Source of the DNA: a virus
Length of the DNA stretch: 64,000 nucleotides
Virus genome (UHGV): UHGV-1579991
Reading direction: 5' to 3' (one strand)
The notes under the pieces are model-generated. The model made no database searches. It was not told the origin of the DNA and saw only the letters and a list, made by a program, of their open reading frames with translations. The translations under genes were made by a program, and so were the position numbers. This document shows, piece by piece, positions 1 to 64,000 of this stretch (positions are counted from its first letter, which is position 1; the number at the start of each line of letters is the position of its first letter).

Positions 1-874
1 TCTTCAGTTTAAGCGGCAATTCTTTGAATGCATCCATTGCTTGGAACGACTGACAAATTTGCTCAGCTTTCTTGACATTAAGACCTCGCCAATCAGGTGT
101 AAGCCACTGAGCTGCAAGAATATATGTCTTTGCATTCATCAATGTGTCTTTGTCAAGTGTTCGCATGTACTCTGCAAAAACTTTGCCAACGCCGATTGTC
201 GATGGCTTGAGTACAAGTTCGCCATACGAACGAGTTTGAACTCGATAGCAGCCGGTTTCAGAATCAATGTACTTGTCCATTGACTCATCGGGCTCATCCC
301 AAGTCATGTTATCAGCAGTCAAGTCAAGCTTAAAATTATGCTTGCAAGTGCCTGATGAAATTTCCAGCGTAATTGGATTTGTCAGCTCAGAGTTCTCAGG
401 GAATGTGAGGTCGTGAATCAACATTATTAAGCGCCACTTGTCATGTTCGTATATATCATCAACTGACCAATGATTCATACCAGACTTGCTGACACATCGA
501 ACACATACCTTGACAATGTCGTTCAAATATGTTGCTGCTTCAGCTGGATTTGCATTGTCATCAAGATTTGACCAGTGACGAATTTCACCTGCTCGGCAAG
601 CTCGATAGATAATTTGCAAATCACTTGGGTACAGTCGGCCTTGCTTAGCAAGCTTCGTCATGTCAACATTGAACCAGCCAGTATCTGTAACTTCTGATTG
701 ACGCGCTCTTTCTGCAATGCGCTCTTGAGCTACTTCAGTTGCAGCGTCAATTGCGCTGTCATTGATTTTTGTAGCTGCTTCAGCTTCTTCTACTGCAGAT
801 GCAAGTGGATTGTTTCGACCTGCATTCTCACCACCATCTGCTGGAATGCTAAGACGTTTTCTTTCTTGTGGCAT
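1..874 (-). CDS. hypothetical protein, partial (ORF runs off the low-coordinate edge of the window; C-terminus missing)
   Basis: Hand translation of the minus strand from ATG at 874..872 (MPQERKRLSIPADGGENAGRNNPLASAVEEAEAATK...) stays open to position 1; in-frame stop immediately upstream at 911..913. Absent from the ORF track because no stop lies inside the window. Confidence 0.45.
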   Translation of the reverse strand, partial: MPQERKRLSIPADGGENAGRNNPLASAVEEAEAATKINDSAIDAATEVAQERIAERARQSEVTDTGWFNVDMTKLAKQGRLYPSDLQIIYRACRAGEIRHWSNLDDNANPAEAATYLNDIVKVCVRCVSKSGMNHWSVDDIYEHDKWRLIMLIHDLTFPENSELTNPITLEISSGTCKHNFKLDLTADNMTWDEPDESMDKYIDSETGCYRVQTRSYGELVLKPSTIGVGKVFAEYMRTLDKDTLMNAKTYILAAQWLTPDWRGLNVKKAEQICQSFQAMDAFKELPLKLK

Positions 875-947
875 ATTGTAATGTATTTGAATGGTTTTGT
901 TTTGTTTTTGCTATCGCATTTCAAAGACAAATGATATAATCATTTGT

Positions 948-2222
948 TTATATATTTGACAGCTGTTTGCGTTGCAAAATTGCATGACCGCAGTCATATA
1001 CTGCAACATAACCTGCATCAATCATCTCTTGCTCATTTTGTCCGCAGTCTTCAATATGTTCTTTTGTCTTTAAATGACACCAGTGTTTGCGAATTGTTGA
1101 CTTGTCATCTGACAGTTGCGGATTAAGTGCGAAGTTAGTTGAGTCTACTGGTTCACCTGCAAGATGCTTTCGAATGACATCAATGACTTCATTGTCATCC
1201 ATCCATTCGAATATTGTAATGCAAGTGTAGCCAAGCTTAAGAGCAAGCTGAGTTTTGTCGAAGTGATAGAATTTGCTAACATGCTTATTGTGTGTAGTAC
1301 GGCCAATTAAATATGCAAAACCATATGTTGAATTGTGTGACCAAGTTGGATTGATTTCAATCAATAATTTGCAATGTTCATTACTGTAATTGAGGTCATA
1401 TGACCATCGCTCAAGATTGACATCATCAAGCCCACAATCAATCCCAAGTTCTTGCAGCAATTTGTCATGCCACCAATGGTTTGCTCGTGATTTTACATGA
1501 CCTTGAGCATCACGACATTTAGCAGTCATACAAAAATATGGGACACCATAGCGTTGCATGTTAGTTGACGCAATTTTTTGCAAATCGCCTGCAGCAGACC
1601 CATATTTTTGTCGTTTTGTTGCAACTGCTACTGCAATATTGCCAAATTTGTTGCCATATCGTTTCTGTTTAGTTTCAAGTGCTTTGTCAATATTTATGAT
1701 GCCTCTTGTACCATGTTCTTTTTCACGTTTAGCTAAAATTGTTTGCATGTCGCCAAGTTTGTTGCCATATCGTTGCAATTTAGTTTCATGCATTTTTGCA
1801 ATATTTGTCCAACTATCACCATAATGTTGTCTATGTGTTGCAGCGCAACGTGCTTTGTCACCAAACATGTGTCCAAACTTTGCTAAACGACGCTCAACAA
1901 ATTTTTGCATGTCACCCATGCCATTACCATATCGTTTCTGCTTAGTTGCAACAGCCTTTTGCATATTGACACCTCGATAGCCATAACGCATTTCTATTGT
2001 TGTAGTAATTTTATCACTGATGACTTTTGATTGCTGAGCATACTCAAAACCATATTTACGCAAGCAGCCAATTCGCTTATTATATTTCAAACGAATTTTA
2101 CCATGTGATGTCTTCTTTGGGCCATACCATTCATATGGCGTTTCTGCAATCAATTTATCACGTTCAGCTTCAAGTTCTTTTATTCGAGCTTCAAGAGCTT
2201 CACCTATTAATTGTGTTGCCAT
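948..2222 (-). CDS. putative homing-endonuclease-like protein (paralog family, intact archetype)
   Basis: 424 aa ORF. N-terminal coiled-coil (EALEARIKELEAERD), array of K/R-YG-N-x-x-G-D-x-Q repeats, C-terminal nuclease-like region (WWHD...LIEINPTWSHN...GYTCITIFEW) and terminal VYDCGH motif. Family assignment is by motif only. Confidence 0.55.
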   Translation of the reverse strand: MATQLIGEALEARIKELEAERDKLIAETPYEWYGPKKTSHGKIRLKYNKRIGCLRKYGFEYAQQSKVISDKITTTIEMRYGYRGVNMQKAVATKQKRYGNGMGDMQKFVERRLAKFGHMFGDKARCAATHRQHYGDSWTNIAKMHETKLQRYGNKLGDMQTILAKREKEHGTRGIINIDKALETKQKRYGNKFGNIAVAVATKRQKYGSAAGDLQKIASTNMQRYGVPYFCMTAKCRDAQGHVKSRANHWWHDKLLQELGIDCGLDDVNLERWSYDLNYSNEHCKLLIEINPTWSHNSTYGFAYLIGRTTHNKHVSKFYHFDKTQLALKLGYTCITIFEWMDDNEVIDVIRKHLAGEPVDSTNFALNPQLSDDKSTIRKHWCHLKTKEHIEDCGQNEQEMIDAGYVAVYDCGHAILQRKQLSNI

Positions 2223-2281
2223 TATAAAATATTGAGATATTCAATATATGTACATATAATACGAATATTCAAATTAAACAT

Positions 2282-4273
2282 ATGTCTGAAGTTAAGCATC
2301 AAGTATATGACCCTGTAGCACAATTCAAATCTGCAGAAGAAAAGGAAGCTGCAAGAGTCGTGTGGTGTTCAGAAAGTGTGCGTCGTGCATATGCAGCAGT
2401 TGACCAAGGCCTGCCATTACGGTCGAATCCCTGGTTCTTTGGCAATATTGCATTGCGTAAGCCAGGACTATTGTATAGATACTCTGACGTAGAGCTACGT
2501 GAATGGCTTAGATGTGCTTATGATATACTGTACTTTGCCAACACATACGCTACACTCATGACACCTGCAGGTGTGCGAATGCATATTACGTTGCGACCAT
2601 ATCAGAAAAAAATGCTTCGTGCGTATCAAAAGCAAAAGTACATTATAAGTTTGTGTGGACGACAAATAGGCAAAACTACGACTGCTGCAATTTTCCTCGC
2701 TTGGGCTGTCATTTTCAATCGTGAGCTCAACATAGCAGTACTTGGCGACCGCTTGGCTACATCAAGTGAAAACCTGAACAAAACAAAAGACATCATAAAC
2801 AATCTGCCATTCTTTATGAAGCCTGGTGTGTTTGTTTGGAATGGTGGAATGGTCGCATTTGACAATGGCTGCAAAATTATCACAGGTACTGCTCAAAAGT
2901 CATCACTTGTCGGTAAAACAATTCACATCTTGTATCTTGATGAGCTCGCAATTCCGCCTGCTCAGCAATCAAAGACTCTTGTAGACTATGCATTGCCCAC
3001 AATTGCATCATTGCCAACTGGCAAAGTTATCGTAACATCTACGCCATCTGGTGATAATGTGTTCAAGACTTTGTGGCTTGGTGCAATTAACAAAACAAAT
3101 GGATTCTTTCCAATTCAAGTAAACTGGTGGGACATTCCAGGTCGTGATGAAAAGTGGAAAGCTGAACAAATTGCAATTCTTGGTGAAGATGCTTTCAATG
3201 AGCAATACAACTGCGTGTTCTTGTCAGGTGCAACGTCAATTTTCAATTCAAGAGCAATTGATGATATTGCAAGACGACAACAAAAGTATGAATTTGTTGC
3301 TGATGAGCGTCTTGAATCGCTGCTCAGATTTTTCATTGCTGATTCAGATGTTGGCACTGAACCTGAGCCGCATTCATTTATGACTTGGCGTGCAGATATT
3401 GACCCAGCGACACTCAAAAATGAAACATGTATCATCAACATCGACATCGCTGAAGGCTTATCTGGCGACTTTTCTGTCATACATGTGCATCGTATAGTTG
3501 ACATTGCAAAAGATGCTGAACTTGAACTTGATGCAAGCAATCTGTATGATATGTTTGACGATGACAAAAAATCATTGTTTGCAAAAGCAGTTGAAATGCA
3601 ACGTCAAATGTCGGCAACACAAGCTCAAGATGATGACGATGATGACGATGACGACTGGTTTGGCGCAGACGATGATGTTGCTCAAGGAGTCGATGCATAT
3701 CAAGATTATGCGAATGCTGCAGTAGAAGAGATTGGCTTGTGGCGCTCAAATGTGACGTCAATTAAAGTCATGGCTCTGTATTTGCAGTTCTTAATGACAT
3801 ATGTGTTTGACGCAAACAAAACAAAGATTATCTATGAACGCAACAAATATGGTGGAGAGTTTCGTTCATATTGTTTGTCTGAACGTGCACGCAATATTGC
3901 AATTGATGAAGAGAGCTTCGTAAGCTTCCAACGAACTCTTGGTTCAGAACAACTTGCACCAGGCTGTTCAATTACGCCTGGCACCAAACCAGTGTACGTA
4001 AGACAGCTCAAAGACCTTATTGAAACTGGCAAGATTCTTGAAAACAATGCAGATACGCAAAGAGAGCTTACATACTTTGGCGGTGTCAAAGGCAAGAATG
4101 GTCATGTGTCATATCAGGCATCACCAGGCTTCCATGATGACATTGCAATGACTCTTGTATCTCTTGCAGCATTTATGGACACTCGATGCAACGATTGGCT
4201 TGAACTGCTTGATGTGTTCTACAATGGCAGCAGTCAAACAAGTTCTGATGATGACGATGATGACTGGATTTGA
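2282..4273 (+). CDS. terL: terminase large subunit
   Basis: 663 aa ORF with Walker A-like P-loop (LCGRQIGKTTTAA) followed by a nuclease-type C-terminal half; contains poly-Asp tracts (DDDDDDDDDW and C-terminal DDDDDDWI). Confidence 0.8.
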   Translation: MSEVKHQVYDPVAQFKSAEEKEAARVVWCSESVRRAYAAVDQGLPLRSNPWFFGNIALRKPGLLYRYSDVELREWLRCAYDILYFANTYATLMTPAGVRMHITLRPYQKKMLRAYQKQKYIISLCGRQIGKTTTAAIFLAWAVIFNRELNIAVLGDRLATSSENLNKTKDIINNLPFFMKPGVFVWNGGMVAFDNGCKIITGTAQKSSLVGKTIHILYLDELAIPPAQQSKTLVDYALPTIASLPTGKVIVTSTPSGDNVFKTLWLGAINKTNGFFPIQVNWWDIPGRDEKWKAEQIAILGEDAFNEQYNCVFLSGATSIFNSRAIDDIARRQQKYEFVADERLESLLRFFIADSDVGTEPEPHSFMTWRADIDPATLKNETCIINIDIAEGLSGDFSVIHVHRIVDIAKDAELELDASNLYDMFDDDKKSLFAKAVEMQRQMSATQAQDDDDDDDDDWFGADDDVAQGVDAYQDYANAAVEEIGLWRSNVTSIKVMALYLQFLMTYVFDANKTKIIYERNKYGGEFRSYCLSERARNIAIDEESFVSFQRTLGSEQLAPGCSITPGTKPVYVRQLKDLIETGKILENNADTQRELTYFGGVKGKNGHVSYQASPGFHDDIAMTLVSLAAFMDTRCNDWLELLDVFYNGSSQTSSDDDDDDWI

Positions 4274-4280
4274 TTTGTGG

Positions 4281-4338
4281 CACATCATCACAAAACAAGC
4301 CAGCAGAATTGTCTGCTGGCTTGTTTTGTGATGATGTG
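4281..4338. terminator. 58-bp perfect palindrome (27-bp arms) between convergent terL and DHFR genes; putative bidirectional terminator
   Basis: cacatcatcacaaaacaagccagcaga / tctgctggcttgttttgtgatgatgtg are exact reverse complements; located between the stop of terL (4273) and the stop of the DHFR gene (4342). Confidence 0.5.
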
Positions 4339-4341
4339 CTG

Positions 4342-4845
4342 TCATCGTTTTCGATGGAAGACTTTGAATTTGTATCGTAACGTTCTGTCATTATCTGTGC
4401 ATGTGTATAGTGCAGACTCAGATTTTTTAGTCCACATTCGCCAATTGACTGCAGGAAATCGAACGTCGCCCTCAACATAATTGTCAATCATCGTCAAGTA
4501 CATTCTGTCTGCATAAATCATTGCTTCTTCAAACAACTTAGAACCGCCGATGATAAACATGTTAGACGCAAATGCAGACTTGCAATATGCTATTGCATTG
4601 GCTAGCGTGCTAAATACGAAATAGTCGCTTGTTGGCTGCAATGTAGAGCTTATAACAATGTTAATTCTGTCAGGCAAGGGTTTGCAATTCATCGACTCAA
4701 AAGTCTTACGACCCATGATGACAATGTGATTCTTTGTGAGTTTCTTGAAGTGCTGCAAGTCATATGGAATATGCCAGGGCAAATCACCATTGCGACCTAT
4801 GACATTGTTATTTGATACTGCTGCTATGATATTGATGTATTGCAT
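4342..4845 (-). CDS. folA: dihydrofolate reductase
   Basis: 167 aa; N-terminal DHFR signature IIAAVSNNNVIGRNGDLPWHIPYDLQHFKKLT...IVIMGRKTFES. Confidence 0.85.
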   Translation of the reverse strand: MQYINIIAAVSNNNVIGRNGDLPWHIPYDLQHFKKLTKNHIVIMGRKTFESMNCKPLPDRINIVISSTLQPTSDYFVFSTLANAIAYCKSAFASNMFIIGGSKLFEEAMIYADRMYLTMIDNYVEGDVRFPAVNWRMWTKKSESALYTCTDNDRTLRYKFKVFHRKR

Positions 4846-4860
4846 TGTTGATGAAGTTGT

Positions 4861-5172
4861 TTATAATGAGTCAGACACTACAGATGCATATTGCAAGACC
4901 TGTTTGCGAATATCACTGCCAATCAGTCGTTCATATTGCAGACGCAGTTCTGTAACTGTCATATTATCTGGCAGCTCTTTGACTTTGATAAAGATGCCTG
5001 CAGTGTCACCTTTAGCAATATAGCCTGTTTTCTCGCACATGTTACGCAAACAGTCAATATATGAATGTCGCTCAGATTTGACTGCACATAGCATTTGCTG
5101 CCTGCTAAATGACTCACCTACTGCAATGCTTGCAATGAATGACTTAAATGCATGCCAACGTGTCATTGTCAT
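4861..5172 (-). CDS. hypothetical protein
   Basis: 103 aa minus-strand ORF co-oriented and tightly packed with neighbours. Confidence 0.4.
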   Translation of the reverse strand: MTMTRWHAFKSFIASIAVGESFSRQQMLCAVKSERHSYIDCLRNMCEKTGYIAKGDTAGIFIKVKELPDNMTVTELRLQYERLIGSDIRKQVLQYASVVSDSL

Positions 5173-5627
5173 TACAGATTTGATTTGTATGTTTCACAGC
5201 GTTTCCAATCTGTTGCAGCTTTCAGACCCTTCAAGTATTCTACATACATTGGATGTTCCCATGCAGGGTCATCAGTTACAGCAACATAGCCTTTGCTATG
5301 CTTGTCTTTGTCAATAAGCATCTCTGCATATTTTGGCGCAAGCAGTCGTTTGTTTGCAGCCCAAGCAAAATGACATTTGATAAAGTGTCGCGTAATTCTT
5401 GTGTATGCCGCTTTGACAGACTTTAGCATATCAGGGTCTGCAATAACATCTGCCAAATTCTGTGGCGCTGCTGCAATGAAAACTGCTTCGCAGTCTTTAT
5501 GCTTTGCAGCTATTTGCTGCAATAAGTCTTTATGTGAATTGAGATGCAGAATTGTCGAACAAATGACTACAATGTCTGTTGCAGGTTCAATTCGTTTTGC
5601 TTGTTCTTTAAGAGATGGTTGTTCCAT
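5172..5627 (-). CDS. hypothetical protein
   Basis: 151 aa minus-strand ORF, abuts neighbouring genes. Confidence 0.45.
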   Translation of the reverse strand: MEQPSLKEQAKRIEPATDIVVICSTILHLNSHKDLLQQIAAKHKDCEAVFIAAAPQNLADVIADPDMLKSVKAAYTRITRHFIKCHFAWAANKRLLAPKYAEMLIDKDKHSKGYVAVTDDPAWEHPMYVEYLKGLKAATDWKRCETYKSNL

Positions 5628-5633
5628 GTTGTG

Positions 5634-5888
5634 TCAGATTTTGATATGTCGTAGCAAAATTTTATGCAAATTCAACAATGATTGCGCTGCATATGCTGGA
5701 TTTGGTTGAAGCTCTTTGCAGTTGTCGCATTTCAATGACTGCTCAGTTATTTGAGCATCTGTGTCAATGTTAATTGCAGTTTGACAAACTATGCATTGCC
5801 ATTTAAGCGTATGCGTATGTAAGTTGTCTACGAACAATGTAGAGCCAAACTTATCTTGCCAGTCTTCTGCGCATTTTGGATGAAACAT
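5634..5888 (-). CDS. hypothetical zinc-ribbon-like protein
   Basis: 84 aa ORF with paired Cys motifs (CAEDW...CIVCQ...CDNCK). Confidence 0.4.
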   Translation of the reverse strand: MFHPKCAEDWQDKFGSTLFVDNLHTHTLKWQCIVCQTAINIDTDAQITEQSLKCDNCKELQPNPAYAAQSLLNLHKILLRHIKI

Positions 5889-5892
5889 ATTG

Positions 5893-6900
5893 TTATGCGT
5901 TGTGAGCCCAGTTCAGCCAAACGTCATCTATTGACTGTGTAGTGTATTCACAATCATACAAGAAATTTACAAGAGCATCATAATTGCGTCTGCCCCACAA
6001 TTTGTGCTTCAAACTGCCGATTTCTTCGTCTTTCTTGTAATTGTTGTAGATTCGTTCAAGCATTGCTGAAGAGCCTGCTTTTGTGTCATATTCTGCCTCA
6101 AACAAACAGCCACAACTTGCTTTCTTTACAATTATGCGGTCATACATTGACACTACTGCTCTCAAAATGCTTTTTGACTGCAATCGTAACACATCAAGTT
6201 TATTGCATTGAGACTCCCATTTTTTGTACAATGTGTTGAATGATGGATTGTCAAGCAGCTTGTCTGCAATTGCGTATGCAAACGACATTGCATGCCAATC
6301 ATCTGTTCTGAAGTCCTCTGTGTTATGCTTATTGTAATATGCGCCAGTCGGTGCACAACCAATAAATGCTTCAAGTTGTCCAGCGTCATTTCGCAATATA
6401 CGCAATGAATGCTTATTAAAGAATGACACCCATATGCGATTATGCGCAACTATCACAGAATACTTGTTTTCACATTTTGCTGCAGCATCGCTTATTGAAC
6501 GACAATCAATCTGCTTGCAAATTGATGTTATGAATGCTGCAAACTCTTCATGCTTCTTGAGCTTGTTTTGCGTGACGTCATATAGATGCAACAAACCATT
6601 GACAACAGAGTCAAGCTTAGCTTCATCAGACTCAAAACTACCAAATGTTTCAAAGACTCGCATCTCTTTGTCAACAAGCATTTCTACGATTGCGTCAATA
6701 TCTTTGCTAAGCAGTGTTTTGGGTTCTAACGTTGCATGCATAAATGTCAATTGAAGCAGCGCATTCGCAGTTTGTTCAGACAGCACGTCATTTGCGCGCG
6801 CAATGTCGATTGCAGCTTTAAGTTCTGTTCGTTTGACTTCAAAATATCGTTGCAGCTGTAGTTTAAGTTGCTGAGAATAGACATTATTTGGTCTGAGCAT
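5893..6900 (-). CDS. hypothetical protein
   Basis: 335 aa minus-strand ORF; no motif recognised. Confidence 0.5.
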   Translation of the reverse strand: MLRPNNVYSQQLKLQLQRYFEVKRTELKAAIDIARANDVLSEQTANALLQLTFMHATLEPKTLLSKDIDAIVEMLVDKEMRVFETFGSFESDEAKLDSVVNGLLHLYDVTQNKLKKHEEFAAFITSICKQIDCRSISDAAAKCENKYSVIVAHNRIWVSFFNKHSLRILRNDAGQLEAFIGCAPTGAYYNKHNTEDFRTDDWHAMSFAYAIADKLLDNPSFNTLYKKWESQCNKLDVLRLQSKSILRAVVSMYDRIIVKKASCGCLFEAEYDTKAGSSAMLERIYNNYKKDEEIGSLKHKLWGRRNYDALVNFLYDCEYTTQSIDDVWLNWAHNA

Positions 6901-7003
6901 ATTTGGGATGGACTCTTACGTTTATTTAAGAATAAAGTACCACAAGTTGTCAAGTTTTGCTAACTTTGACGACTTGTGGTACGTCTGTTTTATGCATGCA
7001 CTG

Positions 7004-7372
7004 TTATTTGATTGCGCGTTCAAACATTCTGCAGCACCAGTCTTTATATGCTGGATTGCCCTTAACATCTGCTCGGAATGCACAGTTGATAAGAGTCTTC
7101 TCTTCATCAACAAAGCATGCATAACGACAGTTTGCACAGCAACGAGCATCTTCTTGCTTAGTACAGAATGCTGCACATGTCATGTCATCTTCTGTGTTGC
7201 GAATTGTTTTTGTTGGCGTGTATTCATAAGTGCACTGACAAATGCCATTATGTTCACGATGAAAGAAGCAATTTTTGCAAACATGCGCAACTTCTTCAAC
7301 TGGTGCTGATGCTGCATATGTTTGTTCTTGCTCTACTGCAGACTGTGCAGCAGCTTTAGTCTTTTTTGCCAT
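7004..7372 (-). CDS. cysteine-rich hypothetical protein (start placed at internal Met, MAKKTKAA)
   Basis: The track ORF 7004..7456 begins inside a tandem repeat, so its first 28 residues are a repeat artefact; ATG at 7372..7370 is the likely start. Product carries more than 12 Cys (CKNCFF...CQC...CAAFC...CCANC...CC). Confidence 0.45.
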   Translation of the reverse strand: MAKKTKAAAQSAVEQEQTYAASAPVEEVAHVCKNCFFHREHNGICQCTYEYTPTKTIRNTEDDMTCAAFCTKQEDARCCANCRYACFVDEEKTLINCAFRADVKGNPAYKDWCCRMFERAIK

Positions 7373-7397
7373 TGTATCAAATGTTTGTATTTGTAAG

Positions 7398-7473
7398 TTG
7401 TTTTGATGCAAAATGCAAAACAATATAAAATTGTTTTGATGCAAAATGCAAAACAATATAAAATTGTTTTGAT
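7398..7473. repeat. 33-bp tandem direct repeat (about 2.3 copies), each unit containing an 8-bp inverted repeat
   Basis: Unit ttgttttgatgcaaaatgcaaaacaatataaaa at 7398-7430 and 7431-7463, partial third copy to 7473; internal ttgttttg...caaaacaa inverted repeat. Lies between the ligase stop and the Cys-rich gene start. Confidence 0.7.
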
Positions 7474-7475
7474 AT

Positions 7476-9380
7476 CTACAAAGATTTGAACAATTCCTCG
7501 TATGTTACAATTTTCTTGCCTTTTGCAAGTGCTGCTTTCATTTTGTTCGACAGCTTGTTGACATCATTTGTGACAACATAGTCACATGCATCAATGTTTG
7601 CACCGACATCTTCAAGCTTACCATTTGCTGCATCAATAAATGCACCTTTTGTTGCCCAAGTAGGCTTAGGCGAGCCTGTCATGACAACCTTGATTGTGTT
7701 AGCATGCGCAGATGCTTCTTTATGCATTTCATTGAACATCACGAAGCATTGTGGAAAGCGCTTGAGTAATCTTTGTATGACATTCAACTTTATGAGCCTG
7801 TCAATTGGCTCCATGCTCAAGCCCTTAAAGTCATACTGGCAATTGCTAAAGTACGCAGACAACTGATATGCAGCTTTACCACCGAGACCAGGAATCTGCA
7901 TGCATTCAATGAAATGCGACAAGTGAATGCTACTGAAGCGTTCACGTAAGCCTGCAATGACTGTACGGTCATTTTTGCTGTTTGTGTCAAACTGCAGCAG
8001 CTCAAACAGTCGTTCATTGTCAACTTCTTGCACAATGCAGAACAAGTCTTCAATTGTGGGCGCATCAGAGAATGTCAACATGACATCAAGATTGTCTTGT
8101 GCAATAAGCAATGCTTCACAAATTTTCGTAGCATAAACCCAGCCAAGCCCATCAATATTAAGCTTGCAAACGCCTTTGATAAACCTCGTGCATCTTGCAA
8201 ATTCCTCAGGCATCATCAAGTGAATGCCATCGACATATGCATGTACAGGAATGTCAGCTTTGCTGCTATCACCAGGTTCAATACATTCTTGAATGTCTGG
8301 AATAATGTCACCGCCCTTTTCAATACGAACAAGAGCGCCTGGCCAAATACCATTTGCATGCAAAAAGCCATAGTGAAATGCTGAAGCTGCTTTTACTGTA
8401 GTGCCATCAAGCTCAACAGGCTCAAGTTCAACTCTCGGAAAAAGCTCACCATTGATTCGCTGACGCCAATCAATTCGAGTCACTCGAGTTACAGCAGACA
8501 TTGCGTCAAGCTTCAATGCAACCATGTTTGCATATTCTGCTGCATTTGCAAACTGCTGCTCAATCCACAAGTCATCTGCAAAAGGCTTGACTACAATGCC
8601 ATCAATGCGATATTTGAATTCTGAACGCCCATTGGCAATTTTTGTGCAAGTTTCTGCAAACTCATTGTAATCAGTGACTTCAAAGACTTCTGCAATGAAT
8701 TCTGCAGGCCAGCCAACTTTAGCAAGAGCATCTGCAGGATTGGTTTGCTCATATGTTTTGCCATCAAGTGTGTCAGTCAGCATGTATGCCATAGGGTCAA
8801 TGTCTTCCATGCCACACATGTCTAATGACTTCACAAATGCTGCAGCAGTATTGCGCTCATTTTTGTATTTGACAGAGCCATCAGCATTGAAATGATATTT
8901 TTGTGCAAAAATGTCTTTTGCAATGACAGCCTCAAAGCGAATTTGATATGGCTGTTCTGCTGCAGCAAGCTGCATCGGCACTTTGCCTGCTACAACAAAT
9001 TTGCGCGTGACATCATAGCCCGTATAGCCATCACCACGAGTAACAACTTTTAGCAATCTGCCATCAGTGTCGTAATGTGCTTCACAGCCCATGCCATCAT
9101 ACTTGTGCATAAGCAGCATTTCATGACCAACAATGTTGCACACAGTATCATGCAACGCAGTTGTAAACTGTGACTTTGTATGAATTGCAGCAAGACTCAA
9201 TGCAGGTGTAAGATGCTTAACTTCTTGTTTATTTGACTCTTCAAAGCGAATCTTATGTTTAATGTCGCTATTTGCAAGAAGCTGCTGTTCAAGAGCATCA
9301 AATGCCTCATCAGACATTATCGGATTGCCTGCATAATACGCAGCTATTGCGTCATGGTACATATTGAGTGTATCAGTCAT
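7476..9380 (-). CDS. ligA: NAD-dependent DNA ligase
   Basis: 634 aa; LigA-type N-terminus (YYAGNPIMSDEAFDALEQQL), adenylation KxDG motif (MHKYDGMG), C-terminal HhH-like region (GLGGKAAYQL). Confidence 0.75.
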   Translation of the reverse strand: MTDTLNMYHDAIAAYYAGNPIMSDEAFDALEQQLLANSDIKHKIRFEESNKQEVKHLTPALSLAAIHTKSQFTTALHDTVCNIVGHEMLLMHKYDGMGCEAHYDTDGRLLKVVTRGDGYTGYDVTRKFVVAGKVPMQLAAAEQPYQIRFEAVIAKDIFAQKYHFNADGSVKYKNERNTAAAFVKSLDMCGMEDIDPMAYMLTDTLDGKTYEQTNPADALAKVGWPAEFIAEVFEVTDYNEFAETCTKIANGRSEFKYRIDGIVVKPFADDLWIEQQFANAAEYANMVALKLDAMSAVTRVTRIDWRQRINGELFPRVELEPVELDGTTVKAASAFHYGFLHANGIWPGALVRIEKGGDIIPDIQECIEPGDSSKADIPVHAYVDGIHLMMPEEFARCTRFIKGVCKLNIDGLGWVYATKICEALLIAQDNLDVMLTFSDAPTIEDLFCIVQEVDNERLFELLQFDTNSKNDRTVIAGLRERFSSIHLSHFIECMQIPGLGGKAAYQLSAYFSNCQYDFKGLSMEPIDRLIKLNVIQRLLKRFPQCFVMFNEMHKEASAHANTIKVVMTGSPKPTWATKGAFIDAANGKLEDVGANIDACDYVVTNDVNKLSNKMKAALAKGKKIVTYEELFKSL

Positions 9381-9612
9381 CGTCTTCTTCTGTTAAATCA
9401 TTTTCTTCTACCAATGTGTCAGTTGTGTCAATATCTGGAAATTCGTAGTTGTTAGGTCGTTTTACGCTAATGTCATGCAAATGCTTCATAAGTTCATCAC
9501 GAGTCATAAAGAACGTGTTATTATTGTCATTTGCATACATTAAAGACTTTGCTGTAGATTCATATGTAGTTGCCGTGCACATATACAACGGCAAGCCATT
9601 CAGTGTTGGCAT
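9373..9612 (-). CDS. hypothetical protein (acidic C-terminus)
   Basis: 79 aa ORF, co-oriented, overlaps ligase start by 8 nt. Confidence 0.35.
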   Translation of the reverse strand: MPTLNGLPLYMCTATTYESTAKSLMYANDNNNTFFMTRDELMKHLHDISVKRPNNYEFPDIDTTDTLVEENDLTEEDDD

Positions 9613-9613
9613 T

Positions 9614-10057
9614 TCATTGCAATTGTTTTTGATACGCTATCAATTCATTAAGCAGTTCATCTGCATGACATTGAACAAGTAGTTGCCACGTTTTTGAATC
9701 AATGTCTTCAGTTTGCATGTACAAGTCTACTACTCGTTTGTCAAACTTGTTTATTGCATCTATAGTAGCATTACTTACAGGCTTGTCAACTTTCTTACCG
9801 CTGATAAAAGACCATTTTGGCTGTCTTGCATTACTAAGTTCTCTATGATAAGCATTCATAACTTGTGTCATGTCCATACCGAGTTTGTTGAATGCTTGAG
9901 CAATCTGCGGAAAGGCTATGGCAACATTGCGATTTGTCATGAATGCATTGTCTGCTTTTTGTTTTGCAGTCAACTTATCATAATCGCTATCACGAACATA
10001 CAGCAACTCCTTAAATTTGAAGAAGTCTACTTTTTGTGTGATGAATTGTTCTGCCAT
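9614..10057 (-). CDS. hypothetical protein
   Basis: 147 aa ORF; preceded by the recurring upstream motif ATACAAC-N11-ATTTGCA at about 10080-10110. Confidence 0.45.
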   Translation of the reverse strand: MAEQFITQKVDFFKFKELLYVRDSDYDKLTAKQKADNAFMTNRNVAIAFPQIAQAFNKLGMDMTQVMNAYHRELSNARQPKWSFISGKKVDKPVSNATIDAINKFDKRVVDLYMQTEDIDSKTWQLLVQCHADELLNELIAYQKQLQ

Positions 10058-10111
10058 TGAAGTTTATTGTTATATAGTGATATAATACAACAAAAATCTC
10101 AAATTTGCACA

Positions 10112-10621
10112 CTACGATGGCTTTTTGTCATCAAATTTGAAAATGACTGGCATTGCAGAATCAGGCTTTATGTCGCCTTTGTTAACTGCGTCATTTAAGC
10201 ATTCTACAATCTTTTTGCCAAGGTCTTTTACTTCTGCAGGAATTTTCTCGTATGGCACATTTGATGACAGTTGAAGCTCATTTTGCTGATGCTCGTTTTG
10301 TTGAAGCTCTGCTGTTTCAGATAGCTGCTTGTCAATTCGAGTAAACATCAATTCATCACGTGCATCAATAAATTCTTGAATTGCTTGCAGCTGCTCAATG
10401 CTGCATATGACAACACATTGCAATAAGTTTGATGCATCATAGAATGACATGCCAATAATTCGTGTAGTGTCACAATCGAATGCGCAATTGATGTCTTTCA
10501 ATGTGTCCATAAATGACATTGATAAGTCTTCAATGCCTGATACATCTGCAATGCTGAACACAAATTGTGTGCTGCCAACGCATTCATGCTCATCTGAAAA
10601 TATGAGCTTATCTACTGTCAT
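10112..10621 (-). CDS. hypothetical protein
   Basis: 169 aa ORF. Confidence 0.45.
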   Translation of the reverse strand: MTVDKLIFSDEHECVGSTQFVFSIADVSGIEDLSMSFMDTLKDINCAFDCDTTRIIGMSFYDASNLLQCVVICSIEQLQAIQEFIDARDELMFTRIDKQLSETAELQQNEHQQNELQLSSNVPYEKIPAEVKDLGKKIVECLNDAVNKGDIKPDSAMPVIFKFDDKKPS

Positions 10622-10833
10622 TTCGTAGTTGCTTTTGTGATGATGCCCTTTGCAAGCATCTTTTTGTATGTGTCATAGCCGATAATGTCAATTGTTGTGT
10701 CGTTTACTCGCCGAACAATCAACTCTGCTTTATCTGCAGCAGACATGATGTTATCTGCAGCTTCTTTGTTTGCAGTGATAGCAGACCATTTACCATTACC
10801 GAGCTTAGTTATGTTTGCTTTGATTGATGTCAT
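10618..10833 (-). CDS. hypothetical protein
   Basis: 71 aa ORF, overlaps neighbour by 4 nt (translational coupling pattern). Confidence 0.35.
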   Translation of the reverse strand: MTSIKANITKLGNGKWSAITANKEAADNIMSAADKAELIVRRVNDTTIDIIGYDTYKKMLAKGIITKATTK

Positions 10834-10838
10834 TGTTG

Positions 10839-12182
10839 TCAGAATTGAAACATGTTATTGATAAATGCGTCGCCAAACTGCGCATCTGCAGCTTTTGACG
10901 TTGTGTCATACGTTGCTGCATTGATGCCAAGTGCAGTTATTGTTGATTGCGCATCTACAAGTTCATACACTTTGCAGCTCGGCTTTGTAATGTCTGTAAA
11001 CGACATTGTGTACATGAAGTTTTCAAAGATATGTCTTGGTACTTCACGTGCATTCAAACATGCAAGTTGTCTATTTTCTGCAAATCGCGCCTTGAGCCAT
11101 TCAAAGTCATCTGCAGGTACTGAGTCAACATTCATGAATGTCTTATATGCTGCAGTCAAAAACATTGCAATGACTTCGTCATCATACAAATCTTCACCAA
11201 GCATATATCGCATGCCAGGTTCCAACTGTTTTGCATTGTTAGTTTCAATACCAAGAGACTTCAATGCATCGTAGATTTGGCCTACAGATAAATGCGACCA
11301 ATTGTTGCCACGTTTCTTGAGCTTGCCAAACAATTCTGGGATGTTGTCACCAGCATCACCAAGCACAATCTTGTAAAACAAGAAACTTGGCACATGTTCA
11401 TGAATCTCAGCATCAACATACTCAAGCAATGCTGCATATGGGTTGTCAAGAATACGTGTTTTAACTTGAGCACCAGCAAAGCTGTCGAAGATGCTGCCGC
11501 CGACATTCTGCGACTTTTCACCAGCAAGTTCTTTGATGTGTTCAAGCACAAACTTGTCGCCCATCAGTACTCGAGACTTCTGCCACCCATTTGCTTTGCA
11601 GCCATTTTTGATGATTGCATATGCTGAACATGCGCCAGTGTTTGTGTTGACACATACACATTGAGTCAAGTCTTTATCAGTGCCTTGATACAGCACATTG
11701 CGGCCTTTTGATGTTGCATATCTACTAAGCATGAAGATGACATCATCAGCCTCTGCTTCAGAAAGCTTGATGTGACGAATGCCATGTACTTCTTGCATCA
11801 ACTTAAGCCATTCAAAATATACACCATAAACTTTGAGCCAGTTGATTGTCTGGTCATACGTTCGAGTGCCTTTGTAACCAGCATCTTCACCTTGTTCAAA
11901 GCCTTCTCTTGTCAAATATTGATGCTTTGAGCGCCACAAATTCGACTTTTTGTCATCGACAGCAATAATGACATCATCAACGACATCTTCAAGTCTACGA
12001 AGCTCATTACAAAGGTCGAGCGTTAACTTGGATATCAAAGACAGTCTTGATGCATTCTCATTCTTTTCGAATGACAAGTCTGTACCTGATTTTGCTAATA
12101 CTGGCACTCTGCTCTTAACCCACCAGCTCCCGTCAATTACGTAAATGAACTTGTGATTATGAGTATTGTCAAGCTTTGTCAT
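10839..12182 (-). CDS. 5'-3' exonuclease / flap endonuclease (RNase H-like)
   Basis: 447 aa; FEN/5'-3' exonuclease-like motifs (IYVIDGSWW, GYKGTR, SEAEADDVIFMLS, QGTDKDLTQ). Confidence 0.65.
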   Translation of the reverse strand: MTKLDNTHNHKFIYVIDGSWWVKSRVPVLAKSGTDLSFEKNENASRLSLISKLTLDLCNELRRLEDVVDDVIIAVDDKKSNLWRSKHQYLTREGFEQGEDAGYKGTRTYDQTINWLKVYGVYFEWLKLMQEVHGIRHIKLSEAEADDVIFMLSRYATSKGRNVLYQGTDKDLTQCVCVNTNTGACSAYAIIKNGCKANGWQKSRVLMGDKFVLEHIKELAGEKSQNVGGSIFDSFAGAQVKTRILDNPYAALLEYVDAEIHEHVPSFLFYKIVLGDAGDNIPELFGKLKKRGNNWSHLSVGQIYDALKSLGIETNNAKQLEPGMRYMLGEDLYDDEVIAMFLTAAYKTFMNVDSVPADDFEWLKARFAENRQLACLNAREVPRHIFENFMYTMSFTDITKPSCKVYELVDAQSTITALGINAATYDTTSKAADAQFGDAFINNMFQF

Positions 12183-12538
12183 TGTCTGAATGCTTTTGCA
12201 ATTGCTGATGTTGAGAGCATTGGCACACTACCATTTTTGAAGCGAGGCTTTTTGTTTGACAACGACCACTTTTGCTTATGCCACTTTGAACAGCTTGTGC
12301 CACGATTTGTTACATCTGCGCCGGACCTTGAGCACTTGAGTCGGAAATCTTGTGCAGATGTGCCATGCTTCTTTATTGAATGTTGACAATTATAACAGCA
12401 TTTATCGTGTCGTTCTACTGGATATCTCATGTCATTCAATGATAAGTGTATGACCAACTTCTTTCGCAAATGATACAATGCAGCCAAACAATTGCGGGTC
12501 GCACCAAGGTTTGATGAACTGCTGCCACCAGTGAACAT
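12179..12538 (-). CDS. hypothetical Cys-rich protein (start uncertain)
   Basis: 119 aa track ORF overlapping the upstream gene by about 100 nt; a shorter product from an internal Met is more likely. Confidence 0.3.
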   Translation of the reverse strand: MFTGGSSSSNLGATRNCLAALYHLRKKLVIHLSLNDMRYPVERHDKCCYNCQHSIKKHGTSAQDFRLKCSRSGADVTNRGTSCSKWHKQKWSLSNKKPRFKNGSVPMLSTSAIAKAFRQ

Positions 12539-12899
12539 CAGATGACACCATCATTTCTTTGACAAGGTCTTCCTTTTCCCTGTCAAGATATGCAATATCA
12601 CCCAACGCAAACATTGACTTCAAGATATTATCATCACTCATGTCAAACTTGCCAAGCCCTTGTTCGTCAACTTTTCGTGCAACTTTGATTGCATCGGGCA
12701 GCTTACATGCGCCATTTGCGCACAAACATGCTGCAAGAATTACAAATGCAGGCTTCTTATCCTGTGCAAGTCTGTATGCCCAATTGCGTGTAGCAGGAAA
12801 GTTTGGCACTCTGATGTCTACACCTTGAGGCAGATTGGATTCTTTAACTGCTTTAAGCTTGGCATCACTGCCAACCATGCCCATCTTTATTTGTGTCAT
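12432..12899 (-). CDS. hypothetical protein
   Basis: 155 aa ORF. Confidence 0.45.
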   Translation of the reverse strand: MTQIKMGMVGSDAKLKAVKESNLPQGVDIRVPNFPATRNWAYRLAQDKKPAFVILAACLCANGACKLPDAIKVARKVDEQGLGKFDMSDDNILKSMFALGDIAYLDREKEDLVKEMMVSSDVHWWQQFIKPWCDPQLFGCIVSFAKEVGHTLIIE

Positions 12900-13026
12900 A
12901 TATCAATCTTGGTCAAGAAATTGTTCTTCGTCATTTGGTTGTTTCTTTGTCGACTCATCGACATTGTCTGCATCAAGCCACTTGTCATCTTGCTCGACTG
13001 TTCCAGTATCTGGTGTGTTCATATTG

Positions 13027-13422
13027 TTATCGGTTCTTTGAAAATGAAACTTGCGTTGATTGCTGTGGTCGAACATCAACAAACACTGAATCTACTGCGT
13101 CAAACTTAAGCGTAGCAAGTGAATCAATTGTTTGCCTTGCTTTTTGCAAATTGCGTGCTTTGATGCCTGATACTGTTGCAGATTTTTCAAGCAGATATGC
13201 ATCACGAGGCGTCCAGTAGCGAGCCTGCCAACGCATATGCATAGAGTCGACAACCAAATTTTCTGCTGCAGCATCAATAATTGCTGCAGTTGATTGCTGA
13301 GTTGCATCAAGTCGTTGCTGCAATACTGCTAATTGCTTTGTGTGCTGCTGTTGATGTTTGAATACTATGCTGATTGCTCCAAATAAGAGAAACCATGCAA
13401 TAAAACGCAAAAATGACTTCAT
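13027..13422 (-). CDS. hypothetical membrane-anchored or secreted protein
   Basis: 131 aa; hydrophobic N-terminus MKSFLRFIAWFLLFGAISIVF. Confidence 0.45.
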   Translation of the reverse strand: MKSFLRFIAWFLLFGAISIVFKHQQQHTKQLAVLQQRLDATQQSTAAIIDAAAENLVVDSMHMRWQARYWTPRDAYLLEKSATVSGIKARNLQKARQTIDSLATLKFDAVDSVFVDVRPQQSTQVSFSKNR

Positions 13423-14462
13423 GATTGCTGCACGAATTTTGAGAGCTCGAATGACAATGCGAGCATTGTTATGAATTGGTCAATTGACTGTTTAGACTCT
13501 ACACTGTATTTGTGAGCTGCAATGACAATGTCTCCAAGTCGTGCAACAAAACCAGGCGTATTCTTTGAGAGCTTTGCATAGCACCAATTTGCAAAGTCAG
13601 TTGAGAGAGCATTGATGACTTCAGTTTCACGACCTTTGTATTGTGACAATGTTTTGTAAAATTCACGCGGGTCTTTGCATGCGACAATGAAGTCATACAG
13701 TTCTTCAAACTTTGCTGACATGCCCTTTGTGACATGCTCAAGCGTTATATGACGCTCACCTTGATTGAAGACAAAGTAGCAAATGTTCAGAATTTTGCGG
13801 AAGTCTGGATAGTTATCTTGAATTAGCTTGATGAGCGCTTCTTTTTCAATGGTGCATTCATTTTCCTTCAAGATATTGTAGACGCGAACCATGCACTTCT
13901 TCATCAACTGTTCTGCAATATCATCAGAAAAGTCGAATGACAGCATTTTGAGACGAGATTGAGCAATTGATGCATCAATACGGTCTGGATAATTGCAAGT
14001 TGCAATGAAAAACGCAATGCCTGCAAACTCTTCAATGGTGCCTCGCAAAGCCATCTGGCTTTGTGTCGATAGATAATCCATTTCATCAAGCAGCACAACC
14101 TTTACGCCACTTGACGACAATGACATATGCTGACAGAATTCTGAAATTGTGTTGCGAACTGTGTCAATGCCAGAATTCTTTGAGCAGTTGATTTGCAGAA
14201 TTGAACGTCTATCAGTCCACTTCAATGCCAATGCTCTTGCTGCGGTTGTTTTTCCACTTCCTGGTGCTCCTGCGAACAAATAATTTTGCGGCTGACCATT
14301 AAATGCCGCAGCATAATCATCAGGCACAATTAACTCTTCGACTTTTGTTGGCCTGTAGCGTTCTAACCAAGTTCTATCTTTAAGGGATGCCATTTGTTGT
14401 TTGTTGATATATGTAAAAATATTGTACAACAATACTGTCATTTTTGCACAGCATGGCCGCAA
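13419..14462 (-). CDS. sliding-clamp loader subunit (AAA+ ATPase, RFC/gp44-like)
   Basis: 347 aa; Walker A (FAGAPGSGKTTAARALA), Walker B (VVLLDEMD), sensor-like SRL region. Confidence 0.7.
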   Translation of the reverse strand: MRPCCAKMTVLLYNIFTYINKQQMASLKDRTWLERYRPTKVEELIVPDDYAAAFNGQPQNYLFAGAPGSGKTTAARALALKWTDRRSILQINCSKNSGIDTVRNTISEFCQHMSLSSSGVKVVLLDEMDYLSTQSQMALRGTIEEFAGIAFFIATCNYPDRIDASIAQSRLKMLSFDFSDDIAEQLMKKCMVRVYNILKENECTIEKEALIKLIQDNYPDFRKILNICYFVFNQGERHITLEHVTKGMSAKFEELYDFIVACKDPREFYKTLSQYKGRETEVINALSTDFANWCYAKLSKNTPGFVARLGDIVIAAHKYSVESKQSIDQFITMLALSFELSKFVQQS

Positions 14463-15629
14463 TCGTACACAGGCACATAACCAGCGTCAAGCATTTGTTG
14501 TTCATCTACTTCTGCAGTATGCGCAGCATACAGTCGCTTCTTGTAATTCCACCAATGTTTTCTAATAGTCAATTTGTCATTGCATATGACAGGATTTTTT
14601 GACAAGTCTGTGCTATCTACACGTTCATTGCATAAATGCTGTCGTATGATTTCTACAACGTCATCAGGGTTATCCCAATCCCATATTGTAATGCATATGT
14701 AGCCTGCTGTAAGTGCTGCTTGAGTTTTTCTAAAATGTCTATCATTAGGAATTGGCAAATTGCGTTTAGATTTGCCAATTGCATATGCAAAGCCAAATGC
14801 AGCATTATGTGAAAACGATGGGTTGATTTCTATTAGTAGATGCTTATAATGCAAATCATAAGAAAATCTGCCAATATTGACATCATCAAATGTGCAATCA
14901 ATGTTAAGTCGTTGCAGCAAAAAATCATGCCACCAACGATTAACCGTTGTAATGGTGCGCCCATTAGCATGCCGACAACGCTCAGTCATAACAAACCAAG
15001 GTACACCATAGCGTTCAAGATTTGTTTGCATGCGTTTTGCAGTGCCACCATATTCATCACCGTATCGTAATCTGCGTGTATGAACTGCTTTTAATGGGTT
15101 GCCAGCAGAATTGCCATATCGTAGCATCTTTGTTTGCTGCGCTTTAGCAGTAATTACACCATGGTCAGGATAGTGTTCGCGTATTGTTTGCTGCACTTTA
15201 GTAGCATTCCATGTGCGATAGCCGTACTTGTGTAATTTTGTTTGCTGGGCTTTTTGCATGTTGTTATAATATGGGTCGCCATAGCGTTCTTCTTTAATTT
15301 TGCACATTAACTGTTGGTCGCCAAATGCATTGCCATATTTTGCAAGTTTTGTTGCCTTAAATTTAGTCATGTCGCCAAGCCCATTGCCATATCTTTCTCG
15401 TTTTGTTGCGACACCTTTGTTTGTAAATTCTTTTTAATTGCGCAGTGTTTTCAACACCATATTTACGCAAATTGCTTATACGACTGTTATATGTACGTTT
15501 GCAAATTGTGTATTGTGAGTAGCGTTTATGCTGAGGTCGTTCTTTAGACGCAGTTTGCAATATCACATCTCTTTCCTCTTCAAGTTCTTTTATGCGAGCT
15601 TCAAGAGCTTCTCCAGTTAATGGTTCCAT
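14438..15629 (-). pseudogene. frameshifted member of the homing-endonuclease-like paralog family
   Basis: Track ORFs 15363..15629 (coiled-coil N-terminus, LRKYGVENTAQLK) and 14438..15370 (YG repeats, nuclease-like domain, VYDCGH tail) are the two halves of one paralog in different frames. The second frame stays open upstream to 15433 (KEFTNKGVATKRERYGNGLGDM...), so the shift lies at the A5 run at plus 15429-15436. Confidence 0.6.
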
Positions 15630-15865
15630 ATGTCATTTGTGTAAATGTCAACAAAAATAGCGCAGCAGTGTAATCTCACGACTAACTGCTGCGCTTGAAC
15701 ATTGTGCTATGAAAGAATGACCATCCCAAACACCCAAACAAGCACAAATGTTCCGACACAAGAAAACGGAAGAACCCGAAAGAAGCGAGGAGCACGCTTT
15801 GTTTGTGACTGGATTATGTTATCAATGTATGTACTTATAGGGTGTTTGTTCGTGGGTTCTTGTCA

Positions 15866-18800
15866 TCAAAAGCCTCGATTCATCAGTTCATCAGCAAGTC
15901 GTTCAAGTTCAGTAGCAGCTTTTTGTCGCTTGGCTTCTCTTTCTGCTTCAACATCTGCTTTGCTTACTGGCGATTCCAAGTCTTTTGCAGGTGCATCTTC
16001 AATAACAGTCAAATTGTTGTCATCAAACTTGTTGTCAATGTCAACTCGTTTGAATGATATGATGCCTGATGACACCTGAGCTTCTACTTGTTGTTTGTCA
16101 AATACAAGACTACTAATCGTTGATTGCAGTTTTGTAGATGCCAGCAATCGTTCTGTGTTATCTGCAAAAATGTCATCAGTAAACAATACATGCAGCATTT
16201 GAGCAATCGAATCACGACTTCTGCTGTAGCCACTGTCAAATGCAGGCAACTGCTTAATTGCATAGATGTCGCCATCATGTACAGTAATTGCATTGAACAT
16301 GCGTCTTGCAATTGATGCCACCGAATCAAGTACATCTGGTGATTGCGGCGTGTAGCCTCGTGAATCAAAGTATATGAGTGCAGAGTTCTTAACAATTTGA
16401 TCGACTACTTCTGATGCAATTGAGACTGCATCTTTGCTGTTATTGAAGACATCATTTAGCATATATGACACAATCTTGATGTTCGACTCATGCATTGTGC
16501 CACTTGAGCCAGCATCAAATATTGACACTGCGTCTTTGATTGATTTGAGTCTTGCAAGTCGATACATGTCTTTGTTATCAATGACATACATATCGATAGT
16601 CTTCATAATTGTGTCGAACAAGTAATGATGCGATAGTGTTCGCAATGCATGTCGCCAATCATCAAATACTCGTCTGTCTTCTACAAGATATGCAAGCTTG
16701 CCATTTTTCTTGACAAGTTCAAATCTGTCTGATTCTTGAATTTGCTCTGCCGGCAAATTCATGATGACTTCGAATGTAGCCTGATTGACAAATGATGCAA
16801 ACATTTTGCCAATCTTGCTGTTCTTTTCTTGACGGTACTCTGCTCGAGCTTCTTTTGCAGCATTGAGAACTTGAGCAATCATCATGTCATCTGCAACAAC
16901 ATCTTGCACGACTTTGCATTCATAGCCATACGATGACAATGTGTTCTGAATGATGACAAGCTGAGTAGCCCATTGTCGCCATTTCTGCTCAAACATATTG
17001 AGCTTATACGCAGTCAAGTGAATCTTGATTTCACCTGTGTACGGGTCACGATAAAAGTACGGTGCATTGAATGCCCATTCAAAGAAATCAAAGAGACTTC
17101 TTGAGTCATTGCGCTTTGTCTGCATTTGCAAAATGTCCCAGAATGTCAACTTTTCAACATTTGTTAATGTCAAGTCAAGCTCATCATATGCAGTGATGTT
17201 TCGTGGGTCACCATTCGCTTTTGTCATACTGAAATACACATATGACTGAATGGATATTTTGCGAAGTCGTGAGTTGAACTGCTCAATTTCTTGACCAGTG
17301 AATGCCTCGTCATAAATGACATCGAATTCGTAGCTGTCATTGATATCAATGCCAACTGACAAGTAATTTGTGCAGAATAGCAGTTCAATATCACCGATTG
17401 TGCCAGATTCATTGATTGATTGAACAAAGTCATGCATTGCATTGTCACGCTTGTAGTACTTGACTTTTGGATTTCTGCCAAGCATCATTCGAACTGCACC
17501 AACAATTGCATGAGTAAATGCATCGCCTTTGTTTGTTGGGAACAGAATTCGTTTGCCTGCTTTAATTGCTGTTGAGATATGTGATGCAAGTTTTGTAATC
17601 TTGTCGCCGTCATGTTTGCAGCAGACAAATCTGACACCTTTGTTGTAATTAAGTGGCTTATCGCAGAATACGACAGTATCAAAATGACAGAACATGTGTT
17701 CAGCTACAGGTGTGCCTGTCATCAAAATGACTTTTGTCTGTAACTTTGTTAAGTTGTCAATCACATTTGCAGGTACAACATCACGATATGCAGACATTGT
17801 CAACAAGTGCGACTCGTCGACGACGACGTAGTCATATAAAATTGACACTTCCTCTGGGTCAGCTAATGTAAATTTATCGAATGTCAAAGCTACATTGACA
17901 TGCTTAGACAATTCAAGACCACGCTGACCAAATGAGCAATACATGCCAAGGTCTGACATCTCAATCTTTGATTGCAAGATTGATGTGTATGGTTCAATCA
18001 GCATGACTCGTTTTCCATCACGAGTAAGCTGTTTGATGAATTCTGTCTTGCCTGAACCTGGTCGTGCAATCAAATAGTTGATGCCAGTTACAAATGCTTC
18101 TTCAAGTTCATGCTTGTATGTCGACAAATACTCATTTTCTGCAAGTTTGAAGACATGCGTATGTCGAAGTTCAAAGTCTTTTTGCTGTGCAACTTTCGAC
18201 ATAATGTATTGACTGATTGCGTCTTCTGTATTGTGTTCAGCAATCAGTTCATTGACAGTTACAGACGACTTGTTAGCAAACTTGAATTTGAAGCCATGTT
18301 TTTCACGAAGTTCTTTGACAGATGACCATACACATGGACAAGTGCCTGCTGCATTACGTTCAACTGCAGACCTGAATGAGTTTGCCCAGCTGTTATGCTC
18401 TGCATTGAACTTTGGATTGCCCGAACACATTTGCAAGAACATTTGCAACACATGTTGATATTGTGCAGAAGTCGTTGATTGCAAATCATATAAAAATGCT
18501 AAAGTATATGCAAGTCTGTATCTACCAGTGTTATCGTAGTTTTGTGGAGTGATTGTGAGCATTGTGCCCTCTTCAATCATTGTGATGTCGTCACGTTGAG
18601 TAAAGACTTGCTCGCCGTCAGTCATTGCAGTCATATGAGACTTCGGTGCATAATCAAAACGACCACGAAGTCTATCAAACATTGTCTTCAGTTTGTCGAT
18701 GCAGAATTTTGCATCAACTGAAGCATAAATGCTAACATCAAACTCTGGTTGCTCAATGAATTGCGCGTTTTGATTGATGATGACATCTTTATCTCGTGCA

Positions 18801-19465
18801 ACAAATAGTGGCTGACTAATTTTGCAAACAGACGCATCAACTACTCGAGATTCAGACATTTGACCTGACTTTTCAAGTCGTCTTGACAATGTATTGTTGA
18901 CAGGATGCACTTCTCGAGCCATGTCATGATTGCCCTCTGATTCAAGCTGGTCACTCAGCAACACAAGGCATTTCCAAATGACATACAGTTTTGCCTCATA
19001 TGCATCAAGATATACTTTCTTTGCTGCAGAAGCATTTTCAGATGACACAAATACAGCATCTTCAGTTTGAATTGACAGAGGCTTTGAGATTGTATAGACG
19101 TGCAAGCCTGAACCAGAAGTCGACTTAAGCACAGCAACACACCACGGATATTTGCAAAGCATTGCAGCCAAACGTGGTTTAATGACTTCTACAAGTTCTT
19201 TTGAGTGAAAGTCCAAATCGACTGGCTGTAAGCCTGACCAAGTCAAGTAGTCATGAACTTGTTGTTTTGGTCGAGCAAACATTGTCGATTGCGACACAAA
19301 GGGACGATGCGCTTTATCTACTGTGTCAAGTGACTCATCATTTGCAACTTTCATGATGAGGTCATACAATGAAATTTGTTGCTTATTGACAGTGTCTTCT
19401 GTTTTACGAACACTGTCGCCCATCATGAACTTTATGCCACTGAGCAAATCTTTGACGTTTGACAT
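15866..19465 (-). CDS. putative DNA helicase (DExH box; possibly primase-helicase)
   Basis: Track ORF 15866..19561; start moved to ATG at 19465 (MSNVKDLLSG) to avoid overlap with the upstream gene. Walker A ARPGSGKTEF, Walker B/DExH VVVDESHLLT. Confidence 0.6.
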   Translation of the reverse strand: MSNVKDLLSGIKFMMGDSVRKTEDTVNKQQISLYDLIMKVANDESLDTVDKAHRPFVSQSTMFARPKQQVHDYLTWSGLQPVDLDFHSKELVEVIKPRLAAMLCKYPWCVAVLKSTSGSGLHVYTISKPLSIQTEDAVFVSSENASAAKKVYLDAYEAKLYVIWKCLVLLSDQLESEGNHDMAREVHPVNNTLSRRLEKSGQMSESRVVDASVCKISQPLFVARDKDVIINQNAQFIEQPEFDVSIYASVDAKFCIDKLKTMFDRLRGRFDYAPKSHMTAMTDGEQVFTQRDDITMIEEGTMLTITPQNYDNTGRYRLAYTLAFLYDLQSTTSAQYQHVLQMFLQMCSGNPKFNAEHNSWANSFRSAVERNAAGTCPCVWSSVKELREKHGFKFKFANKSSVTVNELIAEHNTEDAISQYIMSKVAQQKDFELRHTHVFKLAENEYLSTYKHELEEAFVTGINYLIARPGSGKTEFIKQLTRDGKRVMLIEPYTSILQSKIEMSDLGMYCSFGQRGLELSKHVNVALTFDKFTLADPEEVSILYDYVVVDESHLLTMSAYRDVVPANVIDNLTKLQTKVILMTGTPVAEHMFCHFDTVVFCDKPLNYNKGVRFVCCKHDGDKITKLASHISTAIKAGKRILFPTNKGDAFTHAIVGAVRMMLGRNPKVKYYKRDNAMHDFVQSINESGTIGDIELLFCTNYLSVGIDINDSYEFDVIYDEAFTGQEIEQFNSRLRKISIQSYVYFSMTKANGDPRNITAYDELDLTLTNVEKLTFWDILQMQTKRNDSRSLFDFFEWAFNAPYFYRDPYTGEIKIHLTAYKLNMFEQKWRQWATQLVIIQNTLSSYGYECKVVQDVVADDMMIAQVLNAAKEARAEYRQEKNSKIGKMFASFVNQATFEVIMNLPAEQIQESDRFELVKKNGKLAYLVEDRRVFDDWRHALRTLSHHYLFDTIMKTIDMYVIDNKDMYRLARLKSIKDAVSIFDAGSSGTMHESNIKIVSYMLNDVFNNSKDAVSIASEVVDQIVKNSALIYFDSRGYTPQSPDVLDSVASIARRMFNAITVHDGDIYAIKQLPAFDSGYSRSRDSIAQMLHVLFTDDIFADNTERLLASTKLQSTISSLVFDKQQVEAQVSSGIISFKRVDIDNKFDDNNLTVIEDAPAKDLESPVSKADVEAEREAKRQKAATELERLADELMNRGF

Positions 19466-19532
19466 ATTTTGTTGATGCTTTTGTTTGGTCAAAATTATAT
19501 TGAATATGATACAACACTTGTGACATTTTTGC

Positions 19533-20174
19533 TTAGAATGCGACACCGACATGTGCGCCAATCATAGCAGCTTTTGAGTCAACTTGCTTCATGCAGCCAG
19601 CATCAATACCGACACGCCATTGTAAACTACCTTTGCCAAATTGACGAGTGTATGACAGCCAATACATGTCAATTGATTGCTTGTCAAATGTGCCAAATGC
19701 ATAATGAAAGTCTACATTATTTCGTGGCGCATCATGGTCAATGACTTTAATTGTCGTAGTTTGCACTTCACGAATGACTGTGTCTGCTTTGAACATCAAA
19801 ACGTCCCAATCACGTTGCTTAATTGCGTTTTGTGTGACATAGTCTTTTATTGCTATTTGCAGTTTGTCTGACTTCAATGTGTCTGCGTACTCATATTGTG
19901 CAAAGTAGTCATTAACATAATGCATAAGCTTTGTTGTGTCAATGTCAACTACAAGAGTCGTGTCACAATACACTGGCACTGGTATTGTCTTGCCAGGTAT
20001 ATGAACTGTGTCGTGTTTAATGAATGTGTCAACTTTGACAATTGGCTCTGCATTTATAGCATCTTGATATGTTTGCCAGTCTTTTGGGCTGACAAAATGC
20101 CAATCTTTGAAAATCATGACAGCAGTCAATACAATGACTGCTGTCATGACTATGATTTTGAGTGTCTTCAACAT
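19533..20174 (-). CDS. hypothetical protein with N-terminal transmembrane segment
   Basis: 213 aa; N-terminus IIVMTAVIVLTAVMIF. Confidence 0.45.
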   Translation of the reverse strand: MLKTLKIIVMTAVIVLTAVMIFKDWHFVSPKDWQTYQDAINAEPIVKVDTFIKHDTVHIPGKTIPVPVYCDTTLVVDIDTTKLMHYVNDYFAQYEYADTLKSDKLQIAIKDYVTQNAIKQRDWDVLMFKADTVIREVQTTTIKVIDHDAPRNNVDFHYAFGTFDKQSIDMYWLSYTRQFGKGSLQWRVGIDAGCMKQVDSKAAMIGAHVGVAF

Positions 20175-20180
20175 GGTTGC

Positions 20181-21776
20181 TTATGCTTTTGCAGTTACAG
20201 ATGATAAGACAATTCGCTGTAGGAAATTGCCCGTAGTGTCCATGATGTCCCAAGTAGTACTTGAGCCCTCATTGTTTGACAATGTAAATCTGATGTAATT
20301 CGATGTTCTTGTCAATTCATCGCGAATGATATTGTTGCCTGAACGTGCAATGTAACTACCAAATTTCTGCAATGCAATTTGAGCATTGTCTGTGTCAAGC
20401 AATGCAATTGATATGTCTACAGAAGAGCCTTTTGGACAGTTAATTGTCTTGACAACGAACAATGATTGAGCATCATCATTTATCACAAGCTTGCTGATAA
20501 GCGTAGGCACTGGTCTGTCAATCTGCAAGACTCTATCTACGCCTGCTTTAGCATTGCCAATGACAGTCTTTTGATTGATAACTTTATGCACAATGTCATA
20601 TGATTCAAATTTGACTTGAGGCTTACGATGCCAGCAAAGCATTGCAATGTCGTCTTCAGACAGAATCAATTGCATTGAACGACTTATACGCACTTGTCCA
20701 AGAGTCGACACGTAATCAAGTACAGCAGTAACATACACAAGAGCCATTTTTGGCTTGTTATCTGGATTGTCATTATCTACAATGATGGGTGACCATTCAA
20801 CTGCTTGTGTCGCATTGTCAACATTTGCAAATTGCATATGTCGTATGCTTGAGTCTATGAGAGAGCCTTCTGCATTGTATGCTTGCAAGATGACGTCATA
20901 TGTTACATTCGCATCATCAATCAACTCAAGTCTTGAAATCCAATCTGACAATTGCATTGTGCGATGCTTCATCTGCATTTCAATACATGCAGGCGCGTAT
21001 TCGGATTCTTGTCTAAGTACTACATCTGCATACAAAGTCTCATCTTCATTGCCGGTCAACAGCAATGCTTGTTTGATTTCTCGAAGAGCAAACTGAGTAA
21101 ACGTTCTGACTGCACCAGATACAAGTGACTGCTCAAATGAATAGACTTTGTCATCATATACAAGGCCAATTTCTACATTGATATTTGATTGCAGTGCTCG
21201 TCTTGTAGATGTACCAAACACGAACTCACGAACTTTAGACATTTCGTCACTGTTCATTGAACACAAAAAGTCAATATCAACAATTTTGAATTCAATTTCA
21301 GTAGTGAATTGCTCATTGTCAATGACAACAATTTTGTTCTTGACAGGTGCAAACAATGAACGTGCTTTGATGTCAAGCAATGACATCAAACTGTATTTGA
21401 CATCATCAATGTCAATTGACAGTCTAAGCCAAACGCCAATGACATTTGATGCATAACGAAATCCGCTGACTGCGTATAATCTGCATGTTAGATATTGCAG
21501 TTTGTCAAGCGATGTCGTTTTATATGCTGAATCTGCAAAATTTGCAACAATTGTGTCTGTGTATGAGTCTGGTGTCAGATATGTCGGCACCTGATATGTA
21601 GTGTTTTGTGCAACTGAACTATATTCACGAACATTGTGTGTTTCTGCACCATCGGCATTCAATAAATGCACAACACCACCACTTGCAATCTTATGCAAGG
21701 GCACATCTGTCATATCATAGACACTTGAATCACCAATCTCAAGGGCAAAATCTTCAGTCAGTCTCAGTCGTTGCAT
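20181..21776 (-). CDS. hypothetical protein
   Basis: 531 aa ORF; no motif recognised. Confidence 0.5.
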   Translation of the reverse strand: MQRLRLTEDFALEIGDSSVYDMTDVPLHKIASGGVVHLLNADGAETHNVREYSSVAQNTTYQVPTYLTPDSYTDTIVANFADSAYKTTSLDKLQYLTCRLYAVSGFRYASNVIGVWLRLSIDIDDVKYSLMSLLDIKARSLFAPVKNKIVVIDNEQFTTEIEFKIVDIDFLCSMNSDEMSKVREFVFGTSTRRALQSNINVEIGLVYDDKVYSFEQSLVSGAVRTFTQFALREIKQALLLTGNEDETLYADVVLRQESEYAPACIEMQMKHRTMQLSDWISRLELIDDANVTYDVILQAYNAEGSLIDSSIRHMQFANVDNATQAVEWSPIIVDNDNPDNKPKMALVYVTAVLDYVSTLGQVRISRSMQLILSEDDIAMLCWHRKPQVKFESYDIVHKVINQKTVIGNAKAGVDRVLQIDRPVPTLISKLVINDDAQSLFVVKTINCPKGSSVDISIALLDTDNAQIALQKFGSYIARSGNNIIRDELTRTSNYIRFTLSNNEGSSTTWDIMDTTGNFLQRIVLSSVTAKA

Positions 21777-21842
21777 ATTGTCGAAATCTTGTTTGTGTTA
21801 TATGTACACAAAACTGCACCAGCAAAATTGCTGGTGCAGTCG

Positions 21843-22100
21843 TTAATTGTTGAGATACTGCTGAAGCTCGGCTTCTGTTGCAAGTCTACATTGCTTAATA
21901 TTGAACACTGTCATAATATGACAACTCTTGCATTTATGCCAAATTTCAGCAACAGCAGTTTGTGTGTTCTTTGGCAATGAGTGTCTGTACTTGACAATGT
22001 CTGTAGTACCGCAGCATTTACATGTGCCAAGCACTACATACAATTTTGAGTTAGTCGCGCTCAATTGTGACATGTCTAACTTCTGCTTCTTCATAGCCAT
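21843..22100 (-). CDS. hypothetical zinc-ribbon protein
   Basis: 85 aa; CKCCG...CKSCH Cys4 arrangement; overlaps the topoisomerase ORF by 50 nt. Confidence 0.35.
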   Translation of the reverse strand: MAMKKQKLDMSQLSATNSKLYVVLGTCKCCGTTDIVKYRHSLPKNTQTAVAEIWHKCKSCHIMTVFNIKQCRLATEAELQQYLNN

Positions 22101-23511
22101 GCTCTCTTAGCTTTTCAATGAGCGCTTCAACATCTGCTCGATAAGTATCGCGATTGTCGGAACGTTCAACTATTTTGTACTCTTTCTTAAGTTCTACAAT
22201 CTTTGCTTTAAGCTTTTTCTGTTCATCTTGAGTCAATCTGCTGACTGCAATTTCAAGAACTTTGTGATTGATTGAATGCTCATCAAGAATAGACTTGACT
22301 TGCTTAGTCGTCATTTTGTGCAGCACAATGACTTCGTCAAGCACAAGTTGAATGAACTTCATGATGTCTTCATACCACTGAATTGTAGTACGAATGTCTT
22401 CAAGTCGTTTTTGCTTGCGAATTTCATAGAATTGCAAACGCCACTCGACAAATCGCATAATGAGTGAACCGACTGTTTTGTATCGACGAATCTTGTCATC
22501 GAAGTCAATGACAGTCAAGTTGTCACGTTCAATTCTGCAGAACATTGCAAGAGTCCAGTATAATGAATCTTTTGCAAGCAACTCAGCAAGTTTTGCTTTC
22601 GTAAACTTTATCTCATACAGAATCTTGTCTTTGTGAGAGTAATTTGTCCATGCTTCAATAATGTCACGGTCAAGCAGCATATTGAGATGGTTTTCATAGC
22701 CATCGAATGTGTTGTTGTATGGGATTGCAGTTACATTGACTGTAGTGTCATCAACAACTTCCATTCGACCATGATGCTCATATACACCATTGACAAGTCG
22801 CCATTCTCCTTGCAAGCCTTTGACATATGGCGTAATTTTACGTTCAGAAATATCTTCGCCATCAAGAGCATCAATAACAGCATTGCAAACTTCAATTGGA
22901 TTACGATTGATAATTGTGCTTGAGTAGCCAACCGCAATGCCCATAATTGAATTTAGCAAAATTGTGGGCACAATTGGCAGATAAAATTGCGGCTCAACTT
23001 CAATGCCCTCTTGCCAACGATTTGTAAGCAACTCATTGTCTTTCATAAGCAACTCAAATGCATCTGACAATCGAACAAAGATGTATCGAGGCGCACCTGC
23101 ATATGGGCTATAGAACGTACCAAACTGGCCTTCACCAATAAAATATGGAATGTTCTGCTTAAAGTCCTGAGACATGATTGTGATATTGCCCTCAAGACTT
23201 GTCTGGCCGTGTTCGTAACCACCCTCTGCTTTTACATAGCCTGCAAATGCACCTACAGTTTGCTTAACGCCACCTTTAAGACGCTTGAGTGCAACATACA
23301 TGATTTTTCGTGCAGTAGGCTTAAAGCCATCACGAACATCAGGTATCGCACGTTCAAATGCTGTGTGTAATGCGTACTCTTTATATCGAGTATTCAAAAA
23401 TTCCGCAATGGAAATTTGAATATCTTGTTCTGTCAATGGTTCTGTGTAAACTTCTTGTTTTCGTCGTGCCATTGTAGCTAATTTGATTTTATTTCCTATA
23501 TTATTGTACAA
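22051..23511 (-). CDS. DNA topoisomerase II, DNA-breakage/reunion subunit (GyrA/gp52-like)
   Basis: 486 aa; GyrA/ParC-type N-terminus (FLNTRYKEYALHTAFERAIPDVRDGFKPTARKIMYVA). Confidence 0.75.
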   Translation of the reverse strand: MYNNIGNKIKLATMARRKQEVYTEPLTEQDIQISIAEFLNTRYKEYALHTAFERAIPDVRDGFKPTARKIMYVALKRLKGGVKQTVGAFAGYVKAEGGYEHGQTSLEGNITIMSQDFKQNIPYFIGEGQFGTFYSPYAGAPRYIFVRLSDAFELLMKDNELLTNRWQEGIEVEPQFYLPIVPTILLNSIMGIAVGYSSTIINRNPIEVCNAVIDALDGEDISERKITPYVKGLQGEWRLVNGVYEHHGRMEVVDDTTVNVTAIPYNNTFDGYENHLNMLLDRDIIEAWTNYSHKDKILYEIKFTKAKLAELLAKDSLYWTLAMFCRIERDNLTVIDFDDKIRRYKTVGSLIMRFVEWRLQFYEIRKQKRLEDIRTTIQWYEDIMKFIQLVLDEVIVLHKMTTKQVKSILDEHSINHKVLEIAVSRLTQDEQKKLKAKIVELKKEYKIVERSDNRDTYRADVEALIEKLREHGYEEAEVRHVTIERD

Positions 23512-23708
23512 CGATGTTGTTAGATTTGCATCATTTGAATATCTTCAAATCTGCAAAGCTGCGCAGTAGACTGAATACGGAATACTAAGAATACACCGCA
23601 ATCAGTGACACGTTTAACAAGTGCATCTTCATTTGTAGGCGTATACAGTACAACATCCCAAGGTTCGAGTTGTTTTGCTTCTTCTGCTGTCATATTTGTA
23701 GTAATGTT

Positions 23709-24677
23709 TTAGTCGAGCCAATGCAGCATATTCTCGTCATCAAAACGAGATTCAAGCTCTGCTGTCGTAATGAATGCAAGTTTGTTCAGCATATACTGCT
23801 GCAATTCACGTTTGCGAATTGATTCAAATCTGACAAATGTTTCAGGCACTTCAAGCTCACCATCAGCATCATATGTTGCAACAGAAGTGTCAACATTGAT
23901 GTTGTGAATCTTTTCGCATGACACTCTGTACTTTGTCAAGTCAAAGCCTGGTTTGCCATCATTACGAGGCAACAAACTCCACATAGCAAAGTTTTCTACA
24001 GCTTCAGCAACAAATGCAAGAGCTTCATGCATGTCAACACTGTAGTCTTCTATAAGATTTGCGTATAGTGTAGCTACAATGTTTTGATGTGTCGCAAGGT
24101 CAAGCTTATTGCTAATTGCATGCTCAAAAATGTCTTTGAAGTTCTCATACATAGTAAAGTTCTTCAAGACAAGTCGCTGTAATGCTGTGCGGTCTTCAAG
24201 AGCTGCATATGCAGTGTCATCATGCATTGCAGAAGCCGCTGCTTGCTGAGCATTCAGTACAACTGATACGTCATGAATGACAAATTTTGAGTCAATCAGC
24301 ACTGACACTGCAATAAACGGTGCAACAGACTTTGAGTCTTTTTGAGCAAAGTCAATCTCAATGTGAAATGAATTGCCTTGTCGCGATTGCACCGAATGAT
24401 AAATTTCATAGTCATTGACGTACAGCTTAAAGTGCTGCTTAATTGCGTCATTGACTGCATTGATGCCCGCATCATAAATGTTGCCAATCACTTCAAGTGC
24501 ACGAGTGTTAAGTGTATGTGCAAGAAATGCTACATTTTGATAGTTGACGAGTTTGTGAGACAAATCAGTCGTGTTGTTAAGTTGTCTCATCAAATCATGC
24601 AGTGCATCATATGACAGTTTGATGTCATCTAACGTGTTGCACTCATGTATTGCGTTAATTTGCTGTGTCAGAGTCAT
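23709..24677 (-). CDS. hypothetical protein
   Basis: 322 aa ORF. Confidence 0.5.
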   Translation of the reverse strand: MTLTQQINAIHECNTLDDIKLSYDALHDLMRQLNNTTDLSHKLVNYQNVAFLAHTLNTRALEVIGNIYDAGINAVNDAIKQHFKLYVNDYEIYHSVQSRQGNSFHIEIDFAQKDSKSVAPFIAVSVLIDSKFVIHDVSVVLNAQQAAASAMHDDTAYAALEDRTALQRLVLKNFTMYENFKDIFEHAISNKLDLATHQNIVATLYANLIEDYSVDMHEALAFVAEAVENFAMWSLLPRNDGKPGFDLTKYRVSCEKIHNINVDTSVATYDADGELEVPETFVRFESIRKRELQQYMLNKLAFITTAELESRFDDENMLHWLD

Positions 24678-24921
24678 TTTGTGTATGTTCTTGATTTGCT
24701 TGTTCTGCTAAGTTGTTTATGAATGCTTTGAGCAATTCAATGATTGTTGTTAGTAACTGAATTTGAAACAATACAATGCTAAACATGACAATTGCTACAA
24801 TGCAAATTGAAATGAAGAGCATATTGATGTCAAATTTGTTTGCTATCAATGTTTGCAGCCAAGTTATGACTGCAAACATTGAAATCAGTATGAATACTTT
24901 GTGCTGTGATAACGATTTCAT
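24655..24921 (-). CDS. hypothetical small membrane protein
   Basis: 88 aa; two hydrophobic segments (VFILISMFAVITWL, ICIVAIVMFSIVLF). Confidence 0.4.
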   Translation of the reverse strand: MKSLSQHKVFILISMFAVITWLQTLIANKFDINMLFISICIVAIVMFSIVLFQIQLLTTIIELLKAFINNLAEQANQEHTQNDSDTAN

Positions 24922-25637
24922 TTGAAATGTGCGGATGTCGGATTAGTGTCGGTCATTCTAATGTGCCAGTCATAAATGAACCATCTTGCGAGGTCATCAT
25001 TTTTGATGTTATGAGTTTTGACATACTGTTCAGGGCCTAATGCCTCGCCGGTTTCAGGATTGACTGCGAAGTGGGATTCATCTACATTAGTAGACTTGTT
25101 TTTGATGTTTGAGATTCGGAGCTTTGTATGCAGTTCAGTGCCATCAGATTGCAGTGTTTTGACATAGAATGCAGTTTTTGTCGTTGCTTCATTGTCAAGC
25201 CATACACCGAACTTAACTCCGTGCGATTTCCAGTATGCATTGTCAGCATCCCTGATTGCTTTGAAGTTCGGGTCATCAAGCCAAGGCTTGAAGACATATA
25301 CAGCATGTTGTTCCTTTCGAGTGATTTCGCCTTTGCCTTCACAAACTGTATGATACAGCCGCATTGCAGTTTCTTCATCGAAATAATAAGTCAGATTGCC
25401 TGGCTTATCGAATGTGCCAAACTGCTGACCATCGATTACGAGAATGAATGTGTAACGTGAATCCTTGAAGAACTCTACTCGTACAGGCTGTTTGTGCTGT
25501 CTGCTGTTAAGCAGTCTGTCAATTGTAATGACTGCCCAGTTGGTGCCTGTCTTTGTTTTGTTGCCGTGAAACAGTTCAGGATATGAAACTGTGTAAGGCA
25601 ATGCTTTGTACTTCCAATGTTCATTAAAACTTTTCAT
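24918..25637 (-). CDS. hypothetical protein
   Basis: 239 aa ORF; two copies of the upstream motif at 25700-25830. Confidence 0.5.
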   Translation of the reverse strand: MKSFNEHWKYKALPYTVSYPELFHGNKTKTGTNWAVITIDRLLNSRQHKQPVRVEFFKDSRYTFILVIDGQQFGTFDKPGNLTYYFDEETAMRLYHTVCEGKGEITRKEQHAVYVFKPWLDDPNFKAIRDADNAYWKSHGVKFGVWLDNEATTKTAFYVKTLQSDGTELHTKLRISNIKNKSTNVDESHFAVNPETGEALGPEQYVKTHNIKNDDLARWFIYDWHIRMTDTNPTSAHFK

Positions 25638-25900
25638 ATGTAGAGATTTTTGTAGTTTGTATCAATTGCATTCTATATCAATTGCATCTTGTATCAAATA
25701 CATTATATTGATATATGATAATTGTACTACAAAAATCCCAAATTTGCACACTTTGATAATCAAAAGTGCAAACAAAATTCAAAGTTATATTGTACATCAT
25801 AAAGTGCAAATTTGCACTTTATGATGCTGCAAAATGTTTGCATAAAAAAATAAGCAGCTTAGATTGCTAAGCTGCTGTCATTGTATGTATGCAGTCACTG

Positions 25901-26437
25901 TCATTTGTAGTGTTCAGTTATGTATGCAGAGCATAGCAAAACAACTGATACACAAATGACAATGTATGTTGGCGTAATCAGTGTCACATTGAATAACAAT
26001 GCAGTCAATGCGCATACTGTTACTGATATGAGTGTTGAAATGAATGCAGCATATGCACTAAACTTGCTTTTTAACAAACGTTCGATGATATATGTTGTCG
26101 CAACAGACAGTAAGACTACACATGCAAATAACAACAGCCAAGTTGAGTTTGACGTTGTCGGCTCTTCAATAAACTGCAATGTTGCTGATGGCACTTCAAT
26201 ATTGTTTGATGCTTGTAATGTGCCACTTGCAGCATCTGCGTACATCACAGTTAAGTAGTGTCGTTGAATTTCTGCTGCGTCTACTTTATAGATTCTATGC
26301 CATGCAACATCTGATATGATGTATGTTGCAGCCATAAATGCAGCAATGCATAGCATATAAGAGCCAAACTTTGCAATCGGTTTCATGCAAATATATTTTT
26401 GTTTGTATATGTACATAAAAGAGCAAGTTCTCCACAT
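25901..26437 (-). CDS. hypothetical multi-pass membrane protein
   Basis: 178 aa with several hydrophobic stretches. Confidence 0.45.
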   Translation of the reverse strand: MWRTCSFMYIYKQKYICMKPIAKFGSYMLCIAAFMAATYIISDVAWHRIYKVDAAEIQRHYLTVMYADAASGTLQASNNIEVPSATLQFIEEPTTSNSTWLLLFACVVLLSVATTYIIERLLKSKFSAYAAFISTLISVTVCALTALLFNVTLITPTYIVICVSVVLLCSAYITEHYK

Positions 26438-26764
26438 TGAGAACTTGCTCAGCTGACCTGTTACCAGGTGAAAGCGTGGTGCAGCACCTTGTGCTGCAAT
26501 GGCTATGCTGCCATCGCCATAACGGGCTGAGCATTGCCCAGCATCATTACACGACCAGCTGCATTAAGCGTACGCTTTGCTTTGTTGAAAAATTTGCCAG
26601 TTATCTGGTATCTGCACATCTATTCAAGCGACCTACTATGCAATCAAATGCCTGTCGAGCCCAATGTTTGAGCAGTTGTTTGTCAGATGCTCAGCTGACT
26701 GCAGTCTTTCTGAGTGTATCAAGTTCAGCGATTCTGCATCTTTGCTAAATGGCAATGGTTCAGG

Positions 26765-26800
26765 TGGACTCGCCGAGAATCGAACTCGGGTCTTACATAG
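26765..26800 (-). other. tRNA-like fragment (T-arm plus acceptor 3' strand only)
   Basis: Minus-strand read CCGAG-TTCGATT-CTCGG-CGAGTCC-A is a canonical T-arm plus acceptor 3' strand, but I could not find a matching 5' acceptor strand, D-arm or anticodon arm before the next tRNA. Confidence 0.3.
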
Positions 26801-26845
26801 CGCATCCTTGACTTGGTCCTGTAAACAGGGTTGTCAACATGCATT

Positions 26846-26916
26846 GCAATACGACAGGACTCGAACCTGCGACCTCGGATTGGACGTCCGCGCTCTTACC
26901 GCTGAGCTACGTATTC
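26846..26916 (-). tRNA. tRNA, anticodon uncertain (possibly Gly-UCC)
   Basis: Minus strand: acceptor GAATACG/CGTATTG (G1-G72 mismatch), D-arm GCTC-AGCGGTAA-GAGC, T-arm GCAGG-TTCGAGT-CCTGT; anticodon stem irregular (4 bp), loop CGTCCAA. Confidence 0.5.
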
Positions 26917-27009
26917 TTATCAATTGACTGCACTGCAATGCAATCAATCGTGCCAATGATATTTGACACGCATAATTGCAGTTATGCGTAACAATTCAAA
27001 TGTCATTTG

Positions 27010-27082
27010 AGCCAACTGCAGGAATCGAACCTGTAACCTGCTGAGTACAAATCAGCTGCTCTACCAATTGAGCTAAGTTGGC
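27010..27082 (-). tRNA. tRNA-Thr (anticodon UGU)
   Basis: Minus strand: acceptor GCCAACT/AGTTGGC, D-arm GCTC-AATTGGTA-GAGC, anticodon stem GCTGA/TCAGC with loop TTTGTAC, T-loop TTCGATT. Confidence 0.75.
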
Positions 27083-27164
27083 ATAAAGTCGTTGGGCCAT
27101 TGCAACCCAAACCTATCATCTTTGCCTAACCAAAGATGCAAGCGCTCTCTTACACCACGACTTG

Positions 27165-27235
27165 TAGCCGAACTTGGAGTCGAACCAAGCTTTCGAGAAT
27201 GAAAATCTCGCGTCCTAACCGATAGACGAAACGGC
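27165..27235 (-). tRNA. tRNA-Glu (anticodon UUC), non-canonical acceptor stem
   Basis: Minus strand: D-arm GTCT-ATCGGTTA-GGAC, anticodon stem CGAGA/TCTCG loop TTTTCAT, T-arm CTTGG-TTCGACT-CCAAG; acceptor GGCCGTT/TTCGGCT has two U-U mismatches at its base. Confidence 0.5.
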
Positions 27236-27419
27236 CAAGAGCAGTTCAAGTCTGCAGCATTGAACTGCGGAAACAATGCCTGTACGGGCAACCAATTGTG
27301 CAGATACAGCGACATTGCAAAATCACACCGAACCAAGTTTGTGGCTCTTCTGTCTCATAAAAACAAGTAATCATTACACTTGGCACCAATGATTTTGATG
27401 TAAAAATCGGTGTGTTACG

Positions 27420-27504
27420 CGGAGAGTAAGGGATTCGAACCCCTGGTACGTTGCCGTACAGTGGTTTTCAAGACCACCGCCATCGACCGCTCGGCCAACT
27501 CTCC
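27420..27504 (-). tRNA. tRNA-Ser (anticodon UGA), type II
   Basis: Minus strand: acceptor GGAGAGT/ACTCTCC, anticodon stem GTGGT/ACCAC loop CTTGAAA, 16-nt variable arm, T-arm AGGGG-TTCGAAT-CCCTT. Confidence 0.75.
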
Positions 27505-27697
27505 ATAAAACATTGCATAAGCATTCTTATCTCTTGATGAGGCCAAGTAGCTAATTTGGCAAGTTTGTTATATCTATCGTGACTGTTGCAGTTTGTTGTC
27601 ACTCAATACACAAAACTTTCGAACATTCATTGACAACACTGCAATATCGCTTTTTAAGCTCAGCCATCAATGTATTTATGCAATGTATAACAATTCG

Positions 27698-27779
27698 TAG
27701 CCAAACCGGGACTTGAACCCAGACTCCTAATGGAACAACATTTTGAGTGTTGCGTGTCTACCAATTCCACCATTTGGCC
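27698..27779 (-). tRNA. tRNA-Leu (anticodon CAA), type II
   Basis: Minus strand: acceptor GGCCAAA/TTTGGCT, anticodon stem CAACA/TGTTG loop CTCAAAA, 13-nt variable arm, T-arm CTGGG-TTCAAGT-CCCGG. Confidence 0.7.
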
Positions 27780-27876
27780 ATTTGCAAATGCAAGCTGTTT
27801 CACAACTGTTTGCATTTGCATTTGCATTGTTTAACACACTAAAATATGATTCATCTAATCAAAAACCAGAGAATTG

Positions 27877-27949
27877 TCGAGAATGTGCGATTTGAACGCC
27901 AATTATACGTCCCAAACGTATCGTGTTACCGGATTACACTACATTCTCG
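27877..27949 (-). tRNA. tRNA-Pro (anticodon UGG)
   Basis: Minus strand: acceptor CGAGAAT/ATTCTCG, anticodon stem ATACG/CGTAT loop TTTGGGA, T-loop TTCAAAT with a weak 3-bp T-stem. Confidence 0.6.
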
Positions 27950-27956
27950 TTAATTG

Positions 27957-28027
27957 TTGAACTGTCTGGACTCGAACCAGAAATATATCATCCAAAGTGA
28001 TATGTGTTACCATTACACCACAGCTCA
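27957..28027 (-). tRNA. tRNA-Gln (anticodon UUG)
   Basis: Minus strand: acceptor TGAGCTG/CAGTTCA (one G-U), D-arm GTG-TAATGGTAA-CAC, anticodon stem TATCA/TGATA loop CTTTGGA, T-arm TCTGG-TTCGAGT-CCAGA. Confidence 0.7.
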
Positions 28028-28132
28028 GTATATAATGTATGCTTGTGTTATTATGTATATTTGTTAGTAATTATATGAATAATATACTACATTTATTTAT
28101 GATTTGCACCATATACTGCAACTTTGTATCAC

Positions 28133-28495
28133 TTAATTGCACAATGTGACTCTGTCTTTAAGTTTATGCATGTGTAGCACGTTTGCAATATCTACTGGCA
28201 ACTTATATGACCCATCAGATATTGCAAATGCTGCAAGTTGCATAATCAAATCTGCATTGTCTGTAAGAACTTCTGCAAATTTACTGGCATCACAACATGC
28301 GTAATACTTGCGAATTGTTGCTGCTTGCTTTTGTATGATGACACGCACATATACAGTTTGAGCAATGACTGCGCGTCGTAAATCAACTTTGACAATACAC
28401 ATAGTGTCATCGTCGTCTTTCACGACATGTCGCCATACGCCGTCATTGCAAATGCCATGCTGTGCTATAAGTGTTTTAGTGATATCAGACATCAT
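28133..28495 (-). CDS. hypothetical protein
   Basis: 120 aa ORF immediately downstream (in transcript sense) of the tRNA array. Confidence 0.45.
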   Translation of the reverse strand: MMSDITKTLIAQHGICNDGVWRHVVKDDDDTMCIVKVDLRRAVIAQTVYVRVIIQKQAATIRKYYACCDASKFAEVLTDNADLIMQLAAFAISDGSYKLPVDIANVLHMHKLKDRVTLCN

Positions 28496-28540
28496 CTCTA
28501 CTCAAATATAATTTTTTGATAATAAAATTCCATACAAATA

Positions 28541-29038
28541 TCATTCGATGTTACCAGATAATATCCGAATGGCATCCAATGCATTTTCTCGTATCAAGCC
28601 AAACTTACCTATAACTTGAACAAAATGTTTGTCATTTTCAAATGTTGAGTCATCAAGAATGACATATTGTTTGATGTTATGTTTCTCAACAAGCGCAGGC
28701 ACTGCAGCAAATCTGTCATGAAAGCCCTCAGCATAAATTGATGGCAACAAATAGCCTGGCATATTGCGCTTAAGCCACATTATCTTGCAGTCATCAAGAA
28801 TAGCCCAACTGCTTATTAAGCATATTGCACCAACATCTGACATTTGACAAATGTATCTCAACCAGCCAACACAACGTTCATCGAACAATTGGCCAAACTC
28901 ATCTTTTGACTGCACATCCATGTTTGCACGATGCTTTGACATGTGCAACATATTGAGATTATCTTGGCTATTCAGAACACCATCAATGTCCAAGAATATC
29001 ACTTTGTCAGGCCAAATCACTTTGTTTGTTGTGTTCAT
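28541..29038 (-). CDS. HAD-superfamily hydrolase-like protein
   Basis: 165 aa; HAD motif I FLDIDGVLNS near the N-terminus and a C-terminal ILDDS acidic motif. Confidence 0.5.
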   Translation of the reverse strand: MNTTNKVIWPDKVIFLDIDGVLNSQDNLNMLHMSKHRANMDVQSKDEFGQLFDERCVGWLRYICQMSDVGAICLISSWAILDDCKIMWLKRNMPGYLLPSIYAEGFHDRFAAVPALVEKHNIKQYVILDDSTFENDKHFVQVIGKFGLIRENALDAIRILSGNIE

Positions 29039-29906
29039 GACGATGTTTTGTTATGTCTTCTACTGTTAGCTTGAGTTCAGGCCAAGTGTCAAACACTTTC
29101 TGCAGCTGCTCATCTGACTTGTTAAGAAGCTTCTTGTATATTGTGTGTATTGATTGATAATGAGCATCAAGAGCTTTGCCGATGTGCACAAACGGTATTT
29201 GCAAATGCACAATGCAATGCAGTATGAATGCTTGTTTACGAAGTCTTTGAACACCGCCATCCAAACGCCAAATTTGTAGTACACCTGCATTCAGTGCATC
29301 TTCATACAATGACTGTACAACTTGTATGTTATGTTCTGCTGTAGCACGTTTGTTATCGCGCTTTGCTGCTGCAAGCGACCTACGTGAATCTGGCATTGCT
29401 CTTGTGTGCTTAGTAGTCTGTACTGTGACATCATTGATATGACTATGAATGTTCTCAACATCAATGAATTCAGTACGATGTTCTTTTGCTGCAGTTTTTC
29501 GTCTGCCAAGTATATGTTTATCATACACTTGTTCTTGCAGTCGTTCAGACAACTCTGCTTGCAAATCTGCAACTTGTTTGCGTAATACAACATTCTGCGC
29601 AGATTGCTGTGCTGCAATATCTGCAACAGACATAATGTCAAAGACTGTGTTGAGCTGCAGCCATACATTATATGCGCATTCTACAATATGACGTTTGGCT
29701 GCATCAATTGTGGCAAATTGCTCACGAGTCTTAAATGCATCAAGCATTGTGCTTATGACATACACATGCTCACGTTGAATTATGGTGACATTGATGCTGC
29801 CAATGGTTGCAGTCCATTGCATTGGTGCAGATAACTGCACATTGACAGATGCATCGATAGACTTGCGCAATGAATCAAACATGGTTGCTTGGGGGTGGGT
29901 GGTCAT
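29007..29906 (-). CDS. hypothetical protein
   Basis: 299 aa ORF. Confidence 0.5.
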   Translation of the reverse strand: MTTHPQATMFDSLRKSIDASVNVQLSAPMQWTATIGSINVTIIQREHVYVISTMLDAFKTREQFATIDAAKRHIVECAYNVWLQLNTVFDIMSVADIAAQQSAQNVVLRKQVADLQAELSERLQEQVYDKHILGRRKTAAKEHRTEFIDVENIHSHINDVTVQTTKHTRAMPDSRRSLAAAKRDNKRATAEHNIQVVQSLYEDALNAGVLQIWRLDGGVQRLRKQAFILHCIVHLQIPFVHIGKALDAHYQSIHTIYKKLLNKSDEQLQKVFDTWPELKLTVEDITKHRHEHNKQSDLA

Positions 29907-30415
29907 TATAACATTACGAGTTGTTGACGTGCCTGCATCTGTTCAATGCAATCATCGCCTATTATGCACAAATACTGAGGCAGCTTATCAAGTGAAATGA
30001 GCGTGCAAATGTATGGGTCAAAGAACTTATTTGTTGATGCAAGCAAATCGTAAAATAGACATGCTTGTTCTGCGTCAAGTCGAGTAACAACAAGTCTATT
30101 GTATCCAGGCGCATCAAACCCGCATTTGAGCAAATGTCTACCGACATGTATGTCATTGCCCATTGTCAATGTGGCTGCAAGCATGCTGTCGCATTCTACT
30201 GCAGGTTCTGAGTAATGCCAGTTAATTGATGCATATGCAGTTAGCACATACATGCCAGCAGTCACATCCCATTCAGACTCTGCAATAATTGCCCATGTGC
30301 GCTTGCCATTATGTTCAATTTCGACAAAGTCACCTCTTGTGAATGAATCTACAAGCTTTGCAGTTATCAGATATTGCAGTTGTTCTGTGCTATTGTATTT
30401 GATGCAAGTTTTCAT
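29906..30415 (-). CDS. hypothetical protein
   Basis: 169 aa ORF. Confidence 0.45.
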   Translation of the reverse strand: MKTCIKYNSTEQLQYLITAKLVDSFTRGDFVEIEHNGKRTWAIIAESEWDVTAGMYVLTAYASINWHYSEPAVECDSMLAATLTMGNDIHVGRHLLKCGFDAPGYNRLVVTRLDAEQACLFYDLLASTNKFFDPYICTLISLDKLPQYLCIIGDDCIEQMQARQQLVML

Positions 30416-30710
30416 AATCTGTCAATATAAAACATCTAACAAGTTTTGAAACAAGTCGTCTATGACCCGTCTCAACTCGTATCATATGCTTGGTGAATAG
30501 TGGACCTGCTGCTGTAACACAATGTCTGTCAAGGGCATTTAGTACTTTGTTCATTGCAATCAATGGGTGCAAATGACTATTCGGCCAGCATTCTTCTGCA
30601 ATGTCTGTCAGAATGTCATCACCATATGACACAACTGAACATTTGTCTGCAATAAGATGCTTCTTAGCAATCTCTGCAACTTTTTGTGTAGAACAACGCA
30701 TAACAATCAA
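30390..30710 (-). CDS. hypothetical protein
   Basis: 106 aa ORF overlapping both neighbours by a few nt. Confidence 0.4.
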   Translation of the reverse strand: MIVMRCSTQKVAEIAKKHLIADKCSVVSYGDDILTDIAEECWPNSHLHPLIAMNKVLNALDRHCVTAAGPLFTKHMIRVETGHRRLVSKLVRCFILTDYENLHQIQ

Positions 30711-32803
30711 TCATCTGCAGCGTCACCATCGAAGCCCATGAGCACTTTGCGTACATGCGCATTGCCGCCGAGCCATGCATTGATTGCATCCCATGAGTCT
30801 TCTTTAGCGACTACTTGTTCGAGTACAGGTGCAGACATAATGTCTTCAAACTCTGTAGAAGTCAATGATGCAAGACCCTTCTTATGATTAACTTCCCAAT
30901 CTTTGCTGCCATTGAATTTGTCTGCGACTTTATTGTAGTCATCATAGAAGTAGAACTTTCGTTCTTCACCAGTTTTGCGATTGTTGCAGATGATGATTGG
31001 CGTGACTACATTATACACAAGACCCATGTCAAACAACTCAGGCCAGAACTTGTAGAAGAACAGCTGCAGCAATGATGAAATGCTGTAGCCATCAACATCT
31101 GCATCAGTCAAAATGCAAATCTTGCCATAGCGTAATTTGCGTGGGTCTGCTTTTTCATTGAATCGCAAACCAAGTGACTGCATCAAACCTGCAATTTCAG
31201 GCTTTTCTATGAGTTTCTTTGGATTGTCATAGTAGCAATTGCCAATTGACTTACCACGAATACAGTAGAAGCCTTGGGTCAATGCATTTCGATTGACTCG
31301 AATACCTTGTGATGCAGAATCACCTTCTACAATGAACAACATGCATTCATTACGATTTGTCTTTTGTGCAGCATCTACAAGCTTATTGACATGAAACTGC
31401 TTTGTCTTGACTTCAAGTTTCTTATTGAGCTCCTTGGCTTCTTTGGCTTTCTCTTTCTCTTCTTCAATCTGTTTCTTGATTTTGCAGTCCATCAAGATGC
31501 GGTCAAGAATTTCAGTTTTTGTCAAGTACTTCTTGAGCTTATCTGAAATGAGAATTGGGAAGCCGAACTTTTGCGTCTTTGTAGCCAATTTGTCTTTGAC
31601 CTGCGCATCGAATTCAGGATTAGGAATTTTCCACATTGACAAGATTGACATGTGCTTGAACACGTCTTTCTTTGCGGGTTCAAATCCATATTTGTTTTTG
31701 ATGTGGTCAATCAAAAAGTCTGCGCATACATTCGCGATGAAGTCCATATGCGTGCCATAGTCACATCGAATTGAATTGACTATTGCAAAGCTTTCAAAGA
31801 AGCCTGCTCTACTTGGGCCAATCTCGAAACTATAGTTCTCGTTTTCATCACCACGAAATTCTTTGGTGTGTTCCCACAAGTCTTTGTACTCCCAAAAGTG
31901 CTTGAACTTGAATTCATAGTTTTCGCCAGTAGCTTCATTGTGCCATTCAACTACAAGTGGATTGTTTACATCGCAGCCCATAACTGCGACTTCGATTGCT
32001 CGTGACAGCCACTTGTCTACAGTGTCATCTGGAATGTGGTCAAGCGGAGCTGCGTTAATCCACTCCCATCTGCCAAGGTCAAGATGAGCTTCGATGTATG
32101 TAAAATGTTCAGACTTACGGCATTTGCTGACTTTTGCCTCATCATGTCGCCCCATGTTGTCATACCAGCAAATTTCAAGTTTTTTGCCATCTTTTGCTGT
32201 AATGACTTTGAATGACTTAGACATCACATTGACAAGTGACGCGCCAAGACCATTTGTGCCAGACAATGCGCCGCGGTCAGCAACAAAATTTGAACCAGAC
32301 CTCAATGAGCCAAATACCATCTGCGGTATGTACTCATTGTACTCTGGATGCATCACTACAGGAATGCCACCGTTGTCCCATACTGCAAGCTTGCCTGTTT
32401 TTGGGTTGACTGTGACTGATATGCGATTGACGATGCTACTGTCATGTCGTTGTATGCTACGTTCATGTTCATCAAATGAGTTTGAAATTAACTCATTAAA
32501 CATAGTATTCAATGCAAGTGATTGATATGTTGTATAAACACGTCGAATTGGTCTTTCAGCGTCCTCATATGGACGATACAGCTCACATTCTTGTTCTGCA
32601 AGAAATTCAAGCGACCCTATGTACATACCAGGCTTCAGTAGACAATGTTCGCGCGTTGAAAGTTTTTTGAACTTTTCTGTCAGATTGTTTATGTCAGACA
32701 TGTCTGTAAATTGAGATGTTTGTATATGTATATTGTACAACAAGAATGCAAAACTTGCACTGAAAATATACACATTTTCACATAGCTGCAAGCATAATGC
32801 CAA
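30707..32803 (-). CDS. DNA topoisomerase II, ATPase/TOPRIM subunit (GyrB/gp39-like)
   Basis: 698 aa; GHKL-ATPase-like N-terminal half and TOPRIM signature (MLFIVEGDSASQ), then GRxxxxGK-type lysine-rich region. Confidence 0.8.
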   Translation of the reverse strand: MALCLQLCENVYIFSASFAFLLYNIHIQTSQFTDMSDINNLTEKFKKLSTREHCLLKPGMYIGSLEFLAEQECELYRPYEDAERPIRRVYTTYQSLALNTMFNELISNSFDEHERSIQRHDSSIVNRISVTVNPKTGKLAVWDNGGIPVVMHPEYNEYIPQMVFGSLRSGSNFVADRGALSGTNGLGASLVNVMSKSFKVITAKDGKKLEICWYDNMGRHDEAKVSKCRKSEHFTYIEAHLDLGRWEWINAAPLDHIPDDTVDKWLSRAIEVAVMGCDVNNPLVVEWHNEATGENYEFKFKHFWEYKDLWEHTKEFRGDENENYSFEIGPSRAGFFESFAIVNSIRCDYGTHMDFIANVCADFLIDHIKNKYGFEPAKKDVFKHMSILSMWKIPNPEFDAQVKDKLATKTQKFGFPILISDKLKKYLTKTEILDRILMDCKIKKQIEEEKEKAKEAKELNKKLEVKTKQFHVNKLVDAAQKTNRNECMLFIVEGDSASQGIRVNRNALTQGFYCIRGKSIGNCYYDNPKKLIEKPEIAGLMQSLGLRFNEKADPRKLRYGKICILTDADVDGYSISSLLQLFFYKFWPELFDMGLVYNVVTPIIICNNRKTGEERKFYFYDDYNKVADKFNGSKDWEVNHKKGLASLTSTEFEDIMSAPVLEQVVAKEDSWDAINAWLGGNAHVRKVLMGFDGDAADD

Positions 32804-32888
32804 GCACTACTGCAAGACATATCAAACCTATGCCAAGAACAATAAAGTCCAGCATAGAATAAGTGTCATTAGACTGTTTCATAAGTAA

Positions 32889-33815
32889 TTATCGCAATTG
32901 ATTCTTTGCAATGAATGCATTGATGTGCTCTGGCTTGCATACAGCACGATAGTAGAGTTCAAATACTCGTTTAGCAGATGGCAATTTGCATGCAGTCAAA
33001 TCTTTATCTTGCATTACAACACCAGTAATGTACTTAATGTCATGCAGCTCAATGTCTGAACAATGATGCTTTGCTGCAAACTCAAATGCTTGCTTAACAA
33101 TTTTTGAGCATTCTGCTGTAGTACATTGCTGAAATGCTGCACAAAACTCTGCATAAGTGCTGCAGTCATTTTGCAGATGTAATGCAACAGATGATTTCAA
33201 CATTGCTTCTGTTAAGTACTTTGGCAGCTTGCACAAAATTTTGACGTACTTGCACTTGTCATCTGTCACATGCACGTAGCCAGACACTGCAAGCATTCTA
33301 ACATATCGAACAAGTTCTCTATGCTGTAGTGCTGTGCGCAGTATGACATTGTTTTGCAGCAAAATCTCATTGTCAACTGTGCAGTTAAGTGGCAATGTGT
33401 TGTATGCTACTTTAAGATACGATAGCTTCGTTAATTGTTGTAAGCCATCATAGCCAACAAAATCTGCTGGCACAATCAGTGGCAGACTGCAAACGACTTG
33501 TCGATTATTTCTGTCAACAATTGTGATTGCTGGGTTTTGCAAGTCAAGCACAGATTTTGAACAAAACACTTGCATTGTGTCTTGAACTGTAACAAATCCG
33601 AAGTTCTTGCACAATTGCATATTGCATGTACGAGCTTCTGCTGCGCTAATTGTTGCAATGGGCAACTGTTTGTCGCTACACACATGCATCGGAGTTGGCC
33701 ATATTGGGTCAGCTCTCAATACAAGCACATGTTTGTTGCAGTCATATATTGCAGCAAAATCTGCAAGATTGCTGATGTATCTTAAAGTAGTGTTACAAAT
33801 CCCATTCATATGCAT
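32889..33815 (-). CDS. hypothetical protein (start moved to internal Met)
   Basis: Track ORF 32889..34007 overlaps the upstream gene by more than 200 nt; ATG at 33815 (MHMNGICNTT) leaves a 23-nt overlap. Confidence 0.4.
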   Translation of the reverse strand: MHMNGICNTTLRYISNLADFAAIYDCNKHVLVLRADPIWPTPMHVCSDKQLPIATISAAEARTCNMQLCKNFGFVTVQDTMQVFCSKSVLDLQNPAITIVDRNNRQVVCSLPLIVPADFVGYDGLQQLTKLSYLKVAYNTLPLNCTVDNEILLQNNVILRTALQHRELVRYVRMLAVSGYVHVTDDKCKYVKILCKLPKYLTEAMLKSSVALHLQNDCSTYAEFCAAFQQCTTAECSKIVKQAFEFAAKHHCSDIELHDIKYITGVVMQDKDLTACKLPSAKRVFELYYRAVCKPEHINAFIAKNQLR

Positions 33816-34626
33816 TGTCTTGTACAGGTCCGCTAATTTGAACATCGAGGCCAAAGCGCTCAAGATAGCCATCGCAGAAATCAAGCCCATATTTGTTGCA
33901 CTGTCTGAATGCATACTGGAACTTATCCAAGATTGCCCATAGATAAGGCTTCGAGCCCTCGGTGGGATATCCACCCTTTCTGTAATGCCACCAGCGCATG
34001 ATATCATGAAACTCCCAATCTTCTGCTTCGCATTCTACTGTAAAGCAGTCATGATATTTTGTCATCTGAGGCCAGAGCTCAGTGTTGATGCGCTGACGAG
34101 TTGCTGCACAGTCATCAAGCAACTCAAGAAACTCTTCAGGCGCATCAATCATGGGCAGATTTGCTTCATTGACATCGATTTCTGCATCATTCGACAGCAG
34201 CTTTGTGATACGACCATTGTGCTCTGCAATGTCTTCATAGACTTTTTTGCGCGTAGCATCCATAGTCGCAGTCCACTTCGTGCCCTCTTCAATTTTCGGA
34301 AGTTGCTTGTCTTTGTTTTCATTCCATTCAGGTGACTGGTCGAATATTGCCTTGCGACGAATATCGACAAGCTCCAAAAAGAAGGGCTTCGTCAACATAA
34401 CAGTATCACCCAGAATTTCTTTTGCTTGTTCAAAGCCCTCAATTTTGATTGAGTCTGCTGCAGCACAAATCTGCTCCTGAATTTTGTCTGCAGCTTCAAG
34501 AATGATGCGAGCTTTTGTTTTGATGTCGTAAGATGCAGAATGTAAGCCAAGCTGCTCTGCAATTTCTACGGAATTTTGAAGACGAGCCTGCATGGCTTCT
34601 TCATTGTTCTTCTTTCCTCGTGCCAT
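33793..34626 (-). CDS. hypothetical protein
   Basis: 277 aa ORF. Confidence 0.5.
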   Translation of the reverse strand: MARGKKNNEEAMQARLQNSVEIAEQLGLHSASYDIKTKARIILEAADKIQEQICAAADSIKIEGFEQAKEILGDTVMLTKPFFLELVDIRRKAIFDQSPEWNENKDKQLPKIEEGTKWTATMDATRKKVYEDIAEHNGRITKLLSNDAEIDVNEANLPMIDAPEEFLELLDDCAATRQRINTELWPQMTKYHDCFTVECEAEDWEFHDIMRWWHYRKGGYPTEGSKPYLWAILDKFQYAFRQCNKYGLDFCDGYLERFGLDVQISGPVQDNAYEWDL

Positions 34627-34641
34627 AATGTTATTGTTTTG

Positions 34642-34890
34642 CTATATGAGACTTGTTATGACTTCAAGCACATGTTCTTTTGAATAGCACTTATCAAACT
34701 TATGCTTGAAGTCAATTAGTGACTCAAGCTTTGTTAAGTACCATTGATTGTCATACTTGAACCAGACTCGAGCATTTGCCGAACATATTGCATGCATTGC
34801 AGCATTCTGGTCTTCTTCAGGATTACGCCACATAGACCCAAAGTGATATTGCAATGTAATGCCGCATTTATGAATTTCGTGCAATTTCAT
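34642..34890 (-). CDS. hypothetical protein
   Basis: 82 aa ORF. Confidence 0.4.
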   Translation of the reverse strand: MKLHEIHKCGITLQYHFGSMWRNPEEDQNAAMHAICSANARVWFKYDNQWYLTKLESLIDFKHKFDKCYSKEHVLEVITSLI

Positions 34891-34899
34891 GTGTACTTG

Positions 34900-35154
34900 C
34901 TAAAATGTTAACTGTAATGACTTGATATTGACGCATTCAATTTTTAACATGACAAGCTTATCATGTGCAGCCATTGCGTCATATTTGATGTTTGCAATTT
35001 CGAGCTTTTGTGCAATTTTGTATGCAGTGGCGCCATCAGTAGATATGCAGATGCAATTGCCAATGACAATATTTGCTGCATCTGTTATATTAACTTTGCA
35101 TGCATTATCATTGTTATCAATGACTTCTATGCATTTGATTGAGTTAAAGTCCAT
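34900..35154 (-). CDS. hypothetical protein
   Basis: 84 aa ORF; its start lies directly downstream of the promoter cassette at 35161-35230. Confidence 0.4.
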   Translation of the reverse strand: MDFNSIKCIEVIDNNDNACKVNITDAANIVIGNCICISTDGATAYKIAQKLEIANIKYDAMAAHDKLVMLKIECVNIKSLQLTF

Positions 35155-35160
35155 ATTGCA

Positions 35161-35230
35161 GAGGTTTAGTATATTTGACAGTATATTATTTATAGATATA
35201 TAATACTACATACTTGCAGATTTTGCACTT
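35161..35230 (-). promoter_or_regulatory. putative late-type promoter cassette (TATAAATA box on the minus strand)
   Basis: Minus-strand read GTGCAAAATCTGCAAGTATGTAGTATTATATATCTATAAATAATATAC...; shares the core attatttatagatatataatactac...attttgcac with 51127-51200; sits 10-70 nt upstream of the 34900..35154 start. Confidence 0.45.
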
Positions 35231-35361
35231 AGTTGATAAATAATTTATAAACATTTTCACAAACTTTTAACAGCTCTTTCGCTTATGAAAACTACTCAAC
35301 TCTGGTTTGAACGCCAGCAGTCAATCGCGGGGGGGCTCTTCGTGCTCCTGATTACATAGAT

Positions 35362-36054
35362 GTGCGGTTTACACTCGTAGATGATATGAGCATACCTTGT
35401 GCATATATGCCAAACATATATGTGTTTGCTGATGGCAATGAGTATGCAATATCTCCAATAGGTTCACAATCACTTGATTATGACGGCTCATGTATTGTAC
35501 GTATTACCAAGTCAGACTGGATTGAAATGTTTGGCGCTGGTGTTACACAAGGCAGACTTAAATTTGGCTATGGCACAAATGAGCTTGAATTTTGTGAATT
35601 GATAAGCGCTGCAACTGCTGAAGTCAAATTCGTTATTGGTTATGAACAAAGCCAGTCTGTCACTGCAACATTTAGTGATTTGCTGCATAATCCACTTGTC
35701 GCAACAAACAACAATTCTGCACAAGCAACAATTACATATACATTTAGTCATGCGACATTTAGAACAGCAGCATTTAAGATTATCGGTAATGTGACATTAT
35801 TACCAGGCGGTGATGTAAGTAACACAGCTACAATTCTTGCGCCTAATTATAGTACAACAATTAAGTACACTACGTCATCAACGCCAAAACTATTTGAGCA
35901 TTCAATGACATTTGAGCGTAACAATGAAATGCTTGAGTATGTTGGCACTGAAGTAGACAGACATGCGTATTGTCAAATGAGACGTAGAACTACGGGCTTA
36001 ACTGTATATTGTCATGTGTATATTGATGATAGCATGCTTAATATGATGAATTGA
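35362..36054 (+). CDS. hypothetical protein (GTG start)
   Basis: 230 aa plus-strand ORF beginning at GTG 35362; one of the few plus-strand genes, convergent with the large minus-strand gene. Confidence 0.45.
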   Translation: MRFTLVDDMSIPCAYMPNIYVFADGNEYAISPIGSQSLDYDGSCIVRITKSDWIEMFGAGVTQGRLKFGYGTNELEFCELISAATAEVKFVIGYEQSQSVTATFSDLLHNPLVATNNNSAQATITYTFSHATFRTAAFKIIGNVTLLPGGDVSNTATILAPNYSTTIKYTTSSTPKLFEHSMTFERNNEMLEYVGTEVDRHAYCQMRRRTTGLTVYCHVYIDDSMLNMMN

Positions 36055-36071
36055 TAGTTGTGTAACATTGC

Positions 36072-36117
36072 GCAAAAAGAAAGCCGAACTGAAATTCAGT
36101 TCGGCTTTCTTTTTGCA
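36072..36117. terminator. 46-bp perfect palindrome; putative bidirectional intrinsic terminator
   Basis: gcaaaaagaaagccgaactgaa / ttcagttcggctttctttttgc; T-run on the plus strand and A-run upstream (T-run on minus); lies between convergent genes 35362..36054 (+) and 36133..39339 (-). Confidence 0.6.
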
Positions 36118-36132
36118 TACGCTTATGCTATG

Positions 36133-39100
36133 TTAGAACAGAGCAATGATGTTGTCGACAAACATAAAGCATGCATGCAGCAATTCAGCTGTCGGCGTCA
36201 TCTCATATGCTTTGCCATCATACATGAATCGCACAGTGACAATTGGTGATACTTCGTCTTTGAATGCAAGCACTGGAATGTCTACGCCTGCAGTCAATTG
36301 CACTTCAACGTCCTTGTCAGCTGCTGCATCTTTAGCAATCACTGCGATATCTCGACAACGACCAGCAGCTACTGCATACCGAACATTTGTCAATGCTGCA
36401 GACATATCAACAAGAGCTTGCATAATTTGCTGTTGAGTAAATTGCTCGACTGACTTCTTTGCAGCCTTGACTGCTTCGATATCTTGCGTATTTGCAAGAA
36501 TCAATGCTACCACTGCAGGGTCAGAAGTAGTCCACCAACGGCCATCAATTGCAAGCCACAGTCGATTGCCATTGACGTCAATTGCATATGCATATTGAGT
36601 GTTTGGTGCCAATGTGACTTTTCGAGTGTTCTTTAAGAACTCTGCTGCATCAGGAGCTGCAACAATGTTCTTGACAAATGACGGCAGCATTTCAGCTTCA
36701 AATGTTTGTGTAGCTTCAAAGACACCGCCACGTGCATCGTCATCAATTCTGCCTGCAAAGCGTTTGCAGATTTGAATGATTGTAGCCATGCCTACTGTTG
36801 GAACGACTTGACGTTTCATTGCAGGCATTTGCAGAGGCATTGTATCTTGTGCAATGTACAATGATGCAACATCAACTGTGTCAAGTACTCGTACAATGTC
36901 AGCAGCGTCAACAATTACAAACCAGTCACCATCATGACAAACAATCAGTTGCTTGCTATCATTTGCGAATGTTAACAGCACTGCAACGTCATTTTTGATT
37001 GATATTGCAGGAATCCATGCTTGTTGCAGAGGTAAGTCAAGATTTGGTGTGCCGCATGGATAAAGCGCAGATGGCTGCATAATTGAGCGGCAATCAAAAC
37101 CTATTGAACTTACAAGCTGCAGAACTTCGCCACGAATGCAAGCATTACTTTGATTCTGTGTCATATCATATGCAAGCCAACTGCAAATTGCTTTGATTGA
37201 TGACACTGGAAATGCTATGCCAATTGTGCTGTATGCAATCTTGCCGTCTGCTGACAATGACTCATCAACTGCAATGCCAGCATCATTGAACAATGACATA
37301 TCAATTGAACAATGGAATTCGCCACCAGGCATTGGACCTGCAGCAATACCATAGCCAGGACCAAGTGACAGCCATTCTTTCATTGCATCTGAATTGTATG
37401 ACGAGAACTTGTACAACACATATGACTTATGCGGGTCACTAACTGACTTGCGAATCTCCATCTTGGCGCCTGCTTTCTTTGCAATTGCTTTGATGTTGTC
37501 AGCATGCTTCTTTGCCTCAGACTTGTCAAATTTGCCTTCATCAAGTTGAGCAATCTTGCCAAGCGCATAAGCAGTCCATGCAATTGACAATTGATTCAGT
37601 GCACCAACTTCTGACCACGACTTTTCTGCAAACCATGAGCCAAGACCAGATTTGTCAAGAGTTGCTTTGCGTTCAGCTTTTGTTGCAGCATCCCACCACT
37701 TGCCTGTTGCAGGCAACACAATGTCTTTGATTTGCTCCTTGCGAAGCTCATTGACGCCAATTTTGCCCTCATGAATATGCGCATTTGCATGATATGCTCT
37801 AAGAGCAGCCAATGCAGCATCATATGAGTCATAGTCTTGCGGCCAGAATTCCCCATTCTTGCCAATGATGCCCCATACGCCCTTTGACTTTTCTTGGATG
37901 ACAGAGTCTTTGTCACCAGCAGCTTCATTGACAAATGCAGTGTTAAGATATGCAATGACATGCTGAAGCTCTTTGTCGTCTGCAGACTCATTGACGTTCT
38001 TAGCGTAATCACCAAGAATTGATTCAACTTTGCCACGTAAATTGCTTGGCATATCATCAAGGTCAAGATTGCCATACTTCGTGACTTCTGGTTGAGACAA
38101 TCCAAGCAATTTCAACACCTTATCACGGTACTTGTTTGCGAGCTTCTTCCAAATCCAGCGGAATGTTACAGCGCCAATCAAGAATTTGATGAGGCCCTCA
38201 TCAAGTACATGTTGTTCACGCAAATATGCTGTAATGCATGAACGTTGACCATCAGTTAAGTCAACCCACATTTTATCAAGCAGTATTGAATCTGGGTTGC
38301 TTGCAATGCCAGCGCCACTGCGGTTGTACACATTCATTCTGTCAATTGCTGGTGTTGCGTCATTGTCCCACCAAGCTTGCGCATATGAACATCCAGCAGG
38401 ATTTGAGATTGCCTCATCAATGTACATGACATTGAAAATTTCGCAAAGACGCTTGCGACATTCAGGTGACATAACTTGCCATTGTGTTGCAATTTTGTCT
38501 TCTGACCACTGCAACAGCATGTCTGCAAATTCTTTACCTGCACATTGCTCAACTGCGCCATGTTTCGAACGCCAATAATTGTCAGGCTCAATCTGCGCAA
38601 TTGCATGAACAAATGAAGTCAGATTGTATGACGCAGATTCGCAAATGCAATGCTGTTCAATGTAGCTACGAACAGCAAGTGCAGTGTCTTCCGGCAAGTT
38701 GCTATATGGTGACTCATAGATGTTTGCTTGCTGATTGAGCATATGTGGAGCGACTTCTGCAATGATTTGTTTGCGAACATTCAATGGCCATGCATTCCAC
38801 GAAGATTCCACAGATTCATCAAGATGCATACCAATTGCATCCATAACTGCATCAGCATCTTTGCCCGACAGTTCGTCAAACAATTTGTCTACTACTGCAG
38901 CGTCATATCGCAAATTTGGCTGAGCTTTTGCAAGAGCATCCATCATTGCTTTGCGTTCTTGTTTTGACGCATTGTTCCATGTGCCAGCATACAATTCTGC
39001 TGTCGCGCTTTCACAAACAATATCTGCAGTAGCATATGCTTGCTTCATAATGTCCATGAAGATTGACTTCATTTTTGGATGCATCACATGATACTTTTCA

Positions 39101-39339
39101 TTGTAAATGTCAAGTGTGCCATAGACATCTTTCAATGGTCTAATGCTTTCTGATGAGCCGAATGATGGCTTCAAAATTGAATTGCATACACGTTCAACGG
39201 TGCCACGCATAAACTTGACATCACTTCGCTTGTCACTGATAGACATAAATGCATCAATGACAGACTTGATGGTGTCATCTGCGGCTTCATTAACAAAGCC
39301 TACTGGTCGACCGCCAAACTTGTTTGTTTGTGTTGTCAT
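36133..39339 (-). CDS. large hypothetical protein (1068 aa)
   Basis: Long uninterrupted minus-strand ORF; no polymerase, ATPase or other catalytic motif recognised by eye. Confidence 0.55.
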   Translation of the reverse strand: MTTQTNKFGGRPVGFVNEAADDTIKSVIDAFMSISDKRSDVKFMRGTVERVCNSILKPSFGSSESIRPLKDVYGTLDIYNEKYHVMHPKMKSIFMDIMKQAYATADIVCESATAELYAGTWNNASKQERKAMMDALAKAQPNLRYDAAVVDKLFDELSGKDADAVMDAIGMHLDESVESSWNAWPLNVRKQIIAEVAPHMLNQQANIYESPYSNLPEDTALAVRSYIEQHCICESASYNLTSFVHAIAQIEPDNYWRSKHGAVEQCAGKEFADMLLQWSEDKIATQWQVMSPECRKRLCEIFNVMYIDEAISNPAGCSYAQAWWDNDATPAIDRMNVYNRSGAGIASNPDSILLDKMWVDLTDGQRSCITAYLREQHVLDEGLIKFLIGAVTFRWIWKKLANKYRDKVLKLLGLSQPEVTKYGNLDLDDMPSNLRGKVESILGDYAKNVNESADDKELQHVIAYLNTAFVNEAAGDKDSVIQEKSKGVWGIIGKNGEFWPQDYDSYDAALAALRAYHANAHIHEGKIGVNELRKEQIKDIVLPATGKWWDAATKAERKATLDKSGLGSWFAEKSWSEVGALNQLSIAWTAYALGKIAQLDEGKFDKSEAKKHADNIKAIAKKAGAKMEIRKSVSDPHKSYVLYKFSSYNSDAMKEWLSLGPGYGIAAGPMPGGEFHCSIDMSLFNDAGIAVDESLSADGKIAYSTIGIAFPVSSIKAICSWLAYDMTQNQSNACIRGEVLQLVSSIGFDCRSIMQPSALYPCGTPNLDLPLQQAWIPAISIKNDVAVLLTFANDSKQLIVCHDGDWFVIVDAADIVRVLDTVDVASLYIAQDTMPLQMPAMKRQVVPTVGMATIIQICKRFAGRIDDDARGGVFEATQTFEAEMLPSFVKNIVAAPDAAEFLKNTRKVTLAPNTQYAYAIDVNGNRLWLAIDGRWWTTSDPAVVALILANTQDIEAVKAAKKSVEQFTQQQIMQALVDMSAALTNVRYAVAAGRCRDIAVIAKDAAADKDVEVQLTAGVDIPVLAFKDEVSPIVTVRFMYDGKAYEMTPTAELLHACFMFVDNIIALF

Positions 39340-39452
39340 ATATCAACTATTTTGATTGTCAATCAATTGATTTGTTTGTTATATGTATGCAACAATGCAA
39401 AATGAACCTGCAAATTTCTTCGCAGGTTCATTTTTGTATGCATCATGCAGCA

Positions 39453-42400
39453 TCAATTACATGCTGAATGTCCGCAGTTGGTGCATCGAACACAGCCGTC
39501 AAACTTGACCATGTCACCACCGCATTCAGGACACTTTGCATACATCTTTGAGCCATCTTGAATGTGTAGTTTCAATGCGCGACCAATTGCTTTGCAGAAT
39601 GTGCCAACAGATGCAAAGCTTTTTGCAGTTTGGTCGACAATTTCACCAAGGTCGATGCCATTGCGAAGCATCGTTGAGTACAGTCGAGTAATTGTTTGCT
39701 GCTCATCTGAACCAAGACGTTCTGAGATATTGTCATAGTGTTGCAAGAATGACAAATTATCACCAAGCTTGTAGTGCTTCTTATCAGTCTTTGTGATTGT
39801 CGTTTGTTCAATGCCTTGCAACTTGTCAAATTCGTCTTTGTCAAGTTCAAATGCAAAGATTTCATAGGGTCGACCATCATCACAACCTACAAGAATACAC
39901 CACTTACGCTTATACACTGATACACAATACACTGCAGCAGGCAATACAGGTTTTCGTTTTGAGCGATGACCAGACTGCAAGACATGCGACTTATCCTTAG
40001 ACTGCTTATCATCTTTTACGAGAACACCTGCACGTGAGCCATCTCGATAAATTGTGCAACCCTTGCAGCCAGATTTCCATGCAGTCAGATAAATTTCACG
40101 AACAAGCTCTTTTGTTGCAGAGTTTGGAATATTGACTGTTACAGAAATTGATGAGTCAATGTACTTTTGCAACGCGCCTTGCAGTTTAACCTTGCCAATC
40201 CAGTCAACATCTTCAGTAGTTGCCTTATAGTATGGTGATTGAACAAGCAATTCATCAATGACTGCTTGCGAAGCATTTGACAACCAAGCTTTGATACGAG
40301 ACATTTCTGCTTCTGACCATTCAATGCCAGTATCTTTGACAAGGGTGAATTTGTCATCACCAAGCTGCACTCGTTTGCAAATCCACTGCATCAATGGGTA
40401 GTGAACTACAGCGTATTCAATGAACTTGTCACCAGTAGTCTCATCAATGAAGTTGATGTCTGCTTCATTATCAACTGCAGTAGGCTTTCGACGACGTTTG
40501 TGCAGTGGCATAAAAACAGGTTCAATGCCAGAAGTTGTCTGAGTCATCAAAGCTGTGGTGCCAGTTGGCGCAATTGTTGTTGTGTTGATGTTTCGACGAC
40601 CAAATTGTTGATAAGTTGTGATGTGCTCATCATCAATCAGTTCAGATAACATACGCTGAATGAACTTTGACTGCACATCTGTGTCATAGTCGAATATTGC
40701 AAATGAGCCACGAATCTCTGCCAAGTCAATTGACGCTTCATAAGTCGCCTTTACAAGCCATTGTTGCATAGTGACTGCGAAGTCAATTGACTCTTGTGAA
40801 CCATAGCGCAAGCCAAGCATTGCCATTGCATCGCCAAGTGCAAGAAAGCCCATGCCATATCGACGAGTATTTGTCAATTTGTCATAGACTTTATGCCACA
40901 AGTCAAGCTCAGTTTTCTTAATGTCAAATGATTCTTTGTCTGATTCAACCTTTGCAATGATTCGTTGAACTGCTTCAATTTCAAGCTGCACAAGGTCATC
41001 CATGATGACTGCACAGTCATATGTATCTTTGTAGAATGCTTCAAAGTCAAATGATGCATCAGCAGTCCAAGGATTAAGCACATATGCAGTCAAATTGCGA
41101 TGTGATAAAATGCAGCTTGCATATGCTGCAAGAGGCTGTTCACCGCACTGCCTGTTGTTTACAAATACTTGCATATGTCTGTCATTTGTATCATTGACAG
41201 CGTCAAATGACCCTACAAAAAAGTTGTGATAATCATCTACAGTGCCATTATACACATCTTCTACACCATCAAGTTCAACAGTGTGTACCCTATGATTGTA
41301 GTAATCTGCAAACTGCTTAAACTTTCTGTATGACGCATGAATAGCAGCGTCAACATTGTTAGATTTGCATTCATTTGCAAATTCTTCATAATTTGGTCGT
41401 TTGCCAAGTTTTTGCTTTGCTGCAGTATATACAAGCACTTGTTCTTTAGACCATTTTGCTTGCTGAGCTGCGTGGCCGCATTCGGCAGAACAATATGCAA
41501 CTTCTCTATAAAACCAGTGCGCCCAAAATTCAGAGCCGCAATGTTCGCAAATACGTTTAACATACACTTGTTTGTCAACAAATTTAGTGTCATAGCCCAT
41601 ATTGCGAACTTTAATTGCTGTTGCTATGCATCTGCTATCAATGCCAACTAAATCAGGATATTTAACATTAGCGCGCGTTGCACAATGACTTAAAAATGCA
41701 TCAATAGAGCCAAATGTTTCTACTAATTTATTGTACCTGTAGCCAGACCATGCAACAGTATTATTGCCTGGCGCATAGCGCATATAGTATTCTAATTCTT
41801 TGCGACTAAGGCCTCTTCCAACTTTTGCAGTGCATTGCGTAACATAGTCTACAATTGATTGCACAGTTGTATCAATATCATATCTGCCATTACGTTCACC
41901 AGAAGTAGATGCACTCATTTTAGCAGAATACTGTGCAAAACGTTCTGCATTTGCTTTAATTTTGTATATTGGATTGTTAGTGCCTCTACGTTCAAGTGCA
42001 TGTAATGCATCATGCTCTTTTTTGCTTAGTACTTGTAAGTTATTTGGGTCATTGTTTAATGAATTGCCATCGATATGATGCACTACTGTGTGTGTAGCAT
42101 CAAACTGTTCAGCATGACAGTATTCTGCTATTAAACGATGCTCAAACTTATATACACCATTATTCAACACTGCATAATATGGTGCAGATTTGCTATTTGT
42201 TTGATAGCTAAGCACTTCATCAAATGAACATTGTTGTCTTGCAATAATTGCTAAGCTATCACCATGCTGTAATTGTCGTGCTTCTTTGTATGTGCCATCT
42301 GTTAACTTAAACTTGTGATTACCTGTGCAACGAATAACATCACCAGAATCAAGTGTAACTTTGTATATTTGCACATTTGAGCCTGTTTTGCGTGGATGCC

Positions 42401-43439
42401 GCATTTTGCGTACAACTACATTATTGTTGTCATCATAGCAATACACATTAACATCATCGCCAATATCTGCAAGTTCACGTATTGTCATTGTTTGTCTGCC
42501 ATCAGCAAGCATAACTTTAGTGCTGCCAACAATGCATGGATTTGTTGAGCGCTCTTCATACATTTTACCGTATGCTTTCGAGTTCGACTCTTCCATAATG
42601 CGGTCCCAAAAGAACACGCCGGGTTCTGCAGATGCCCATACATTGTCAACAATTTTGTCAAATAATGCTTTTGCATCTGATGTCTTATGCAGCTCTTGGC
42701 CATCAGAGCCACGCCAAATATGTTCAAACTGCTGTTCTGCAAGCACTGCACGCATAAATGCATCAGTAAGCTTGATGGAAATGTTTGCACCTGTGATTTT
42801 TGTCAAGTCTTTTTTTGCGTCAATGAACTTATCTGCATCAGGATGCTCAATTGACAATGACAACATCAATGCGCCACGCCTGCCATTTTGTGCAACTTCT
42901 TTTGTCGATGTTGAAAAGCGTTCCATAAATGACACGACACCAGACGTCGTAATAGCACTGTTATGTACTTCTACGCCTTCTGGGCGAATATGCGACAAAT
43001 CATGGCCAACACCACCACGACGTTTCATCAACTGAACTTGCTCTTCATCTGTTTTGAAGATGCCGCCATATGAATCTGCATCATTGCCTATTACATAGCA
43101 ATTTGACATTGATGTGTAACCGCCAAGACCGATACCAGCCATTGGAGAACCACCAAGTACAAATCGCTTAAATGGCTCAAGCAAATATGCAAGTCGCTCT
43201 TTTGACAATACACGTTTGCCTGTCTGTTCTTCAAATTGTGATTCTATACGGTCAAATTCATTGACCCAGCGCTCATGCATATCAGACAATGAGTGTTCAT
43301 ACAAATTGTCTTTGTCATGATGCAAGTATTTTGACATGCATATGTCAGCAGCCATTGAGTCGCCCGTAAATTCATGCGTCAGTGTAGTGTGCACTTCAGC
43401 ATATTCAGGCGACCCAATTTGAATGGGACGTTTTGTCAT
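39453..43439 (-). CDS. nrdJ: ribonucleotide reductase, class II (NrdJ)-like, intein-containing precursor
   Basis: Track ORF 39453..43499; likely start at ATG 43439 (MTKRPIQIG). Exteins reconstitute the RNR active-site motif NP-CGEQPL...AYASC; C-terminal Cys-rich zinc-ribbon-like tail. Class assignment is tentative. Confidence 0.7.
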   Translation of the reverse strand: MTKRPIQIGSPEYAEVHTTLTHEFTGDSMAADICMSKYLHHDKDNLYEHSLSDMHERWVNEFDRIESQFEEQTGKRVLSKERLAYLLEPFKRFVLGGSPMAGIGLGGYTSMSNCYVIGNDADSYGGIFKTDEEQVQLMKRRGGVGHDLSHIRPEGVEVHNSAITTSGVVSFMERFSTSTKEVAQNGRRGALMLSLSIEHPDADKFIDAKKDLTKITGANISIKLTDAFMRAVLAEQQFEHIWRGSDGQELHKTSDAKALFDKIVDNVWASAEPGVFFWDRIMEESNSKAYGKMYEERSTNPCIVGSTKVMLADGRQTMTIRELADIGDDVNVYCYDDNNNVVVRKMRHPRKTGSNVQIYKVTLDSGDVIRCTGNHKFKLTDGTYKEARQLQHGDSLAIIARQQCSFDEVLSYQTNSKSAPYYAVLNNGVYKFEHRLIAEYCHAEQFDATHTVVHHIDGNSLNNDPNNLQVLSKKEHDALHALERRGTNNPIYKIKANAERFAQYSAKMSASTSGERNGRYDIDTTVQSIVDYVTQCTAKVGRGLSRKELEYYMRYAPGNNTVAWSGYRYNKLVETFGSIDAFLSHCATRANVKYPDLVGIDSRCIATAIKVRNMGYDTKFVDKQVYVKRICEHCGSEFWAHWFYREVAYCSAECGHAAQQAKWSKEQVLVYTAAKQKLGKRPNYEEFANECKSNNVDAAIHASYRKFKQFADYYNHRVHTVELDGVEDVYNGTVDDYHNFFVGSFDAVNDTNDRHMQVFVNNRQCGEQPLAAYASCILSHRNLTAYVLNPWTADASFDFEAFYKDTYDCAVIMDDLVQLEIEAVQRIIAKVESDKESFDIKKTELDLWHKVYDKLTNTRRYGMGFLALGDAMAMLGLRYGSQESIDFAVTMQQWLVKATYEASIDLAEIRGSFAIFDYDTDVQSKFIQRMLSELIDDEHITTYQQFGRRNINTTTIAPTGTTALMTQTTSGIEPVFMPLHKRRRKPTAVDNEADINFIDETTGDKFIEYAVVHYPLMQWICKRVQLGDDKFTLVKDTGIEWSEAEMSRIKAWLSNASQAVIDELLVQSPYYKATTEDVDWIGKVKLQGALQKYIDSSISVTVNIPNSATKELVREIYLTAWKSGCKGCTIYRDGSRAGVLVKDDKQSKDKSHVLQSGHRSKRKPVLPAAVYCVSVYKRKWCILVGCDDGRPYEIFAFELDKDEFDKLQGIEQTTITKTDKKHYKLGDNLSFLQHYDNISERLGSDEQQTITRLYSTMLRNGIDLGEIVDQTAKSFASVGTFCKAIGRALKLHIQDGSKMYAKCPECGGDMVKFDGCVRCTNCGHSACN
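41148..42536 (-). mobile_element. intein (Hint domain plus HNH homing-endonuclease domain) inside the RNR gene
   Basis: In-frame 463-aa insertion from Cys at 42536 (CIVGSTKVMLADG) to ...VFVNNRQ at 41148, followed by the +1 Cys of CGEQPL. Contains HNH motif HHIDGNSLNNDPNNLQVLSKKEHDALH and intein block-F-like VYNGTVDDYHNFFVG. Confidence 0.75.
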
Positions 43440-43504
43440 TGTAACAGTGCATTTAAGTGTTTTAACAGTTTTATGTATAAATTGTACAACAATGGGCAAA
43501 ATTT

Positions 43505-43558
43505 TGCATCAACTCAAAACAGCCAAGCAATTCATTGCTTGGCTGTTTTGAGTTGATG
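43505..43558. terminator. 54-bp palindrome (26-bp arms); putative terminator or operator immediately upstream of the RNR gene
   Basis: gcatcaactcaaaacagccaagcaat / attgcttggctgttttgagttgatgc are exact reverse complements, separated by 2 nt; between the stop of 43565..43870 and the RNR start. Confidence 0.5.
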
Positions 43559-43564
43559 CTGCGC

Positions 43565-43870
43565 TTAGTATTGCTTGTATTGTATCTGCATTGCATCATA
43601 CAAAAGCAGTCGAACATCTTTGTTCATTGTAAGCTTTGACATTGTAGTTTCATGTTTGTCTTTGCCAATGTTAAAATTTACAATGGTGCTACCTACTGCA
43701 GACATCAATTGCAGAAAATTCAACTTTGTCATTGCTTTGCCATTATAACGTATCTGCTGTTGTTTGATAAGTTCGTCCATGTAGTCAAACAGCTGCCAAT
43801 TTTCTACATTGTTAGCTTTGACCGCTAATTCAAGTGTTTGACGATACTTGCTAAGCTTGTTTGTTGCCAT
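43565..43870 (-). CDS. hypothetical protein
   Basis: 101 aa ORF. Confidence 0.45.
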   Translation of the reverse strand: MATNKLSKYRQTLELAVKANNVENWQLFDYMDELIKQQQIRYNGKAMTKLNFLQLMSAVGSTIVNFNIGKDKHETTMSKLTMNKDVRLLLYDAMQIQYKQY

Positions 43871-43886
43871 AGTGCATAGTATTTAG

Positions 43887-44348
43887 TTATTGTGCTTTTG
43901 CTTGTGCAGTGTAATAAGTGATTGCATCAATGTAAGGTAGTTCTTTAGACATTAGCCAATCAATGCCAAATACTGTATCTTGGCGAAATCTTCGTTGTGC
44001 AATCATTTGAACTTCGATTGGCATATCTACGTCCTTGCCAAATCTGATTGTATTTGCAAGTTCTGTGATTGCATATCTGAGAATTTTATCGGTACTCATT
44101 GTTAAGGTGCTTTCCGGCAATTGCCAATAACGTTCTTGGAATGCTCGATTTGCTGAGTAAGTCCAAAGTTCAAGTCTTGCATTTCTGCAATCATATGAAA
44201 CAATCAGACTTAATCCTTTTGTCCAGCAATGTGCTATCTTAATGATTGGCTTGTCATCATTGATAGATGACATTGCTTGCAGTTTTTCGAAATCTTTAAC
44301 ATATCTGTTATCATTCGAAAGCTGTTCCATTATTTCACCGTAAGTCAT
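43887..44348 (-). CDS. hypothetical protein (start at MTYGEIMEQ)
   Basis: Track ORF 43887..44426 begins inside the upstream motif region; ATG at 44348 is preceded by the leader AACCTCTACTACA, identical to the leader of 50253..51125. Confidence 0.45.
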   Translation of the reverse strand: MTYGEIMEQLSNDNRYVKDFEKLQAMSSINDDKPIIKIAHCWTKGLSLIVSYDCRNARLELWTYSANRAFQERYWQLPESTLTMSTDKILRYAITELANTIRFGKDVDMPIEVQMIAQRRFRQDTVFGIDWLMSKELPYIDAITYYTAQAKAQ

Positions 44349-44540
44349 TGTAGTAGAGGTTAAAATATATTGATATATAATAATTATACTACAAAGTTGC
44401 CAGATTTGCACCAGAATGTATAACAAGTTTGCATAAAAAAGTTTTTACATAAAATGGCAAACAAAAAACAAGCAGACTGCAATTGCAGCCTGCTTGCGCC
44501 AAAACAGAAAAAGATGATAACTTAACCCAAAAACCTAACT

Positions 44541-46082
44541 TTATCTACTTGCAGAATCTCGCATTGAAATCATAACTTGCTCTTGAATTGATATAGGTAT
44601 GATGTTGAAGTCTGACACTTCAGCAACGTCATCAACATCAAGAGCTCTCAATGTATCTGTGTCACAGCAAGTCACAATGATTGACTTGCGAACATACTCA
44701 TCAGCAACATTCCACAGCAGCTGACAAATTGCCCTATTATCAAGACAAATTTCATTGACTGTGCGAACAAGACTATACCATGCAGTCACATTATTGCGCT
44801 TCAGAGTTTCAAGCATATATCGTGCAAGCCCAAAACCTGCTACATATGACCCAGTCTGCTTATTGAATGACTCAATTGCGTATGCATCAAACAATGCTTC
44901 TGTCATCAAAGGCATTGCTGCAGTCATTCTGTAGTATCGATAGTCAACACATACAATCAACCAGTTAACATATGAATTGACTGCATATGCATGTGCCTTG
45001 AAGCCAAGGTCATTCAAGATTGTGCAGATGGCATTGTAAGTCGATTCATCAGCATTGCCAAAGTTTGCAAGCAGCTTAACTTTAAGAATGTCTTCGCCAA
45101 TTGCATTTCTTGTAGCAGTGAATGATGGCATGCATGCAAAGCTTCTTTTGCAGATGTCTGTGATAAGTTGCTGTGCGTCATTTACAAGCTGTCTTGCAGC
45201 TTCAGCACGTTTTTCAGACTGTGCTTGATATTTTGGCCGCAACTGTGATGAGCCAGTTGCAGCGCCATATCGCATAGCAGCTTGCCAGTCCTTGAGATTA
45301 TTTTGCAATTCACGAACATAGTCTGCAGCAACAATTGCAGATGGAGTTCTTTGTTGCTCGATTAGTTTGTTGATGTTTGCAAGCACATCTGATGCAAACA
45401 TATCTTTTGGCTTGACTCTTGCAATTTCAGCAAGCACTGCCGGTACACGAGCAATACCGCGAGGTTCATTTGAAACTACTACTGCATAGTCTACAAGCGC
45501 CTCACATACAAGCTGCTCATCAACAAAGTACTCAGGATTCTGCACAGCATCTTCAACAACTGCAATCAATGTTGCTCTACGATTGCTGTCAGGTTTGTTG
45601 CCAAACAGCTCAATGTACAGCATGTCTGCTTGCTGATCTGTCATTGAACCTGCGATGTCAATTGTCTTTGCAAGTTTGTTAAGCAGTTCAGCTTGCTTAC
45701 TTGACAATCTGACTTTGTATGACGACTCTACGGCTTCTTTGACTGCTTTGAGTTTTCTGTCAATGTCAAGGCTGCTTTCATTGACATTCATGCCGACAAT
45801 GCCTGCAGCATCAGTATTAAATTGCTCAACAGTTTCTGCTGCAGTTATTGGCAATGACACAATAGATTGTTTTGCATTTGCTGCAAGCTGATTGAGTCGA
45901 GTGACTGCTTCAGAATCTTGCGCAACTGCAAGATATCTTACGCACAGCTCATCAATCTGTGAAAGATAACTTTGGGTCATGTTTATTGAAAAATTGTTGT
46001 TTCTTGACGAATAGCTGTTGGATGCAATTTGCGGAAACACTTCGACATTTCTAAGTTCCGATGATGACAACAATGTTTCCAT
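44541..46082 (-). CDS. hypothetical protein
   Basis: 513 aa ORF. Confidence 0.5.
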   Translation of the reverse strand: METLLSSSELRNVEVFPQIASNSYSSRNNNFSINMTQSYLSQIDELCVRYLAVAQDSEAVTRLNQLAANAKQSIVSLPITAAETVEQFNTDAAGIVGMNVNESSLDIDRKLKAVKEAVESSYKVRLSSKQAELLNKLAKTIDIAGSMTDQQADMLYIELFGNKPDSNRRATLIAVVEDAVQNPEYFVDEQLVCEALVDYAVVVSNEPRGIARVPAVLAEIARVKPKDMFASDVLANINKLIEQQRTPSAIVAADYVRELQNNLKDWQAAMRYGAATGSSQLRPKYQAQSEKRAEAARQLVNDAQQLITDICKRSFACMPSFTATRNAIGEDILKVKLLANFGNADESTYNAICTILNDLGFKAHAYAVNSYVNWLIVCVDYRYYRMTAAMPLMTEALFDAYAIESFNKQTGSYVAGFGLARYMLETLKRNNVTAWYSLVRTVNEICLDNRAICQLLWNVADEYVRKSIIVTCCDTDTLRALDVDDVAEVSDFNIIPISIQEQVMISMRDSASR

Positions 46083-46094
46083 GTGATATGTATT

Positions 46095-46700
46095 TTAGCC
46101 TGCAAACTCATTGATTTTTAGGTCATTTGTCGTAACTGCAAAGCAATCAATGTGCAGCCATGTGACGTCTTTTTCTATACGACAACGATGCGGCAATTCA
46201 TCTGCATGTTCTTTAATGAGCTTTCGCATTTCTGCAGCAGTCATATCTGCAGACTGACAATCAATTGCTGCACCATTACAATGAGCACTCAAATAAAGCT
46301 TGTTTGCAAGTGTCTTGTCTTTTGGGATTTGACAGATATTGCATCGTAAGCCCCGTTGACTCATTGTGCCACCTTTAGCCCAATTATTGACACACAACGG
46401 AACTTTCAGCACAAACTTGCGTAATGCAAGCAGCAAGTCAAGCAGTTCTCTGTCAAGAAACTGCCAAGAATTATCGCCAAACTTGTCATAGCAATGTTTG
46501 CATACAAGTTCTTTTATGCTGAAGTACTGCTTAAGCTCTGCAATAACAGAGTCTCTTGAAGCACTTGCAATATCTGCAATGTTAGTTATGCTGTTGTTGC
46601 TGTTCATGTTGTCTGTCAAGTTCTTTGCATTTGCACTCATTTCGTTCACCCATGACTTTTGTAATGCCTGCAGTTGCAAACATGCCTGCGACTGCACCAA
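46095..46700 (-). CDS. putative endolysin, peptidase M15-like (zinc D-Ala-D-Ala carboxypeptidase / L-Ala-D-Glu peptidase fold)
   Basis: 201 aa; SxHxxGxAxD motif (LSAHCNGAAIDC) and downstream His (WLHID); true start may be an internal Met. Overlaps the holin-like ORF. Confidence 0.6.
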   Translation of the reverse strand: MVQSQACLQLQALQKSWVNEMSANAKNLTDNMNSNNSITNIADIASASRDSVIAELKQYFSIKELVCKHCYDKFGDNSWQFLDRELLDLLLALRKFVLKVPLCVNNWAKGGTMSQRGLRCNICQIPKDKTLANKLYLSAHCNGAAIDCQSADMTAAEMRKLIKEHADELPHRCRIEKDVTWLHIDCFAVTTNDLKINEFAG

Positions 46701-46890
46701 TTATGCCTGCAACTGCGCCAAGCTGTTCAGTTGTTTTACCAGTTGCTACGACTTCCCATATGATAGCAAAACAAACAACGAGCAATATAAAGATGCCTAT
46801 AAAAGTCACAGCTACAACAAAAAATGATTTGACTGACACACCTGTGTCATTCGTCACTAAGTTGCGCATTGTAAATTTGTTGTTATTCAT
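46582..46890 (-). CDS. holin-like small membrane protein
   Basis: 102 aa; two hydrophobic helices (FFVVAVTFIGIFILLVVCFAIIW, AVAGIIGAVAGMFATAGI) and a charged C-terminus; 3' end overlaps the endolysin start. Confidence 0.45.
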   Translation of the reverse strand: MNNNKFTMRNLVTNDTGVSVKSFFVVAVTFIGIFILLVVCFAIIWEVVATGKTTEQLGAVAGIIGAVAGMFATAGITKVMGERNECKCKELDRQHEQQQQHN

Positions 46891-47050
46891 AGGGATGGCG
46901 AACTGTACACATTGTACACATTGTACACACTTATATTGTATGTGTTTGTATATGTATTTTAACAGGCATTAGCAAACAATACAAAAATGCAAAATGAAAG
47001 TGGCTCAGATGTATATCTGGGCCACTTTCATTTGTCATATACGTTGTCTA

Positions 47051-48706
47051 TTATGCAAGCAATGTTTGCAGCATGTAGCAGCCTTTTGCATATGCGACAA
47101 TTGCTTTTGCAGGGTTGTTCTTGATGTATGCAGGCAACTTGAGCCAAATCAATGCCACAAGCACTTTCTGTCGCAGCGTCAAATCAAGTTCATCAATGTT
47201 GTAGCCAATGACTTTTGCTCTGACGTCGCCATCAACATAATCGAATTGCTGATATGCTGACTGATTGAATACATCATAGCCAGACAAACCATATGCAAAC
47301 TTTGCAATGTCATAATCGATGTCACCTGTCATCTTAACGTCACCAAAGTAGCCTCTGGGGTCAATGAACATGCATTTTGATGAATCTGCACTGAACATTG
47401 TATTTGACGTATTCGGGTCACCATGAATGAATGACCAATTTTCGCATGCATAGTCAATTGAATCTTCTTGTGACAAGAAGAATCTTAACTTGCTCATCAG
47501 TTCATCGAATGGCATCAATGCAATACCATTGAATGATTCGATGCCTGCTACAAGTGACTTGACTTCAGCATATCTTGCAATAGTAGTCTCAATGTACTCT
47601 TTGCGCATTGCGTCAATCATTTGCTGTCTGCTAACTGGCCAAATCTCGTCATTGTCAAGATTGCTTGCATGCAATTCATTGATTGACTGCTTGAATGTCG
47701 TCATGCAGCCACGTGCAATTGTAGCATATCTACGCTCAATATCAACTTTGTTGAGGAACTGATGTACAGTCACTCCGTTAATTTTCGACATTTTGATGAA
47801 GTCTTCACCAGTTTCAAATATCGATGGAATGACTGTCGATTCTGCATTCATAGCATGACGATACCATTCTTGTTCTTTCTGAATGAGTGCCAAACCACGA
47901 GCATTTGTAGCAGATTTCGTAACAATATCGCCATCAATGCTAATGCTATTGAAATACCGTACTTCATTATCACGTGCAGCCTTGACTGCTTCACTGACAA
48001 ATGCTCCGCGTTCGCCATATGAATGACAGCCAGCAATTTCATATCTGTCTACAAATGTAACGTTGGTCATTAAATCAGCAAAATCAGCATTGTTATCATT
48101 ATGCTGCATATCAATGACATTGTTATGAAACGCTGCAGGTACATAATATGCGCCAACAATGCCACTATGATATGTAGACTCATACAAATGGTCGAGCACA
48201 TATGCTTCTGCATCTGCATAAGACCCTACTTTGTAGAATGCATCAGTAGGAATGAGATGCAGTCTGCAATCAATGTCATTTGACGTGCAGCAAGTTATGC
48301 AGCCAGTTTTGAATTTGTCAAGTGGCAATTTAATGTCACCAAGCCATACGTCAGACCAGTGATAGAATACATTGCAGCCACCAATGTTGTTAGCAACATA
48401 CAGTGCTACATCTGCGCATGCTTTTGCTGAGCCATCAGCTTTGTCATGCACAATAGTTGACAATTTGATATCTGGTGCAAATGCTGCAGCATGTTCATGA
48501 ATCATTGCTGCATGAGTGTCATTTGCACATGCAACAATGACTTCATCAAACTGTCGAGCATAGGATGTCAAAATTTTTGCGAGCACGGTTTGTTTGCCCG
48601 CATTTACAAGAGTTTTAGGGATGTAATTGTTGCCAGTCATTGTTGACATGCGAGTGCCCAAACCACATGCAATGATTGCTAACACATTTGGATATTGATG
48701 AGACAT
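47051..48706 (-). CDS. bifunctional sugar-1-phosphate nucleotidyltransferase / kinase (APH or choline-kinase-like) fusion
   Basis: Start placed at internal Met (MSHQYPNVLAIIACGLGTRM). N-terminal NTP-transferase G-x-G-T-R motif; C-terminal kinase Brenner motif FIHGDPNTSN and FIDPRG. Confidence 0.6.
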   Translation of the reverse strand: MSHQYPNVLAIIACGLGTRMSTMTGNNYIPKTLVNAGKQTVLAKILTSYARQFDEVIVACANDTHAAMIHEHAAAFAPDIKLSTIVHDKADGSAKACADVALYVANNIGGCNVFYHWSDVWLGDIKLPLDKFKTGCITCCTSNDIDCRLHLIPTDAFYKVGSYADAEAYVLDHLYESTYHSGIVGAYYVPAAFHNNVIDMQHNDNNADFADLMTNVTFVDRYEIAGCHSYGERGAFVSEAVKAARDNEVRYFNSISIDGDIVTKSATNARGLALIQKEQEWYRHAMNAESTVIPSIFETGEDFIKMSKINGVTVHQFLNKVDIERRYATIARGCMTTFKQSINELHASNLDNDEIWPVSRQQMIDAMRKEYIETTIARYAEVKSLVAGIESFNGIALMPFDELMSKLRFFLSQEDSIDYACENWSFIHGDPNTSNTMFSADSSKCMFIDPRGYFGDVKMTGDIDYDIAKFAYGLSGYDVFNQSAYQQFDYVDGDVRAKVIGYNIDELDLTLRQKVLVALIWLKLPAYIKNNPAKAIVAYAKGCYMLQTLLA

Positions 48707-48749
48707 TGTGTAGTGTTGTTTATATGAGAATATTGTACAATATGCATTG

Positions 48750-49007
48750 CTATTTTGCAAGATGACAATGCTTACGCCATACTGCAATTTCAACATCTGT
48801 AGCAAAATCAAAGTGCAAGCCATGCAATTGTTTCATGCCATATTGACGTCTTGCAATATACTTATTGCCAACTCGCTCAACAACGGAACCAATTTCTACT
48901 ACATTTTTAGAATGTCGTGGCTCATGTAATGGCACTCTGAATATGTATCTGCCATCTAATGTTGACATTATGTCACCATTATCAATTATGCCTGTTTGCC
49001 TGCTCAT
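48750..49007 (-). CDS. hypothetical protein
   Basis: 85 aa ORF. Confidence 0.35.
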   Translation of the reverse strand: MSRQTGIIDNGDIMSTLDGRYIFRVPLHEPRHSKNVVEIGSVVERVGNKYIARRQYGMKQLHGLHFDFATDVEIAVWRKHCHLAK

Positions 49008-49022
49008 TGTTAAAGCATCAAG

Positions 49023-49697
49023 TCATTTTTGAATGCCTACAAGTTCTGCAACAATTCTATTGTATGCTAATAAGTGCTTAGTTGCGTCATCAAGCAGCTT
49101 GTTAAATTCAAGATACTGCTGCAGCACTTTGTCATTATGCAATGACTGCTCAAGCGCAGCATAATCACCTGCAAACGGGCGATTCATTGACAGGCCAAAG
49201 TTCTTCGCACATTTAGCATAAAATGCATTGTACTCTGCAGCATCAATTGGTGTCGCGTCATGCGCATTAAGCGCACTTTTACTGAGCAATGGAATGCTGA
49301 GTTTTCTGCAACGAGTAAACTCATCTTTGTCGACATACAGCACAGAACAACGAACCACATGGTCTTCTGCATTCATGCCACCTGTCAACAAATCCATTTC
49401 CCAATCGAAGCAAATGTTGTAGATGTACAGCATCACAGTTCGATGCTTGTTATCAACAAACTTCCAATATCGAGACTTTTTGCAGATAGCTTTGATATGC
49501 TGCAAGTCATGCATAAACTTATCATGCGATATCGCATCAAAGCGAGGCAATGATTTGTTGTCAATGAATGCGTTTGCTGCATCTGCACAACGTTTGAATT
49601 CTGCTTGATGCATATTCAGCTCTTCTATGCGCTTTGCTACAAGCGCTTCATATTCTGCTTTTGCAAGAGCAAGTCTTGCTTCATACAAACTTTGCAT
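49023..49697 (-). CDS. hypothetical protein
   Basis: 224 aa ORF. Confidence 0.45.
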   Translation of the reverse strand: MQSLYEARLALAKAEYEALVAKRIEELNMHQAEFKRCADAANAFIDNKSLPRFDAISHDKFMHDLQHIKAICKKSRYWKFVDNKHRTVMLYIYNICFDWEMDLLTGGMNAEDHVVRCSVLYVDKDEFTRCRKLSIPLLSKSALNAHDATPIDAAEYNAFYAKCAKNFGLSMNRPFAGDYAALEQSLHNDKVLQQYLEFNKLLDDATKHLLAYNRIVAELVGIQK

Positions 49698-49722
49698 ATT
49701 TGTGTATGTTTATGAGTTTCTG

Positions 49723-50178
49723 TTAAAATTTGCCATCTGCTACTTGAAAGCATCGATAGCCAAGCTCTCGCCATTTAGCGACCATGGAATCGCGGTCTTC
49801 AAGCACAAATGCAATTTGTTGCAGTTCGTCTTCAGACAATGCTTCTACAAGCAATTCAGGTTTGACAAGCGTATCATGACGTTTATCACCATCTTTTCGC
49901 ATAAGAATTTGCGGATTAACGATTCTGTAATCTGTATGCTGTGCAAGCCAAACTTCTGTCATTTGTCTGCAGCTTTCACGACGGCCTGTGCAGAATATGA
50001 TTCTATAGCCAACTTGCTGCAAATCGCAAAGCAAGTCAAGCACAGTCATAATAGGCTTGTCTTCATAACAGTGTGCATAAAATGCATCCCAATCTTTGTT
50101 TTGCTGTTGAAGATATTTTAGACGGTCGCCAACTTTTGAAATTGTTCCGTCAATGTCGCATATGATGATATTTGCCAT
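49723..50178 (-). CDS. HAD-superfamily phosphatase
   Basis: 151 aa; HAD motif I IICDIDGTIS at the N-terminus, motif II-like FCTGRRE, motif III/IV-like RKDGDKRHD. Confidence 0.55.
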   Translation of the reverse strand: MANIIICDIDGTISKVGDRLKYLQQQNKDWDAFYAHCYEDKPIMTVLDLLCDLQQVGYRIIFCTGRRESCRQMTEVWLAQHTDYRIVNPQILMRKDGDKRHDTLVKPELLVEALSEDELQQIAFVLEDRDSMVAKWRELGYRCFQVADGKF

Positions 50179-50196
50179 GATGTGTATGCTTATGAA

Positions 50197-50222
50197 AGGA
50201 AGAGCTCAATTGAGCTCTTCCT
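50197..50222. terminator. 26-bp perfect palindrome; putative terminator
   Basis: aggaagagctcaattgagctcttcct; between the start of 49723..50178 and the stop of 50253..51125; shares the AGCTCAATTGAGCT core with the palindrome at 54522-54549. Confidence 0.5.
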
Positions 50223-50252
50223 GATAGTCAACTTGATAAACCTCTACGAAAA

Positions 50253-51125
50253 TCAAGCTTGACTACTTTTGTTGATTACGAGATACTTGTATCGTTCTTT
50301 GATTGTGATGTTCTTTGATTTTGCCGCCTCGATTTCTTTGCGTTCCTTGGAGGAATAGTTGAACTTAATGTAGTCGGAGAACAATTCGGGCTTATCTGCT
50401 ACTTCATTGTTCTTGACTTCTTTTACAAGAGTTTGCTGAAACTCATTGATTGTAGTGAAACCAAGGAATGACTGGAACTTGTTAAGCGGAAACAGCTTAT
50501 CTGTGTTGTCCTCGAATGTCGGGAATTCGTCGGAATACGTAATTTCGATTTGGTCTACGAAATATCTAAGTTTTTCCCAAGGTTCCTTGCCAATGAGGAG
50601 AATGTTCTGATGGTCAAGTTTTTCCTCGAACATTTCCAGGAGACATTCGTATGATTTTACGAGACGAACTCCAGGATATGTAATTGATGCAATTGAACGA
50701 GGTTTGTGAGTCGTCTTGACTTCTTTATTGTATGTTTCCTCGTCGATGCAATAGATGTATCGCTTGACCTTGTCGTATTCTTTCGGAAGATAGTTGTTGT
50801 CAAGGAATTGCTTGTCAACTACAATGAAACTGAAAGGATAGAGTTCATTGAATCGTTGACGAAGCTGTTCTGTTGCAAGGAAGAAATGCGAGCCATCTTT
50901 TGCTGCAAATTCCATATTTGAATTGCATCCTGCATATGCAATGTATCTGTTTCGCTTCCATTTGAGGAATCGACTTACCAGGTTCTTTTCGAAGATGTCC
51001 TTGTATTTGAAGTAGGTGTCCCAGTACTCCTTAACAATTCCATCTTGCATTTTTCTTGACAATTTTGAATTGTCTACCGGCCTATCAGTAAAAACTGATG
51101 GTTTGTTTGCGTTGTATAATCCCAT
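50253..51125 (-). CDS. hypothetical protein (compositionally distinct)
   Basis: 290 aa ORF; codon usage looks richer in G/C-ending codons than its neighbours (judged by eye); preceded by the promoter cassette and the leader AACCTCTACTACA-ATG. Confidence 0.5.
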   Translation of the reverse strand: MGLYNANKPSVFTDRPVDNSKLSRKMQDGIVKEYWDTYFKYKDIFEKNLVSRFLKWKRNRYIAYAGCNSNMEFAAKDGSHFFLATEQLRQRFNELYPFSFIVVDKQFLDNNYLPKEYDKVKRYIYCIDEETYNKEVKTTHKPRSIASITYPGVRLVKSYECLLEMFEEKLDHQNILLIGKEPWEKLRYFVDQIEITYSDEFPTFEDNTDKLFPLNKFQSFLGFTTINEFQQTLVKEVKNNEVADKPELFSDYIKFNYSSKERKEIEAAKSKNITIKERYKYLVINKSSQA

Positions 51126-51126
51126 T

Positions 51127-51200
51127 GTAGTAGAGGTTTGTTAATTTATTATTTATAGATATATAATACTACGACAATGCAAATTTTGCACTGTCGTAGC
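51127..51200 (-). promoter_or_regulatory. putative late-type promoter cassette (TATAAATA box on the minus strand), duplicate of 35161-35230
   Basis: Minus-strand read GTGCAAAATTTGCATTGTCGTAGTATTATATATCTATAAATAATAAATTAACAAACCTCTACTACA-ATG; shares the core attatttatagatatataatactac with 35183-35208. Confidence 0.5.
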
Positions 51201-51220
51201 ATAAAAGTTTACACATTTTT

Positions 51221-51559
51221 TTACAAATGCGAGAACAACTTATTCGTAACTCGTTCAATTGCAAATTCAACACCATATTGCAACAACTGTTCAGTGCTAA
51301 ATGCTTTTGCTGCATGCGCAGGCGCAATATGCTTTGTCTGTGCATACAAAGTCCAAGTATCAGTTGGCCTGTCATAAGTAACTGTCAGTCTGTATGTTTG
51401 CAACACAAACTCTTGACTAAAGTATTCTCTTCGCCAAAACTCTGGTTCTGCAATATGCAAATCAAGCCAAGCAAACTCAAACAGAATTTGTTTAAGTTGA
51501 CGTTGATGCTTACGTTCAGCACGATATGTGCCACTAAACAGATACTTGATGATGTTCAT
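51221..51559 (-). CDS. hypothetical protein
   Basis: 112 aa ORF. Confidence 0.4.
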   Translation of the reverse strand: MNIIKYLFSGTYRAERKHQRQLKQILFEFAWLDLHIAEPEFWRREYFSQEFVLQTYRLTVTYDRPTDTWTLYAQTKHIAPAHAAKAFSTEQLLQYGVEFAIERVTNKLFSHL

Positions 51560-51578
51560 TTATTTAAGTTTTGTGTTA

Positions 51579-52565
51579 TTATACTACAGCAGACAATTGT
51601 TGCAATGTTGACTGCATAACGTCATCAGTTACAAATAATTCGTTTTCAGTGAACACATAAAATTTTAAGCCATGTTGTTTTGCATATTGCACTGCTGCAG
51701 TAGATTTTTTACGTACTGCATCACAAAATGCATATGCACATGGCTTAATTTCTATTAGCAATCCATATGTAGGCAAATAGAAATCTACAATGTATTTATG
51801 ATGCCCATTGTATGGCACTGCAACAGTTTCATATTCATATTGAATGCCAAGACGTTCTAATGTCAATACAAAATGAGTTTCATAACTACTGCGTGTATGC
51901 AATTGCGTTGGCATTGCAATAGAATGACATTTTACACACTGCTGAACAAGTACTAATGCGCGTTTGCCCTTACCACAGTTTTGCATTTTGCCATTTTGCA
52001 TTGCTCGTGCAACACCTGCAGCAACGTGCATAGCAAATGATGGGTCTTCTTTATATTTTCGTCGTAACCCTGCAGATACACGAGACTTAAAGTCTGGGTC
52101 TTCTGCATAGCGTCTGTTCAAACCAGCAGTTACTCGTTGGCTAAATGTCGGGTCATTCACTACAGCAACCATTGCTTTTCGCGTGCCAATTGACACATTT
52201 TTACATCGAGTTTCATCTCGCCATACTTTAGACATAGATGCTGTCCAGCGTTTAACATATTCAGGGTCATCAAACGCATGTTTTGCGCGACAGCATTTAC
52301 AAACATTATTAAAGTAGCCATATCTAATGCCTATGTATGCTATAGCAGCCCCACAATATTTGCAATGTTTTGCTGCGTCATCATACAATAGATATTTGTC
52401 ATAGTAGTCTTGTTCATGCATATTAACAGATTGTAATGCTCTGCGTATTGTGCATGATGTACACCATTTGTTAAGCTCTGGTACATAATACTCATAACGT
52501 TGCTGCCCCTTTGGTGTTATTCGTGCAAGTCTTTTATATTCCGGATGATATGTAGGATTTTTCAT
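51579..52565 (-). CDS. homing-endonuclease-like paralog (divergent N-terminus)
   Basis: 328 aa; C-terminal nuclease-like domain (YIVDFYLPTYGLLIEIKP) as in the other paralogs; N-terminal Cys-rich region with repeated DPxFKxRVxAGLxRxY motifs. Confidence 0.45.
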   Translation of the reverse strand: MKNPTYHPEYKRLARITPKGQQRYEYYVPELNKWCTSCTIRRALQSVNMHEQDYYDKYLLYDDAAKHCKYCGAAIAYIGIRYGYFNNVCKCCRAKHAFDDPEYVKRWTASMSKVWRDETRCKNVSIGTRKAMVAVVNDPTFSQRVTAGLNRRYAEDPDFKSRVSAGLRRKYKEDPSFAMHVAAGVARAMQNGKMQNCGKGKRALVLVQQCVKCHSIAMPTQLHTRSSYETHFVLTLERLGIQYEYETVAVPYNGHHKYIVDFYLPTYGLLIEIKPCAYAFCDAVRKKSTAAVQYAKQHGLKFYVFTENELFVTDDVMQSTLQQLSAVV

Positions 52566-52659
52566 AGAATATGTATATGCACGTTATGCACCAGGATGCA
52601 CAAACAAAAACTCACAGTAACTATGTATAGTTACTGTGAGTTATCACAACATGCTTTAA

Positions 52660-53382
52660 TTAGTTATCATGCACAGCAGCTATATAACGGCCTTGCGAAT
52701 CCAAATGAATCGCAGTTTGCATTGTAATTTCTGGCTGCGCTTTGTTGTGTTGTTGCTCTGCATCATATTCACGTCGCAACCCACCATTCGGATGACATAG
52801 GTAAAACCTATCAAAATCTGTACCCAACTGTTCAGCGACAGACAGCATAATATTGTCGCCTACAAGCTGAGATGCTAGCAGAGAATTTGTTGGGATTCGT
52901 GGATTGCGTGAGTCCTCGTCAATTGCTGGCAATGATACAAGCAAGTCTGCCCAAGCATTCATATCAGTGACCTTGCCACCGGCAAAGTTGATGCCAATGA
53001 TTTGACAATTCGGTGCAAGCAATTCACGATGTTCACGAAGATATGTCATTGCAGTTGCAAGTTCAGATGTGTTGCCAGTTTTGCTGAATGCTACAATAAC
53101 ATCGTTGTTTCGAATCATGCCAAAGTCACCATGCATTGCATGCACTGCATCAAAGAATGATGCGTTCAATGACAAGCAATAACATGTTGCAGCAAGTTTT
53201 TCACAGCAATGCACATTTTTGCCGATGCCAGTGAACAACACTTTGCCATCAGACTTCAATGCATTTGCAATGATATCTGCTGCAATGCCAAGAACATCAT
53301 ATTGCGCATCTGAAATGTTGTTGTGCCATGCTACAAGCGATTCAACTGATGCAGCAATGCCTTTGTGTACAAGTGTTTTCAT
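52660..53382 (-). CDS. SIS-domain sugar-phosphate isomerase (KpsF/GutQ arabinose-5-phosphate isomerase-like)
   Basis: 240 aa; SIS signatures VLFTGIGKN, HAMHGDFGMI and FSKTGNTSEL. Confidence 0.65.
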   Translation of the reverse strand: MKTLVHKGIAASVESLVAWHNNISDAQYDVLGIAADIIANALKSDGKVLFTGIGKNVHCCEKLAATCYCLSLNASFFDAVHAMHGDFGMIRNNDVIVAFSKTGNTSELATAMTYLREHRELLAPNCQIIGINFAGGKVTDMNAWADLLVSLPAIDEDSRNPRIPTNSLLASQLVGDNIMLSVAEQLGTDFDRFYLCHPNGGLRREYDAEQQHNKAQPEITMQTAIHLDSQGRYIAAVHDN

Positions 53383-53400
53383 TTTGTGATGTTTGAAGGT

Positions 53401-54081
53401 TCAAAAAAACTTAAGTTTTGATAGCATTTCAGTGTCTTGTTCTGTGTTGATGCCAAGCTCTTGCATGACATCAAGCAATGCAGACCATAATTGCTCATAT
53501 GATTTGCCGCTGTTCATAACAACAGCGTCAACAAACAACTCGTCGATATATTGTTCACTTGAATGATTGATGCTTTGCTTGACATCGTCATTGATAATTT
53601 TAATGAGTTTGAAGCCTCTTGAACGCAATGCGGTCGCTTCATTTGGATATCGACAATCGCCAACACAAATAAGAGCTTCATTATGACAATTGTCAAGTCG
53701 ATACAGCAAACTGTTTACAAAGAAGTCTTCACCATACAGTTTCTTGAGCGCATCTGAAACATCAAGATGCACATTGCGAATCGATGAACCTGCAAACTCT
53801 ACAAAGTGTTTCTGTTTGAATGCATTGTTATGCAAGTCTTGCAAATTGTAGCCCAGTGTACTTGCAATAAATGCTTTCAGTGGCTTTGCAAAGCACTCAT
53901 ATGCAAGATTGCAGCCACATGACCAGTATGGATTCGCTTCAATTTGCTGTAAAGTTGATGTGTAAATGCCATCAACTACAGTGAACTTGCATTTAGTCAT
54001 GACTCGAATCATCGCCCAAGCCAAATCTTTGCCTACGCCTGCATGACCAACAAGCGCAATTTTTGTTATGTCATCATTCAT
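53401..54081 (-). CDS. deoxynucleoside monophosphate kinase (T4 gp1-like)
   Basis: 226 aa; P-loop-like LVGHAGVGKD and VGDCRYPNE motif resembling the RFxNE element of phage dNMP kinases. Confidence 0.5.
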   Translation of the reverse strand: MNDDITKIALVGHAGVGKDLAWAMIRVMTKCKFTVVDGIYTSTLQQIEANPYWSCGCNLAYECFAKPLKAFIASTLGYNLQDLHNNAFKQKHFVEFAGSSIRNVHLDVSDALKKLYGEDFFVNSLLYRLDNCHNEALICVGDCRYPNEATALRSRGFKLIKIINDDVKQSINHSSEQYIDELFVDAVVMNSGKSYEQLWSALLDVMQELGINTEQDTEMLSKLKFF

Positions 54082-54463
54082 TGCACCACTGTTTAAGAGT
54101 CACAAAATTGTTGAAGTCTGCATAAAAGTCATCGCCACCGTTAAGCATTGCGACATTCTCAAGTTCATTGAGAATGATTTGCTTATCAATGACTATTGCA
54201 AGAGCGTCAAAGTCTTCTTTTGATTGCAAGTCAAGTAGCACAGGATGACCTTTGAGTCTTGTAGTTAATGTTGCTGGCAGTCTATGCACAGACTTCTTTT
54301 TCTTTGACTGCGTAGGATGTTTTGAGCGCTTTCTTGTAGCAGTCAGCTGAATATCATAATCAATTTCAAGCAAACCTGCATCTTGCATTACAAAATTGAG
54401 ATTAACATGCACAGGATGCTTTTGCTGAATGTCTATGAATTCTTGTAATTTGTCGTTTATCAT
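54074..54463 (-). CDS. hypothetical protein (start at MINDKLQEF)
   Basis: Track ORF 54074..54556 would read through the palindrome at 54522-54549; ATG at 54463 is more plausible. Confidence 0.4.
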   Translation of the reverse strand: MINDKLQEFIDIQQKHPVHVNLNFVMQDAGLLEIDYDIQLTATRKRSKHPTQSKKKKSVHRLPATLTTRLKGHPVLLDLQSKEDFDALAIVIDKQIILNELENVAMLNGGDDFYADFNNFVTLKQWCNE

Positions 54464-54521
54464 TTGAAATGCATTTGTATATGATAATTGTACCACGCAT
54501 GCATCAACTTTGCACACAAAA

Positions 54522-54549
54522 CAAGACCAGCTCAATTGAGCTGGTCTTG
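54522..54549. terminator. 28-bp perfect palindrome; putative terminator
   Basis: caagaccagctcaattgagctggtcttg; directly downstream (transcript sense) of 54568..55140; CAATTG centre as at 50197-50222. Confidence 0.5.
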
Positions 54550-54567
54550 CGGTCATATGTAGACTTC

Positions 54568-55140
54568 TTAAAATTTGGATAGACTCGTAGTATCAAGCGA
54601 TGCAATTGAATCAATGCGCAAAGAATCTGCTATAGGTGCGCAATCATCAATTGGGTGACTTGCAGGCTTAACTTTGAGCATATACATTCTGCAATTGCCA
54701 ATATCTATAAGGGAACCAGAACGTGTCATATAATCACAGCCCAAAATGCCAACGACTTCATGACCAAGTGCTTTGCTAAGCTGAACTAAAATAGGTGAAA
54801 TATCATCAATAAACATATCCAACTGTACAGAGCCATTTGCGATAGTAATATCTGCGTCTATTGCATGAGATACTTGAAGAGCCCCTGTAACATATGATAA
54901 TCGCTTAACTGAACGCTCTTTGCCAACCATGTCATGAGTAGCAACAAATGTGCTATCAATCAATGACAATGACGCGCCAGTATCAAGCAAAAGCCATGCA
55001 TCGACACCATTGACATTTGCATGCACAAATGGCAGGCTCTTCAAAACAATTGGTGACTGTGATTGCTGCAATGCTTCATTGCACATTGTCAGCGTCATAA
55101 TCGCAAGTAGCGATATGAGAAACAATTTGAATGCTTTCAT
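54568..55140 (-). CDS. secreted retropepsin-like aspartic protease
   Basis: 190 aa; N-terminal signal-peptide-like hydrophobic segment (LFLISLLAIMTLTM), catalytic D-T-G-A-S (LLLDTGASLSLIDS) and downstream GILGCDYM motif. Confidence 0.5.
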   Translation of the reverse strand: MKAFKLFLISLLAIMTLTMCNEALQQSQSPIVLKSLPFVHANVNGVDAWLLLDTGASLSLIDSTFVATHDMVGKERSVKRLSYVTGALQVSHAIDADITIANGSVQLDMFIDDISPILVQLSKALGHEVVGILGCDYMTRSGSLIDIGNCRMYMLKVKPASHPIDDCAPIADSLRIDSIASLDTTSLSKF

Positions 55141-55154
55141 AAGGCTACTCTGCT

Positions 55155-57104
55155 TTAGTCATTTGCTTTAGTTGCTTGCATCAGTTCAGCAAAGCTTACA
55201 GTGTAAGCGTCTTCGCCAACGGTCACGTATGCAGCATTGACATTTGAGTCATTGCCTGTGTATGTAACCAAGGTGCCTGCAGGAATTTCCACACCGTCAA
55301 TGGTTCGCATCGAATTGACAAGCTTGTATGTCTTGTTATCTTCGAAGTTCTCATTGACATATGCAGCAGCAATCATTGTTGAACGCTTACGAGATTCATT
55401 GATGAAACTTGCGCCAACAAGTTCTGACAACTTCTTCTTTGTTACAGCAGAGCATTTGTCATATGCAATGTCAATTGCGAGGTCTACATCACCAAGTTCC
55501 TTTGCAATGAGTTCATCAATCTGAGACAGCTTCTTGTCATCTTTGACAGCGACAAAATTCATTGCAAACTTGCGAGCGTTGTCTGACAATGATTCATCAA
55601 TGTTCCACTGTTTCATCAATGTCTGCTTCAGTACCTTGTCAAGTTCCGACCAGTCCTTATCTGCAAGAGTAGTTGCATCAAAGTCTTCATTGCTGAACTG
55701 CTTCAGCACTTTGACTTTGTCATCATGTGACAATGCAGCCCACTTGTTTGCAGCCTCTTCAGCAGATTCAAGCAAAGGCTTGATTGCATCTTTGAGTTCT
55801 TGCGGCCAAGTTTCAGGCGCTTTGAGCAGCATCTCAGATGAGTTGTACTCAAGCATGTCAGTCATGATTGCAAGCTTAACATTGTTAGCTTTCTCCTCGG
55901 GTGACAGAGCTTTGAACTTTTCAGCCCAGTCTTCAGATTCAGTTACAATTGACACTGGTTTTGCAAAACCAGCAACAAAGACAAGCTTATACATGATATT
56001 CGTCATGAATGAGCAAACTGCATCAATGTCTGACTGTGTTGCTGCAGATTGAGCATCACGAATGTTGAGCAATGCCTGACGAAGAGACATAATGCCTACA
56101 ACAGGGTCAGACCATGTCAACACAACAGAGCTGTCAATTGTGATACCCTTGTCGAATCGCATATTTTCTGCAATACGGTCAGCAAGTTCAGGCAGTTCAG
56201 TGTAGTACTGCTCAAGTGCTGCATGTGTAGCAGGAATCGAAACTTTTGCAGCATCAAATGGGTTGTTGATGTGCATAACATGTGCAGTTTGAATTGACTG
56301 CATCAGCATCGACACTACTGCAGATTCTATTGCAACATCATCTGCAGCAGCTTCATCAAGATTTGCAAGTTTTAGCAATGTCTTTTTGTCTGCATCTGAC
56401 AATCGCAGCCAAATGTATTCCCATTGACTGTTTGCATCATAGCCACGGTCAGTAGCAAACTTGGTGAGTTCTGCAGATTTCTTTGCTGCGTCATCGTCAT
56501 CAAGCCAATCCAAGAATGCTTTCAGTTTGTCGTCAAATGCTTCATTAACAAATGACGCCATTGCATTTTGCAGCAAATATTGATGGTCTCGTACTGGCGA
56601 CTCAACAATTTCAAAGCCTTCAAGAGACTTTGGCGAGTCAGTTGCTGAACCAGCTTCAAGACACTTCTTTGATGCATTGTCAATGACAAACCACATCTTT
56701 TGTGCTTTGAGTGCAATGTAAGTCTTGTCTTTTGATTGCTGAACAGTCATGTTGTCAAGAGCCAATGCACTGATTGGCAAATTCTTGACTGCTGACTTGT
56801 CAAGTGCTTCATTGACTGCTACATTGTCATCACTCATTAACTGAGTATTTGCAGCAAATGTTGCAGAATCAATGTTAAGCTCTTTGCCATCAGGCATAGA
56901 GAACTTAACTGCATCTGCAACATCAAGCACTTGTACCATGGTACCTGCTTCGACTTTGTCATCACCAACAGCGAACTCAGTTACAACCTGATATGCCTTG
57001 TTAGCTTCAACAGTTTCAACAGACTCCATAATGAACTTTGCTGTACTGCAAGAGATTTTGTGCTTTTTCATGTTCATGTATGAATTTGAGTGTTTGTTGT
57101 TCAT
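55155..57104 (-). CDS. hypothetical acidic protein (649 aa)
   Basis: Long minus-strand ORF rich in Asp/Glu/Ala; no catalytic motif recognised; possibly structural or scaffold. Confidence 0.5.
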   Translation of the reverse strand: MNNKHSNSYMNMKKHKISCSTAKFIMESVETVEANKAYQVVTEFAVGDDKVEAGTMVQVLDVADAVKFSMPDGKELNIDSATFAANTQLMSDDNVAVNEALDKSAVKNLPISALALDNMTVQQSKDKTYIALKAQKMWFVIDNASKKCLEAGSATDSPKSLEGFEIVESPVRDHQYLLQNAMASFVNEAFDDKLKAFLDWLDDDDAAKKSAELTKFATDRGYDANSQWEYIWLRLSDADKKTLLKLANLDEAAADDVAIESAVVSMLMQSIQTAHVMHINNPFDAAKVSIPATHAALEQYYTELPELADRIAENMRFDKGITIDSSVVLTWSDPVVGIMSLRQALLNIRDAQSAATQSDIDAVCSFMTNIMYKLVFVAGFAKPVSIVTESEDWAEKFKALSPEEKANNVKLAIMTDMLEYNSSEMLLKAPETWPQELKDAIKPLLESAEEAANKWAALSHDDKVKVLKQFSNEDFDATTLADKDWSELDKVLKQTLMKQWNIDESLSDNARKFAMNFVAVKDDKKLSQIDELIAKELGDVDLAIDIAYDKCSAVTKKKLSELVGASFINESRKRSTMIAAAYVNENFEDNKTYKLVNSMRTIDGVEIPAGTLVTYTGNDSNVNAAYVTVGEDAYTVSFAELMQATKAND

Positions 57105-57354
57105 ATGATATGATATATATCAAGTGCAGCAATTGAACAGATTGCAAAAACAATGCTCAGACTTTACAGTCTGAGCATTGAACGACTAAATTGTACATCT
57201 TCCACAATGATATAGAATCATTGTTAATATTGTATTGATATTGTACAACATGCATTGCATATTTGCAATGATACAACATGCAAAATGCACTTGCACTTTG
57301 ATGCAAAGTACTGCGTACACAACATGCATTGCATATTTGCATTTTGACGCAATG

Positions 57355-58425
57355 TCATTGTTGTTTATGCCAGCCATATGATGCCTGACCAGCATCATAC
57401 ACTTCTACAAAACCATGGTCGTACATAAAATCTTCATTACGAGTGCCCTTGCCACCATTAGTGCCAAGAATACGGTCTGCACCATGCATAAGTAGCATGT
57501 TATTTGTGACATGTTGCTTTGTCAGCATATTGAACCAGTGTTTGCTATATGACAAACCAAGACCATCAAAGCCCAGCTTTGTGTACACACCACCGTCAAA
57601 CTTGCTTAAATCACAATATGATAACACAGATTCAGGGTCATATGTCTTGATAAAGTGCTTAAAGATTCGTTCAGCACCACCAACAACTTTGGTTGCTGCA
57701 CAAAGACGTAGCAATTCATATTGATAGCGCTTATTGTATCGTGGACGACCAAATGTCATAAGTTGATGAATGACATAACCACCAAGCAACTCAAGTGGAT
57801 GACCTTCAATCAACGCAAGATTGATAAAATTGCCTGAGCACTTGCCTTGCAAATGATGTTCAATCAAAAATTGATTTGCAGTATACTTGTCAATTTCAAC
57901 AACTTTAAGCTTGCGAGCATATACAATCTTTGATTTGTCTACGATTTGATGCTTGATGTGATTGATAACTTTCTTGGCGTCATCCCAATCCCACACATGA
58001 ATACAATGAAAGCCTGCAGCTTTTGCAATGTCTGTTTTCTTTGCATGAACATCACAAGGCAAATGTGCATCTTTTGCATCATGCATAAACAAGTGCTCAA
58101 ATGAATGCGTACTGTTATGCGAAAATGCAGGATTGATGTTAATGACAATATTGTCATGTCGAAAATCGAAGACTTCATCACCAATGACAAAGTTGCGCTC
58201 AAAATCTATACCGACATGTTTGAGCAACACTTGATGCCACACGTCTTTATAGGCTGATTCAAGCTTGCTTAGCTCATCACAGTTTGCAATGTTTTTGTAA
58301 CGTTGAATAGCAGCATCAAAGTCAAGATTGACTTCAGCGTAGTCTGCATTTTTATCATAGTGAAATTTTGAGCTCATGCGTATAATTTTGTGTATATAAT
58401 TATTGTACAACATGCAAATGCACAT
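57355..58425 (-). CDS. homing-endonuclease-like paralog (nuclease-like domain N-terminal)
   Basis: 356 aa; N-terminal IVININPAFSHN...GFHCIHVWDWDD nuclease-like domain and C-terminal FVEVYDAGQ tail homologous to the family VYDCGH motif. Confidence 0.5.
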   Translation of the reverse strand: MCICMLYNNYIHKIIRMSSKFHYDKNADYAEVNLDFDAAIQRYKNIANCDELSKLESAYKDVWHQVLLKHVGIDFERNFVIGDEVFDFRHDNIVININPAFSHNSTHSFEHLFMHDAKDAHLPCDVHAKKTDIAKAAGFHCIHVWDWDDAKKVINHIKHQIVDKSKIVYARKLKVVEIDKYTANQFLIEHHLQGKCSGNFINLALIEGHPLELLGGYVIHQLMTFGRPRYNKRYQYELLRLCAATKVVGGAERIFKHFIKTYDPESVLSYCDLSKFDGGVYTKLGFDGLGLSYSKHWFNMLTKQHVTNNMLLMHGADRILGTNGGKGTRNEDFMYDHGFVEVYDAGQASYGWHKQQ

Positions 58426-58468
58426 TGCATTTGATACAACATACAGTATAAGTTTGCTTTTGACAGAC

Positions 58469-59530
58469 TTATTTTGTATTGCTACGCGTCATTGTTAAAT
58501 GACCGCAATCATACACATCAACTTCTGTTTTGCCAAGCATACATGTATGACAATTTATTTTGAAATCTGCTGCAGTGTAATCAGGATAGTTTAGCGGAGA
58601 TTCTTTTGACAAATCAATTTCAATTGTGTCAGTAGTTTTAAGTTGTTCAGTGCCTGCAATGATATCTGCAATAAGATTGATAACTTCTTCTTGTGAATCC
58701 CAATCAAACACAGTTATGCAACGATAGCCTGCATCAAGTGCAAGTTTTGTTTTGTTGTAATGGTATTGAGCACCAATAACATTGTTGTCTTTTGCTCGAC
58801 CAGTTAAATATGCAAAACTAACAGTGCAGTTGTGCGTAACTGTTGGACAAATTTCTATAAGTAACTTTGCAGGCTCATACTGCAAATCATATGTTTGATT
58901 ATTGATGTTAAACTCGTACTGTGTATCAATTGCCAACTGTCGTAATAACGCATCATGCCACATCATATTACATTTAGAAATTGTTTTGGATGACAATCTG
59001 CATTGCGGCAATTGACATGGCCAATCTACGCCGTACATTTGTTGTGTTGTTTGACGCATTTTGTTAACATCACCAAAATGATTGCCATATCGATGCTCTT
59101 TGGTTTTAAGCGACTGCTCAATATTGACATTGCCTACACAACCATAACGTTCAAGTTTTGTTGCAGCAGTTTTGCTAACATCACCATGCCCATTGCCAAA
59201 TTTGGCGACTTTAGTTGCAAGTATTTTATGACTTGGGCCAAATGCATTGCCATACAATTCTTGTTTAGTCGCAAGCATTTTGTCGATATTACAACCAGCG
59301 CCATAAGTGTTATGCATAGTTTGCATACGTTGTCGAATAAATTTTGGCACAGATAAAGGACTTTCTACACCATATTTGCGTAAGCAACTGATTTTGCATG
59401 CGTACTTTTGCTTGATGACAGAATGTGCATTTCGACGTCCTATGTAAGTGTTTTCTGATGTAGCAGCAAGCTCTGCATCTCTAAGAACTTCAAGTGCAGC
59501 AATTCGTGCTTCAATTTCTTCAGATGTCAT
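58469..59530 (-). CDS. homing-endonuclease-like paralog
   Basis: 353 aa; coiled-coil N-terminus (EIEARIAALEVLRD), YG-x-x-x-G-D repeats, LIEICPTVTHN...GYRCITVFDWD nuclease-like domain, VYDCGH tail. Confidence 0.55.
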   Translation of the reverse strand: MTSEEIEARIAALEVLRDAELAATSENTYIGRRNAHSVIKQKYACKISCLRKYGVESPLSVPKFIRQRMQTMHNTYGAGCNIDKMLATKQELYGNAFGPSHKILATKVAKFGNGHGDVSKTAATKLERYGCVGNVNIEQSLKTKEHRYGNHFGDVNKMRQTTQQMYGVDWPCQLPQCRLSSKTISKCNMMWHDALLRQLAIDTQYEFNINNQTYDLQYEPAKLLIEICPTVTHNCTVSFAYLTGRAKDNNVIGAQYHYNKTKLALDAGYRCITVFDWDSQEEVINLIADIIAGTEQLKTTDTIEIDLSKESPLNYPDYTAADFKINCHTCMLGKTEVDVYDCGHLTMTRSNTK

Positions 59531-59610
59531 TTTTTATCATATTGATAATTGTACAACATGCAAATGGCGTTTGCATTTGATGCAACAATGACTTAGCTTG
59601 TACAGTTTGC

Positions 59611-59647
59611 AAAAAAGAACCGCTTGCAATCTAATTGCAAGCGGTTC
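59611..59647 (-). terminator. intrinsic terminator downstream of the putative capsid gene
   Basis: aaaaaa-gaaccgcttgcaat-cta-attgcaagcggttc: 14-bp perfect stem, 3-nt loop, followed on the minus strand by a T6 run. Confidence 0.65.
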
Positions 59648-59876
59648 AATGAATACGTTTGTCAGAAACTGTCAATGGTGCAATCGCTTGAAGAGTTAGC
59701 TGAACAACTTGTTGATGCGATTGCTGCATTGGTGACTACCAAGCAGCCCATTGAACATTGGATTCGACATCAACGTCTTTGTGGTTGTTGTTAAACTCCC
59801 CAAGCCAGCAAGTATCATTTAGCAAGTTTCCAAACTTAACGTACTTGTCGTTCCCCGGCTTGGGTGGCGCAGGTTG

Positions 59877-61592
59877 TCAAATCCAGCCGTAGTCGCTGTG
59901 GATAGCGAAGGTGAGGTAAGCCAACTCGGGATACATACCCGTCTCCGCGAGAGCGTAATCCGACTCAATCAGCAACTTAGGCGCTGCTGTACCTTCGGCT
60001 GTTAATTCCACACTTGATGCAAGGTCATATGGCATGAATACGCATCCCTGGTTGACATTCTCTACGTCAACGCCGTCAGCAGTTTTGTTCGTACGAAGAA
60101 CGAGAACAGTGTTATCGTTCAGCGGCTGCTTAGGATTGCAATAGATTTTAATGCCAGCAAGGTCACCTGCATAATACAGGTTCTTGTTGTCCTGTACCAG
60201 CGTATTGTCAAGAGCTGCAACAAAGTTCTTCTGAGCCTTAATTGCAACCAAGGCAATCGTATTGACCACGGCAGCATCACCGGCACCGAAACGCGACAGG
60301 TTGCCAATGATTGCCGAAGCAGCCAGGATACGAGTTGCGATACGAGCCTGACGGGTAATCTGGTTCTCAGCCGAGCTGTTCGATTCAGCGTTCGGAACCA
60401 TACCGAATTCAGCCGTACGGTCTACACCCATCTTGTCGACAAATGCAGGAGCCTGGAATTCTGAGAATGCCTTGGCGGTTGAACCAGCGTAGCCAATGTA
60501 CAAGTTCAGGTTGTAGCCCTGAGCAGCCAACAGCTGAGCATGTGTCGTAACACCAAGTGCACGCATGCGCTTCAGACCATTGTCGTTAATTGACTGCGTG
60601 ATTTCATTCTGCATTGCATTCTTGATGATTGCAACTGCATCCAAACCGCGAGCACGGAGGTCCTTAACCTGTCGACGAGTCAGAGCACCCCAAGTCTGGT
60701 ACGTCTTAACTTCGATAGCCTTTGAGAAGGTGCGGAGCTCCAGCATGTTCGGGTTGCCAGCCTCAGCCTCAGAACGAGACATTGGGTTGCCGTCAATGTC
60801 ATCCATTGCAGCGAAGCCGTGGATGTGTTCGTCACCAGCCGAAACCAGGTCGAACATAACCTCAGTCATGCCAGTCAGCATGTCAGTTACAGCACCTGCA
60901 GCGTCAACCGAGTAGATTTTCGATGCAGCCATTGCAACATCAGCCAACGACTTGTCAGGAGCAACTGTCATTGCGCCACCTGCGCCTACAGTGTACACGC
61001 CCTCATTGCGAACTACGAGGTAGCCTGCAACACGCGATACCTGTACAAACGTTACCTTGGCAGCAAGCTCACCGGCAGCTGAACCGCCGATGTACAGAAC
61101 TTGACCCTTCTTGAGGCCATGAACCATTGTCTGCGAAGCAACATTGTACAACTCCTTCCACTTGATGAGGAAGTAACGAGGACCCTTGGCTGCATTCAAC
61201 TTGCCACCGCCATATACGTAGTCTACATAGTCCAGCTGAACCAGCGGGCTGTAAACAGGAATGGTCGGGAGCAGGTCGAACAGAATCGTGTTGGCTGCGA
61301 TGTTCATGTTCAGAGCCAGAACATTGGCAGCTACATCTATTGAACCACGCTTACGCGACGGGTCATGGAACTGTGCTTGCGTACCTGGGTCAGCAGGGAA
61401 AGCGACCGGACCTACGCCATTGAGATTCTGCGAATACGTCGACTCAAACGACTCGTTCATATACTGAACGTTCTGAGCGATTGATGCGAGCAGATACTTC
61501 TTAGCGGGCGAGAGCTTGGAGTCAAACGACTCATCAAGAACAGGACCCCACTTTTTCAGCAATGCATCAATCTGTGTACGTTTTGCGTTCAT
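59877..61592 (-). CDS. putative major capsid protein
   Basis: 571 aa ORF in a locally GC-richer stretch with distinct codon usage (highly expressed gene signature, judged by eye), followed by a strong intrinsic terminator; no catalytic motifs. Functional call is inference, not a recognised motif. Confidence 0.4.
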   Translation of the reverse strand: MNAKRTQIDALLKKWGPVLDESFDSKLSPAKKYLLASIAQNVQYMNESFESTYSQNLNGVGPVAFPADPGTQAQFHDPSRKRGSIDVAANVLALNMNIAANTILFDLLPTIPVYSPLVQLDYVDYVYGGGKLNAAKGPRYFLIKWKELYNVASQTMVHGLKKGQVLYIGGSAAGELAAKVTFVQVSRVAGYLVVRNEGVYTVGAGGAMTVAPDKSLADVAMAASKIYSVDAAGAVTDMLTGMTEVMFDLVSAGDEHIHGFAAMDDIDGNPMSRSEAEAGNPNMLELRTFSKAIEVKTYQTWGALTRRQVKDLRARGLDAVAIIKNAMQNEITQSINDNGLKRMRALGVTTHAQLLAAQGYNLNLYIGYAGSTAKAFSEFQAPAFVDKMGVDRTAEFGMVPNAESNSSAENQITRQARIATRILAASAIIGNLSRFGAGDAAVVNTIALVAIKAQKNFVAALDNTLVQDNKNLYYAGDLAGIKIYCNPKQPLNDNTVLVLRTNKTADGVDVENVNQGCVFMPYDLASSVELTAEGTAAPKLLIESDYALAETGMYPELAYLTFAIHSDYGWI

Positions 61593-61680
61593 GATTGAAT
61601 TTGTTTGTTATTGAAAGTGAAACATATATTTCTGTATAATATGTATAGAACTACTGACATTGATTGAATTGTGAAAATGG

Positions 61681-62970
61681 TCATTTTTCAATCTTTTTGA
61701 GCAATGCATGACCGCAATCATAGACTTCGACGAAGCCTGAAGCAATCAATGAGTCAACATCTATAGAAGACGTTCGTATAATATGTTCGTGTGTCTTGAT
61801 ATTGTATAGATGACACTGAACCCATGTTTTGACGACTTCATAATTTGGATACAATCGAGGGTCTTCTTTTGACAAATCAAGTTCTATGACATCATCAGTT
61901 TTGAGCTGCTCAGTTTTGTTTATGACATCTCTAATGTGCAGCAACATATCATATCTACAATCCCAGTCAAATATTGTTATACATCGATAGCCATTGCGTG
62001 CTGCAACATCTGTTTTGAATTTGTGAGCATACGCAGGTTTGGCGTCATTATCAACAGAATGCCCAGTTATGTAACCAAAGCCCTTTGTTGCATTGTGTGT
62101 AACAGTTGGATTGATTTCAATTACAACAGCATCTTTTCGCAAATCATATAACAAGTTCTCAATAGGATGCTCAGTAACAAAATCAAGATTGCAAGAATGT
62201 TTCAAATCCCATTGCCACGACATATTGATGTTTGATGTCAACCTTGCAGATGCTTGCGGCAATTGCAATGCATGTTCTACACCATAGCGTTCACGTAATG
62301 TTGCATGAGCCTTTTGCATATTTTGCATTGCTGGACCCCAATGCTTAAATTTTGTTGCATTTATCTTCGCAATTTTGTCTGGCAGCTTATTTGTACTATC
62401 TACACCATATTTAATAAGACAGCTGATGCGAATATTGTATTGTCGTTTTATTCGAGAATGTGATGTAGCACATCTACTAAATCGTTCAAATGGTGTTGAT
62501 GCAATCAATGCATCTCGTTCTGACTCAAGAGCTTTGACATGTTCAAGCACTTCTGCTGGCACATTATCATAGTCAATCACATATTGCTGACGTGGTTGCG
62601 TTACATGAGTTTTGCCATATGTCTTAAGCTTATTGATTTGCATGCTATACTTTCTGCGTATATGTGGATGTCTTGATGCATCAGATTGCGCAATTTCATG
62701 CTCTCGTTGCTCTTCAAGTTTAGCTATTTGCTCAACAATAGCTGGTTCAATGTCTGGTTTGTCTGATATGACTATACTTTTAAGCTCATCAAGACGTTTG
62801 TTTAGATATTTGACACGTCTTGTGTATGTTATCTTTGCAACTTGATGGTTTGTATGATGCTTACCTACTTGCTGTTCTGGTTGATTCAGCGTGTCATCAA
62901 GGCGTTGCTTAGCGAGCTCAAATTCATTATCAAGCCATGCTTTGTGTGTGTCAAATTCGTCTTGTGTCAT
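61681..62970 (-). CDS. homing-endonuclease-like paralog
   Basis: 429 aa; coiled-coil region, YG repeats, VVIEINPTVTHN...GYRCITIFDWD nuclease-like domain, FVEVYDCGHA tail. Confidence 0.55.
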   Translation of the reverse strand: MTQDEFDTHKAWLDNEFELAKQRLDDTLNQPEQQVGKHHTNHQVAKITYTRRVKYLNKRLDELKSIVISDKPDIEPAIVEQIAKLEEQREHEIAQSDASRHPHIRRKYSMQINKLKTYGKTHVTQPRQQYVIDYDNVPAEVLEHVKALESERDALIASTPFERFSRCATSHSRIKRQYNIRISCLIKYGVDSTNKLPDKIAKINATKFKHWGPAMQNMQKAHATLRERYGVEHALQLPQASARLTSNINMSWQWDLKHSCNLDFVTEHPIENLLYDLRKDAVVIEINPTVTHNATKGFGYITGHSVDNDAKPAYAHKFKTDVAARNGYRCITIFDWDCRYDMLLHIRDVINKTEQLKTDDVIELDLSKEDPRLYPNYEVVKTWVQCHLYNIKTHEHIIRTSSIDVDSLIASGFVEVYDCGHALLKKIEK

Positions 62971-63095
62971 ATGTGTAGTACCTGATTAATCATGTTATAT
63001 ATCATATGACTGCTAACTACTTTGCACACAACAAAAAGAAGCCAAGTCATTTTGACTTGGCTTCAAATTATTCTAACTTATTGATAGTTAATAAG

Positions 63096-63671
63096 TTAAA
63101 ATTGAGAACCTACAACGCGTGGCACTGCAAGTTCGCTGGTAAGAACGACTTGACAAGTGTAAATGTCGTCACTATTCTTGTCATGTGAATCAACTGCGCT
63201 GATAGGACCCTTAGGAAATCCATTCTTGTACGACGTTACTCTCCAGGCTGTTCCAACCTGATTATTTTCAACGAGAATCCAAGAACCCACATAGCCCTTC
63301 TTGAGACCCATGGCTCCCGTGAGAGGATTCCTGCGTTTCGCATTCCAACTTTGGAAAGCATTGTAAATCACAGGGTCATTGGTGTCTGGTCCATGCAAGT
63401 TCAGATTCATTGTGATAGTCAGGTTGTGAATGTTGCTGACTGTCAATGCTGAGAACTGACGAGACTGATTTTGCGCAACTTTTTGTGAAACCACATCAGG
63501 TGCATTGTCAAGTGTGCCCAAACCTGAAATTGACTGAATTTGCTCATCAATTGTATCTGGAATCACAACGCCTGCAGGTGGCATAAGTGTGAGCTCGAAC
63601 AATGAACTGAACACGGGTTCAGCATATTCGGCAGTCACTTCGCTGTTTTTGATATGCGGTAACTTCGGCAT
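63096..63671 (-). CDS. hypothetical protein (possibly structural)
   Basis: 191 aa ORF adjacent to the putative capsid region. Confidence 0.45.
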   Translation of the reverse strand: MPKLPHIKNSEVTAEYAEPVFSSLFELTLMPPAGVVIPDTIDEQIQSISGLGTLDNAPDVVSQKVAQNQSRQFSALTVSNIHNLTITMNLNLHGPDTNDPVIYNAFQSWNAKRRNPLTGAMGLKKGYVGSWILVENNQVGTAWRVTSYKNGFPKGPISAVDSHDKNSDDIYTCQVVLTSELAVPRVVGSQF

Positions 63672-63704
63672 GATTGTAATGTTTGTTAAATTGTTCTTGT
63701 TTTG

Positions 63705-64000
63705 TTATGCGTCATCGTACAGTGAATGACTTATCGTCATCTTCTGTAGTAGTTGGGTCATCAATTACATCGTGGCCAATACCTGACATGGGCTCTGGCT
63801 CAGGTTCCGGTTCTGGTTCCGGTTCTGGTTCCGGTTCTGGTTCCGGTTCTGGTTCCGGTTCTGGTTCCGGTTCTGGCTTTGGCTCCGGCTTAGGCTCTGG
63901 CTTAGGCTCTGGCTCAGGTTCCGGCTCAGGTTCCGGTTCTGGTTCCGGTTCTGGTTCCGGTTCTGGTTCCGGTTCTGGTTCCGGTTCTGGTTCCGGTTCT
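63705..64000 (-). CDS. hypothetical protein with (Glu-Pro)n / (Lys-Pro)n dipeptide-repeat region, partial (N-terminus beyond window)
   Basis: Minus-strand frame is open from the window edge to stop TGA at 63707..63705; ggttccggttct repeats translate as EPEPEP...EPKPEPKP, ending ...[29 protein letters not shown]. Confidence 0.5.

Follow-up and report, generated by a model that had tools for sequence, protein, structure and literature searches.

Terminators that serve two convergent genes at once form a known class and show higher conservation than terminators acting in one direction only (PMC5381666), and the terminators of phages have also been surveyed (PMC10204088). Other mechanisms are known at such junctions. 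In E. coli, convergent gene pairs are described as undergoing collision-assisted bidirectional termination within a zone that holds stem-loop-forming sequence (Ju et al. 2019, as far as it is cited in bioRxiv 10.1101/2022.10.23.513370), and this preprint presents its own termination sites as unlike canonical intrinsic terminators. On the other hand, inverted repeats are subject to a mutational process of their own, in which template switching between the two arms homogenises them, lengthens the stem and inverts the spacer (PMC8604942, PMC8794818).

A long inverted repeat between two convergent phage genes is compared here with these systems. It lies in a stretch of 64,000 nucleotides of the UHGV virus genome UHGV-1579991 (hereafter, the window), which comes from an uncultivated phage of ~175 kb, putatively of the gut according to some sample and record labels, whose close relatives are metagenomic contigs of 116-181 kb; the closest cultured terminases, those of Chryseobacterium phages, show only ~40% identity. 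Like the two-way intrinsic terminators (PMC5381666), the repeat has a GC-rich hairpin between an A-tract and a T-tract, each strand reading as a hairpin plus a U-run; it follows directly after the stop codons of the converging genes, and its core is more conserved than the surroundings. In this haplotype, the pairing predicted from the sequence runs 6-8 bp past the tracts, resulting in 28-bp perfect arms at the long end of the range. In contrast with the E. coli collision-assisted sites, a canonical hairpin with a U-tract is found on both strands, and collisions are therefore not required as an explanation. The sib/tI region of phage lambda offers a further parallel, with an inner terminator hairpin within a longer duplex that forms in read-through RNA only, but the extended pairing of our repeat is not conserved among near-identical phages, and lambda sib is a one-strand element. 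Finally, spacer inversion with intact arms, clustered changes that create complementarity and stepwise stem growth are all as expected from template switching at quasipalindromes (Ripley model; PMC8604942, PMC8794818), although those papers deal with yeast genes and RNA genes, whereas we have natural haplotypes of a phage terminator, for which we infer the direction of change.

The Inverted Repeat and Its Flanking Genes

A repeat search of the window delimited two arms of 28 nt each (4280-4307 and 4312-4339) that are 100% complementary, separated by the 4-nt spacer ATTG between 4307 and 4312, with a total span of 60 bp. The initial annotation had described a 58-bp perfect palindrome at 4281-4338. 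The perfect repeat is real and extends one more pair at each end, but its centre is not self-complementary, and the element is a perfect inverted repeat of the hairpin type rather than a strict palindrome. It takes up almost the whole of a 68-bp intergenic gap, beginning 6 nt past one stop codon (4271-4273) and ending 2 nt short of the other (4342-4344). The two flanking genes, already annotated as a convergent terminase and DHFR, were confirmed as such by Pfam matches to a T4-type terminase large subunit (Terminase_6N; 2282-4273, plus strand; PF03237, E = 2.4e-22) and to a dihydrofolate reductase (DHFR_1; 4342-4845, minus strand; PF00186, E = 1.2e-50; PHROG 316).

A perfect repeat of 28 bp exceeds chance by far, as the longest perfect stem in 20 first-order Markov simulations of the window was 12 bp. 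The arm sequence, searched with up to 3 mismatches, matched only the two arms of 4280-4339, and none of 100 shuffles gave any match; the additional copies that the annotation had suggested looking for are absent from the window at that threshold. The exact 28-bp form was also found in the independent assemblies L057 and L058, and it is therefore no assembly artefact of the window. When folded as RNA, the repeat reaches −59.1 kcal/mol on the plus strand and −56.8 kcal/mol on the minus strand (z-scores of −11.0 and −12.7, respectively). A scan of the repeat against Rfam 15 gave no family at the gathering threshold, only generic matches to long hairpins such as miRNA precursors (36 bits versus a threshold of 110). 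The RNA fold contains an extra outer helix of 6 bp around the repeat, with codons of the acidic tail of the terminase (GATGATGAC, 4255-4263) on one side and GTCATC from around the DHFR stop codon (4341-4347) on the other; this helix is probably incidental.

With regard to transcription, nearly all genes of the window are on the minus strand. The terminase is a lone plus-strand gene amid minus-strand neighbours, and the DHFR gene is the final one of a long minus-strand series, among whose members are an NAD-dependent DNA ligase and an exonuclease; two transcription units therefore meet head-on at the repeat. The top promoter match within the first 20 kb, a sigma-70-like TTGAGA-17-TATAAT (2232-2260, plus strand; 11/12), precedes the terminase start codon by 22 nt and probably marks where the transcription unit that the hairpin would end begins. 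The motif ATGTACATATAAT at this promoter match was also recovered in a motif search. A recurrent motif, TACATATA[AC]AAACA, occurs at 21807, 26414, 32729, 39386, 46955, 14414 and 15496 on the minus strand and at 2250 on the plus strand, just 3′ of terminators and 5′ of genes, and is a candidate phage promoter consensus. Its palindromic variant ATATGTACATAT is present in the 59-bp divergent gap ahead of the terminase gene, overlapping the TATAAT −10-like hexamer.

A Probable Terminator Read from Both Strands

From its outer end inwards, each arm is made of an outer segment (GCACATCATC), an A-rich tract (ACAAAAC) and a GC-rich stem (AAGCCAGCAGA), and the RNAs from the two strands are identical save for the loop. 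The core hairpin, AAGCCAGCAGA-ATTG-TCTGCTGGCTT (4297-4322), consists of a 4-nt loop on a stem of 11 bp, 6 of them G-C, and truncated RNAs folded with −18.1 kcal/mol on the plus strand and −18.0 kcal/mol on the minus strand. After the stem GGC, the terminase transcript continues into the U-tract UUGUUUUGUG (4323-4331, plus strand), which is U-rich in all relatives. Correspondingly, the A-tract of the plus strand at 4288-4296 is the U-tract of the DHFR-operon transcript, again UUGUUUUGUG on the minus strand, and ACAAAACAA at this tract is invariant in 10/10 related sequences. The U-tract is broken by a G and makes no clean U-run; the 10 nt past the full 11-bp stem (GTTTTGTGAT) have 6 T on each strand. 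As each U-tract is an A-tract when read on the opposite strand, the tracts are complementary to each other, which lengthens the apparent stem to about 20-22 bp. In this way, an 11-bp GC stem plus a U-tract of ~9 nt with its mirror A-tract account for ~20 of the 28 bp of the arm. The site was missed by a simple terminator scanner, since this tool follows the stem over its whole length (with no more than 20 pairs counted) and seeks the T-run past that end.

All the features of a bidirectional intrinsic terminator that can be looked for in sequence were found at this locus, namely a stem-loop, U-tracts on both strands, a position after converging stop codons and a core kept in relatives. We therefore consider, with good confidence, that the repeat is a bidirectional Rho-independent (intrinsic) terminator common to the two converging transcription units, at which transcription is predicted to stop. 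RNA polymerase would arrive either from the terminase on the plus strand or from the DHFR end of the minus-strand operon and, in both directions, would transcribe an 11-bp GC-rich stem-loop (AAGCCAGCAGA, loop and UCUGCUGGCUU) followed by the U-rich UUGUUUUGUG. The hairpin would fold behind the polymerase while the weak rU:dA hybrid occupies the active site, leading to transcript release, and the released RNA would retain a stable 3′ hairpin protecting it from exonucleases. The last 6-8 bp of pairing would fall outside the working terminator, past the expected 3′ end of the terminated transcript. From the established mechanism, a polymerase stopping in the U-tract never copies the far outer arm, and these last 6-8 bp should therefore have no part in terminating that transcript.

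Conservation in Relatives

Relatives of the intergenic region were collected from IMG/VR, ENA, Logan and JGI assemblies, giving 10 sequences and 8 haplotypes with flanking DNA 0-7.5% different. The perfect stem has 28 bp and the loop ATTG in the window, L057 and L058. It also spans 28 bp, with one mismatch beside the loop, in L055 and L056, which have lost the DHFR gene, and 27 bp in L001, where the outermost pair is broken. Shorter stems are found in L002 and L043 (22 bp, with the loop flipped to CAAT), L059 (18 bp, with the left outer arm replaced), L060 (16 bp, with the U-tract improved to UUGUUUUUUAU) and L012 (15 bp, with a 3-nt deletion in the right arm). Loop flips aside, ACAAAACAAGCCAGCAGA (4290-4307) and TCTGCTGGCTTGTTT (4312-4326) are invariant across the 10 sequences save for the mismatch of L055/L056, with the 11-bp core stem unchanged in 9/10, and, as the core does not vary, there are no compensatory double substitutions.

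The deletion in L055/L056 (3493-3645 of these contigs versus 4342-4845 of the window) leaves a remnant of ~37 nt of the DHFR 3′ end beside the palindrome, and DHFR is therefore dispensable in this phage group. These two carry the most widely observed terminase haplotype (protein P0124, found in 46 blocks of the collection). The terminase protein cluster of the group numbers 41 members.

The outer parts of the arms behave in a very different way from the core. The outer left arm GCACATCATC (4280-4289) pairs with the outer right arm GATGATGTGC (4330-4339) only in the clade of the window; the left one is variable or replaced in relatives, and the right one reads GATGCCTTGC, GATGACTTGC, GATGCATTGC or ATAATGCCTTGC in other haplotypes. 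Only 0-3 of the 6 outermost pairs are formed in L002, L043, L012, L059 and L060, even though their flanks are merely 5-7% diverged. The 27-28-bp form is restricted to a single shallow clade, with at most 2.2% divergence over the adjacent 800 nt, and lineages ~5% or more distant all carry stems of 15-22 bp. The outer 6-12 bp of each arm, not being kept in close relatives, are therefore dispensable, in agreement with the initial view that the stem is longer than termination needs. As for the conservation of the palindrome as a whole, the core hairpin and the U-rich tails are kept in the 10 sequences, but the length of 27-28 bp belongs to one clade only. Moreover, the tails of L059 and L060 are still U-rich, each on its own strand, though their mutual pairing is lost. 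In these haplotypes, a GC core with unpaired U-rich tails is the pattern that termination at the RNA level would predict, and not the one predicted by a DNA-binding site or by a required long duplex.

The same comparison bears on the best-surviving alternative, a retroregulator in the style of lambda sib/tI. RNA terminated at the inner hairpin would then carry a short protective structure, and read-through RNA, for example under late antitermination, would form the 28-bp duplex; in the next step, RNase III would cut this duplex and expose the terminase or DHFR message to 3′-to-5′ decay. A duplex of 28 bp is sufficient in length for RNase III. The outer arms are indeed past the expected release point, which would confine their pairing to read-through RNA; the uninterrupted duplex of −57 to −59 kcal/mol could form from either strand, and another palindrome of the window (43506-43559) has a similar extension of 9 bp past its A/T tracts, kept in three haplotypes. 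Nevertheless, such close relatives should have kept a processing site if it were functional, and the outer pairing, present in one shallow clade, is absent or degraded in five other haplotypes at a flank divergence of 5-7%, which makes this proposal improbable despite its mechanistic appeal.

Beyond these close relatives, the only one at an intermediate distance (L013, with a 74%-identity terminase) was left out, since its contig breaks off within the intergenic region. At terminase identities of 54-57%, relatives have an unrelated hairpin at the same position. L015 combines convergent genes with a 16-bp perfect A-tract/T-tract palindrome, and hairpins of 12-13 bp occupy the same position in L017 and L019. 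Chryseobacterium phage MA9V-1, the nearest relative in culture (40% identity), has a gap of 7 bp between its converging genes and no hairpin in it, and a megablast of the region against cultured phages gave no match. When metagenomes were scanned for the pattern of the 11-bp stem, 30 loci were recovered, among which L043 was the only homologue; the other 29 were unrelated, most of them obvious terminators. The sharing of an 11-bp stem plus T-run with unrelated metagenomic contigs is read as chance.

Other Hairpins and Predicted Terminators in the Window

The repeat is not an isolated case in this DNA. The window contains 28 perfect hairpins whose stem reaches 9 bp or more, versus ~5 expected, the majority of them intergenic, and ~12 further hairpin-plus-T-run terminators were found; hairpins followed by a U-run are clearly the predicted terminators of this phage. 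At tandem junctions of the minus strand, the T-run is usually stronger on that strand, and the asymmetry is clear at 6 of 9 sites (25853, 26421, 52609, 57151, 59617 and 63038), with 6-8 T on the minus strand versus 1-5 T on the plus strand; the terminator at 59617 reads GGTTC-TTTTTTGC. The exceptions to this bias are 21813, 39399 and 50197. In contrast, the convergent junctions at 4280, 36072 and probably 46987 have a T-run on both strands.

Hairpins at convergent junctions are long palindromes of A-tract, stem and T-tract with arms of 22-28 nt, and 4280-4339 is the longest of the set. The sister element at the convergent junction 36072-36116 has perfect 22-nt arms and a 1-nt loop, and the one at 46987-47038 has 24-nt arms that are 88% complementary. 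A third sister, with perfect 26-nt arms (43506-43559), lies upstream of the ribonucleotide reductase gene; all three share the order A-tract, GC stem and T-tract. The 43506-43559 element has the two-way layout yet stands between two minus-strand genes, and a symmetric layout is therefore not strictly exclusive to convergent junctions. Most terminator T-runs have GC or GCA at their end (TTTTGCA), which is why the long palindromes start with GCA and finish with TGC; this ending may belong to a consensus of the terminators or promoters of the phage.

Repeats and structured RNAs of other kinds were also observed. Downstream of the DNA ligase gene, at 7403-7471, there are two tandem copies of a ~33-bp unit (TTGTTTTGATGCAAAATGCAAAACAATATAAAA), each of which holds an AT-rich 9-bp hairpin, CAAAACAAT-ATAAA-ATTGTTTTG. 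A minus-strand cluster of seven tRNAs (Gly, Thr, Glu, Ser, Leu, Pro and Gln) extends over 26846-28027, and these 7 tRNAs are the only Rfam matches of the whole window at the gathering threshold. ARAGORN reported a permuted tmRNA at 26412-26854, which Rfam did not confirm at that threshold.

Loop Flips and Probable Template Switching

Comparison of haplotypes revealed that the loops of the long palindromes are inverted from one phage to another. Both L002 and L043, which was assembled independently, have CAAT, the exact reverse complement, in place of the loop ATTG of 4280-4339, with the adjacent arms unchanged. Similarly, at 43506-43559 the window and contig 152288 share the loop TC (43532-43533), for which contig 149023 has GA, and at 36072-36116 the loop base A of the window (36094) corresponds to T in both relatives. 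Loop flips thus occur in 3/3 long perfect palindromes of the window, the two sisters having been compared in relatives L050-L053. An origin of the flips as artefacts of de Bruijn graphs was rejected as the main explanation, as the two assemblies with CAAT (L002 and L043) are independent and differ in their outer arms, and ATTG was found in at least 6 others.

A second kind of change affects the arms. The clade of the window differs from all other haplotypes by a clustered replacement in the right outer arm, (A/C)CT to ATG, which makes this arm the exact complement of the left one, and in the window a single additional change relative to L001 closes the outermost pair. Both signs of a template-switch hotspot, that is, spacer inversion with the arms unchanged and a clustered arm change towards complementarity, are therefore present at this locus. 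The loop inversion in these haplotypes shows that the two DNA arms interact during replication, as would happen by template switching. The arm change would run from imperfect to perfect, as parsimony suggests for a population that is recombining and mosaic. The template switching that would make the outer arms perfect is the same process that would invert the loop in sister haplotypes. The outer 6-8 bp are most likely a by-product of it (quasipalindrome correction and extension) and no selected feature. Altogether, the excess of stem length is lineage-specific and most likely best explained by a known mutational mechanism.

Palindromes and Gene-Cassette Boundaries

Two of the three long palindromes of the window coincide exactly at one end with the limit of DNA homology to IMG/VR relatives, at 43559/43560 and at 36072/36073. 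The gene next to the first one (43565-43870, minus strand) is replaced by ~178 bp in L052 and L053, and the gene next to the second (35362-36054, plus strand) is replaced in L053. In this comparison, terminator hairpins coincide with gene-cassette boundaries. A homology breakpoint at 4280-4339 was looked for in the relatives and none was found; the DHFR deletion of L055/L056 begins ~37 nt inside the gene, away from the palindrome. Another difference between genomes concerns the ribonucleotide reductase gene itself (39453-43499, minus strand), interrupted by an intein with an HNH endonuclease domain according to Pfam, especially at 41147-42534. The intein-coding stretch has no DNA match in two IMG/VR relatives, where the gene has ~1073 codons versus 1348 in the window, and from this comparison the intein appears either present or absent, or replaced, between genomes.

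These observations have to be weighed for a site acting at the DNA level, whether a cruciform or the target of a dimeric protein, that would serve as a recombination hotspot, a replication origin or a terminase recognition (pac) site. Loop inversions reveal arms that interact during replication, the two sister palindromes are exactly at homology breakpoints, and the single-stranded DNA hairpin of the repeat folds with −36 kcal/mol. However, the outer arms, which are what would make the site long and specific, are its least conserved part; 4280-4339 is away from any homology breakpoint in relatives, has no second copy in the window and has no iterons or other origin-like features near it, and the conserved GC stem with U-rich tails, even when unpaired, corresponds to the needs of RNA termination and not of DNA binding. 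Moreover, T4-type (Terminase_6N) headful packaging is not known to use a long palindrome downstream of the large-subunit gene. A DNA-level role is thus very unlikely. The initial annotation had taken the length of the palindrome as a possible sign of a protein-binding or recombination site; a protein-binding or dedicated recombination site is not supported, since ~20 of the 28 bp correspond to the two-way terminator, the rest is clade-specific and no breakpoint is seen at 4280-4339. What stands of the recombination idea is the interaction of the arms in replication, seen as the loop inversion between haplotypes. Least probable of all is a mobile or repeated palindromic element (REP- or MITE-like) lying between the genes by chance, for which the arms do resemble those of 43506-43559 (GCA-CATCA-C-CAAAAC-AGCC-AGCA; an alignment score of 12, reached by 14/5000 shuffles), but this resemblance is not significant after correction for the 66 pairs compared and is mostly in the tract-plus-GCC layout common to all terminators of this phage, and the repeat is at one locus in the window at up to 3 mismatches, at the same position in all relatives and without target-site duplications. 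The two palindromes were likewise rejected as copies of one repeat family, their similarity being weak and non-significant after multiple-testing correction.

Returning to the bidirectional terminator, the data from the three long palindromes allow a more tentative proposal: the long palindromic terminators of this lineage might be frequent sites of template switching, with loops flipped and arms homogenised and lengthened (16, 18, 22, 27 and 28 bp), and also preferred junctions of cassette exchange.

Concluding Remarks

For the annotation of this phage, the repeat provides the predicted 3′ ends of a terminase-only unit, running from promoter to terminator, and of a long operon for replication and nucleotide metabolism. 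A palindrome as striking as one of 28 perfect base pairs needs no special function. The haplotype series is a small example of how selection preserves no more than the U-tracts and the core hairpin in a two-way terminator, and of how template switching flips the loop and can make the remaining stem 'too perfect'. Neither of these points is new in principle, and a natural series of loop flips and stem growth at phage terminators is a modest by-product of the analysis. If the tentative link of template switching and cassette exchange to these palindromes were true, mosaic evolution would not only produce terminator hairpins but also be driven by them.

Follow-up and report, generated by a model that had tools for sequence, protein, structure and literature searches.

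A cysteine-rich orphan gene under purifying selection beside the NAD-dependent ligase of a T4-like human gut phage

The cysteine-rich ORF and its surroundings

The window (the whole stretch of 64,000 nucleotides analysed here) holds a short cysteine-rich ORF in a region of DNA-replication and nucleotide-metabolism genes, and all genes around it lie on the minus strand. The features that matter for what follows are these:

10839-12182 (-): 5'-3' exonuclease, upstream of the cysteine-rich ORF, with small unknown ORFs between it and the ligase
7476-9380 (-): NAD-dependent ligase, directly upstream, with Pfam adenylation and OB domains
about 7395-7473 (-): 33-bp tandem repeat, 2.3-2.4 copies, 100% matches, putative promoter/operator
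7004-7372 (-): cysteine-rich coding sequence, 122 aa, 13 Cys
6937-6982 (-): hairpin with a 17-bp stem, 21 nt past the stop codon, its inverted repeat 94% complementary
5893-6900 (-): 335-aa protein of unknown function, next gene downstream
5634-5888 (-): 84-aa ORF with a zinc-ribbon pattern (CxxC...CxxC), phrog_35685, function unknown, two genes downstream
4342-4845 (-): DHFR, beyond two unknowns that follow the 84-aa ORF
39453-43499 (-): ribonucleotide reductase large subunit, 1348 aa, containing an intein splicing domain with an HNH endonuclease inside (Pfam)

Elsewhere in the window are a gp44-like clamp loader, both topoisomerase II subunits, a large terminase and a Gp23-like major capsid protein; on this gene content the source is a T4-like large phage, of ~175 kb and from the human gut. 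A cluster of seven tRNA genes (26846-28027 (-) and 26412-26854 (-)) reads Gly-tcc, Thr-tgt, Glu-ttc, Ser-tga, Leu-caa, Pro-tgg and Gln-ttg; beside it ARAGORN called a permuted 'tmRNA*', possibly a false positive, which runs into the end of ORF 25901-26437. The large terminase (2282-4273 (+)) is the sole clear plus-strand gene in the window, and the 424-aa ORF adjoining it (948-2222 (-)) has weak matches to a homing endonuclease (PHROG) and to DUF7487. At the far end, 63803-64000 consists of ~33 GGTTCC copies running past the window end; the minus-strand frame there encodes (Glu-Pro)n with a few Lys-Pro, then ~27 residues and a stop, and is the C-terminal part of a gene starting outside the window.

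The cysteine-rich ORF runs on the minus strand from an ATG at 7372 to a stop codon at 7004-7006, and its 122-aa translation is MAKKTKAAAQSAVEQEQTYAASAPVEEVAHVCKNCFFHREHNGICQCTYEYTPTKTIRNTEDDMTCAAFCTKQEDARCCANCRYACFVDEEKTLINCAFRADVKGNPAYKDWCCRMFERAIK. Cysteines occupy residues 32, 35, 45, 47, 66, 70, 78, 79, 82, 86, 97, 113 and 114, a share of 10.7%; in the window's long minus-strand ORFs it is 1.99% (binomial P(>=13) = 1.1e-6). They form two CxxC motifs (32/35 and 79/82) set 44 residues apart, two CC pairs (78/79 and 113/114), one CxC (45/47) and two Cx3C (66/70 and 82/86). An earlier note on this DNA had described 7004-7372 as encoding a protein of roughly 120 aa with more than a dozen cysteines in CxxC and CC arrangements; its start, coordinates and count all agree with ours. 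Longer forms beginning at TTG (150 aa, or 135 aa in ENA gene calls) were rejected. We take 7372 as the right start, because those extensions come only from reading through the 33-bp tandem repeat that lies upstream, and because the 62%-identical homologue likewise begins with MAKK.

The ORF is a protein-coding gene

The cysteine content by itself proves nothing, because the spurious antisense ORFs of the window are Cys-rich too. That observation, the lack of any visible Shine-Dalgarno sequence upstream of the ORF and the want of homologues outside one clade would all suit a non-functional chance ORF, or a true gene on the other strand in the form of the antisense 133-aa ORF at 6908-7309 (+). 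Against both stands the pattern of substitution. Compared with a 97%-identical strain (L001), 18 of the 22 substitutions fall at codon position 3 of the minus-strand frame; 18 are synonymous and four non-synonymous, for a dN/dS (omega) of 0.047. Compared with the 62%-identical homologue of locus L007, dS is saturated and dN/dS is 0.19. All relatives that carry the ORF, L007 and L008 among them, keep it intact, and it is free of frameshifts at 62% identity in L007, where the antisense frames carry 2-5 stops. Nine amino-acid variants were seen across strains, none of which affects a Cys or His. The ORF also exactly occupies the gap between its co-oriented neighbours, and a missing Shine-Dalgarno sequence is the rule for the genes of this phage, with such a motif at only 1 of the 42 minus-strand genes in the window. 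The ORF is a real protein-coding gene under in-frame purifying selection, an answer by sequence analysis to the concern of the earlier note that it might not be translated, and the chance-ORF or antisense reading is effectively refuted.

The regions upstream of the 42 minus-strand gene starts are A/C-rich. The rarity of Shine-Dalgarno-like motifs suggests a Bacteroidota-type host or initiation independent of such sites. The window ligase is closest, at 24-30% identity, to the ligases of Chryseobacterium, Tenacibaculum and Sphingomonas jumbo phages, and from these affinities together with the lack of Shine-Dalgarno sites we infer a Bacteroidota-type host.

Two lineages and no known family

A word-indexed protein search of 5.8 billion clusters matched three proteins, all of one clade, and phmmer, run exhaustively over 1.84 billion representatives at 50% identity, matched two. 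All homologues fall into two lineages, P0001 and P0002. The first is 97% identical to the window protein and comprises 44 member sequences on 23 contigs of up to 177 kb, from human gut metagenomes; the third protein matched, P0003, is a frameshifted fragment that belongs with it. The second is 62-65% identical and 113 aa long, on contigs of at most 2.6 kb. The family profile built from these known homologues has an Neff of 1.2.

Curated libraries returned nothing: no Pfam family matched the full protein or either half at E<=10, no NCBIfam model (zinc-finger families included) and no PADLOC-DB profile of defence-related proteins matched at E<=1, PHROGs gave no match, and nothing meaningful was matched among PDB sequences. 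The same was true of tblastn against 50,697 GenBank phage records, and the ORFs of T4 have no sequence relationship to the protein. In IMG/VR, scanned with profile patterns as well as with two degenerate DNA motifs, the gene turned up in this phage alone, on two ~175-kb contigs, and a pattern scan of JGI metagenomes found nothing. A single match in GTDB (one genome per species) was rejected as spurious, being 14 residues out of frame inside a metalloprotease gene. No paralogue was found in the window or the fetched loci, and a literature search found nothing published on the protein. The contigs bearing the gene have the label gut metagenome, and PRJEB14847 is cited in publications about bias between metagenomic protocols and about compressing metagenomes. 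By these searches the protein is an orphan family with no detectable cellular counterpart, and the family and its cysteine signature are undescribed in every library searched. The sensitive homology search that the earlier note had proposed thus ends in two lineages and no known family; its author's failure to recognise a zinc-finger class is borne out by Pfam, PHROGs, NCBIfam and the PDB sequences, and the housekeeping zinc-ribbon protein that it had allowed for did not appear among cellular sequences, where the sole match was the spurious one in GTDB.

Conservation pattern and predicted metal binding

Between the two lineages, which are 62-65% identical, 11 cysteines (32, 35, 47, 66, 78, 79, 82, 86, 97, 113 and 114) and two histidines (His38 and His41) are invariant; conservation does not extend to C45 and C70. 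Identity to P0002 rises along the chain, with three zones in the window protein:

residues 1-28: variable tail rich in Ala, Lys, Glu and Gln, 39% identity
residues 29-71: moderately conserved N-core, 56% identity
residues 72-118: highly conserved C-core, 81% identity

FHREHNG, CCANCRYAC, INCAFRADVKGNPA and DWCCRMFE stand as invariant blocks. The protein, of pI 6.8, is hydrophilic (GRAVY -0.54), as is its N-terminus MAKKTKAAAQSAVEQEQ, and no stretch of it looks hydrophobic or like a signal sequence (Kyte-Doolittle 19-mer mean at most 0.48); for that reason it is presumably cytoplasmic. Invariant Cys and His that cluster usually serve as metal ligands in such a reducing compartment, so that a protein with this pattern probably binds metal.

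Structure prediction, another check proposed by the earlier note, yielded no usable fold: AlphaFold2, run on the three-sequence alignment at full length and for the core only, gave models with mean pLDDT of 41.7 and 42.0, and a Foldseek search of the PDB with a predicted model (pLDDT ~42) returned one meaningless match (E 5.6).

The gene evolves at a rate like that of the neighbouring ligase (62-65% identity between lineages for the cysteine-rich protein, 62% for the ligase). Anti-defence genes often evolve fast, in an arms-race pattern. Conservation equal to that of the ligase, with a C-core at 81%, means that a housekeeping-like interaction with a partner would fit no worse than an arms-race factor, and the ligase-like rate speaks mildly against the latter.

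Flanking elements

Between the ligase stop (7476) and the ATG (7372) lies a gap of 103 bp, most of it taken up by the 33-bp repeat, which spans 7395-7473 or 7398-7473 depending on the register. Each copy contains the palindrome CAAAACAAT-n5-ATTGTTTTG and promoter-like hexamers (TTTGCA / TATATTG), so that two near-perfect 23-bp palindromes lie 33 bp apart (three helical turns) just upstream of the gene. Nowhere else in the window does the repeat occur (0 chance matches expected), and it is kept in the 97% strains with three substitutions in the distal copy; the L007 upstream region has no repeat or palindrome sequence in common with the window. A sigma-70 scan found no consensus site on the strand of the gene, and an ad hoc promoter consensus (TGCA-N-TATWWA) was rejected, its matches being too few and non-specific for a promoter class. 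We read the repeat as a putative promoter/operator region.

On the other side, the hairpin lies between the gene and the next ORF (ATG at 6900) and is followed by the U-rich stretch CUUUAUUCUU. Its predicted energy is -24.6 kcal/mol (z = -4.2, with 0 of 200 shuffles as good). At the same position L007 has a stem-loop of unrelated sequence, at -27.6 kcal/mol (z = -5.5). A simple terminator scan did not call the window hairpin, which we regard as a putative terminator-like or RNA-stability stem-loop.

Repeats of a similar kind were seen elsewhere. A tandem repeat of TTGTATCAATTGCATC (x2.6) stands at 25657-25697, upstream of the gene at 24918-25637, and in L017, a more distant relative, three to four CGTATCAATGCAA-like units at 5074-5229 separate the ligase from a 342-aa gene; both consist of TTGCAT / ATCAA-type words and resemble the 33-bp repeat. 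Since related repeats precede other genes, they look like general phage promoter or regulatory elements, and may represent a phage-specific class of promoter or regulator site. Separately, an identical 19-nt motif, GTATTATATATCTATAAAT, occurs in intergenic positions at 35188-35206 (-) and 51151-51169 (-), where 0.01 would be expected by chance. It contains a TATAAAT element resembling a T4 late promoter, and it is absent upstream of the cysteine-rich gene.

The ligase neighbourhood in relatives

The cysteine-rich gene stands immediately downstream of an NAD-dependent ligase in both lineages, a synteny attributable to common descent, as the two ligases are 62% identical. The next more distant relative found via the ligase was L017 (IMG/VR; ligase at 3001-5073, 48% identical). 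There the ligase is followed by a 157-bp repeat-rich spacer and then by a 39%-identical homologue of ORF 5893-6900, with no cysteine-rich ORF in the position after the ligase; the homologue of the 84-aa ORF is a 91-aa ORF at 6436-6711, after the 342-aa gene. Because the L017 ligase is directly followed by the homologue of the next gene, the cysteine-rich gene appears accessory, or optional, at the ligase locus, on this single comparison. With two lineages and one relative compared, a gain in one subclade or a loss from the other would account for this. The ORFs next to the ligase of Chryseobacterium phage MA9V-2, Sphingomonas phage PAU and Tenacibaculum phage pT24 have 0-5 Cys and are unrelated.

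Bacterial LigA carries a tetracysteine Zn finger. The matching region of the ligase has at most two Cys in the window phage and one Cys each in the L007 and L017 ligases.

Proposed role and alternative readings

The reading that we favour, with confidence a little short of even, is a cytoplasmic protein stabilised by several metal sites, expressed from its own transcription unit and binding a host or phage macromolecule. The 11 invariant Cys and two invariant His would hold the fold via several metal centres; they would suffice for about three Zn(Cys/His)4 sites, or alternatively for one or two Fe-S clusters plus one Zn site. Within the DNA-replication/nucleotide-metabolism module the gene would form a cassette, running from the tandem promoter-like repeat through the ORF to the stem-loop, an arrangement supported by the strong stem-loops in both lineages and by the unique upstream repeat. 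It would be transcribed as its own unit, presumably in the pre-late phase of infection, and its product would most likely act stoichiometrically, as a factor of the host-takeover or modulator type and not as a core replication enzyme. A host-takeover or anti-defence role is compatible with such accessory, cassette-like behaviour. A bolder version, which we consider improbable, would make the protein a new multi-metal (Fe-S or poly-Zn) mini-fold, carried on a mobile accessory cassette that neutralises a host defence or redirects a host enzyme; its signature would be the invariant C-x2-C ... CC-x2-C-x3-C ... CC, and its user a Bacteroidota-type gut phage.

Among the alternatives an Fe-S redox protein ranks first, ahead of a ligase cofactor and an autoregulator, with a chance ORF, to which we give next to no weight, last. 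The first of these would be a carrier resembling a high-potential iron-sulphur protein (HiPIP) or a ferredoxin, with one or two [4Fe-4S] clusters, working for a redox enzyme of the phage or of its anaerobic gut host; we regard it as unlikely. It draws on a pattern, C-x-N-C-x-[FY] ... C-x-[YF] ... C-x-x-F, present in both halves of the protein and reminiscent of the HiPIP signature (CANCQF...C...WCxxW), on a ferredoxin-like motif end in P0002, on adjacent CC pairs, which are uncommon in zinc fingers, and on the ribonucleotide reductase that the phage encodes. The profile evidence is against it. PF01355 matched neither the full protein nor its halves nor P0002 at E<=10, in the same Pfam search that scored the C. 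vinosum HiPIP control (sequence exact against PDB 1cku) at 85.5 bits. A six-sequence HiPIP HMM with filters off (--max) scored -10.5 to +2.1 bits, placing all four Cys in register only in the N-half of P0002, at 2.1 bits; hhalign gave a probability of 1.8% over 13 columns, and BLASTP an E of 0.06 in a single comparison. The four Cys are spaced 2/11/18 in the N-half and, in the C-half, 2/14/15-16; HiPIPs usually have C-x2-C-x8-16-C-x12-15-C with an aromatic residue after the last Cys, and the third gap of the N-half is longer than that range. On the profile and alignment scores membership of the HiPIP family was rejected, as was an internal duplication of the four-Cys unit (shuffle p = 0.06 for the window protein and 0.82 for P0002). 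HiPIPs are moreover periplasmic proteins, and the N-terminus of the phage protein has no export signal of their type (by the same Kyte-Doolittle maximum of 0.48); nor was a radical-SAM or other Fe-S client enzyme seen in the window.

The position of the gene suggests a cofactor of the ligase or replisome, for instance a trans-acting Zn module replacing the lost tetracysteine finger of a LigA-like enzyme. The gene follows the ligase in both lineages and matches it in evolutionary rate, and that ligase has only adenylation and OB domains in Pfam, with its Zn-finger region depleted of Cys. Common descent accounts for the synteny, though, and the L017 ligase also lacks the Zn-finger Cys, yet no cysteine-rich gene comes after it; the MA9V-2, PAU and pT24 ligases too are without a cysteine-rich neighbour. 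The strong stem-loop and separate promoter-like region point to an independent unit, and the protein has no Pfam match to the LigA Zn-binding domain (PF03119), C79-x2-C82-x14-C97 agreeing with only the first three Cys of the LigA arrangement C-x2-C-x~14-C-x~5-C. We hold a cofactor role to be quite unlikely.

An equally doubtful candidate is a metal-dependent DNA-binding autoregulator acting on the upstream palindromic repeats. Two near-perfect palindromes found nowhere else in the window would offer it an operator, small Cys-rich proteins are often Zn-finger DNA binders, and the N-terminus is basic and Lys-rich. On the other hand, the C-core of the L007 protein is 81% identical, yet the upstream repeat and palindrome are not conserved there; related TTGCAT/ATCAA repeats precede other genes, at 25657-25697 and, before a different gene, in L017; and the protein as a whole is near neutral (pI 6.8), with no match to a helix-turn-helix or known zinc finger.

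Significance

Large phages often encode small accessory proteins rich in Cys, and a small Cys-rich orphan accessory protein is in that sense of a familiar kind; the family and its pattern are what the searched libraries do not describe. The modest value of the case is a real, strongly constrained gene with 11 invariant Cys in an unclassified arrangement, restricted to a single clade of a ~175-kb phage, uncultured and from the human gut. Its behaviour as an optional cassette flanked by signals of its own gives it a profile suited to functional screening for toxicity, for interaction partners and for activity against host defences. The accessory-protein repertoire of Bacteroidota-type phages is poorly explored; should the product turn out to be an Fe-S protein, or a novel metal-binding fold directed at a defined target in the host, a new family of phage accessory proteins would be gained.

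Comparison with known systems

Of the known metal proteins, HiPIPs (PF01355) share with the phage protein a C-A-N-C-x-[FY] motif in each half, followed by C-x-x-F, a roughly comparable four-Cys spacing (C-x2-C-x11-14-C-x15-18-C per half) and a similarly small domain size. They have four Cys, whereas the phage protein has 11 that are invariant, is without a signal peptide and is located in a phage replication module. The 2x[4Fe-4S] ferredoxin motif CxxCxxCxxxCP is echoed in P0002, where C-C-A-N-C-R-Y-A-C-P reproduces the C-x2-C-x3-C-P end; its first spacing, however, is collapsed to CC, the window protein has Phe in place of Pro, and there is one such motif only, with no match to a Fer4 family. 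Zinc-ribbon and treble-clef Cys4 fingers of small phage proteins, of which the 84-aa ORF at 5634-5888 is an example, offer the likeness of a small Cys-rich phage early or replication protein with CxxC knuckles, probably stabilised by metal. The two CxxC of the phage protein are not paired at ribbon spacing, though; it adds two invariant CC doublets and a Cx3C, and no curated zinc-finger model matches it (Pfam E<=10, NCBIfam E<=1).

The closest parallel in position is with the small, non-essential early ORFs that T4-like phages cluster around their DNA-metabolism genes. Here too a short orphan ORF sits among genes for replication and nucleotide metabolism, in a phage that has Gp23-like, gp44-like and topoisomerase II proteins, and the gene is found in some relatives and missing in others. 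The analogy is positional only, without a sequence relationship for the protein itself.

Follow-up and report, generated by a model that had tools for sequence, protein, structure and literature searches.

A tandem array of 26-bp dyad units between the ligase and Cys-rich genes of an uncultured gut phage: a candidate cis-regulatory element

The DNA analysed here, which we call the window, is a stretch of 64 kb from an uncultured gut phage of about 175 kb, whose nearest cultured relatives include Bacteroidota phages. Near-identical contigs of 174–181 kb come from human-gut metagenome assemblies. The ligase and the T4-type large terminase are closest, at 30–49% identity, to those of Chryseobacterium phages MA9V-1 and MA9V-2, Sphingomonas phage PAU, and Tenacibaculum phage PTm1; near and distant BLAST searches of GenBank phages gave no nucleotide match to the window or to the repeat region. 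The minus strand carries almost all genes in the part of the window considered here, and start codons stand without Shine-Dalgarno-like sequences. The gene for an NAD-dependent DNA ligase (7476–9380, minus strand), identified by Pfam domains PF01653 and PF03120 and by tblastn against phages, is followed on the same strand by the gene for a 122-aa Cys-rich protein with 13 Cys and two conserved CxxC motifs (7004–7372, true start ATG at 7372). Directly 3′ of the latter lies a strong hairpin with a T-rich tail (6940–6979, minus strand; −17.5 to −23 kcal/mol), a likely terminator. The main promoter-like motif, GTGCAAA-N12-GTTGTATTAT, has its closest upstream copy at 10078–10121 on the minus strand, which would be the start of the ligase operon. 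The neighbours include, besides the ligase, DHFR and a protein with a weak, below-cutoff match to a 5′-3′ exonuclease domain, and Pfam and PHROGs searches found nothing informative for the Cys-rich protein or the small proteins around it.

The spacer between the two genes is occupied by a tandem array at 7398–7473 of the minus strand. Tandem Repeats Finder describes it as 2.3 copies of a 33-bp period with 100% matches, no indels, and a score of 152, and it is the top-scoring repeat of the window apart from the terminal GGTTCC array. The exact 33-mer occurs twice in the window vs 0 expected from 100 shuffles. By repeat finding, pattern search, and reading of the sequence, the sense strand consists of ATCAAAACAATTTTATATTGTTTTGCATTTTGC twice, then ATCAAAACAA. 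In full, the minus-strand order is the ligase end TTG TAG, the dinucleotide AT, two copies of the block ATCAAAACAA TTTTATA TTGTTTTG CATTTTGC, a last ATCAAAACAA, CTTACAAATACAAACATTTGATACA, and the ATG of the Cys-rich gene. A 33-bp repeat with an internal hairpin had been claimed in a preliminary description of this DNA, and the repeat finder, the exact pattern search, and the inverted-repeat arms agree that it is real.

What is conserved is a 26-bp dyad, TTGTTTTG-CATTTTGCAT-CAAAACAA, with successive dyads joined by variable linkers of 4–7 nt. Written as TTGTTTTG-CAT(T/C)TTGCAT-CAAAACAA, the unit contains two direct TTTGCAT heptamers framed by 8-bp inverted arms, and in every unit the arms TTGTTTTG and CAAAACAA are 10 nt apart. 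Because these arms alternate along the array, there are two hairpin registers: a second, slightly stronger palindrome, CAAAACAAT-TTTAT-ATTGTTTTG, with 9-bp arms and a 5-nt loop, lies across each unit junction. Read from the ligase side, all on the minus strand, the parts are a first CAAAACAA arm (7464–7471), which is also the 3′ part of a start-associated box discussed below; linker 1, TTTTATA (7457–7463); dyad core 1 (7431–7456); linker 2, again TTTTATA (7424–7430); the identical 26 bp of dyad core 2, nearest the gene (7398–7423); and a conserved A-rich leader (7373–7397), the CTTACAAATACAAACATTTGATACA above, which contains a TACAAA hexamer repeat at 7384–7395. No degenerate copy of the 26-bp core was found in the 64-kb window at up to 7 mismatches in 26. 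At 8 mismatches, there are nine beyond the two true copies vs 0–3 per shuffle, which is at most marginally above chance. In the strain type of the window, as judged from the 64-kb window and the window-like contigs, a single locus carries the element.

The mechanical ORF 7004–7456 (TTG start, 150 aa) passes through the repeat. That the array creates an artefactual N-terminal extension of this ORF had been suggested from the start, and the suggestion is confirmed by the starts of homologues and by in-frame stops upstream. Cys-rich homologues at 62% and 31% identity all start with MAK at the equivalent ATG. In the 62% relative (L005 sequence), an in-frame stop lies 11 codons 5′ of the ATG with no start codon between them, and in the commonest strain group (L007–L013), an in-frame TAG falls within the first unit. 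A real N-terminal extension, for which it could be said that all length polymorphisms are multiples of 3, is ruled out by this TAG and by the MAK starts of the distant homologues. Public gene callers repeat the false start (for instance P0001, 135 aa, with its TTG inside the repeat), and TTG starts inside the repeat are thus flagged as a recurrent gene-calling error in public protein sets.

The 5′ boundary of the array is itself a recognisable element. The box TGTAGATAT at 7472–7480 (minus strand) overlaps the ligase stop codon TAG (7476–7478). The first 17 nt of the array at this locus, TGTAGATATCAAAACAA, and of the array at a second locus found in relatives, TGTACATATCAAAACAA, are identical at 16 of 17 positions, and the consensus boundary box reads TGTA(C/G)ATAT-CAAAAC, or TGTAsATATCAAAACAA in extended form. 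The pattern TA[CG]ATAT-N0-5-CAAA occurs nine times in the window in gene sense and zero times on the other strand, with a mean of 0.8 and a maximum of 3 in shuffles; four of the box copies lie just past strong terminators and two just past the −10 of the main promoter motif. Because of this strand bias and this placement, we take the box to be start-associated; it is position, orientation, and motif statistics that suggest an association with transcription starts. In a clade of relatives at 48% protein identity, TGTACATATAAC precedes the same Cys-rich gene, even with a gene inserted after the ligase. Since the Cys-rich gene has its own strong terminator-like hairpin, the stretch from box through array and gene to terminator has the look of a unit complete in itself.

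Five spacer haplotypes are available from independent assemblies. The window and L002 have two units, with linkers of 7 nt and 7 nt. L001 has three units (3.3 copies), with a CATA linker in the first unit. L014 and L019 have two units with one linker cut to TATA, which gives a period of 30, and in L019 the other linker is TTTTACA. The 23 contigs of the L007–L013 group have two units and a first linker TTTTACA, and their first core has decayed by two further substitutions (TAGTTTTG, CATCTTGCAT). Core 1 is invariant in L001, L002, L014, and L019, and core 2 is intact in all strains seen; both linkers are hypervariable, linker 1 being TTTTATA, TTTTACA, TATA, or CATA according to strain. The TACAAA hexamer of the leader is present two or three times, depending on the strain. 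Thus, the variation in copy number between isolates that the preliminary description had thought possible is borne out, both in units (two in the window and L002, three in L001) and in period (33 vs 30 bp). Its concern that the repeat might be an assembly artefact is answered by independent assemblies from more than 10 samples, which carry the repeat in five sequence variants. Between the 10-bp direct ends ATCAAAACAA, which lie 33 bp from each other, replication slippage or unequal exchange can occur, and so units would be gained, lost, or partly decayed between strains. The array can be regarded as a small variable-number marker for strain typing of the phage.

More distant relatives keep the genes and do not have the array at this place. 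In L005 and L006, at 62% protein identity, the gene order is the same, and a 48-bp spacer without an array lies at the ligase/Cys-rich junction; in L015–L018, at 48% protein identity, the gene order is again the same, and the spacer is 70 nt long, carries TGTACATATAAC, and has no array at the junction. In L015 and L016, a 397-aa gene is inserted between the ligase and Cys-rich genes. Since these relatives have the same gene without the array, the gene as such does not depend on the array. An AT-rich hairpin in the 62% relative was considered as a homologue by "whole-stem covariation" and was set aside, as the hairpin folds no better than shuffles (z = −1.0).

A fixed-gap search of viral contigs with TTGTTTTG-N10-CAAAACAA returned 73 stretches, four of them in two known relatives, and two of these four were at a new place, which we call locus 2. 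It is present in both of these 175-kb relatives, L201 and L208, with the same orientation towards a downstream ORF and the same 5′ boundary as at the ligase junction. The locus-2 sequence is TGTACATAT CAAAACAA, then n copies of CATCTTAG TTGTTTTG CATCTTGCAT CAAAACAA, with a period of 34; there are two units in L208, and three full units with two degenerate ones upstream in L201. The part that is invariant over all units of both loci is TTTGCATYTTGCATCAAAAC. The distal units of L201 have decayed at the outer positions of the arms and keep the central 20 nt unchanged. This decay of the outer arms while TTTGCATYTTGCATCAAAAC stays invariant favours recognition of sequence over pairing. The locus-2 array faces a small ORF (118 aa in L201, 22 codons in L208), followed by a bidirectional terminator, and the DNA from array to terminator is non-homologous between the two relatives. 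The whole lies between divergently oriented genes, next to a poly-C tract, within a module missing from the strain type of the window, and the match of this module to the window is limited to 110 bp (35234–35344). Window-like contigs have no array at the locus-2 place, where many assemblies break. With two loci in relatives and one in the 64-kb window, the implied regulon is very small.

Wider searches added little. A metagenome scan for the core produced just one further contig, and a loose palindrome search of viral contigs with CAAAACAA-N3-8-TTGTTTTG was uninformative, with more than 120 unrelated chance matches. The exact 22-nt core has no match in one genome each of 185,579 bacterial and archaeal species, which leaves no lead to a host, a prophage, or a CRISPR array. 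With Rfam 15, the region gave sub-threshold generic hairpin matches (at most 22 bits, E ≥ 0.35).

The strains allow the spacer to be compared with its surroundings. Summed over five strains vs the window, the repeat spacer has 5 substitutions in 509 aligned sites, and the adjacent intergenic region 6901–7003 has 31 in 508 aligned sites in the same strains. Divergence from the window is 0–3% in the repeat spacer, 4–9% in the intergenic region 6901–7003, 3–7% in coding DNA, and 10–20% at 4-fold-degenerate ligase sites. In four of the five strains no core position has changed, the leader is almost invariant, and the changes cluster in the linkers of 4–7 nt. Roughly six-fold fewer substitutions than in the adjacent intergenic region point to constraint on the spacer, an indicative comparison and not a formal test because the five strains are related and not phylogenetically independent. 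Judged from these alignments, the unit sequence and the leader look selected, and copy number and linker length look as though they drift.

We propose that the array is a promoter-proximal or 5′-leader cis-regulatory module for the Cys-rich gene, whose 26-bp unit would be recognised by its sequence; we give this reading about an even chance of being right. The array would be placed between the start-associated box and the conserved A-rich leader with its ATG, that is, in operator or 5′-leader territory. A putative regulator would recognise each unit by sequence and so tune the expression of the small gene downstream. It might be a protein that binds the DNA just past the start site as a repressor or roadblock; alternatively, a factor might bind the weak unit hairpins in the mRNA leader, or these might serve as 5′ stabilisers. 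No candidate regulator was identified, the neighbouring small proteins having no family match. Recognition of sequence is favoured over recognition of pure structure because the hairpins are weak, the asymmetric centre with its two TTTGCAT is conserved, the arms decay around an invariant central 20 nt, and the linkers vary. Linker changes of 3 bp would alter helical phasing, which speaks against strictly cooperative binding. The tandem state may be a by-product, with selection acting on the unit sequence alone. In this proposal, we infer three parts: that the box marks a transcription start, that a factor binds the units, and that expression of the gene is affected.

Each of the other readings explains some part of these observations. 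Tandem weak intrinsic terminators or attenuators, in which the hairpin CAAAACAA-linker-TTGTTTTG followed by CATTTTGCAT would partly stop transcripts from the ligase and lower Cys-rich expression, would account, in this hairpin register, for the pattern of variation, with stems and T-rich tail conserved and the loop variable (TTTTATA, TATA, CATA, TTTTACA). Two bona fide terminators of the window also end in CATTTTGCAT, and at this locus the array is directly 3′ of the stop codon of the co-oriented ligase gene. However, about 17 clear terminators with hairpin and T run in the window have energies of −17 to −23 kcal/mol, and the hairpins in question reach −4.5 to −6.8 kcal/mol, within an overall range for the repeat RNA of about −4 to −8 kcal/mol in which no single register dominates the ensemble. 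With two G-C pairs per stem, these energies are within the chance scatter of coding regions, and a single unit with the leader folds no better than shuffled sequence. Moreover, a consensus terminator scan makes no call in the array, there is no T run after the gene-proximal unit, and locus 2, which is divergent and intergenic, has no co-oriented upstream gene and the less T-rich tail CATCTTGCAT. We consider attenuation unlikely. A neutral origin is improbable to a similar extent. On that reading, an AT-rich spacer with short direct repeats would have undergone a recent expansion without function, as the 100% identity of the copies, implying recent duplication, would lead one to expect; copy number, linker length, and the neighbouring TACAAA hexamer vary between close strains, the commonest strain group shows decay of the first unit, more distant relatives have no array, and leaders of this phage contain further short tandem repeats. 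Against this stand the six-fold lower substitution density, the cores that are unchanged in four of five strains at 10–20% synonymous divergence, and the recurrence of a 20–26-nt element at a second locus with the same boundary and orientation. The cis-regulatory reading can accommodate a neutral copy number; it cannot accommodate a neutral unit. The units could instead be tandem promoters of a minor class, each for example TTGCAT-N18-TATATT, read by a host or phage-modified polymerase and giving multiple starts for the Cys-rich gene. There is a weak sigma-70-like layout of this kind across the unit junctions of the sense strand (TTGCAT, 18 nt, TATATT), an nAnATT hexamer is kept in all linker variants of the ligase locus, and TTTGCAT also adjoins the −10 region in one subclass of main promoters. 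We nevertheless regard such promoters as quite improbable. The main promoter-like motif, GTGCAAA-N12-GTTGTACAAT, has about 19 copies, all gene-sense, that score 20–38 on a matrix built from 16 sites; the unit scores about 0–1, and the best scores for this motif over 7340–7520 are 0.4 in sense and 1.2 in antisense. A generic promoter scan is empty on the sense strand here, 3-bp linker deletions would leave a spacer of 15 nt, the locus-2 linker CATCTTAG has no −10-like hexamer, and there is no other copy in 64 kb. A Bacteroides-type promoter (TTTG / TAnnTTTG), read by eye in the unit, had no acceptable match or spacing. Of the promoter role offered in the preliminary description, then, the unit as a promoter finds no backing in these scores, and a link to transcription survives indirectly, in that the array starts at a gene-oriented start-associated box.

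Replication-origin iterons had been the other role offered there, and the evidence does not support the suggestion. Lambda-type ori iterons are typically direct repeats that each have dyad symmetry, with an A/T-rich stretch next to them; as a class, iterons of the lambda or plasmid type comprise three or more evenly spaced direct repeats of about 17–22 bp. In such a reading, an initiator would bind the dyad repeats beside the AT-rich stretch within a replication gene block, and the tandem direct repeats with their internal dyad symmetry and the A-rich leader do resemble that arrangement. The ligase, the DHFR gene, and the weak, below-cutoff exonuclease match would be replication-related neighbours, and none of 200 shuffles folds as well as the region does as single-stranded DNA (z = −3.4). 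In iteron terms, however, the copies are few: the window has 2.3 units of 33 bp and L001 has 3.3, with a period of 30, 33, or 34 according to strain and locus. The position is not conserved, since the 62% and 48% relatives have a repeat-free spacer of 48–70 bp at the junction and the second array stands 5′ of a variable accessory ORF, in a non-replication region missing from the strain type of the window. No initiator gene was identified among the neighbours, and no inflection in strand skew is visible at 7.4 kb, where skew is confounded by the one-directional orientation of the genes. An origin role is therefore very unlikely; the spacer element, being real, variable in copy number, and unusually well conserved, is probably an ordinary gene-control site. 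Just as far-fetched is a transcribed decoy, that is, a small non-coding RNA that would mimic a host RNA (for example a CRISPR repeat, as an RNA anti-CRISPR or solitary repeat unit) or sponge an RNA-binding protein. A 30–34-nt unit with a hairpin is within the size range of CRISPR repeats, and in L208 the locus-2 array is followed by about 240 nt with the 22-codon ORF and the terminator, so that the transcript could be essentially non-coding; but there are no spacers, the Rfam CRISPR-DR models score 12 bits vs thresholds of about 50 (CRISPR-DR22: 12.4 bits vs a gathering score of 50, E = 7), and the bacterial and archaeal genomes lack the exact 22-nt core.

If the cis-regulatory reading is correct, the array supplies a well-defined cis-element, open to experiment, for an uncultured lineage of large phages of the human gut. 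The element would then consist of the 26-bp unit, the start-associated box, and natural alleles of 0, 2, and 3 copies, and the array would mark two recombination-prone junctions. General concepts are unchanged by the finding.

The array partly resembles three known systems, promoter-early stem-loop (PeSL) cassettes, SAS/ESAS motifs, and operator arrays, but fits the definition of none of them, and no described element proved homologous to it in sequence. Repressor operator arrays, such as lambda OR/OL, those of P22 Mnt/Arc, and mycobacteriophage stoperators, can block initiation or elongation. As in those arrays, there are dyad sites of about 17–26 bp in two or three adjacent copies, here next to a putative transcription start, and sequence rather than structure is conserved. 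Unlike them, this array has no known cognate repressor, lysogeny module, or demonstrated promoter; moreover, its half-sites lie 18 bp from each other, measured between centres, around an asymmetric middle, and the spacing of sites varies by 3 bp between strains. The start-associated sequence (SAS) of Cluster K mycobacteriophages is a 13-bp sequence with 11–19 copies per genome that includes the ribosome-binding region, and the ESAS, its extended form with inverted repeats, has repeats that are 17 bp long and not tandem (Pope et al. 2011, PMC3203893). The likeness to SAS/ESAS consists in conserved, orientation-specific motifs just 5′ of the start codons of a subset of genes, thought to affect downstream expression. 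The difference is that there are two loci here, with tandem units, no Shine-Dalgarno-like element, and no sequence similarity.

In the PeSL cassettes of T4-type phages, which are present in many copies, a strong sigma-70 promoter is paired with a hairpin that terminates effectively (Arbiol et al. 2010, PMC2839356; Comeau et al. 2014, PMC4122927). Here, in contrast, the hairpin is weak, the unit is not the promoter motif of the phage, the units are tandem, and two loci are known. Nevertheless, both are short, conserved, non-coding stem-loop cassettes of large lytic-type phages that recur between genes, here at two loci in genomes of the L201/L208 type and at one in the strain type of the window, and both border small genes that vary between strains in hyperplastic regions; the ligase/Cys-rich junction is an insertion site in the 48% clade, and the cargo of locus 2 is non-homologous between L201 and L208. 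One might imagine that box and array together form a mobile regulatory cassette of the ~175-kb gut phages, analogous in function to PeSL, that would mark accessory-gene boundaries and recombine at them and may also be transcribed as a repeat-containing ncRNA, a decoy for a host or phage factor, although we hold this to be decidedly unlikely. Two observations are compatible with such a cassette: the cargo of locus 2 differs by strain, and the first unit of the L007 group looks converted towards the locus-2 sequence.

The 26-bp dyad element of the ligase/Cys-rich spacer is also found elsewhere in relatives of this phage. In two of them, L201 (IMG/VR 3300045988_152288, positions 700-880) and L208 (3300045988_149023, positions 1430-1515), a further array of two to five units with a period of 34 heads a small cassette that varies between strains; the strain type represented by the window has no array at this second locus. 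In the commonest strain group (L007-L013), the decayed first unit of the ligase/Cys-rich spacer carries three substitutions (ACA, TAG and CATCTTGCAT), and all three resemble the locus-2 unit. The likeness suggests either that gene conversion may have taken place between the two loci or that the first unit of this group may have retained an ancestral state.

The length differences between the spacer at 7373-7475 and its homologs (33, 30, 6 and 3 bp) are all divisible by three, and in most strains they leave the reading frame of the spurious upstream ORF intact. We judged this pattern a coincidence, because the L007 group has an in-frame TAG and the MAK start is conserved. Public gene calls place the start of the Cys-rich protein at a TTG inside the repeat (protein cluster P0001, 135 aa; the gene of L014, a strain with a 30-bp period, 137 aa), and the resulting N-terminal extension of 13-15 residues is probably spurious.

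In the clade at 48% protein identity, L015 (positions 4410-4500) and likewise L016 have a gene of 397 aa inserted between the ligase and Cys-rich genes. A direct duplication of 23 bp, AAATTCATAATGTTGATATGAAA, flanks the insert and includes the stop codon of the ligase gene; L017 and L018 are without the insertion.

The minus strand of the window has about 19 copies of a promoter-like motif that is strongly conserved, GTGCAAA-N12-GTTGTACAAT, every one in the direction of the genes and many immediately 3′ of terminators. The matrix sites start, on that strand, at 10121, 14460, 19545, 23542, 25760, 25828, 28120, 32771, 35239, 43520, 44422, 48771, 51202, 54526, 57279, 57307, 58441 and 59587. One subclass has an inverted pair, TGCAAA...TTTGCA, between its two boxes, and the motif recurs at about 5040-5080 of L017, a member of the 48%-identity clade. 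Another motif that runs with the genes, TA[CG]ATAT-N0-5-CAAA(C), has nine sense-strand copies in the window and none on the opposite strand, against 0.8 expected. These lie on the minus strand at 46956, 39387, 32730, 27576, 26413, 21806, 14415 and 7478, with one more within a gene at 28194 (also minus). Copies are found directly 3′ of terminators or of the −10 of the main motif. This box may be another class of promoter or may mark the start of transcripts.

The phage seems prone to carrying tandem repeats in its leaders, and other short ones stand in leaders or intergenic DNA of the window: a 16-bp unit is repeated 2.6 times at 25657-25697, between a promoter-like site and the ATG at 25637, and GTGTACAAT 2.9 times at 46904-46929, directly after a start-associated box. 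In the tRNA region, TTTGCA is repeated 3.3 times (27809-27828). Seven tRNA genes (Gly, Thr, Glu, Ser, Leu, Pro and Gln) are clustered at 26412-28027. The permuted 'tmRNA*' predicted by ARAGORN at 26412-26854 is doubtful, as no Rfam tmRNA model reaches the gathering score there and the prediction overlaps an ORF start.

The hypervariable module at about 34.9-36.1 kb has a strain-dependent gene content and is the breakpoint of many metagenome assemblies. It contains a homopolymer tract (G7 at 35329-35335; C10 at L201:617-626 and C7 at L208:1349-1355) that might be prone to slippage or phase-variable. The large terminase ORF has internal and C-terminal poly-Asp runs (GATGATGAC repeats) at 3629-3655 and 4247-4264, and a GGTTCC/GGTTCCGGTTCT repeat at 63803-64000 encodes, on the minus strand, an (EP)n / (KPEP) stretch; the gene concerned extends past the window end.

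Follow-up and report, generated by a model that had tools for sequence, protein, structure and literature searches.

What occupies the roughly 300 bp between a membrane-protein gene and an array of tRNA genes in the virus genome UHGV-1579991, of which a stretch of 64,000 nucleotides (the window) was analyzed here? The original prediction, made without database searches, described positions 26446-26701 as a GC-richer, structured segment bounded by 12-bp direct repeats, and proposed either a small structured RNA co-transcribed with the tRNAs or a small inserted element with duplicated ends. Based on the features described below, the minus-strand gene running from 26845 to 26417 is very probably a circularly permuted ssrA gene that gives rise to a two-piece tmRNA and forms the last gene in the tRNA operon of a T4-like phage. 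The flagged positions correspond to the intervening segment and most of the coding piece of this gene. An RNA gene is thus indeed present on the tRNA strand between the last tRNA and the operon terminator, but its minus-strand orientation, the adjacent tRNA-like fragment as its first part and its membership in a known class had been missed. Permuted tmRNAs are a known kind of ribosome-rescue RNA, which occurs here in a divergent form and in a phage lineage without an earlier report; the gene represents no new class of RNA and is not an inserted element.

Phage and genomic context

Proteins encoded in the window include a Gp23-type capsid protein, a T4-type terminase, topoisomerase II subunits, a NAD-dependent ligase and an intein-containing ribonucleotide reductase, and related contigs (including ERZ27260843 k119_20060) have lengths of 175-181 kb. 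The phage is a T4-like myovirus of roughly 175-181 kb. Its capsid and topoisomerase proteins are nearest (31-37% identity) to those of phages of Chryseobacterium, Tenacibaculum, Flavobacterium and Prevotella and of Sphingomonas phage PAU. Shine-Dalgarno-like motifs were identified upstream of two of 60 ORFs, which equals the background level, and the absence of Shine-Dalgarno sites is typical of Bacteroidota and their phages. From these sequence features we infer that the phage is associated with a Bacteroidota host. Seven tRNA genes were identified by ARAGORN on the minus strand at 26846-28027, none of which encodes its CCA, with the tmRNA directly after them. In Chryseobacterium phage MA9V-1, the closest cultured relative, the two topoisomerase genes lie ~1 kb apart and have no RNA genes between them, whereas they are ~7 kb apart in the window, which suggests that the tRNA/tmRNA module was inserted in the lineage of the window's phage.

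Two contigs from one IMG/VR sample, contig 152288 (IMGVR_UViG_3300045988_152288; L001/L004) and contig 149023 (IMGVR_UViG_3300045988_149023; L005, carrying variant B of the gene), are ~93-96% identical to the window. The absence of a credible protein gene from the segment was borne out by this comparison, as the sole long plus-strand ORF (26437-26748, 103 aa) is interrupted by a stop in L005. A longer protein gene that would emerge from a corrected assembly is contradicted by the same broken ORF and by identical sequence in assemblies that were made independently, in ENA and Logan, from five or more samples, which argues against misassembly. The start of the membrane-protein gene had been placed at 26437, where the ATG lies inside the terminator stem described below; the most likely start is the ATG at 26386, as in public gene calls (161-aa form). 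The GC content is elevated as originally described (0.47 at 26400-26699 compared with 0.25-0.41 at 25600-26399), but this is not peculiar to the segment: the enrichment continues through the tRNA array (0.42-0.50) and is therefore a property of the whole RNA-gene block.

Detection of a probable permuted tmRNA gene

ARAGORN called a permuted tmRNA on the minus strand of the window (26854->26412) and made the identical call in the sister contig L001. When the two pieces were re-joined in one-piece order, a standard tmRNA was called. At gathering thresholds, Rfam reported only the tRNAs, and a sensitive Rfam scan of 26200-27000 yielded a minus-strand match to RF04321 (tmRNA_permuted) at 26823->26503 (30.7 bits, E 2.6e-4), which spans model positions 1-213 of 213 and is thus full-length. 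The RF04321 gathering threshold of 47 was reached neither by the window nor by L005 (24.9 bits); part of the shortfall may stem from large insertions in the alignment (~70 nt within the intervening loop, ~40 nt within the tag). The alpha_tmRNA and beta_tmRNA models scored 12.8 bits (gathering 50) and 11.9 bits (gathering 84), respectively, both only over the T-arm/acceptor part, and the cyano_tmRNA model was absent among the matches listed at E <= 10, a list that omits two lower-scoring, overlapping matches of the same clan. Folding of both strands, as had been proposed, gave structures more stable than those of shuffled sequences in either orientation (z -3.5 and -3.9), so that thermodynamics does not pick the strand. 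No homolog of SmpB was detected in the 64-kb window by tblastn with an approximate E. coli SmpB query.

Searches for further relatives covered several collections. No match to 26350-26900 was returned by blastn in distant mode from a set of 50,697 phage genomes, and the exact 25-mer of the T arm and acceptor strand was found in IMG/VR only in L001. A degenerate pattern of the tRNA-like domain (TGGGNNNGACAGGNATTTGA) had 21 matches in IMG/VR, of which only the two known relatives were real, and the tag-end pattern CCNGTNATGGCNATGGCNGCNTAR revealed no further relatives in IMG/VR, JGI metagenomes or GTDB species genomes. With topoisomerase II as an anchor, relatives of <=35% identity were retrieved from IMG/VR, none with a permuted tmRNA, and homologs of a neighboring 239-aa protein formed two clusters whose contigs end before reaching the element. 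When proteins of the window were looked up by exact match, no haplotype other than that of the window itself was retrieved. The segment is present in all eight related contigs and no empty site was seen.

Structure of the acceptor and coding pieces

Both strands of 25000-28500 were inspected. Read 5' to 3' on the minus strand, the gene consists of an acceptor piece (26845-26763), 100 intervening nt and a coding piece (26662-26417), all on one strand. It is preceded by tRNA-Gly(UCC) (26846..26916), the last of the seven co-oriented tRNAs, which was identified by ARAGORN and by the Rfam tRNA model (44.1 bits) and is 100% identical across all strains. The acceptor piece, which is supported by ARAGORN, the RF04321 alignment, cofolding of the two pieces and compensatory changes in L005, begins 1 nt past this tRNA; as the tRNA-Gly 3' end abuts the piece, 3' processing of tRNA-Gly would free its 5' end. 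The piece contains the outer P2 3' strand UGCAUGUU (26843-26836), a hairpin CCUGU-UU-ACAGG (26829-26818), the P2 strands UCAAG (26811-26807) and GCUAUGUA (26801-26794), and a T arm CCGAG-UUCGAUU-CUCGG (26789-26773) that is preceded by GAC, has a canonical 7-nt T-loop and aligns with the RF04321 consensus. The acceptor 3' strand CGAGUCC (26772-26766) and the discriminator A (A73, 26765) are apparent from the sequence and are followed by CC (26764-26763), the full CCA not being encoded. The fragment noted earlier beside the segment is therefore tRNA-like as described, but is not a separate element; it is the acceptor piece of the same gene.

The intervening segment (26663..26762, minus strand) is 100 nt long, is 99% identical to L004 and is predicted to be removed from the precursor. 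It contains a hairpin GAGCA/UGCUC (26692-26688 / 26674-26670), which ends 7 nt ahead of G1 of the coding piece and covaries in the comparison with L005.

The coding piece (26417..26662, minus strand) is supported by ARAGORN, RF04321, sequence and cofolding. It begins with the acceptor 5' strand GGGCUCG (26662-26656), followed by a D-loop analogue ACAGGCAUUUGAU without a D stem (26655-26643; aligned to the RF04321 consensus), the P2 5' strands UGCAUAGU (26642-26635), CUUGA (26628-26624) and GAUGUGCA (26620-26613), the last of which is the partner of UGCAUGUU, and a pre-tag hairpin CCAG-AUAA-CUGG (26608-26597). The acceptor strands GGGCUCG and CGAGUCC pair at 7/7 positions across the 100 nt, with G3·U70 and A73. 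G3·U70 is the identity pair of alanyl-tRNA synthetase (AlaRS). In the cofold, the three P2 strands of the coding piece find their partners in the 5' part of the acceptor piece, resulting in an acceptor stem and P2 helices of 8-9, 5 and 8 bp, i.e., a tRNA-like domain on a long P2 stack. An additional intermolecular helix between the 3' tail of the coding piece (CCUGGUAACAGG) and the 5' region of the acceptor piece (CCUGUUUACAGG) was considered and rejected, as in variant B only the acceptor-piece region has been exchanged, for another local hairpin.

Downstream of the tag, an 8-bp hairpin UGCAGCAC-AAG-GUGCUGCA (26480..26498, minus strand), apparent from the sequence and invariant in all strains, is followed by a small hairpin CCUG-GUAA-CAGG (26457..26468), the loop of which is GCAA in L004 and L005. 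Both hairpins of the original prediction are present, tgcagcac-ctt-gtgctgca at 26480-26498 and atggc/gccat at 26499-26514. No PK1 or PK2 pseudoknot was recognized in the coding piece by eye or by MFE folding, which showed only hairpins (pre-tag at 26608-26597; post-tag at 26498-26480 and 26468-26457), and a candidate pseudoknot pairing UUGAA/UUCAA, found by eye, was without support in variant B. The gene ends in the intrinsic terminator of the tRNA-tmRNA operon (26417..26450, minus strand), with a 12-bp stem GAGCAAGUUCUC/GAGAACUUGCUC (26450-26421), a 6-nt loop and a final UUUU. The loop is inverted in L001 and L005 (AAUGUG vs CACAUU), and the stem is intact.

The exact 12-mer TGCTCAGCTGAC reported as a direct repeat does occur twice, at 26446..26457 (plus strand; RNA strand GUCAGCUGAGCA, running into the 5' strand of the terminator stem) and, at 26688-26699 rather than 26690-26701, in the minus-strand intervening segment. 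Neither copy marks an end of the gene, as one copy is internal to the intervening segment and the second immediately precedes the terminator stem. Furthermore, 16 pairs of non-tandem direct repeats of at least 12 nt within 300 nt were found in the window, compared with 1.25 in composition-preserving shuffles, so that such a repeat exceeds naive chance but is ordinary for this genome, and the upstream copy matches at only 10/12 positions in L005, where it reads GUCAGCUGGACA; the 12-mer is therefore not a special boundary. GAGCA in the intervening copy is the 5' strand of the covarying hairpin, and GAGCA in the 3' copy starts the terminator stem. Because the intervening copy in L005 has changed along with its pairing partner, selection maintains the hairpin and not the repeat. 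Pairing of the palindromic 12-mer copies (UCAGCUGA) with each other as a processing stem was rejected, as it is not extendable past 8 bp.

Tag reading frame and resume codon

The tag reading frame (26503..26598, minus strand; ARAGORN coding part 257-352) comprises 31 codons that translate to GKFFNKAKRTLNAAGRVMMLGNAQPVMAMAA. It has no start codon, and its C-terminal ...PVMAMAA, a hydrophobic ending with Ala-Ala, is followed by the stop codon UAG (26505-26503), which is positioned at the loop-stem junction of the hairpin AUGGC-AGCAUA-GCCAU (26514-26499). The assigned resume codon is GGC (Gly, 26598-26596), with AUAACU at positions -6..-1. In tmRNAs, the resume point is set by positions -6 to +1 (PMC3985003), and (A/U)UAA(A/G)(U/C) precedes the resume codon in five of five compared one-piece tmRNAs (L011, L046, L059, L060 and L072). 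AUAACU before GGC 26598 fits this context and is also found in L005. The alternative resume codon GCA (26580-26578), which is implied by the Rfam alignment, is less likely, as the upstream AACAAA does not fit; the 31-residue tag called by ARAGORN is therefore the best reading. A codon-degenerate search with CCNGTNATGGCNATGGCNGCNTAR also matched unrelated one-piece tmRNAs ending in PVMAMAA, in a Eubacteriaceae MAG, in one member of the Acidimicrobiia and in some unassigned contigs, and the tag end thus does not identify the host.

Conservation and replacement among strains

Between the window and L004, the 240 nt comprising the tRNA-like domain, P2 and the tag show 0 differences, whereas the flanking ORFs differ by 4-8%; at ~5% divergence, ~12 differences would be expected. 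These parts of the gene appear to be under purifying selection. L005 presents a different pattern, in which the flanks are ~95% identical and few differences from the window occur in the tag frame, the 3' part and most of the intervening segment, but both halves of the tRNA-like domain have been replaced. The acceptor stem GGGCUCG/CGAGUCC of the window corresponds to GGGGGUG/CACCUCC, then A, in L005, the T stem CCGAG/CUCGG to CCGCC/GGCGG, the outer P2 helix GAUGUGCA/UGCAUGUU to GAUGUGUA/UGCAUGUC, and the intervening hairpin GAGCA/UGCUC to GGACA/UGUCC (two double changes). Across these four helices, seven pairs show double compensatory changes and two show single compatible ones, and no pair is broken; this is a single comparison, there being only two structural variants. 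The pairs G1-C72, G2-C71 and G3·U70 are unchanged. Stem pairs were tabulated by hand in a script, and MAFFT shifts the T arm by one base.

The T-loop of L005 has 6 nt (UUCGAU). L005 is still matched by the Rfam tmRNA_permuted model (24.9 bits, E 0.004), in an alignment that lacks one base of this loop, and ARAGORN recovers the L005 gene only once its threshold is relaxed, giving it a low-scoring 'p' call. A 2-nt deletion in L005 destroys an AUG-started 38-aa ORF and, in addition, brings an in-frame UAG to a position directly ahead of ...PITGKFFNK..., so that the conserved tag frame is without a start codon. The single tag-frame substitution is synonymous (AAU->AAC). A frame kept without a start codon is as expected for a trans-translated tag, unlike an ordinary small gene.

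Alternative explanations

The gene might have been a working permuted ssrA in the past and now be a pseudogene carried along in the tRNA operon. Such decay would be in line with the sub-threshold Rfam score, the lack of recognizable pseudoknots, the unusually long tag and variant B, which has an abnormal T-loop and lacks even a partial CCA. It is nonetheless unlikely given the zero substitutions in 240 nt next to flanking genes that have diverged by 4-8%, the purely compensatory changes in the stems of variant B with G3·U70 kept, the synonymous nature of the sole tag-frame substitution, and the preserved tag frame and resume context. Very little probability is also left for a different and novel small RNA, or a cis-regulatory structure, whose likeness to a tmRNA is fortuitous and which ARAGORN called falsely. 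The canonical T-loop, G1-G2-G3·U70, A73 and the GAC ahead of the T stem coincide here with an open frame that lacks a start codon, has a typical resume context and ends in Ala-Ala-stop, all at the end of a tRNA operon and with compensatory changes exactly in the predicted stems; against this stand the weak Rfam match, the about equal stability of both strands and the fact that 7 complementary nt within a distance of 300 nt are by themselves nothing unusual.

Fragments of the ssrA 3' end are frequent in temperate phages and genomic islands (PMC9004378; PMC11915505), and the tRNA-like fragment alone amounts to only a T arm and an acceptor 3' strand. It could accordingly represent an attP-type site, copied from the 3' end of a host gene for tmRNA or tRNA and used for integration, with the GC-rich segment as an unrelated structured spacer or leader. 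This is highly improbable, as the 5' acceptor strand, D-loop analogue, P2 partners and tag frame are located just downstream and covary with the fragment in variant B, the genome is T4-like in its capsid and terminase genes, and no match to integrase families (PHROGs) was found among the ten scanned ORFs flanking the array. An insertion of a mobile element with 12-bp target-site duplications, as suggested by the original prediction from a 12-mer that does occur twice, 242 nt apart, is exceedingly unlikely: there are 16 comparable local repeats in the window, the two copies no longer match fully in L005, none of the relatives shows an empty site, and each copy is the 5' strand of a hairpin, the upstream one changing together with its partner (GAGCA/UGCUC -> GGACA/UGUCC). 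The same low probability applies to a misassembled or frameshifted protein gene, for which the 103-aa plus-strand ORF spanning the segment could be cited, as this ORF is broken in L005 and independent assemblies are identical. A permuted ssrA gene remains the preferred interpretation.

Proposed maturation and function

The following steps are predictions modeled on two-piece tmRNAs; what has been established for this locus is its sequence anatomy, structural features, conservation and compensatory changes. Transcription would begin upstream of tRNA-Gln (~28030-28130) and end at the terminator (26450-26417), yielding a single precursor. RNase P would cut 5' of each tRNA and 5' of G26662, while a 3' nuclease such as tRNase Z would cut after tRNA-Gly, freeing the acceptor piece at ~26845, and after A26765, where a host enzyme would complete the CCA. 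The 100-nt intervening segment would be discarded, and the acceptor piece (~83 nt) and coding piece (~246 nt) would be kept together by the 7-bp acceptor stem and ~21 bp of stacked P2 helices, forming a tRNA-Ala-like domain that AlaRS could charge via G3·U70. Together with host SmpB and EF-Tu, the charged RNA would then enter stalled ribosomes, and translation would resume at GGC 26598, thereby appending Ala and GKFFNKAKRTLNAAGRVMMLGNAQPVMAMAA, a putative degradation tag with the usual hydrophobic Ala-Ala ending. For the phage, the likely benefit would be that ribosome recycling continues while mRNAs are cut during infection.

Comparison with known tmRNA systems

Two-piece tmRNAs occur in Alphaproteobacteria, some Betaproteobacteria, Cyanobacteria and mitochondria (PMC3985003; PMC11915505). 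The bacterial forms (RF01849, RF01850 and RF01851, merged in RF04321) share with the phage gene the order of acceptor piece, intervening segment and coding piece on one strand, a tRNA-Ala-like domain that forms in trans and includes G3·U70, A73 and a canonical T-loop, the connection of the two pieces by a P2 helix, a tag without a start codon that ends in Ala-Ala, and presumed maturation by tRNA-processing enzymes (PMC3985003). However, the phage gene remains below the threshold of RF04321, a model that according to its authors retrieves all 11,946 permuted sequences in their database (PMC11915505), and scores only 12-13 bits with the alpha and beta models. PK1 (pre-tag) and PK2 (post-tag), which are described as 'typical' of the two-piece coding piece (PMC3985003), are not recognizable in the phage gene. 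Further differences from the bacterial forms are the conserved 100-nt intervening segment with its covarying hairpin, the 31-residue tag with a Gly (GGC) resume codon, and the embedding of the gene as the last in a tRNA operon.

Phage-borne two-piece tmRNAs have also been documented, and this kind of gene is therefore already known: ARAGORN suggested a two-piece form for 53 of 133 unique phage tmRNAs, 50 of those 53 being marine or aquatic (PMC9004378). Like the gene described here, the complete permuted ssrA genes of Methylophilales phage Melnitz, pelagimyophages and cyanophages (PMC9004378) belong to T4-like myoviruses, and their proposed role is likewise to support or redirect the hijacked translation apparatus (PMC9004378). 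In contrast to these marine myophages, the element has no detectable DNA similarity to the 50,697 deposited phage genomes, the Rfam scan showed no glutamine riboswitch or other Rfam element, and the capsid and topoisomerase proteins are nearest to those of Bacteroidota phages and Sphingomonas phage PAU in a genome whose genes lack Shine-Dalgarno sites. The lack of Shine-Dalgarno sites points away from alphaproteobacterial or cyanobacterial hosts, whose own tmRNA form is two-piece. Among Bacteroidota, 24,380 standard compared with 48 permuted tmRNA instances have been listed (PMC11915505 Table S2).

A distantly related phage, L011 (IMGVR_UViG_3300026546_000001), encodes a one-piece tmRNA with the tag GKETFAFAA. 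As in the window, this tmRNA lies a few kb from the gene for the topoisomerase II large subunit and resumes at Gly GGC-AAA (AUAAAU|GGCAAA in L011, AUAACU|GGCAAA here), and its motif UAAGCAUGUAG before the T arm resembles the first bases of the acceptor piece, AAUGCAUGUUG. Unlike the window's gene, it has the standard unpermuted order and a 9-residue tag, and the remaining sequence cannot be aligned. We regard this likeness as a lead towards an independent permutation, not as proof. Possibly, although this is doubtful at present, the gene represents a further independent lineage of permuted tmRNAs that arose in a phage clade of Bacteroidota-type hosts, whose own tmRNA is nearly always one-piece, with a phage one-piece tmRNA that has a Gly resume codon, such as the one in L011, as the likely ancestor. 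The same tentative scenario includes that the tRNA-like domain, like several tRNAs of the operon, was swapped as a cassette between near-identical phages, the tag and spacers being fixed. Such swapping of cassettes would suggest that the tRNA-like RNAs of phages are under diversifying selection, e.g., through escape from host tRNA-targeting nucleases or adaptation to the AlaRS, SmpB or RNase P of different hosts. The replacement of the tRNA-like domain and of single tRNAs at exact gene boundaries from strain to strain could be used to study selection on phage translation RNAs.

For annotation, the segment should not be treated as a protein gene, the membrane-protein gene should start at 26386, and the tmRNA gene falls below the curated thresholds of Rfam. 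The two-piece tmRNAs known so far from phages are mostly marine and match the form of the host's own tmRNA. A permuted tmRNA in a Bacteroidota-looking phage would differ from these in its lack of fit to the class models, its Gly resume codon and 31-residue tag, and its lack of recognizable pseudoknots. Should it prove functional, a new lineage would join this rare type of gene rearrangement, and it would follow that hosts with a one-piece tmRNA can be provided with a two-piece rescue RNA by a phage.

RNA-gene replacement in the tRNA array

Comparison of the tRNA array of the window (26846-28027) with the sister-phage contigs L004 (also L001; IMGVR_UViG_3300045988_152288) and L005 (IMGVR_UViG_3300045988_149023) revealed that individual RNA genes are swapped at exact gene boundaries among these ~95%-identical phage strains, while the array spacers retain ~97-98% identity. 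The L005 version of tRNA-Ser(UGA) (27419-27504) is divergent and non-canonical, with a T-loop reading AUCGACA, and was not called by ARAGORN; its anticodon loop is kept and its stem changes are compensatory. The tRNA-Pro(UGG) of the window (27876-27949) has as its counterpart in L004 a tRNA-Pro(UGG) of unrelated sequence, and the tRNA-Gln of the window (27956-28027) is unlike those of both sister contigs in its acceptor and anticodon stems. By contrast, the window and both sister contigs share tRNA-Gly, tRNA-Glu and tRNA-Leu genes with 100% identity. The tRNA-like domain of the tmRNA follows the same replacement pattern as the swapped tRNAs. Diversifying selection on phage tRNA-like RNAs and patchy recombination are both possible causes of these swaps.

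Operon terminator and genomic setting

The terminator that closes the tRNA/tmRNA operon also differs between the strains. Its 6-nt loop (26433-26438, within 26427-26444) is AAUGUG in the window versus CACAUU in L001 and L005, an exact reverse complement, whereas the 12-bp stem is identical in all three despite the loop change, which looks like a hairpin-loop inversion. The original prediction had placed the start of the adjacent membrane-protein gene at 26437, a placement we revise: this ATG opens the longest form of the ORF (25901-26437) and falls within the terminator stem. The true start is likely the ATG at 26386 (MKPIAKF...), yielding the 161-aa form that is also carried by public gene calls.

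The short-read contigs L088 and L090-L092 carry a 239-aa gene, and several independent assemblies stop 100-450 nt upstream of it. In the window, this break zone matches the intergenic region 25640-25900, which is rich in AT and contains repeats; strain heterogeneity or repeats there may fragment assemblies.

On a larger scale, the interval 23511-30707 was compared with Chryseobacterium phage MA9V-1. The topoisomerase II subunit genes are separated by ~7 kb in the window versus ~1 kb in MA9V-1, and the tRNA/tmRNA operon lies between those of the window together with several lineage-specific ORFs. The topoisomerase II interval appears to be an insertion hotspot for cargo genes.

Translation initiation and additional features

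Across the whole window, Shine-Dalgarno motifs are essentially absent (2 of 60 ORFs versus a 4.5% background) and an A-rich stretch is found at approximately -14 to -11 relative to start codons, which suggests a Bacteroidota-like translation-initiation regime. Elsewhere, the ribonucleotide reductase large subunit (39453-43499) is split by an intein bearing an HNH endonuclease domain, as identified by the Pfam families Ribonuc_red_lgC, Intein_splicing and HNH_3. Tandem 12-nt units (GGTTCCGGTTCT, GGCTCAGGTTCC and similar) occupy 63791-63990 and reach the end of the window.

Comparison with other tmRNAs

A distant relative of the window phage (topoisomerase II 32% identical; IMGVR_UViG_3300026546_000001) encodes a standard one-piece tmRNA (18430-18776; tag GKETFAFAA) ~6.5 kb from its topoisomerase gene, and shares the GGC-AAA resume codon with the window tmRNA. 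Another one-piece tmRNA (322-664 of Ga0255060_10047879) encodes an unusually long tag of 30 residues, ANNIVSRIQNKVRDLRNMFAQSRPVMAMAA. Its gene is flanked by tRNA-Leu and tRNA-Ala on an AT-rich contig of 1.8 kb, and this setting indicates that it may also be of phage origin. The final heptapeptide of its tag is identical to that of the window tag, PVMAMAA, an ending that also occurs in tmRNAs from a Eubacteriaceae MAG and one member of the Acidimicrobiia.
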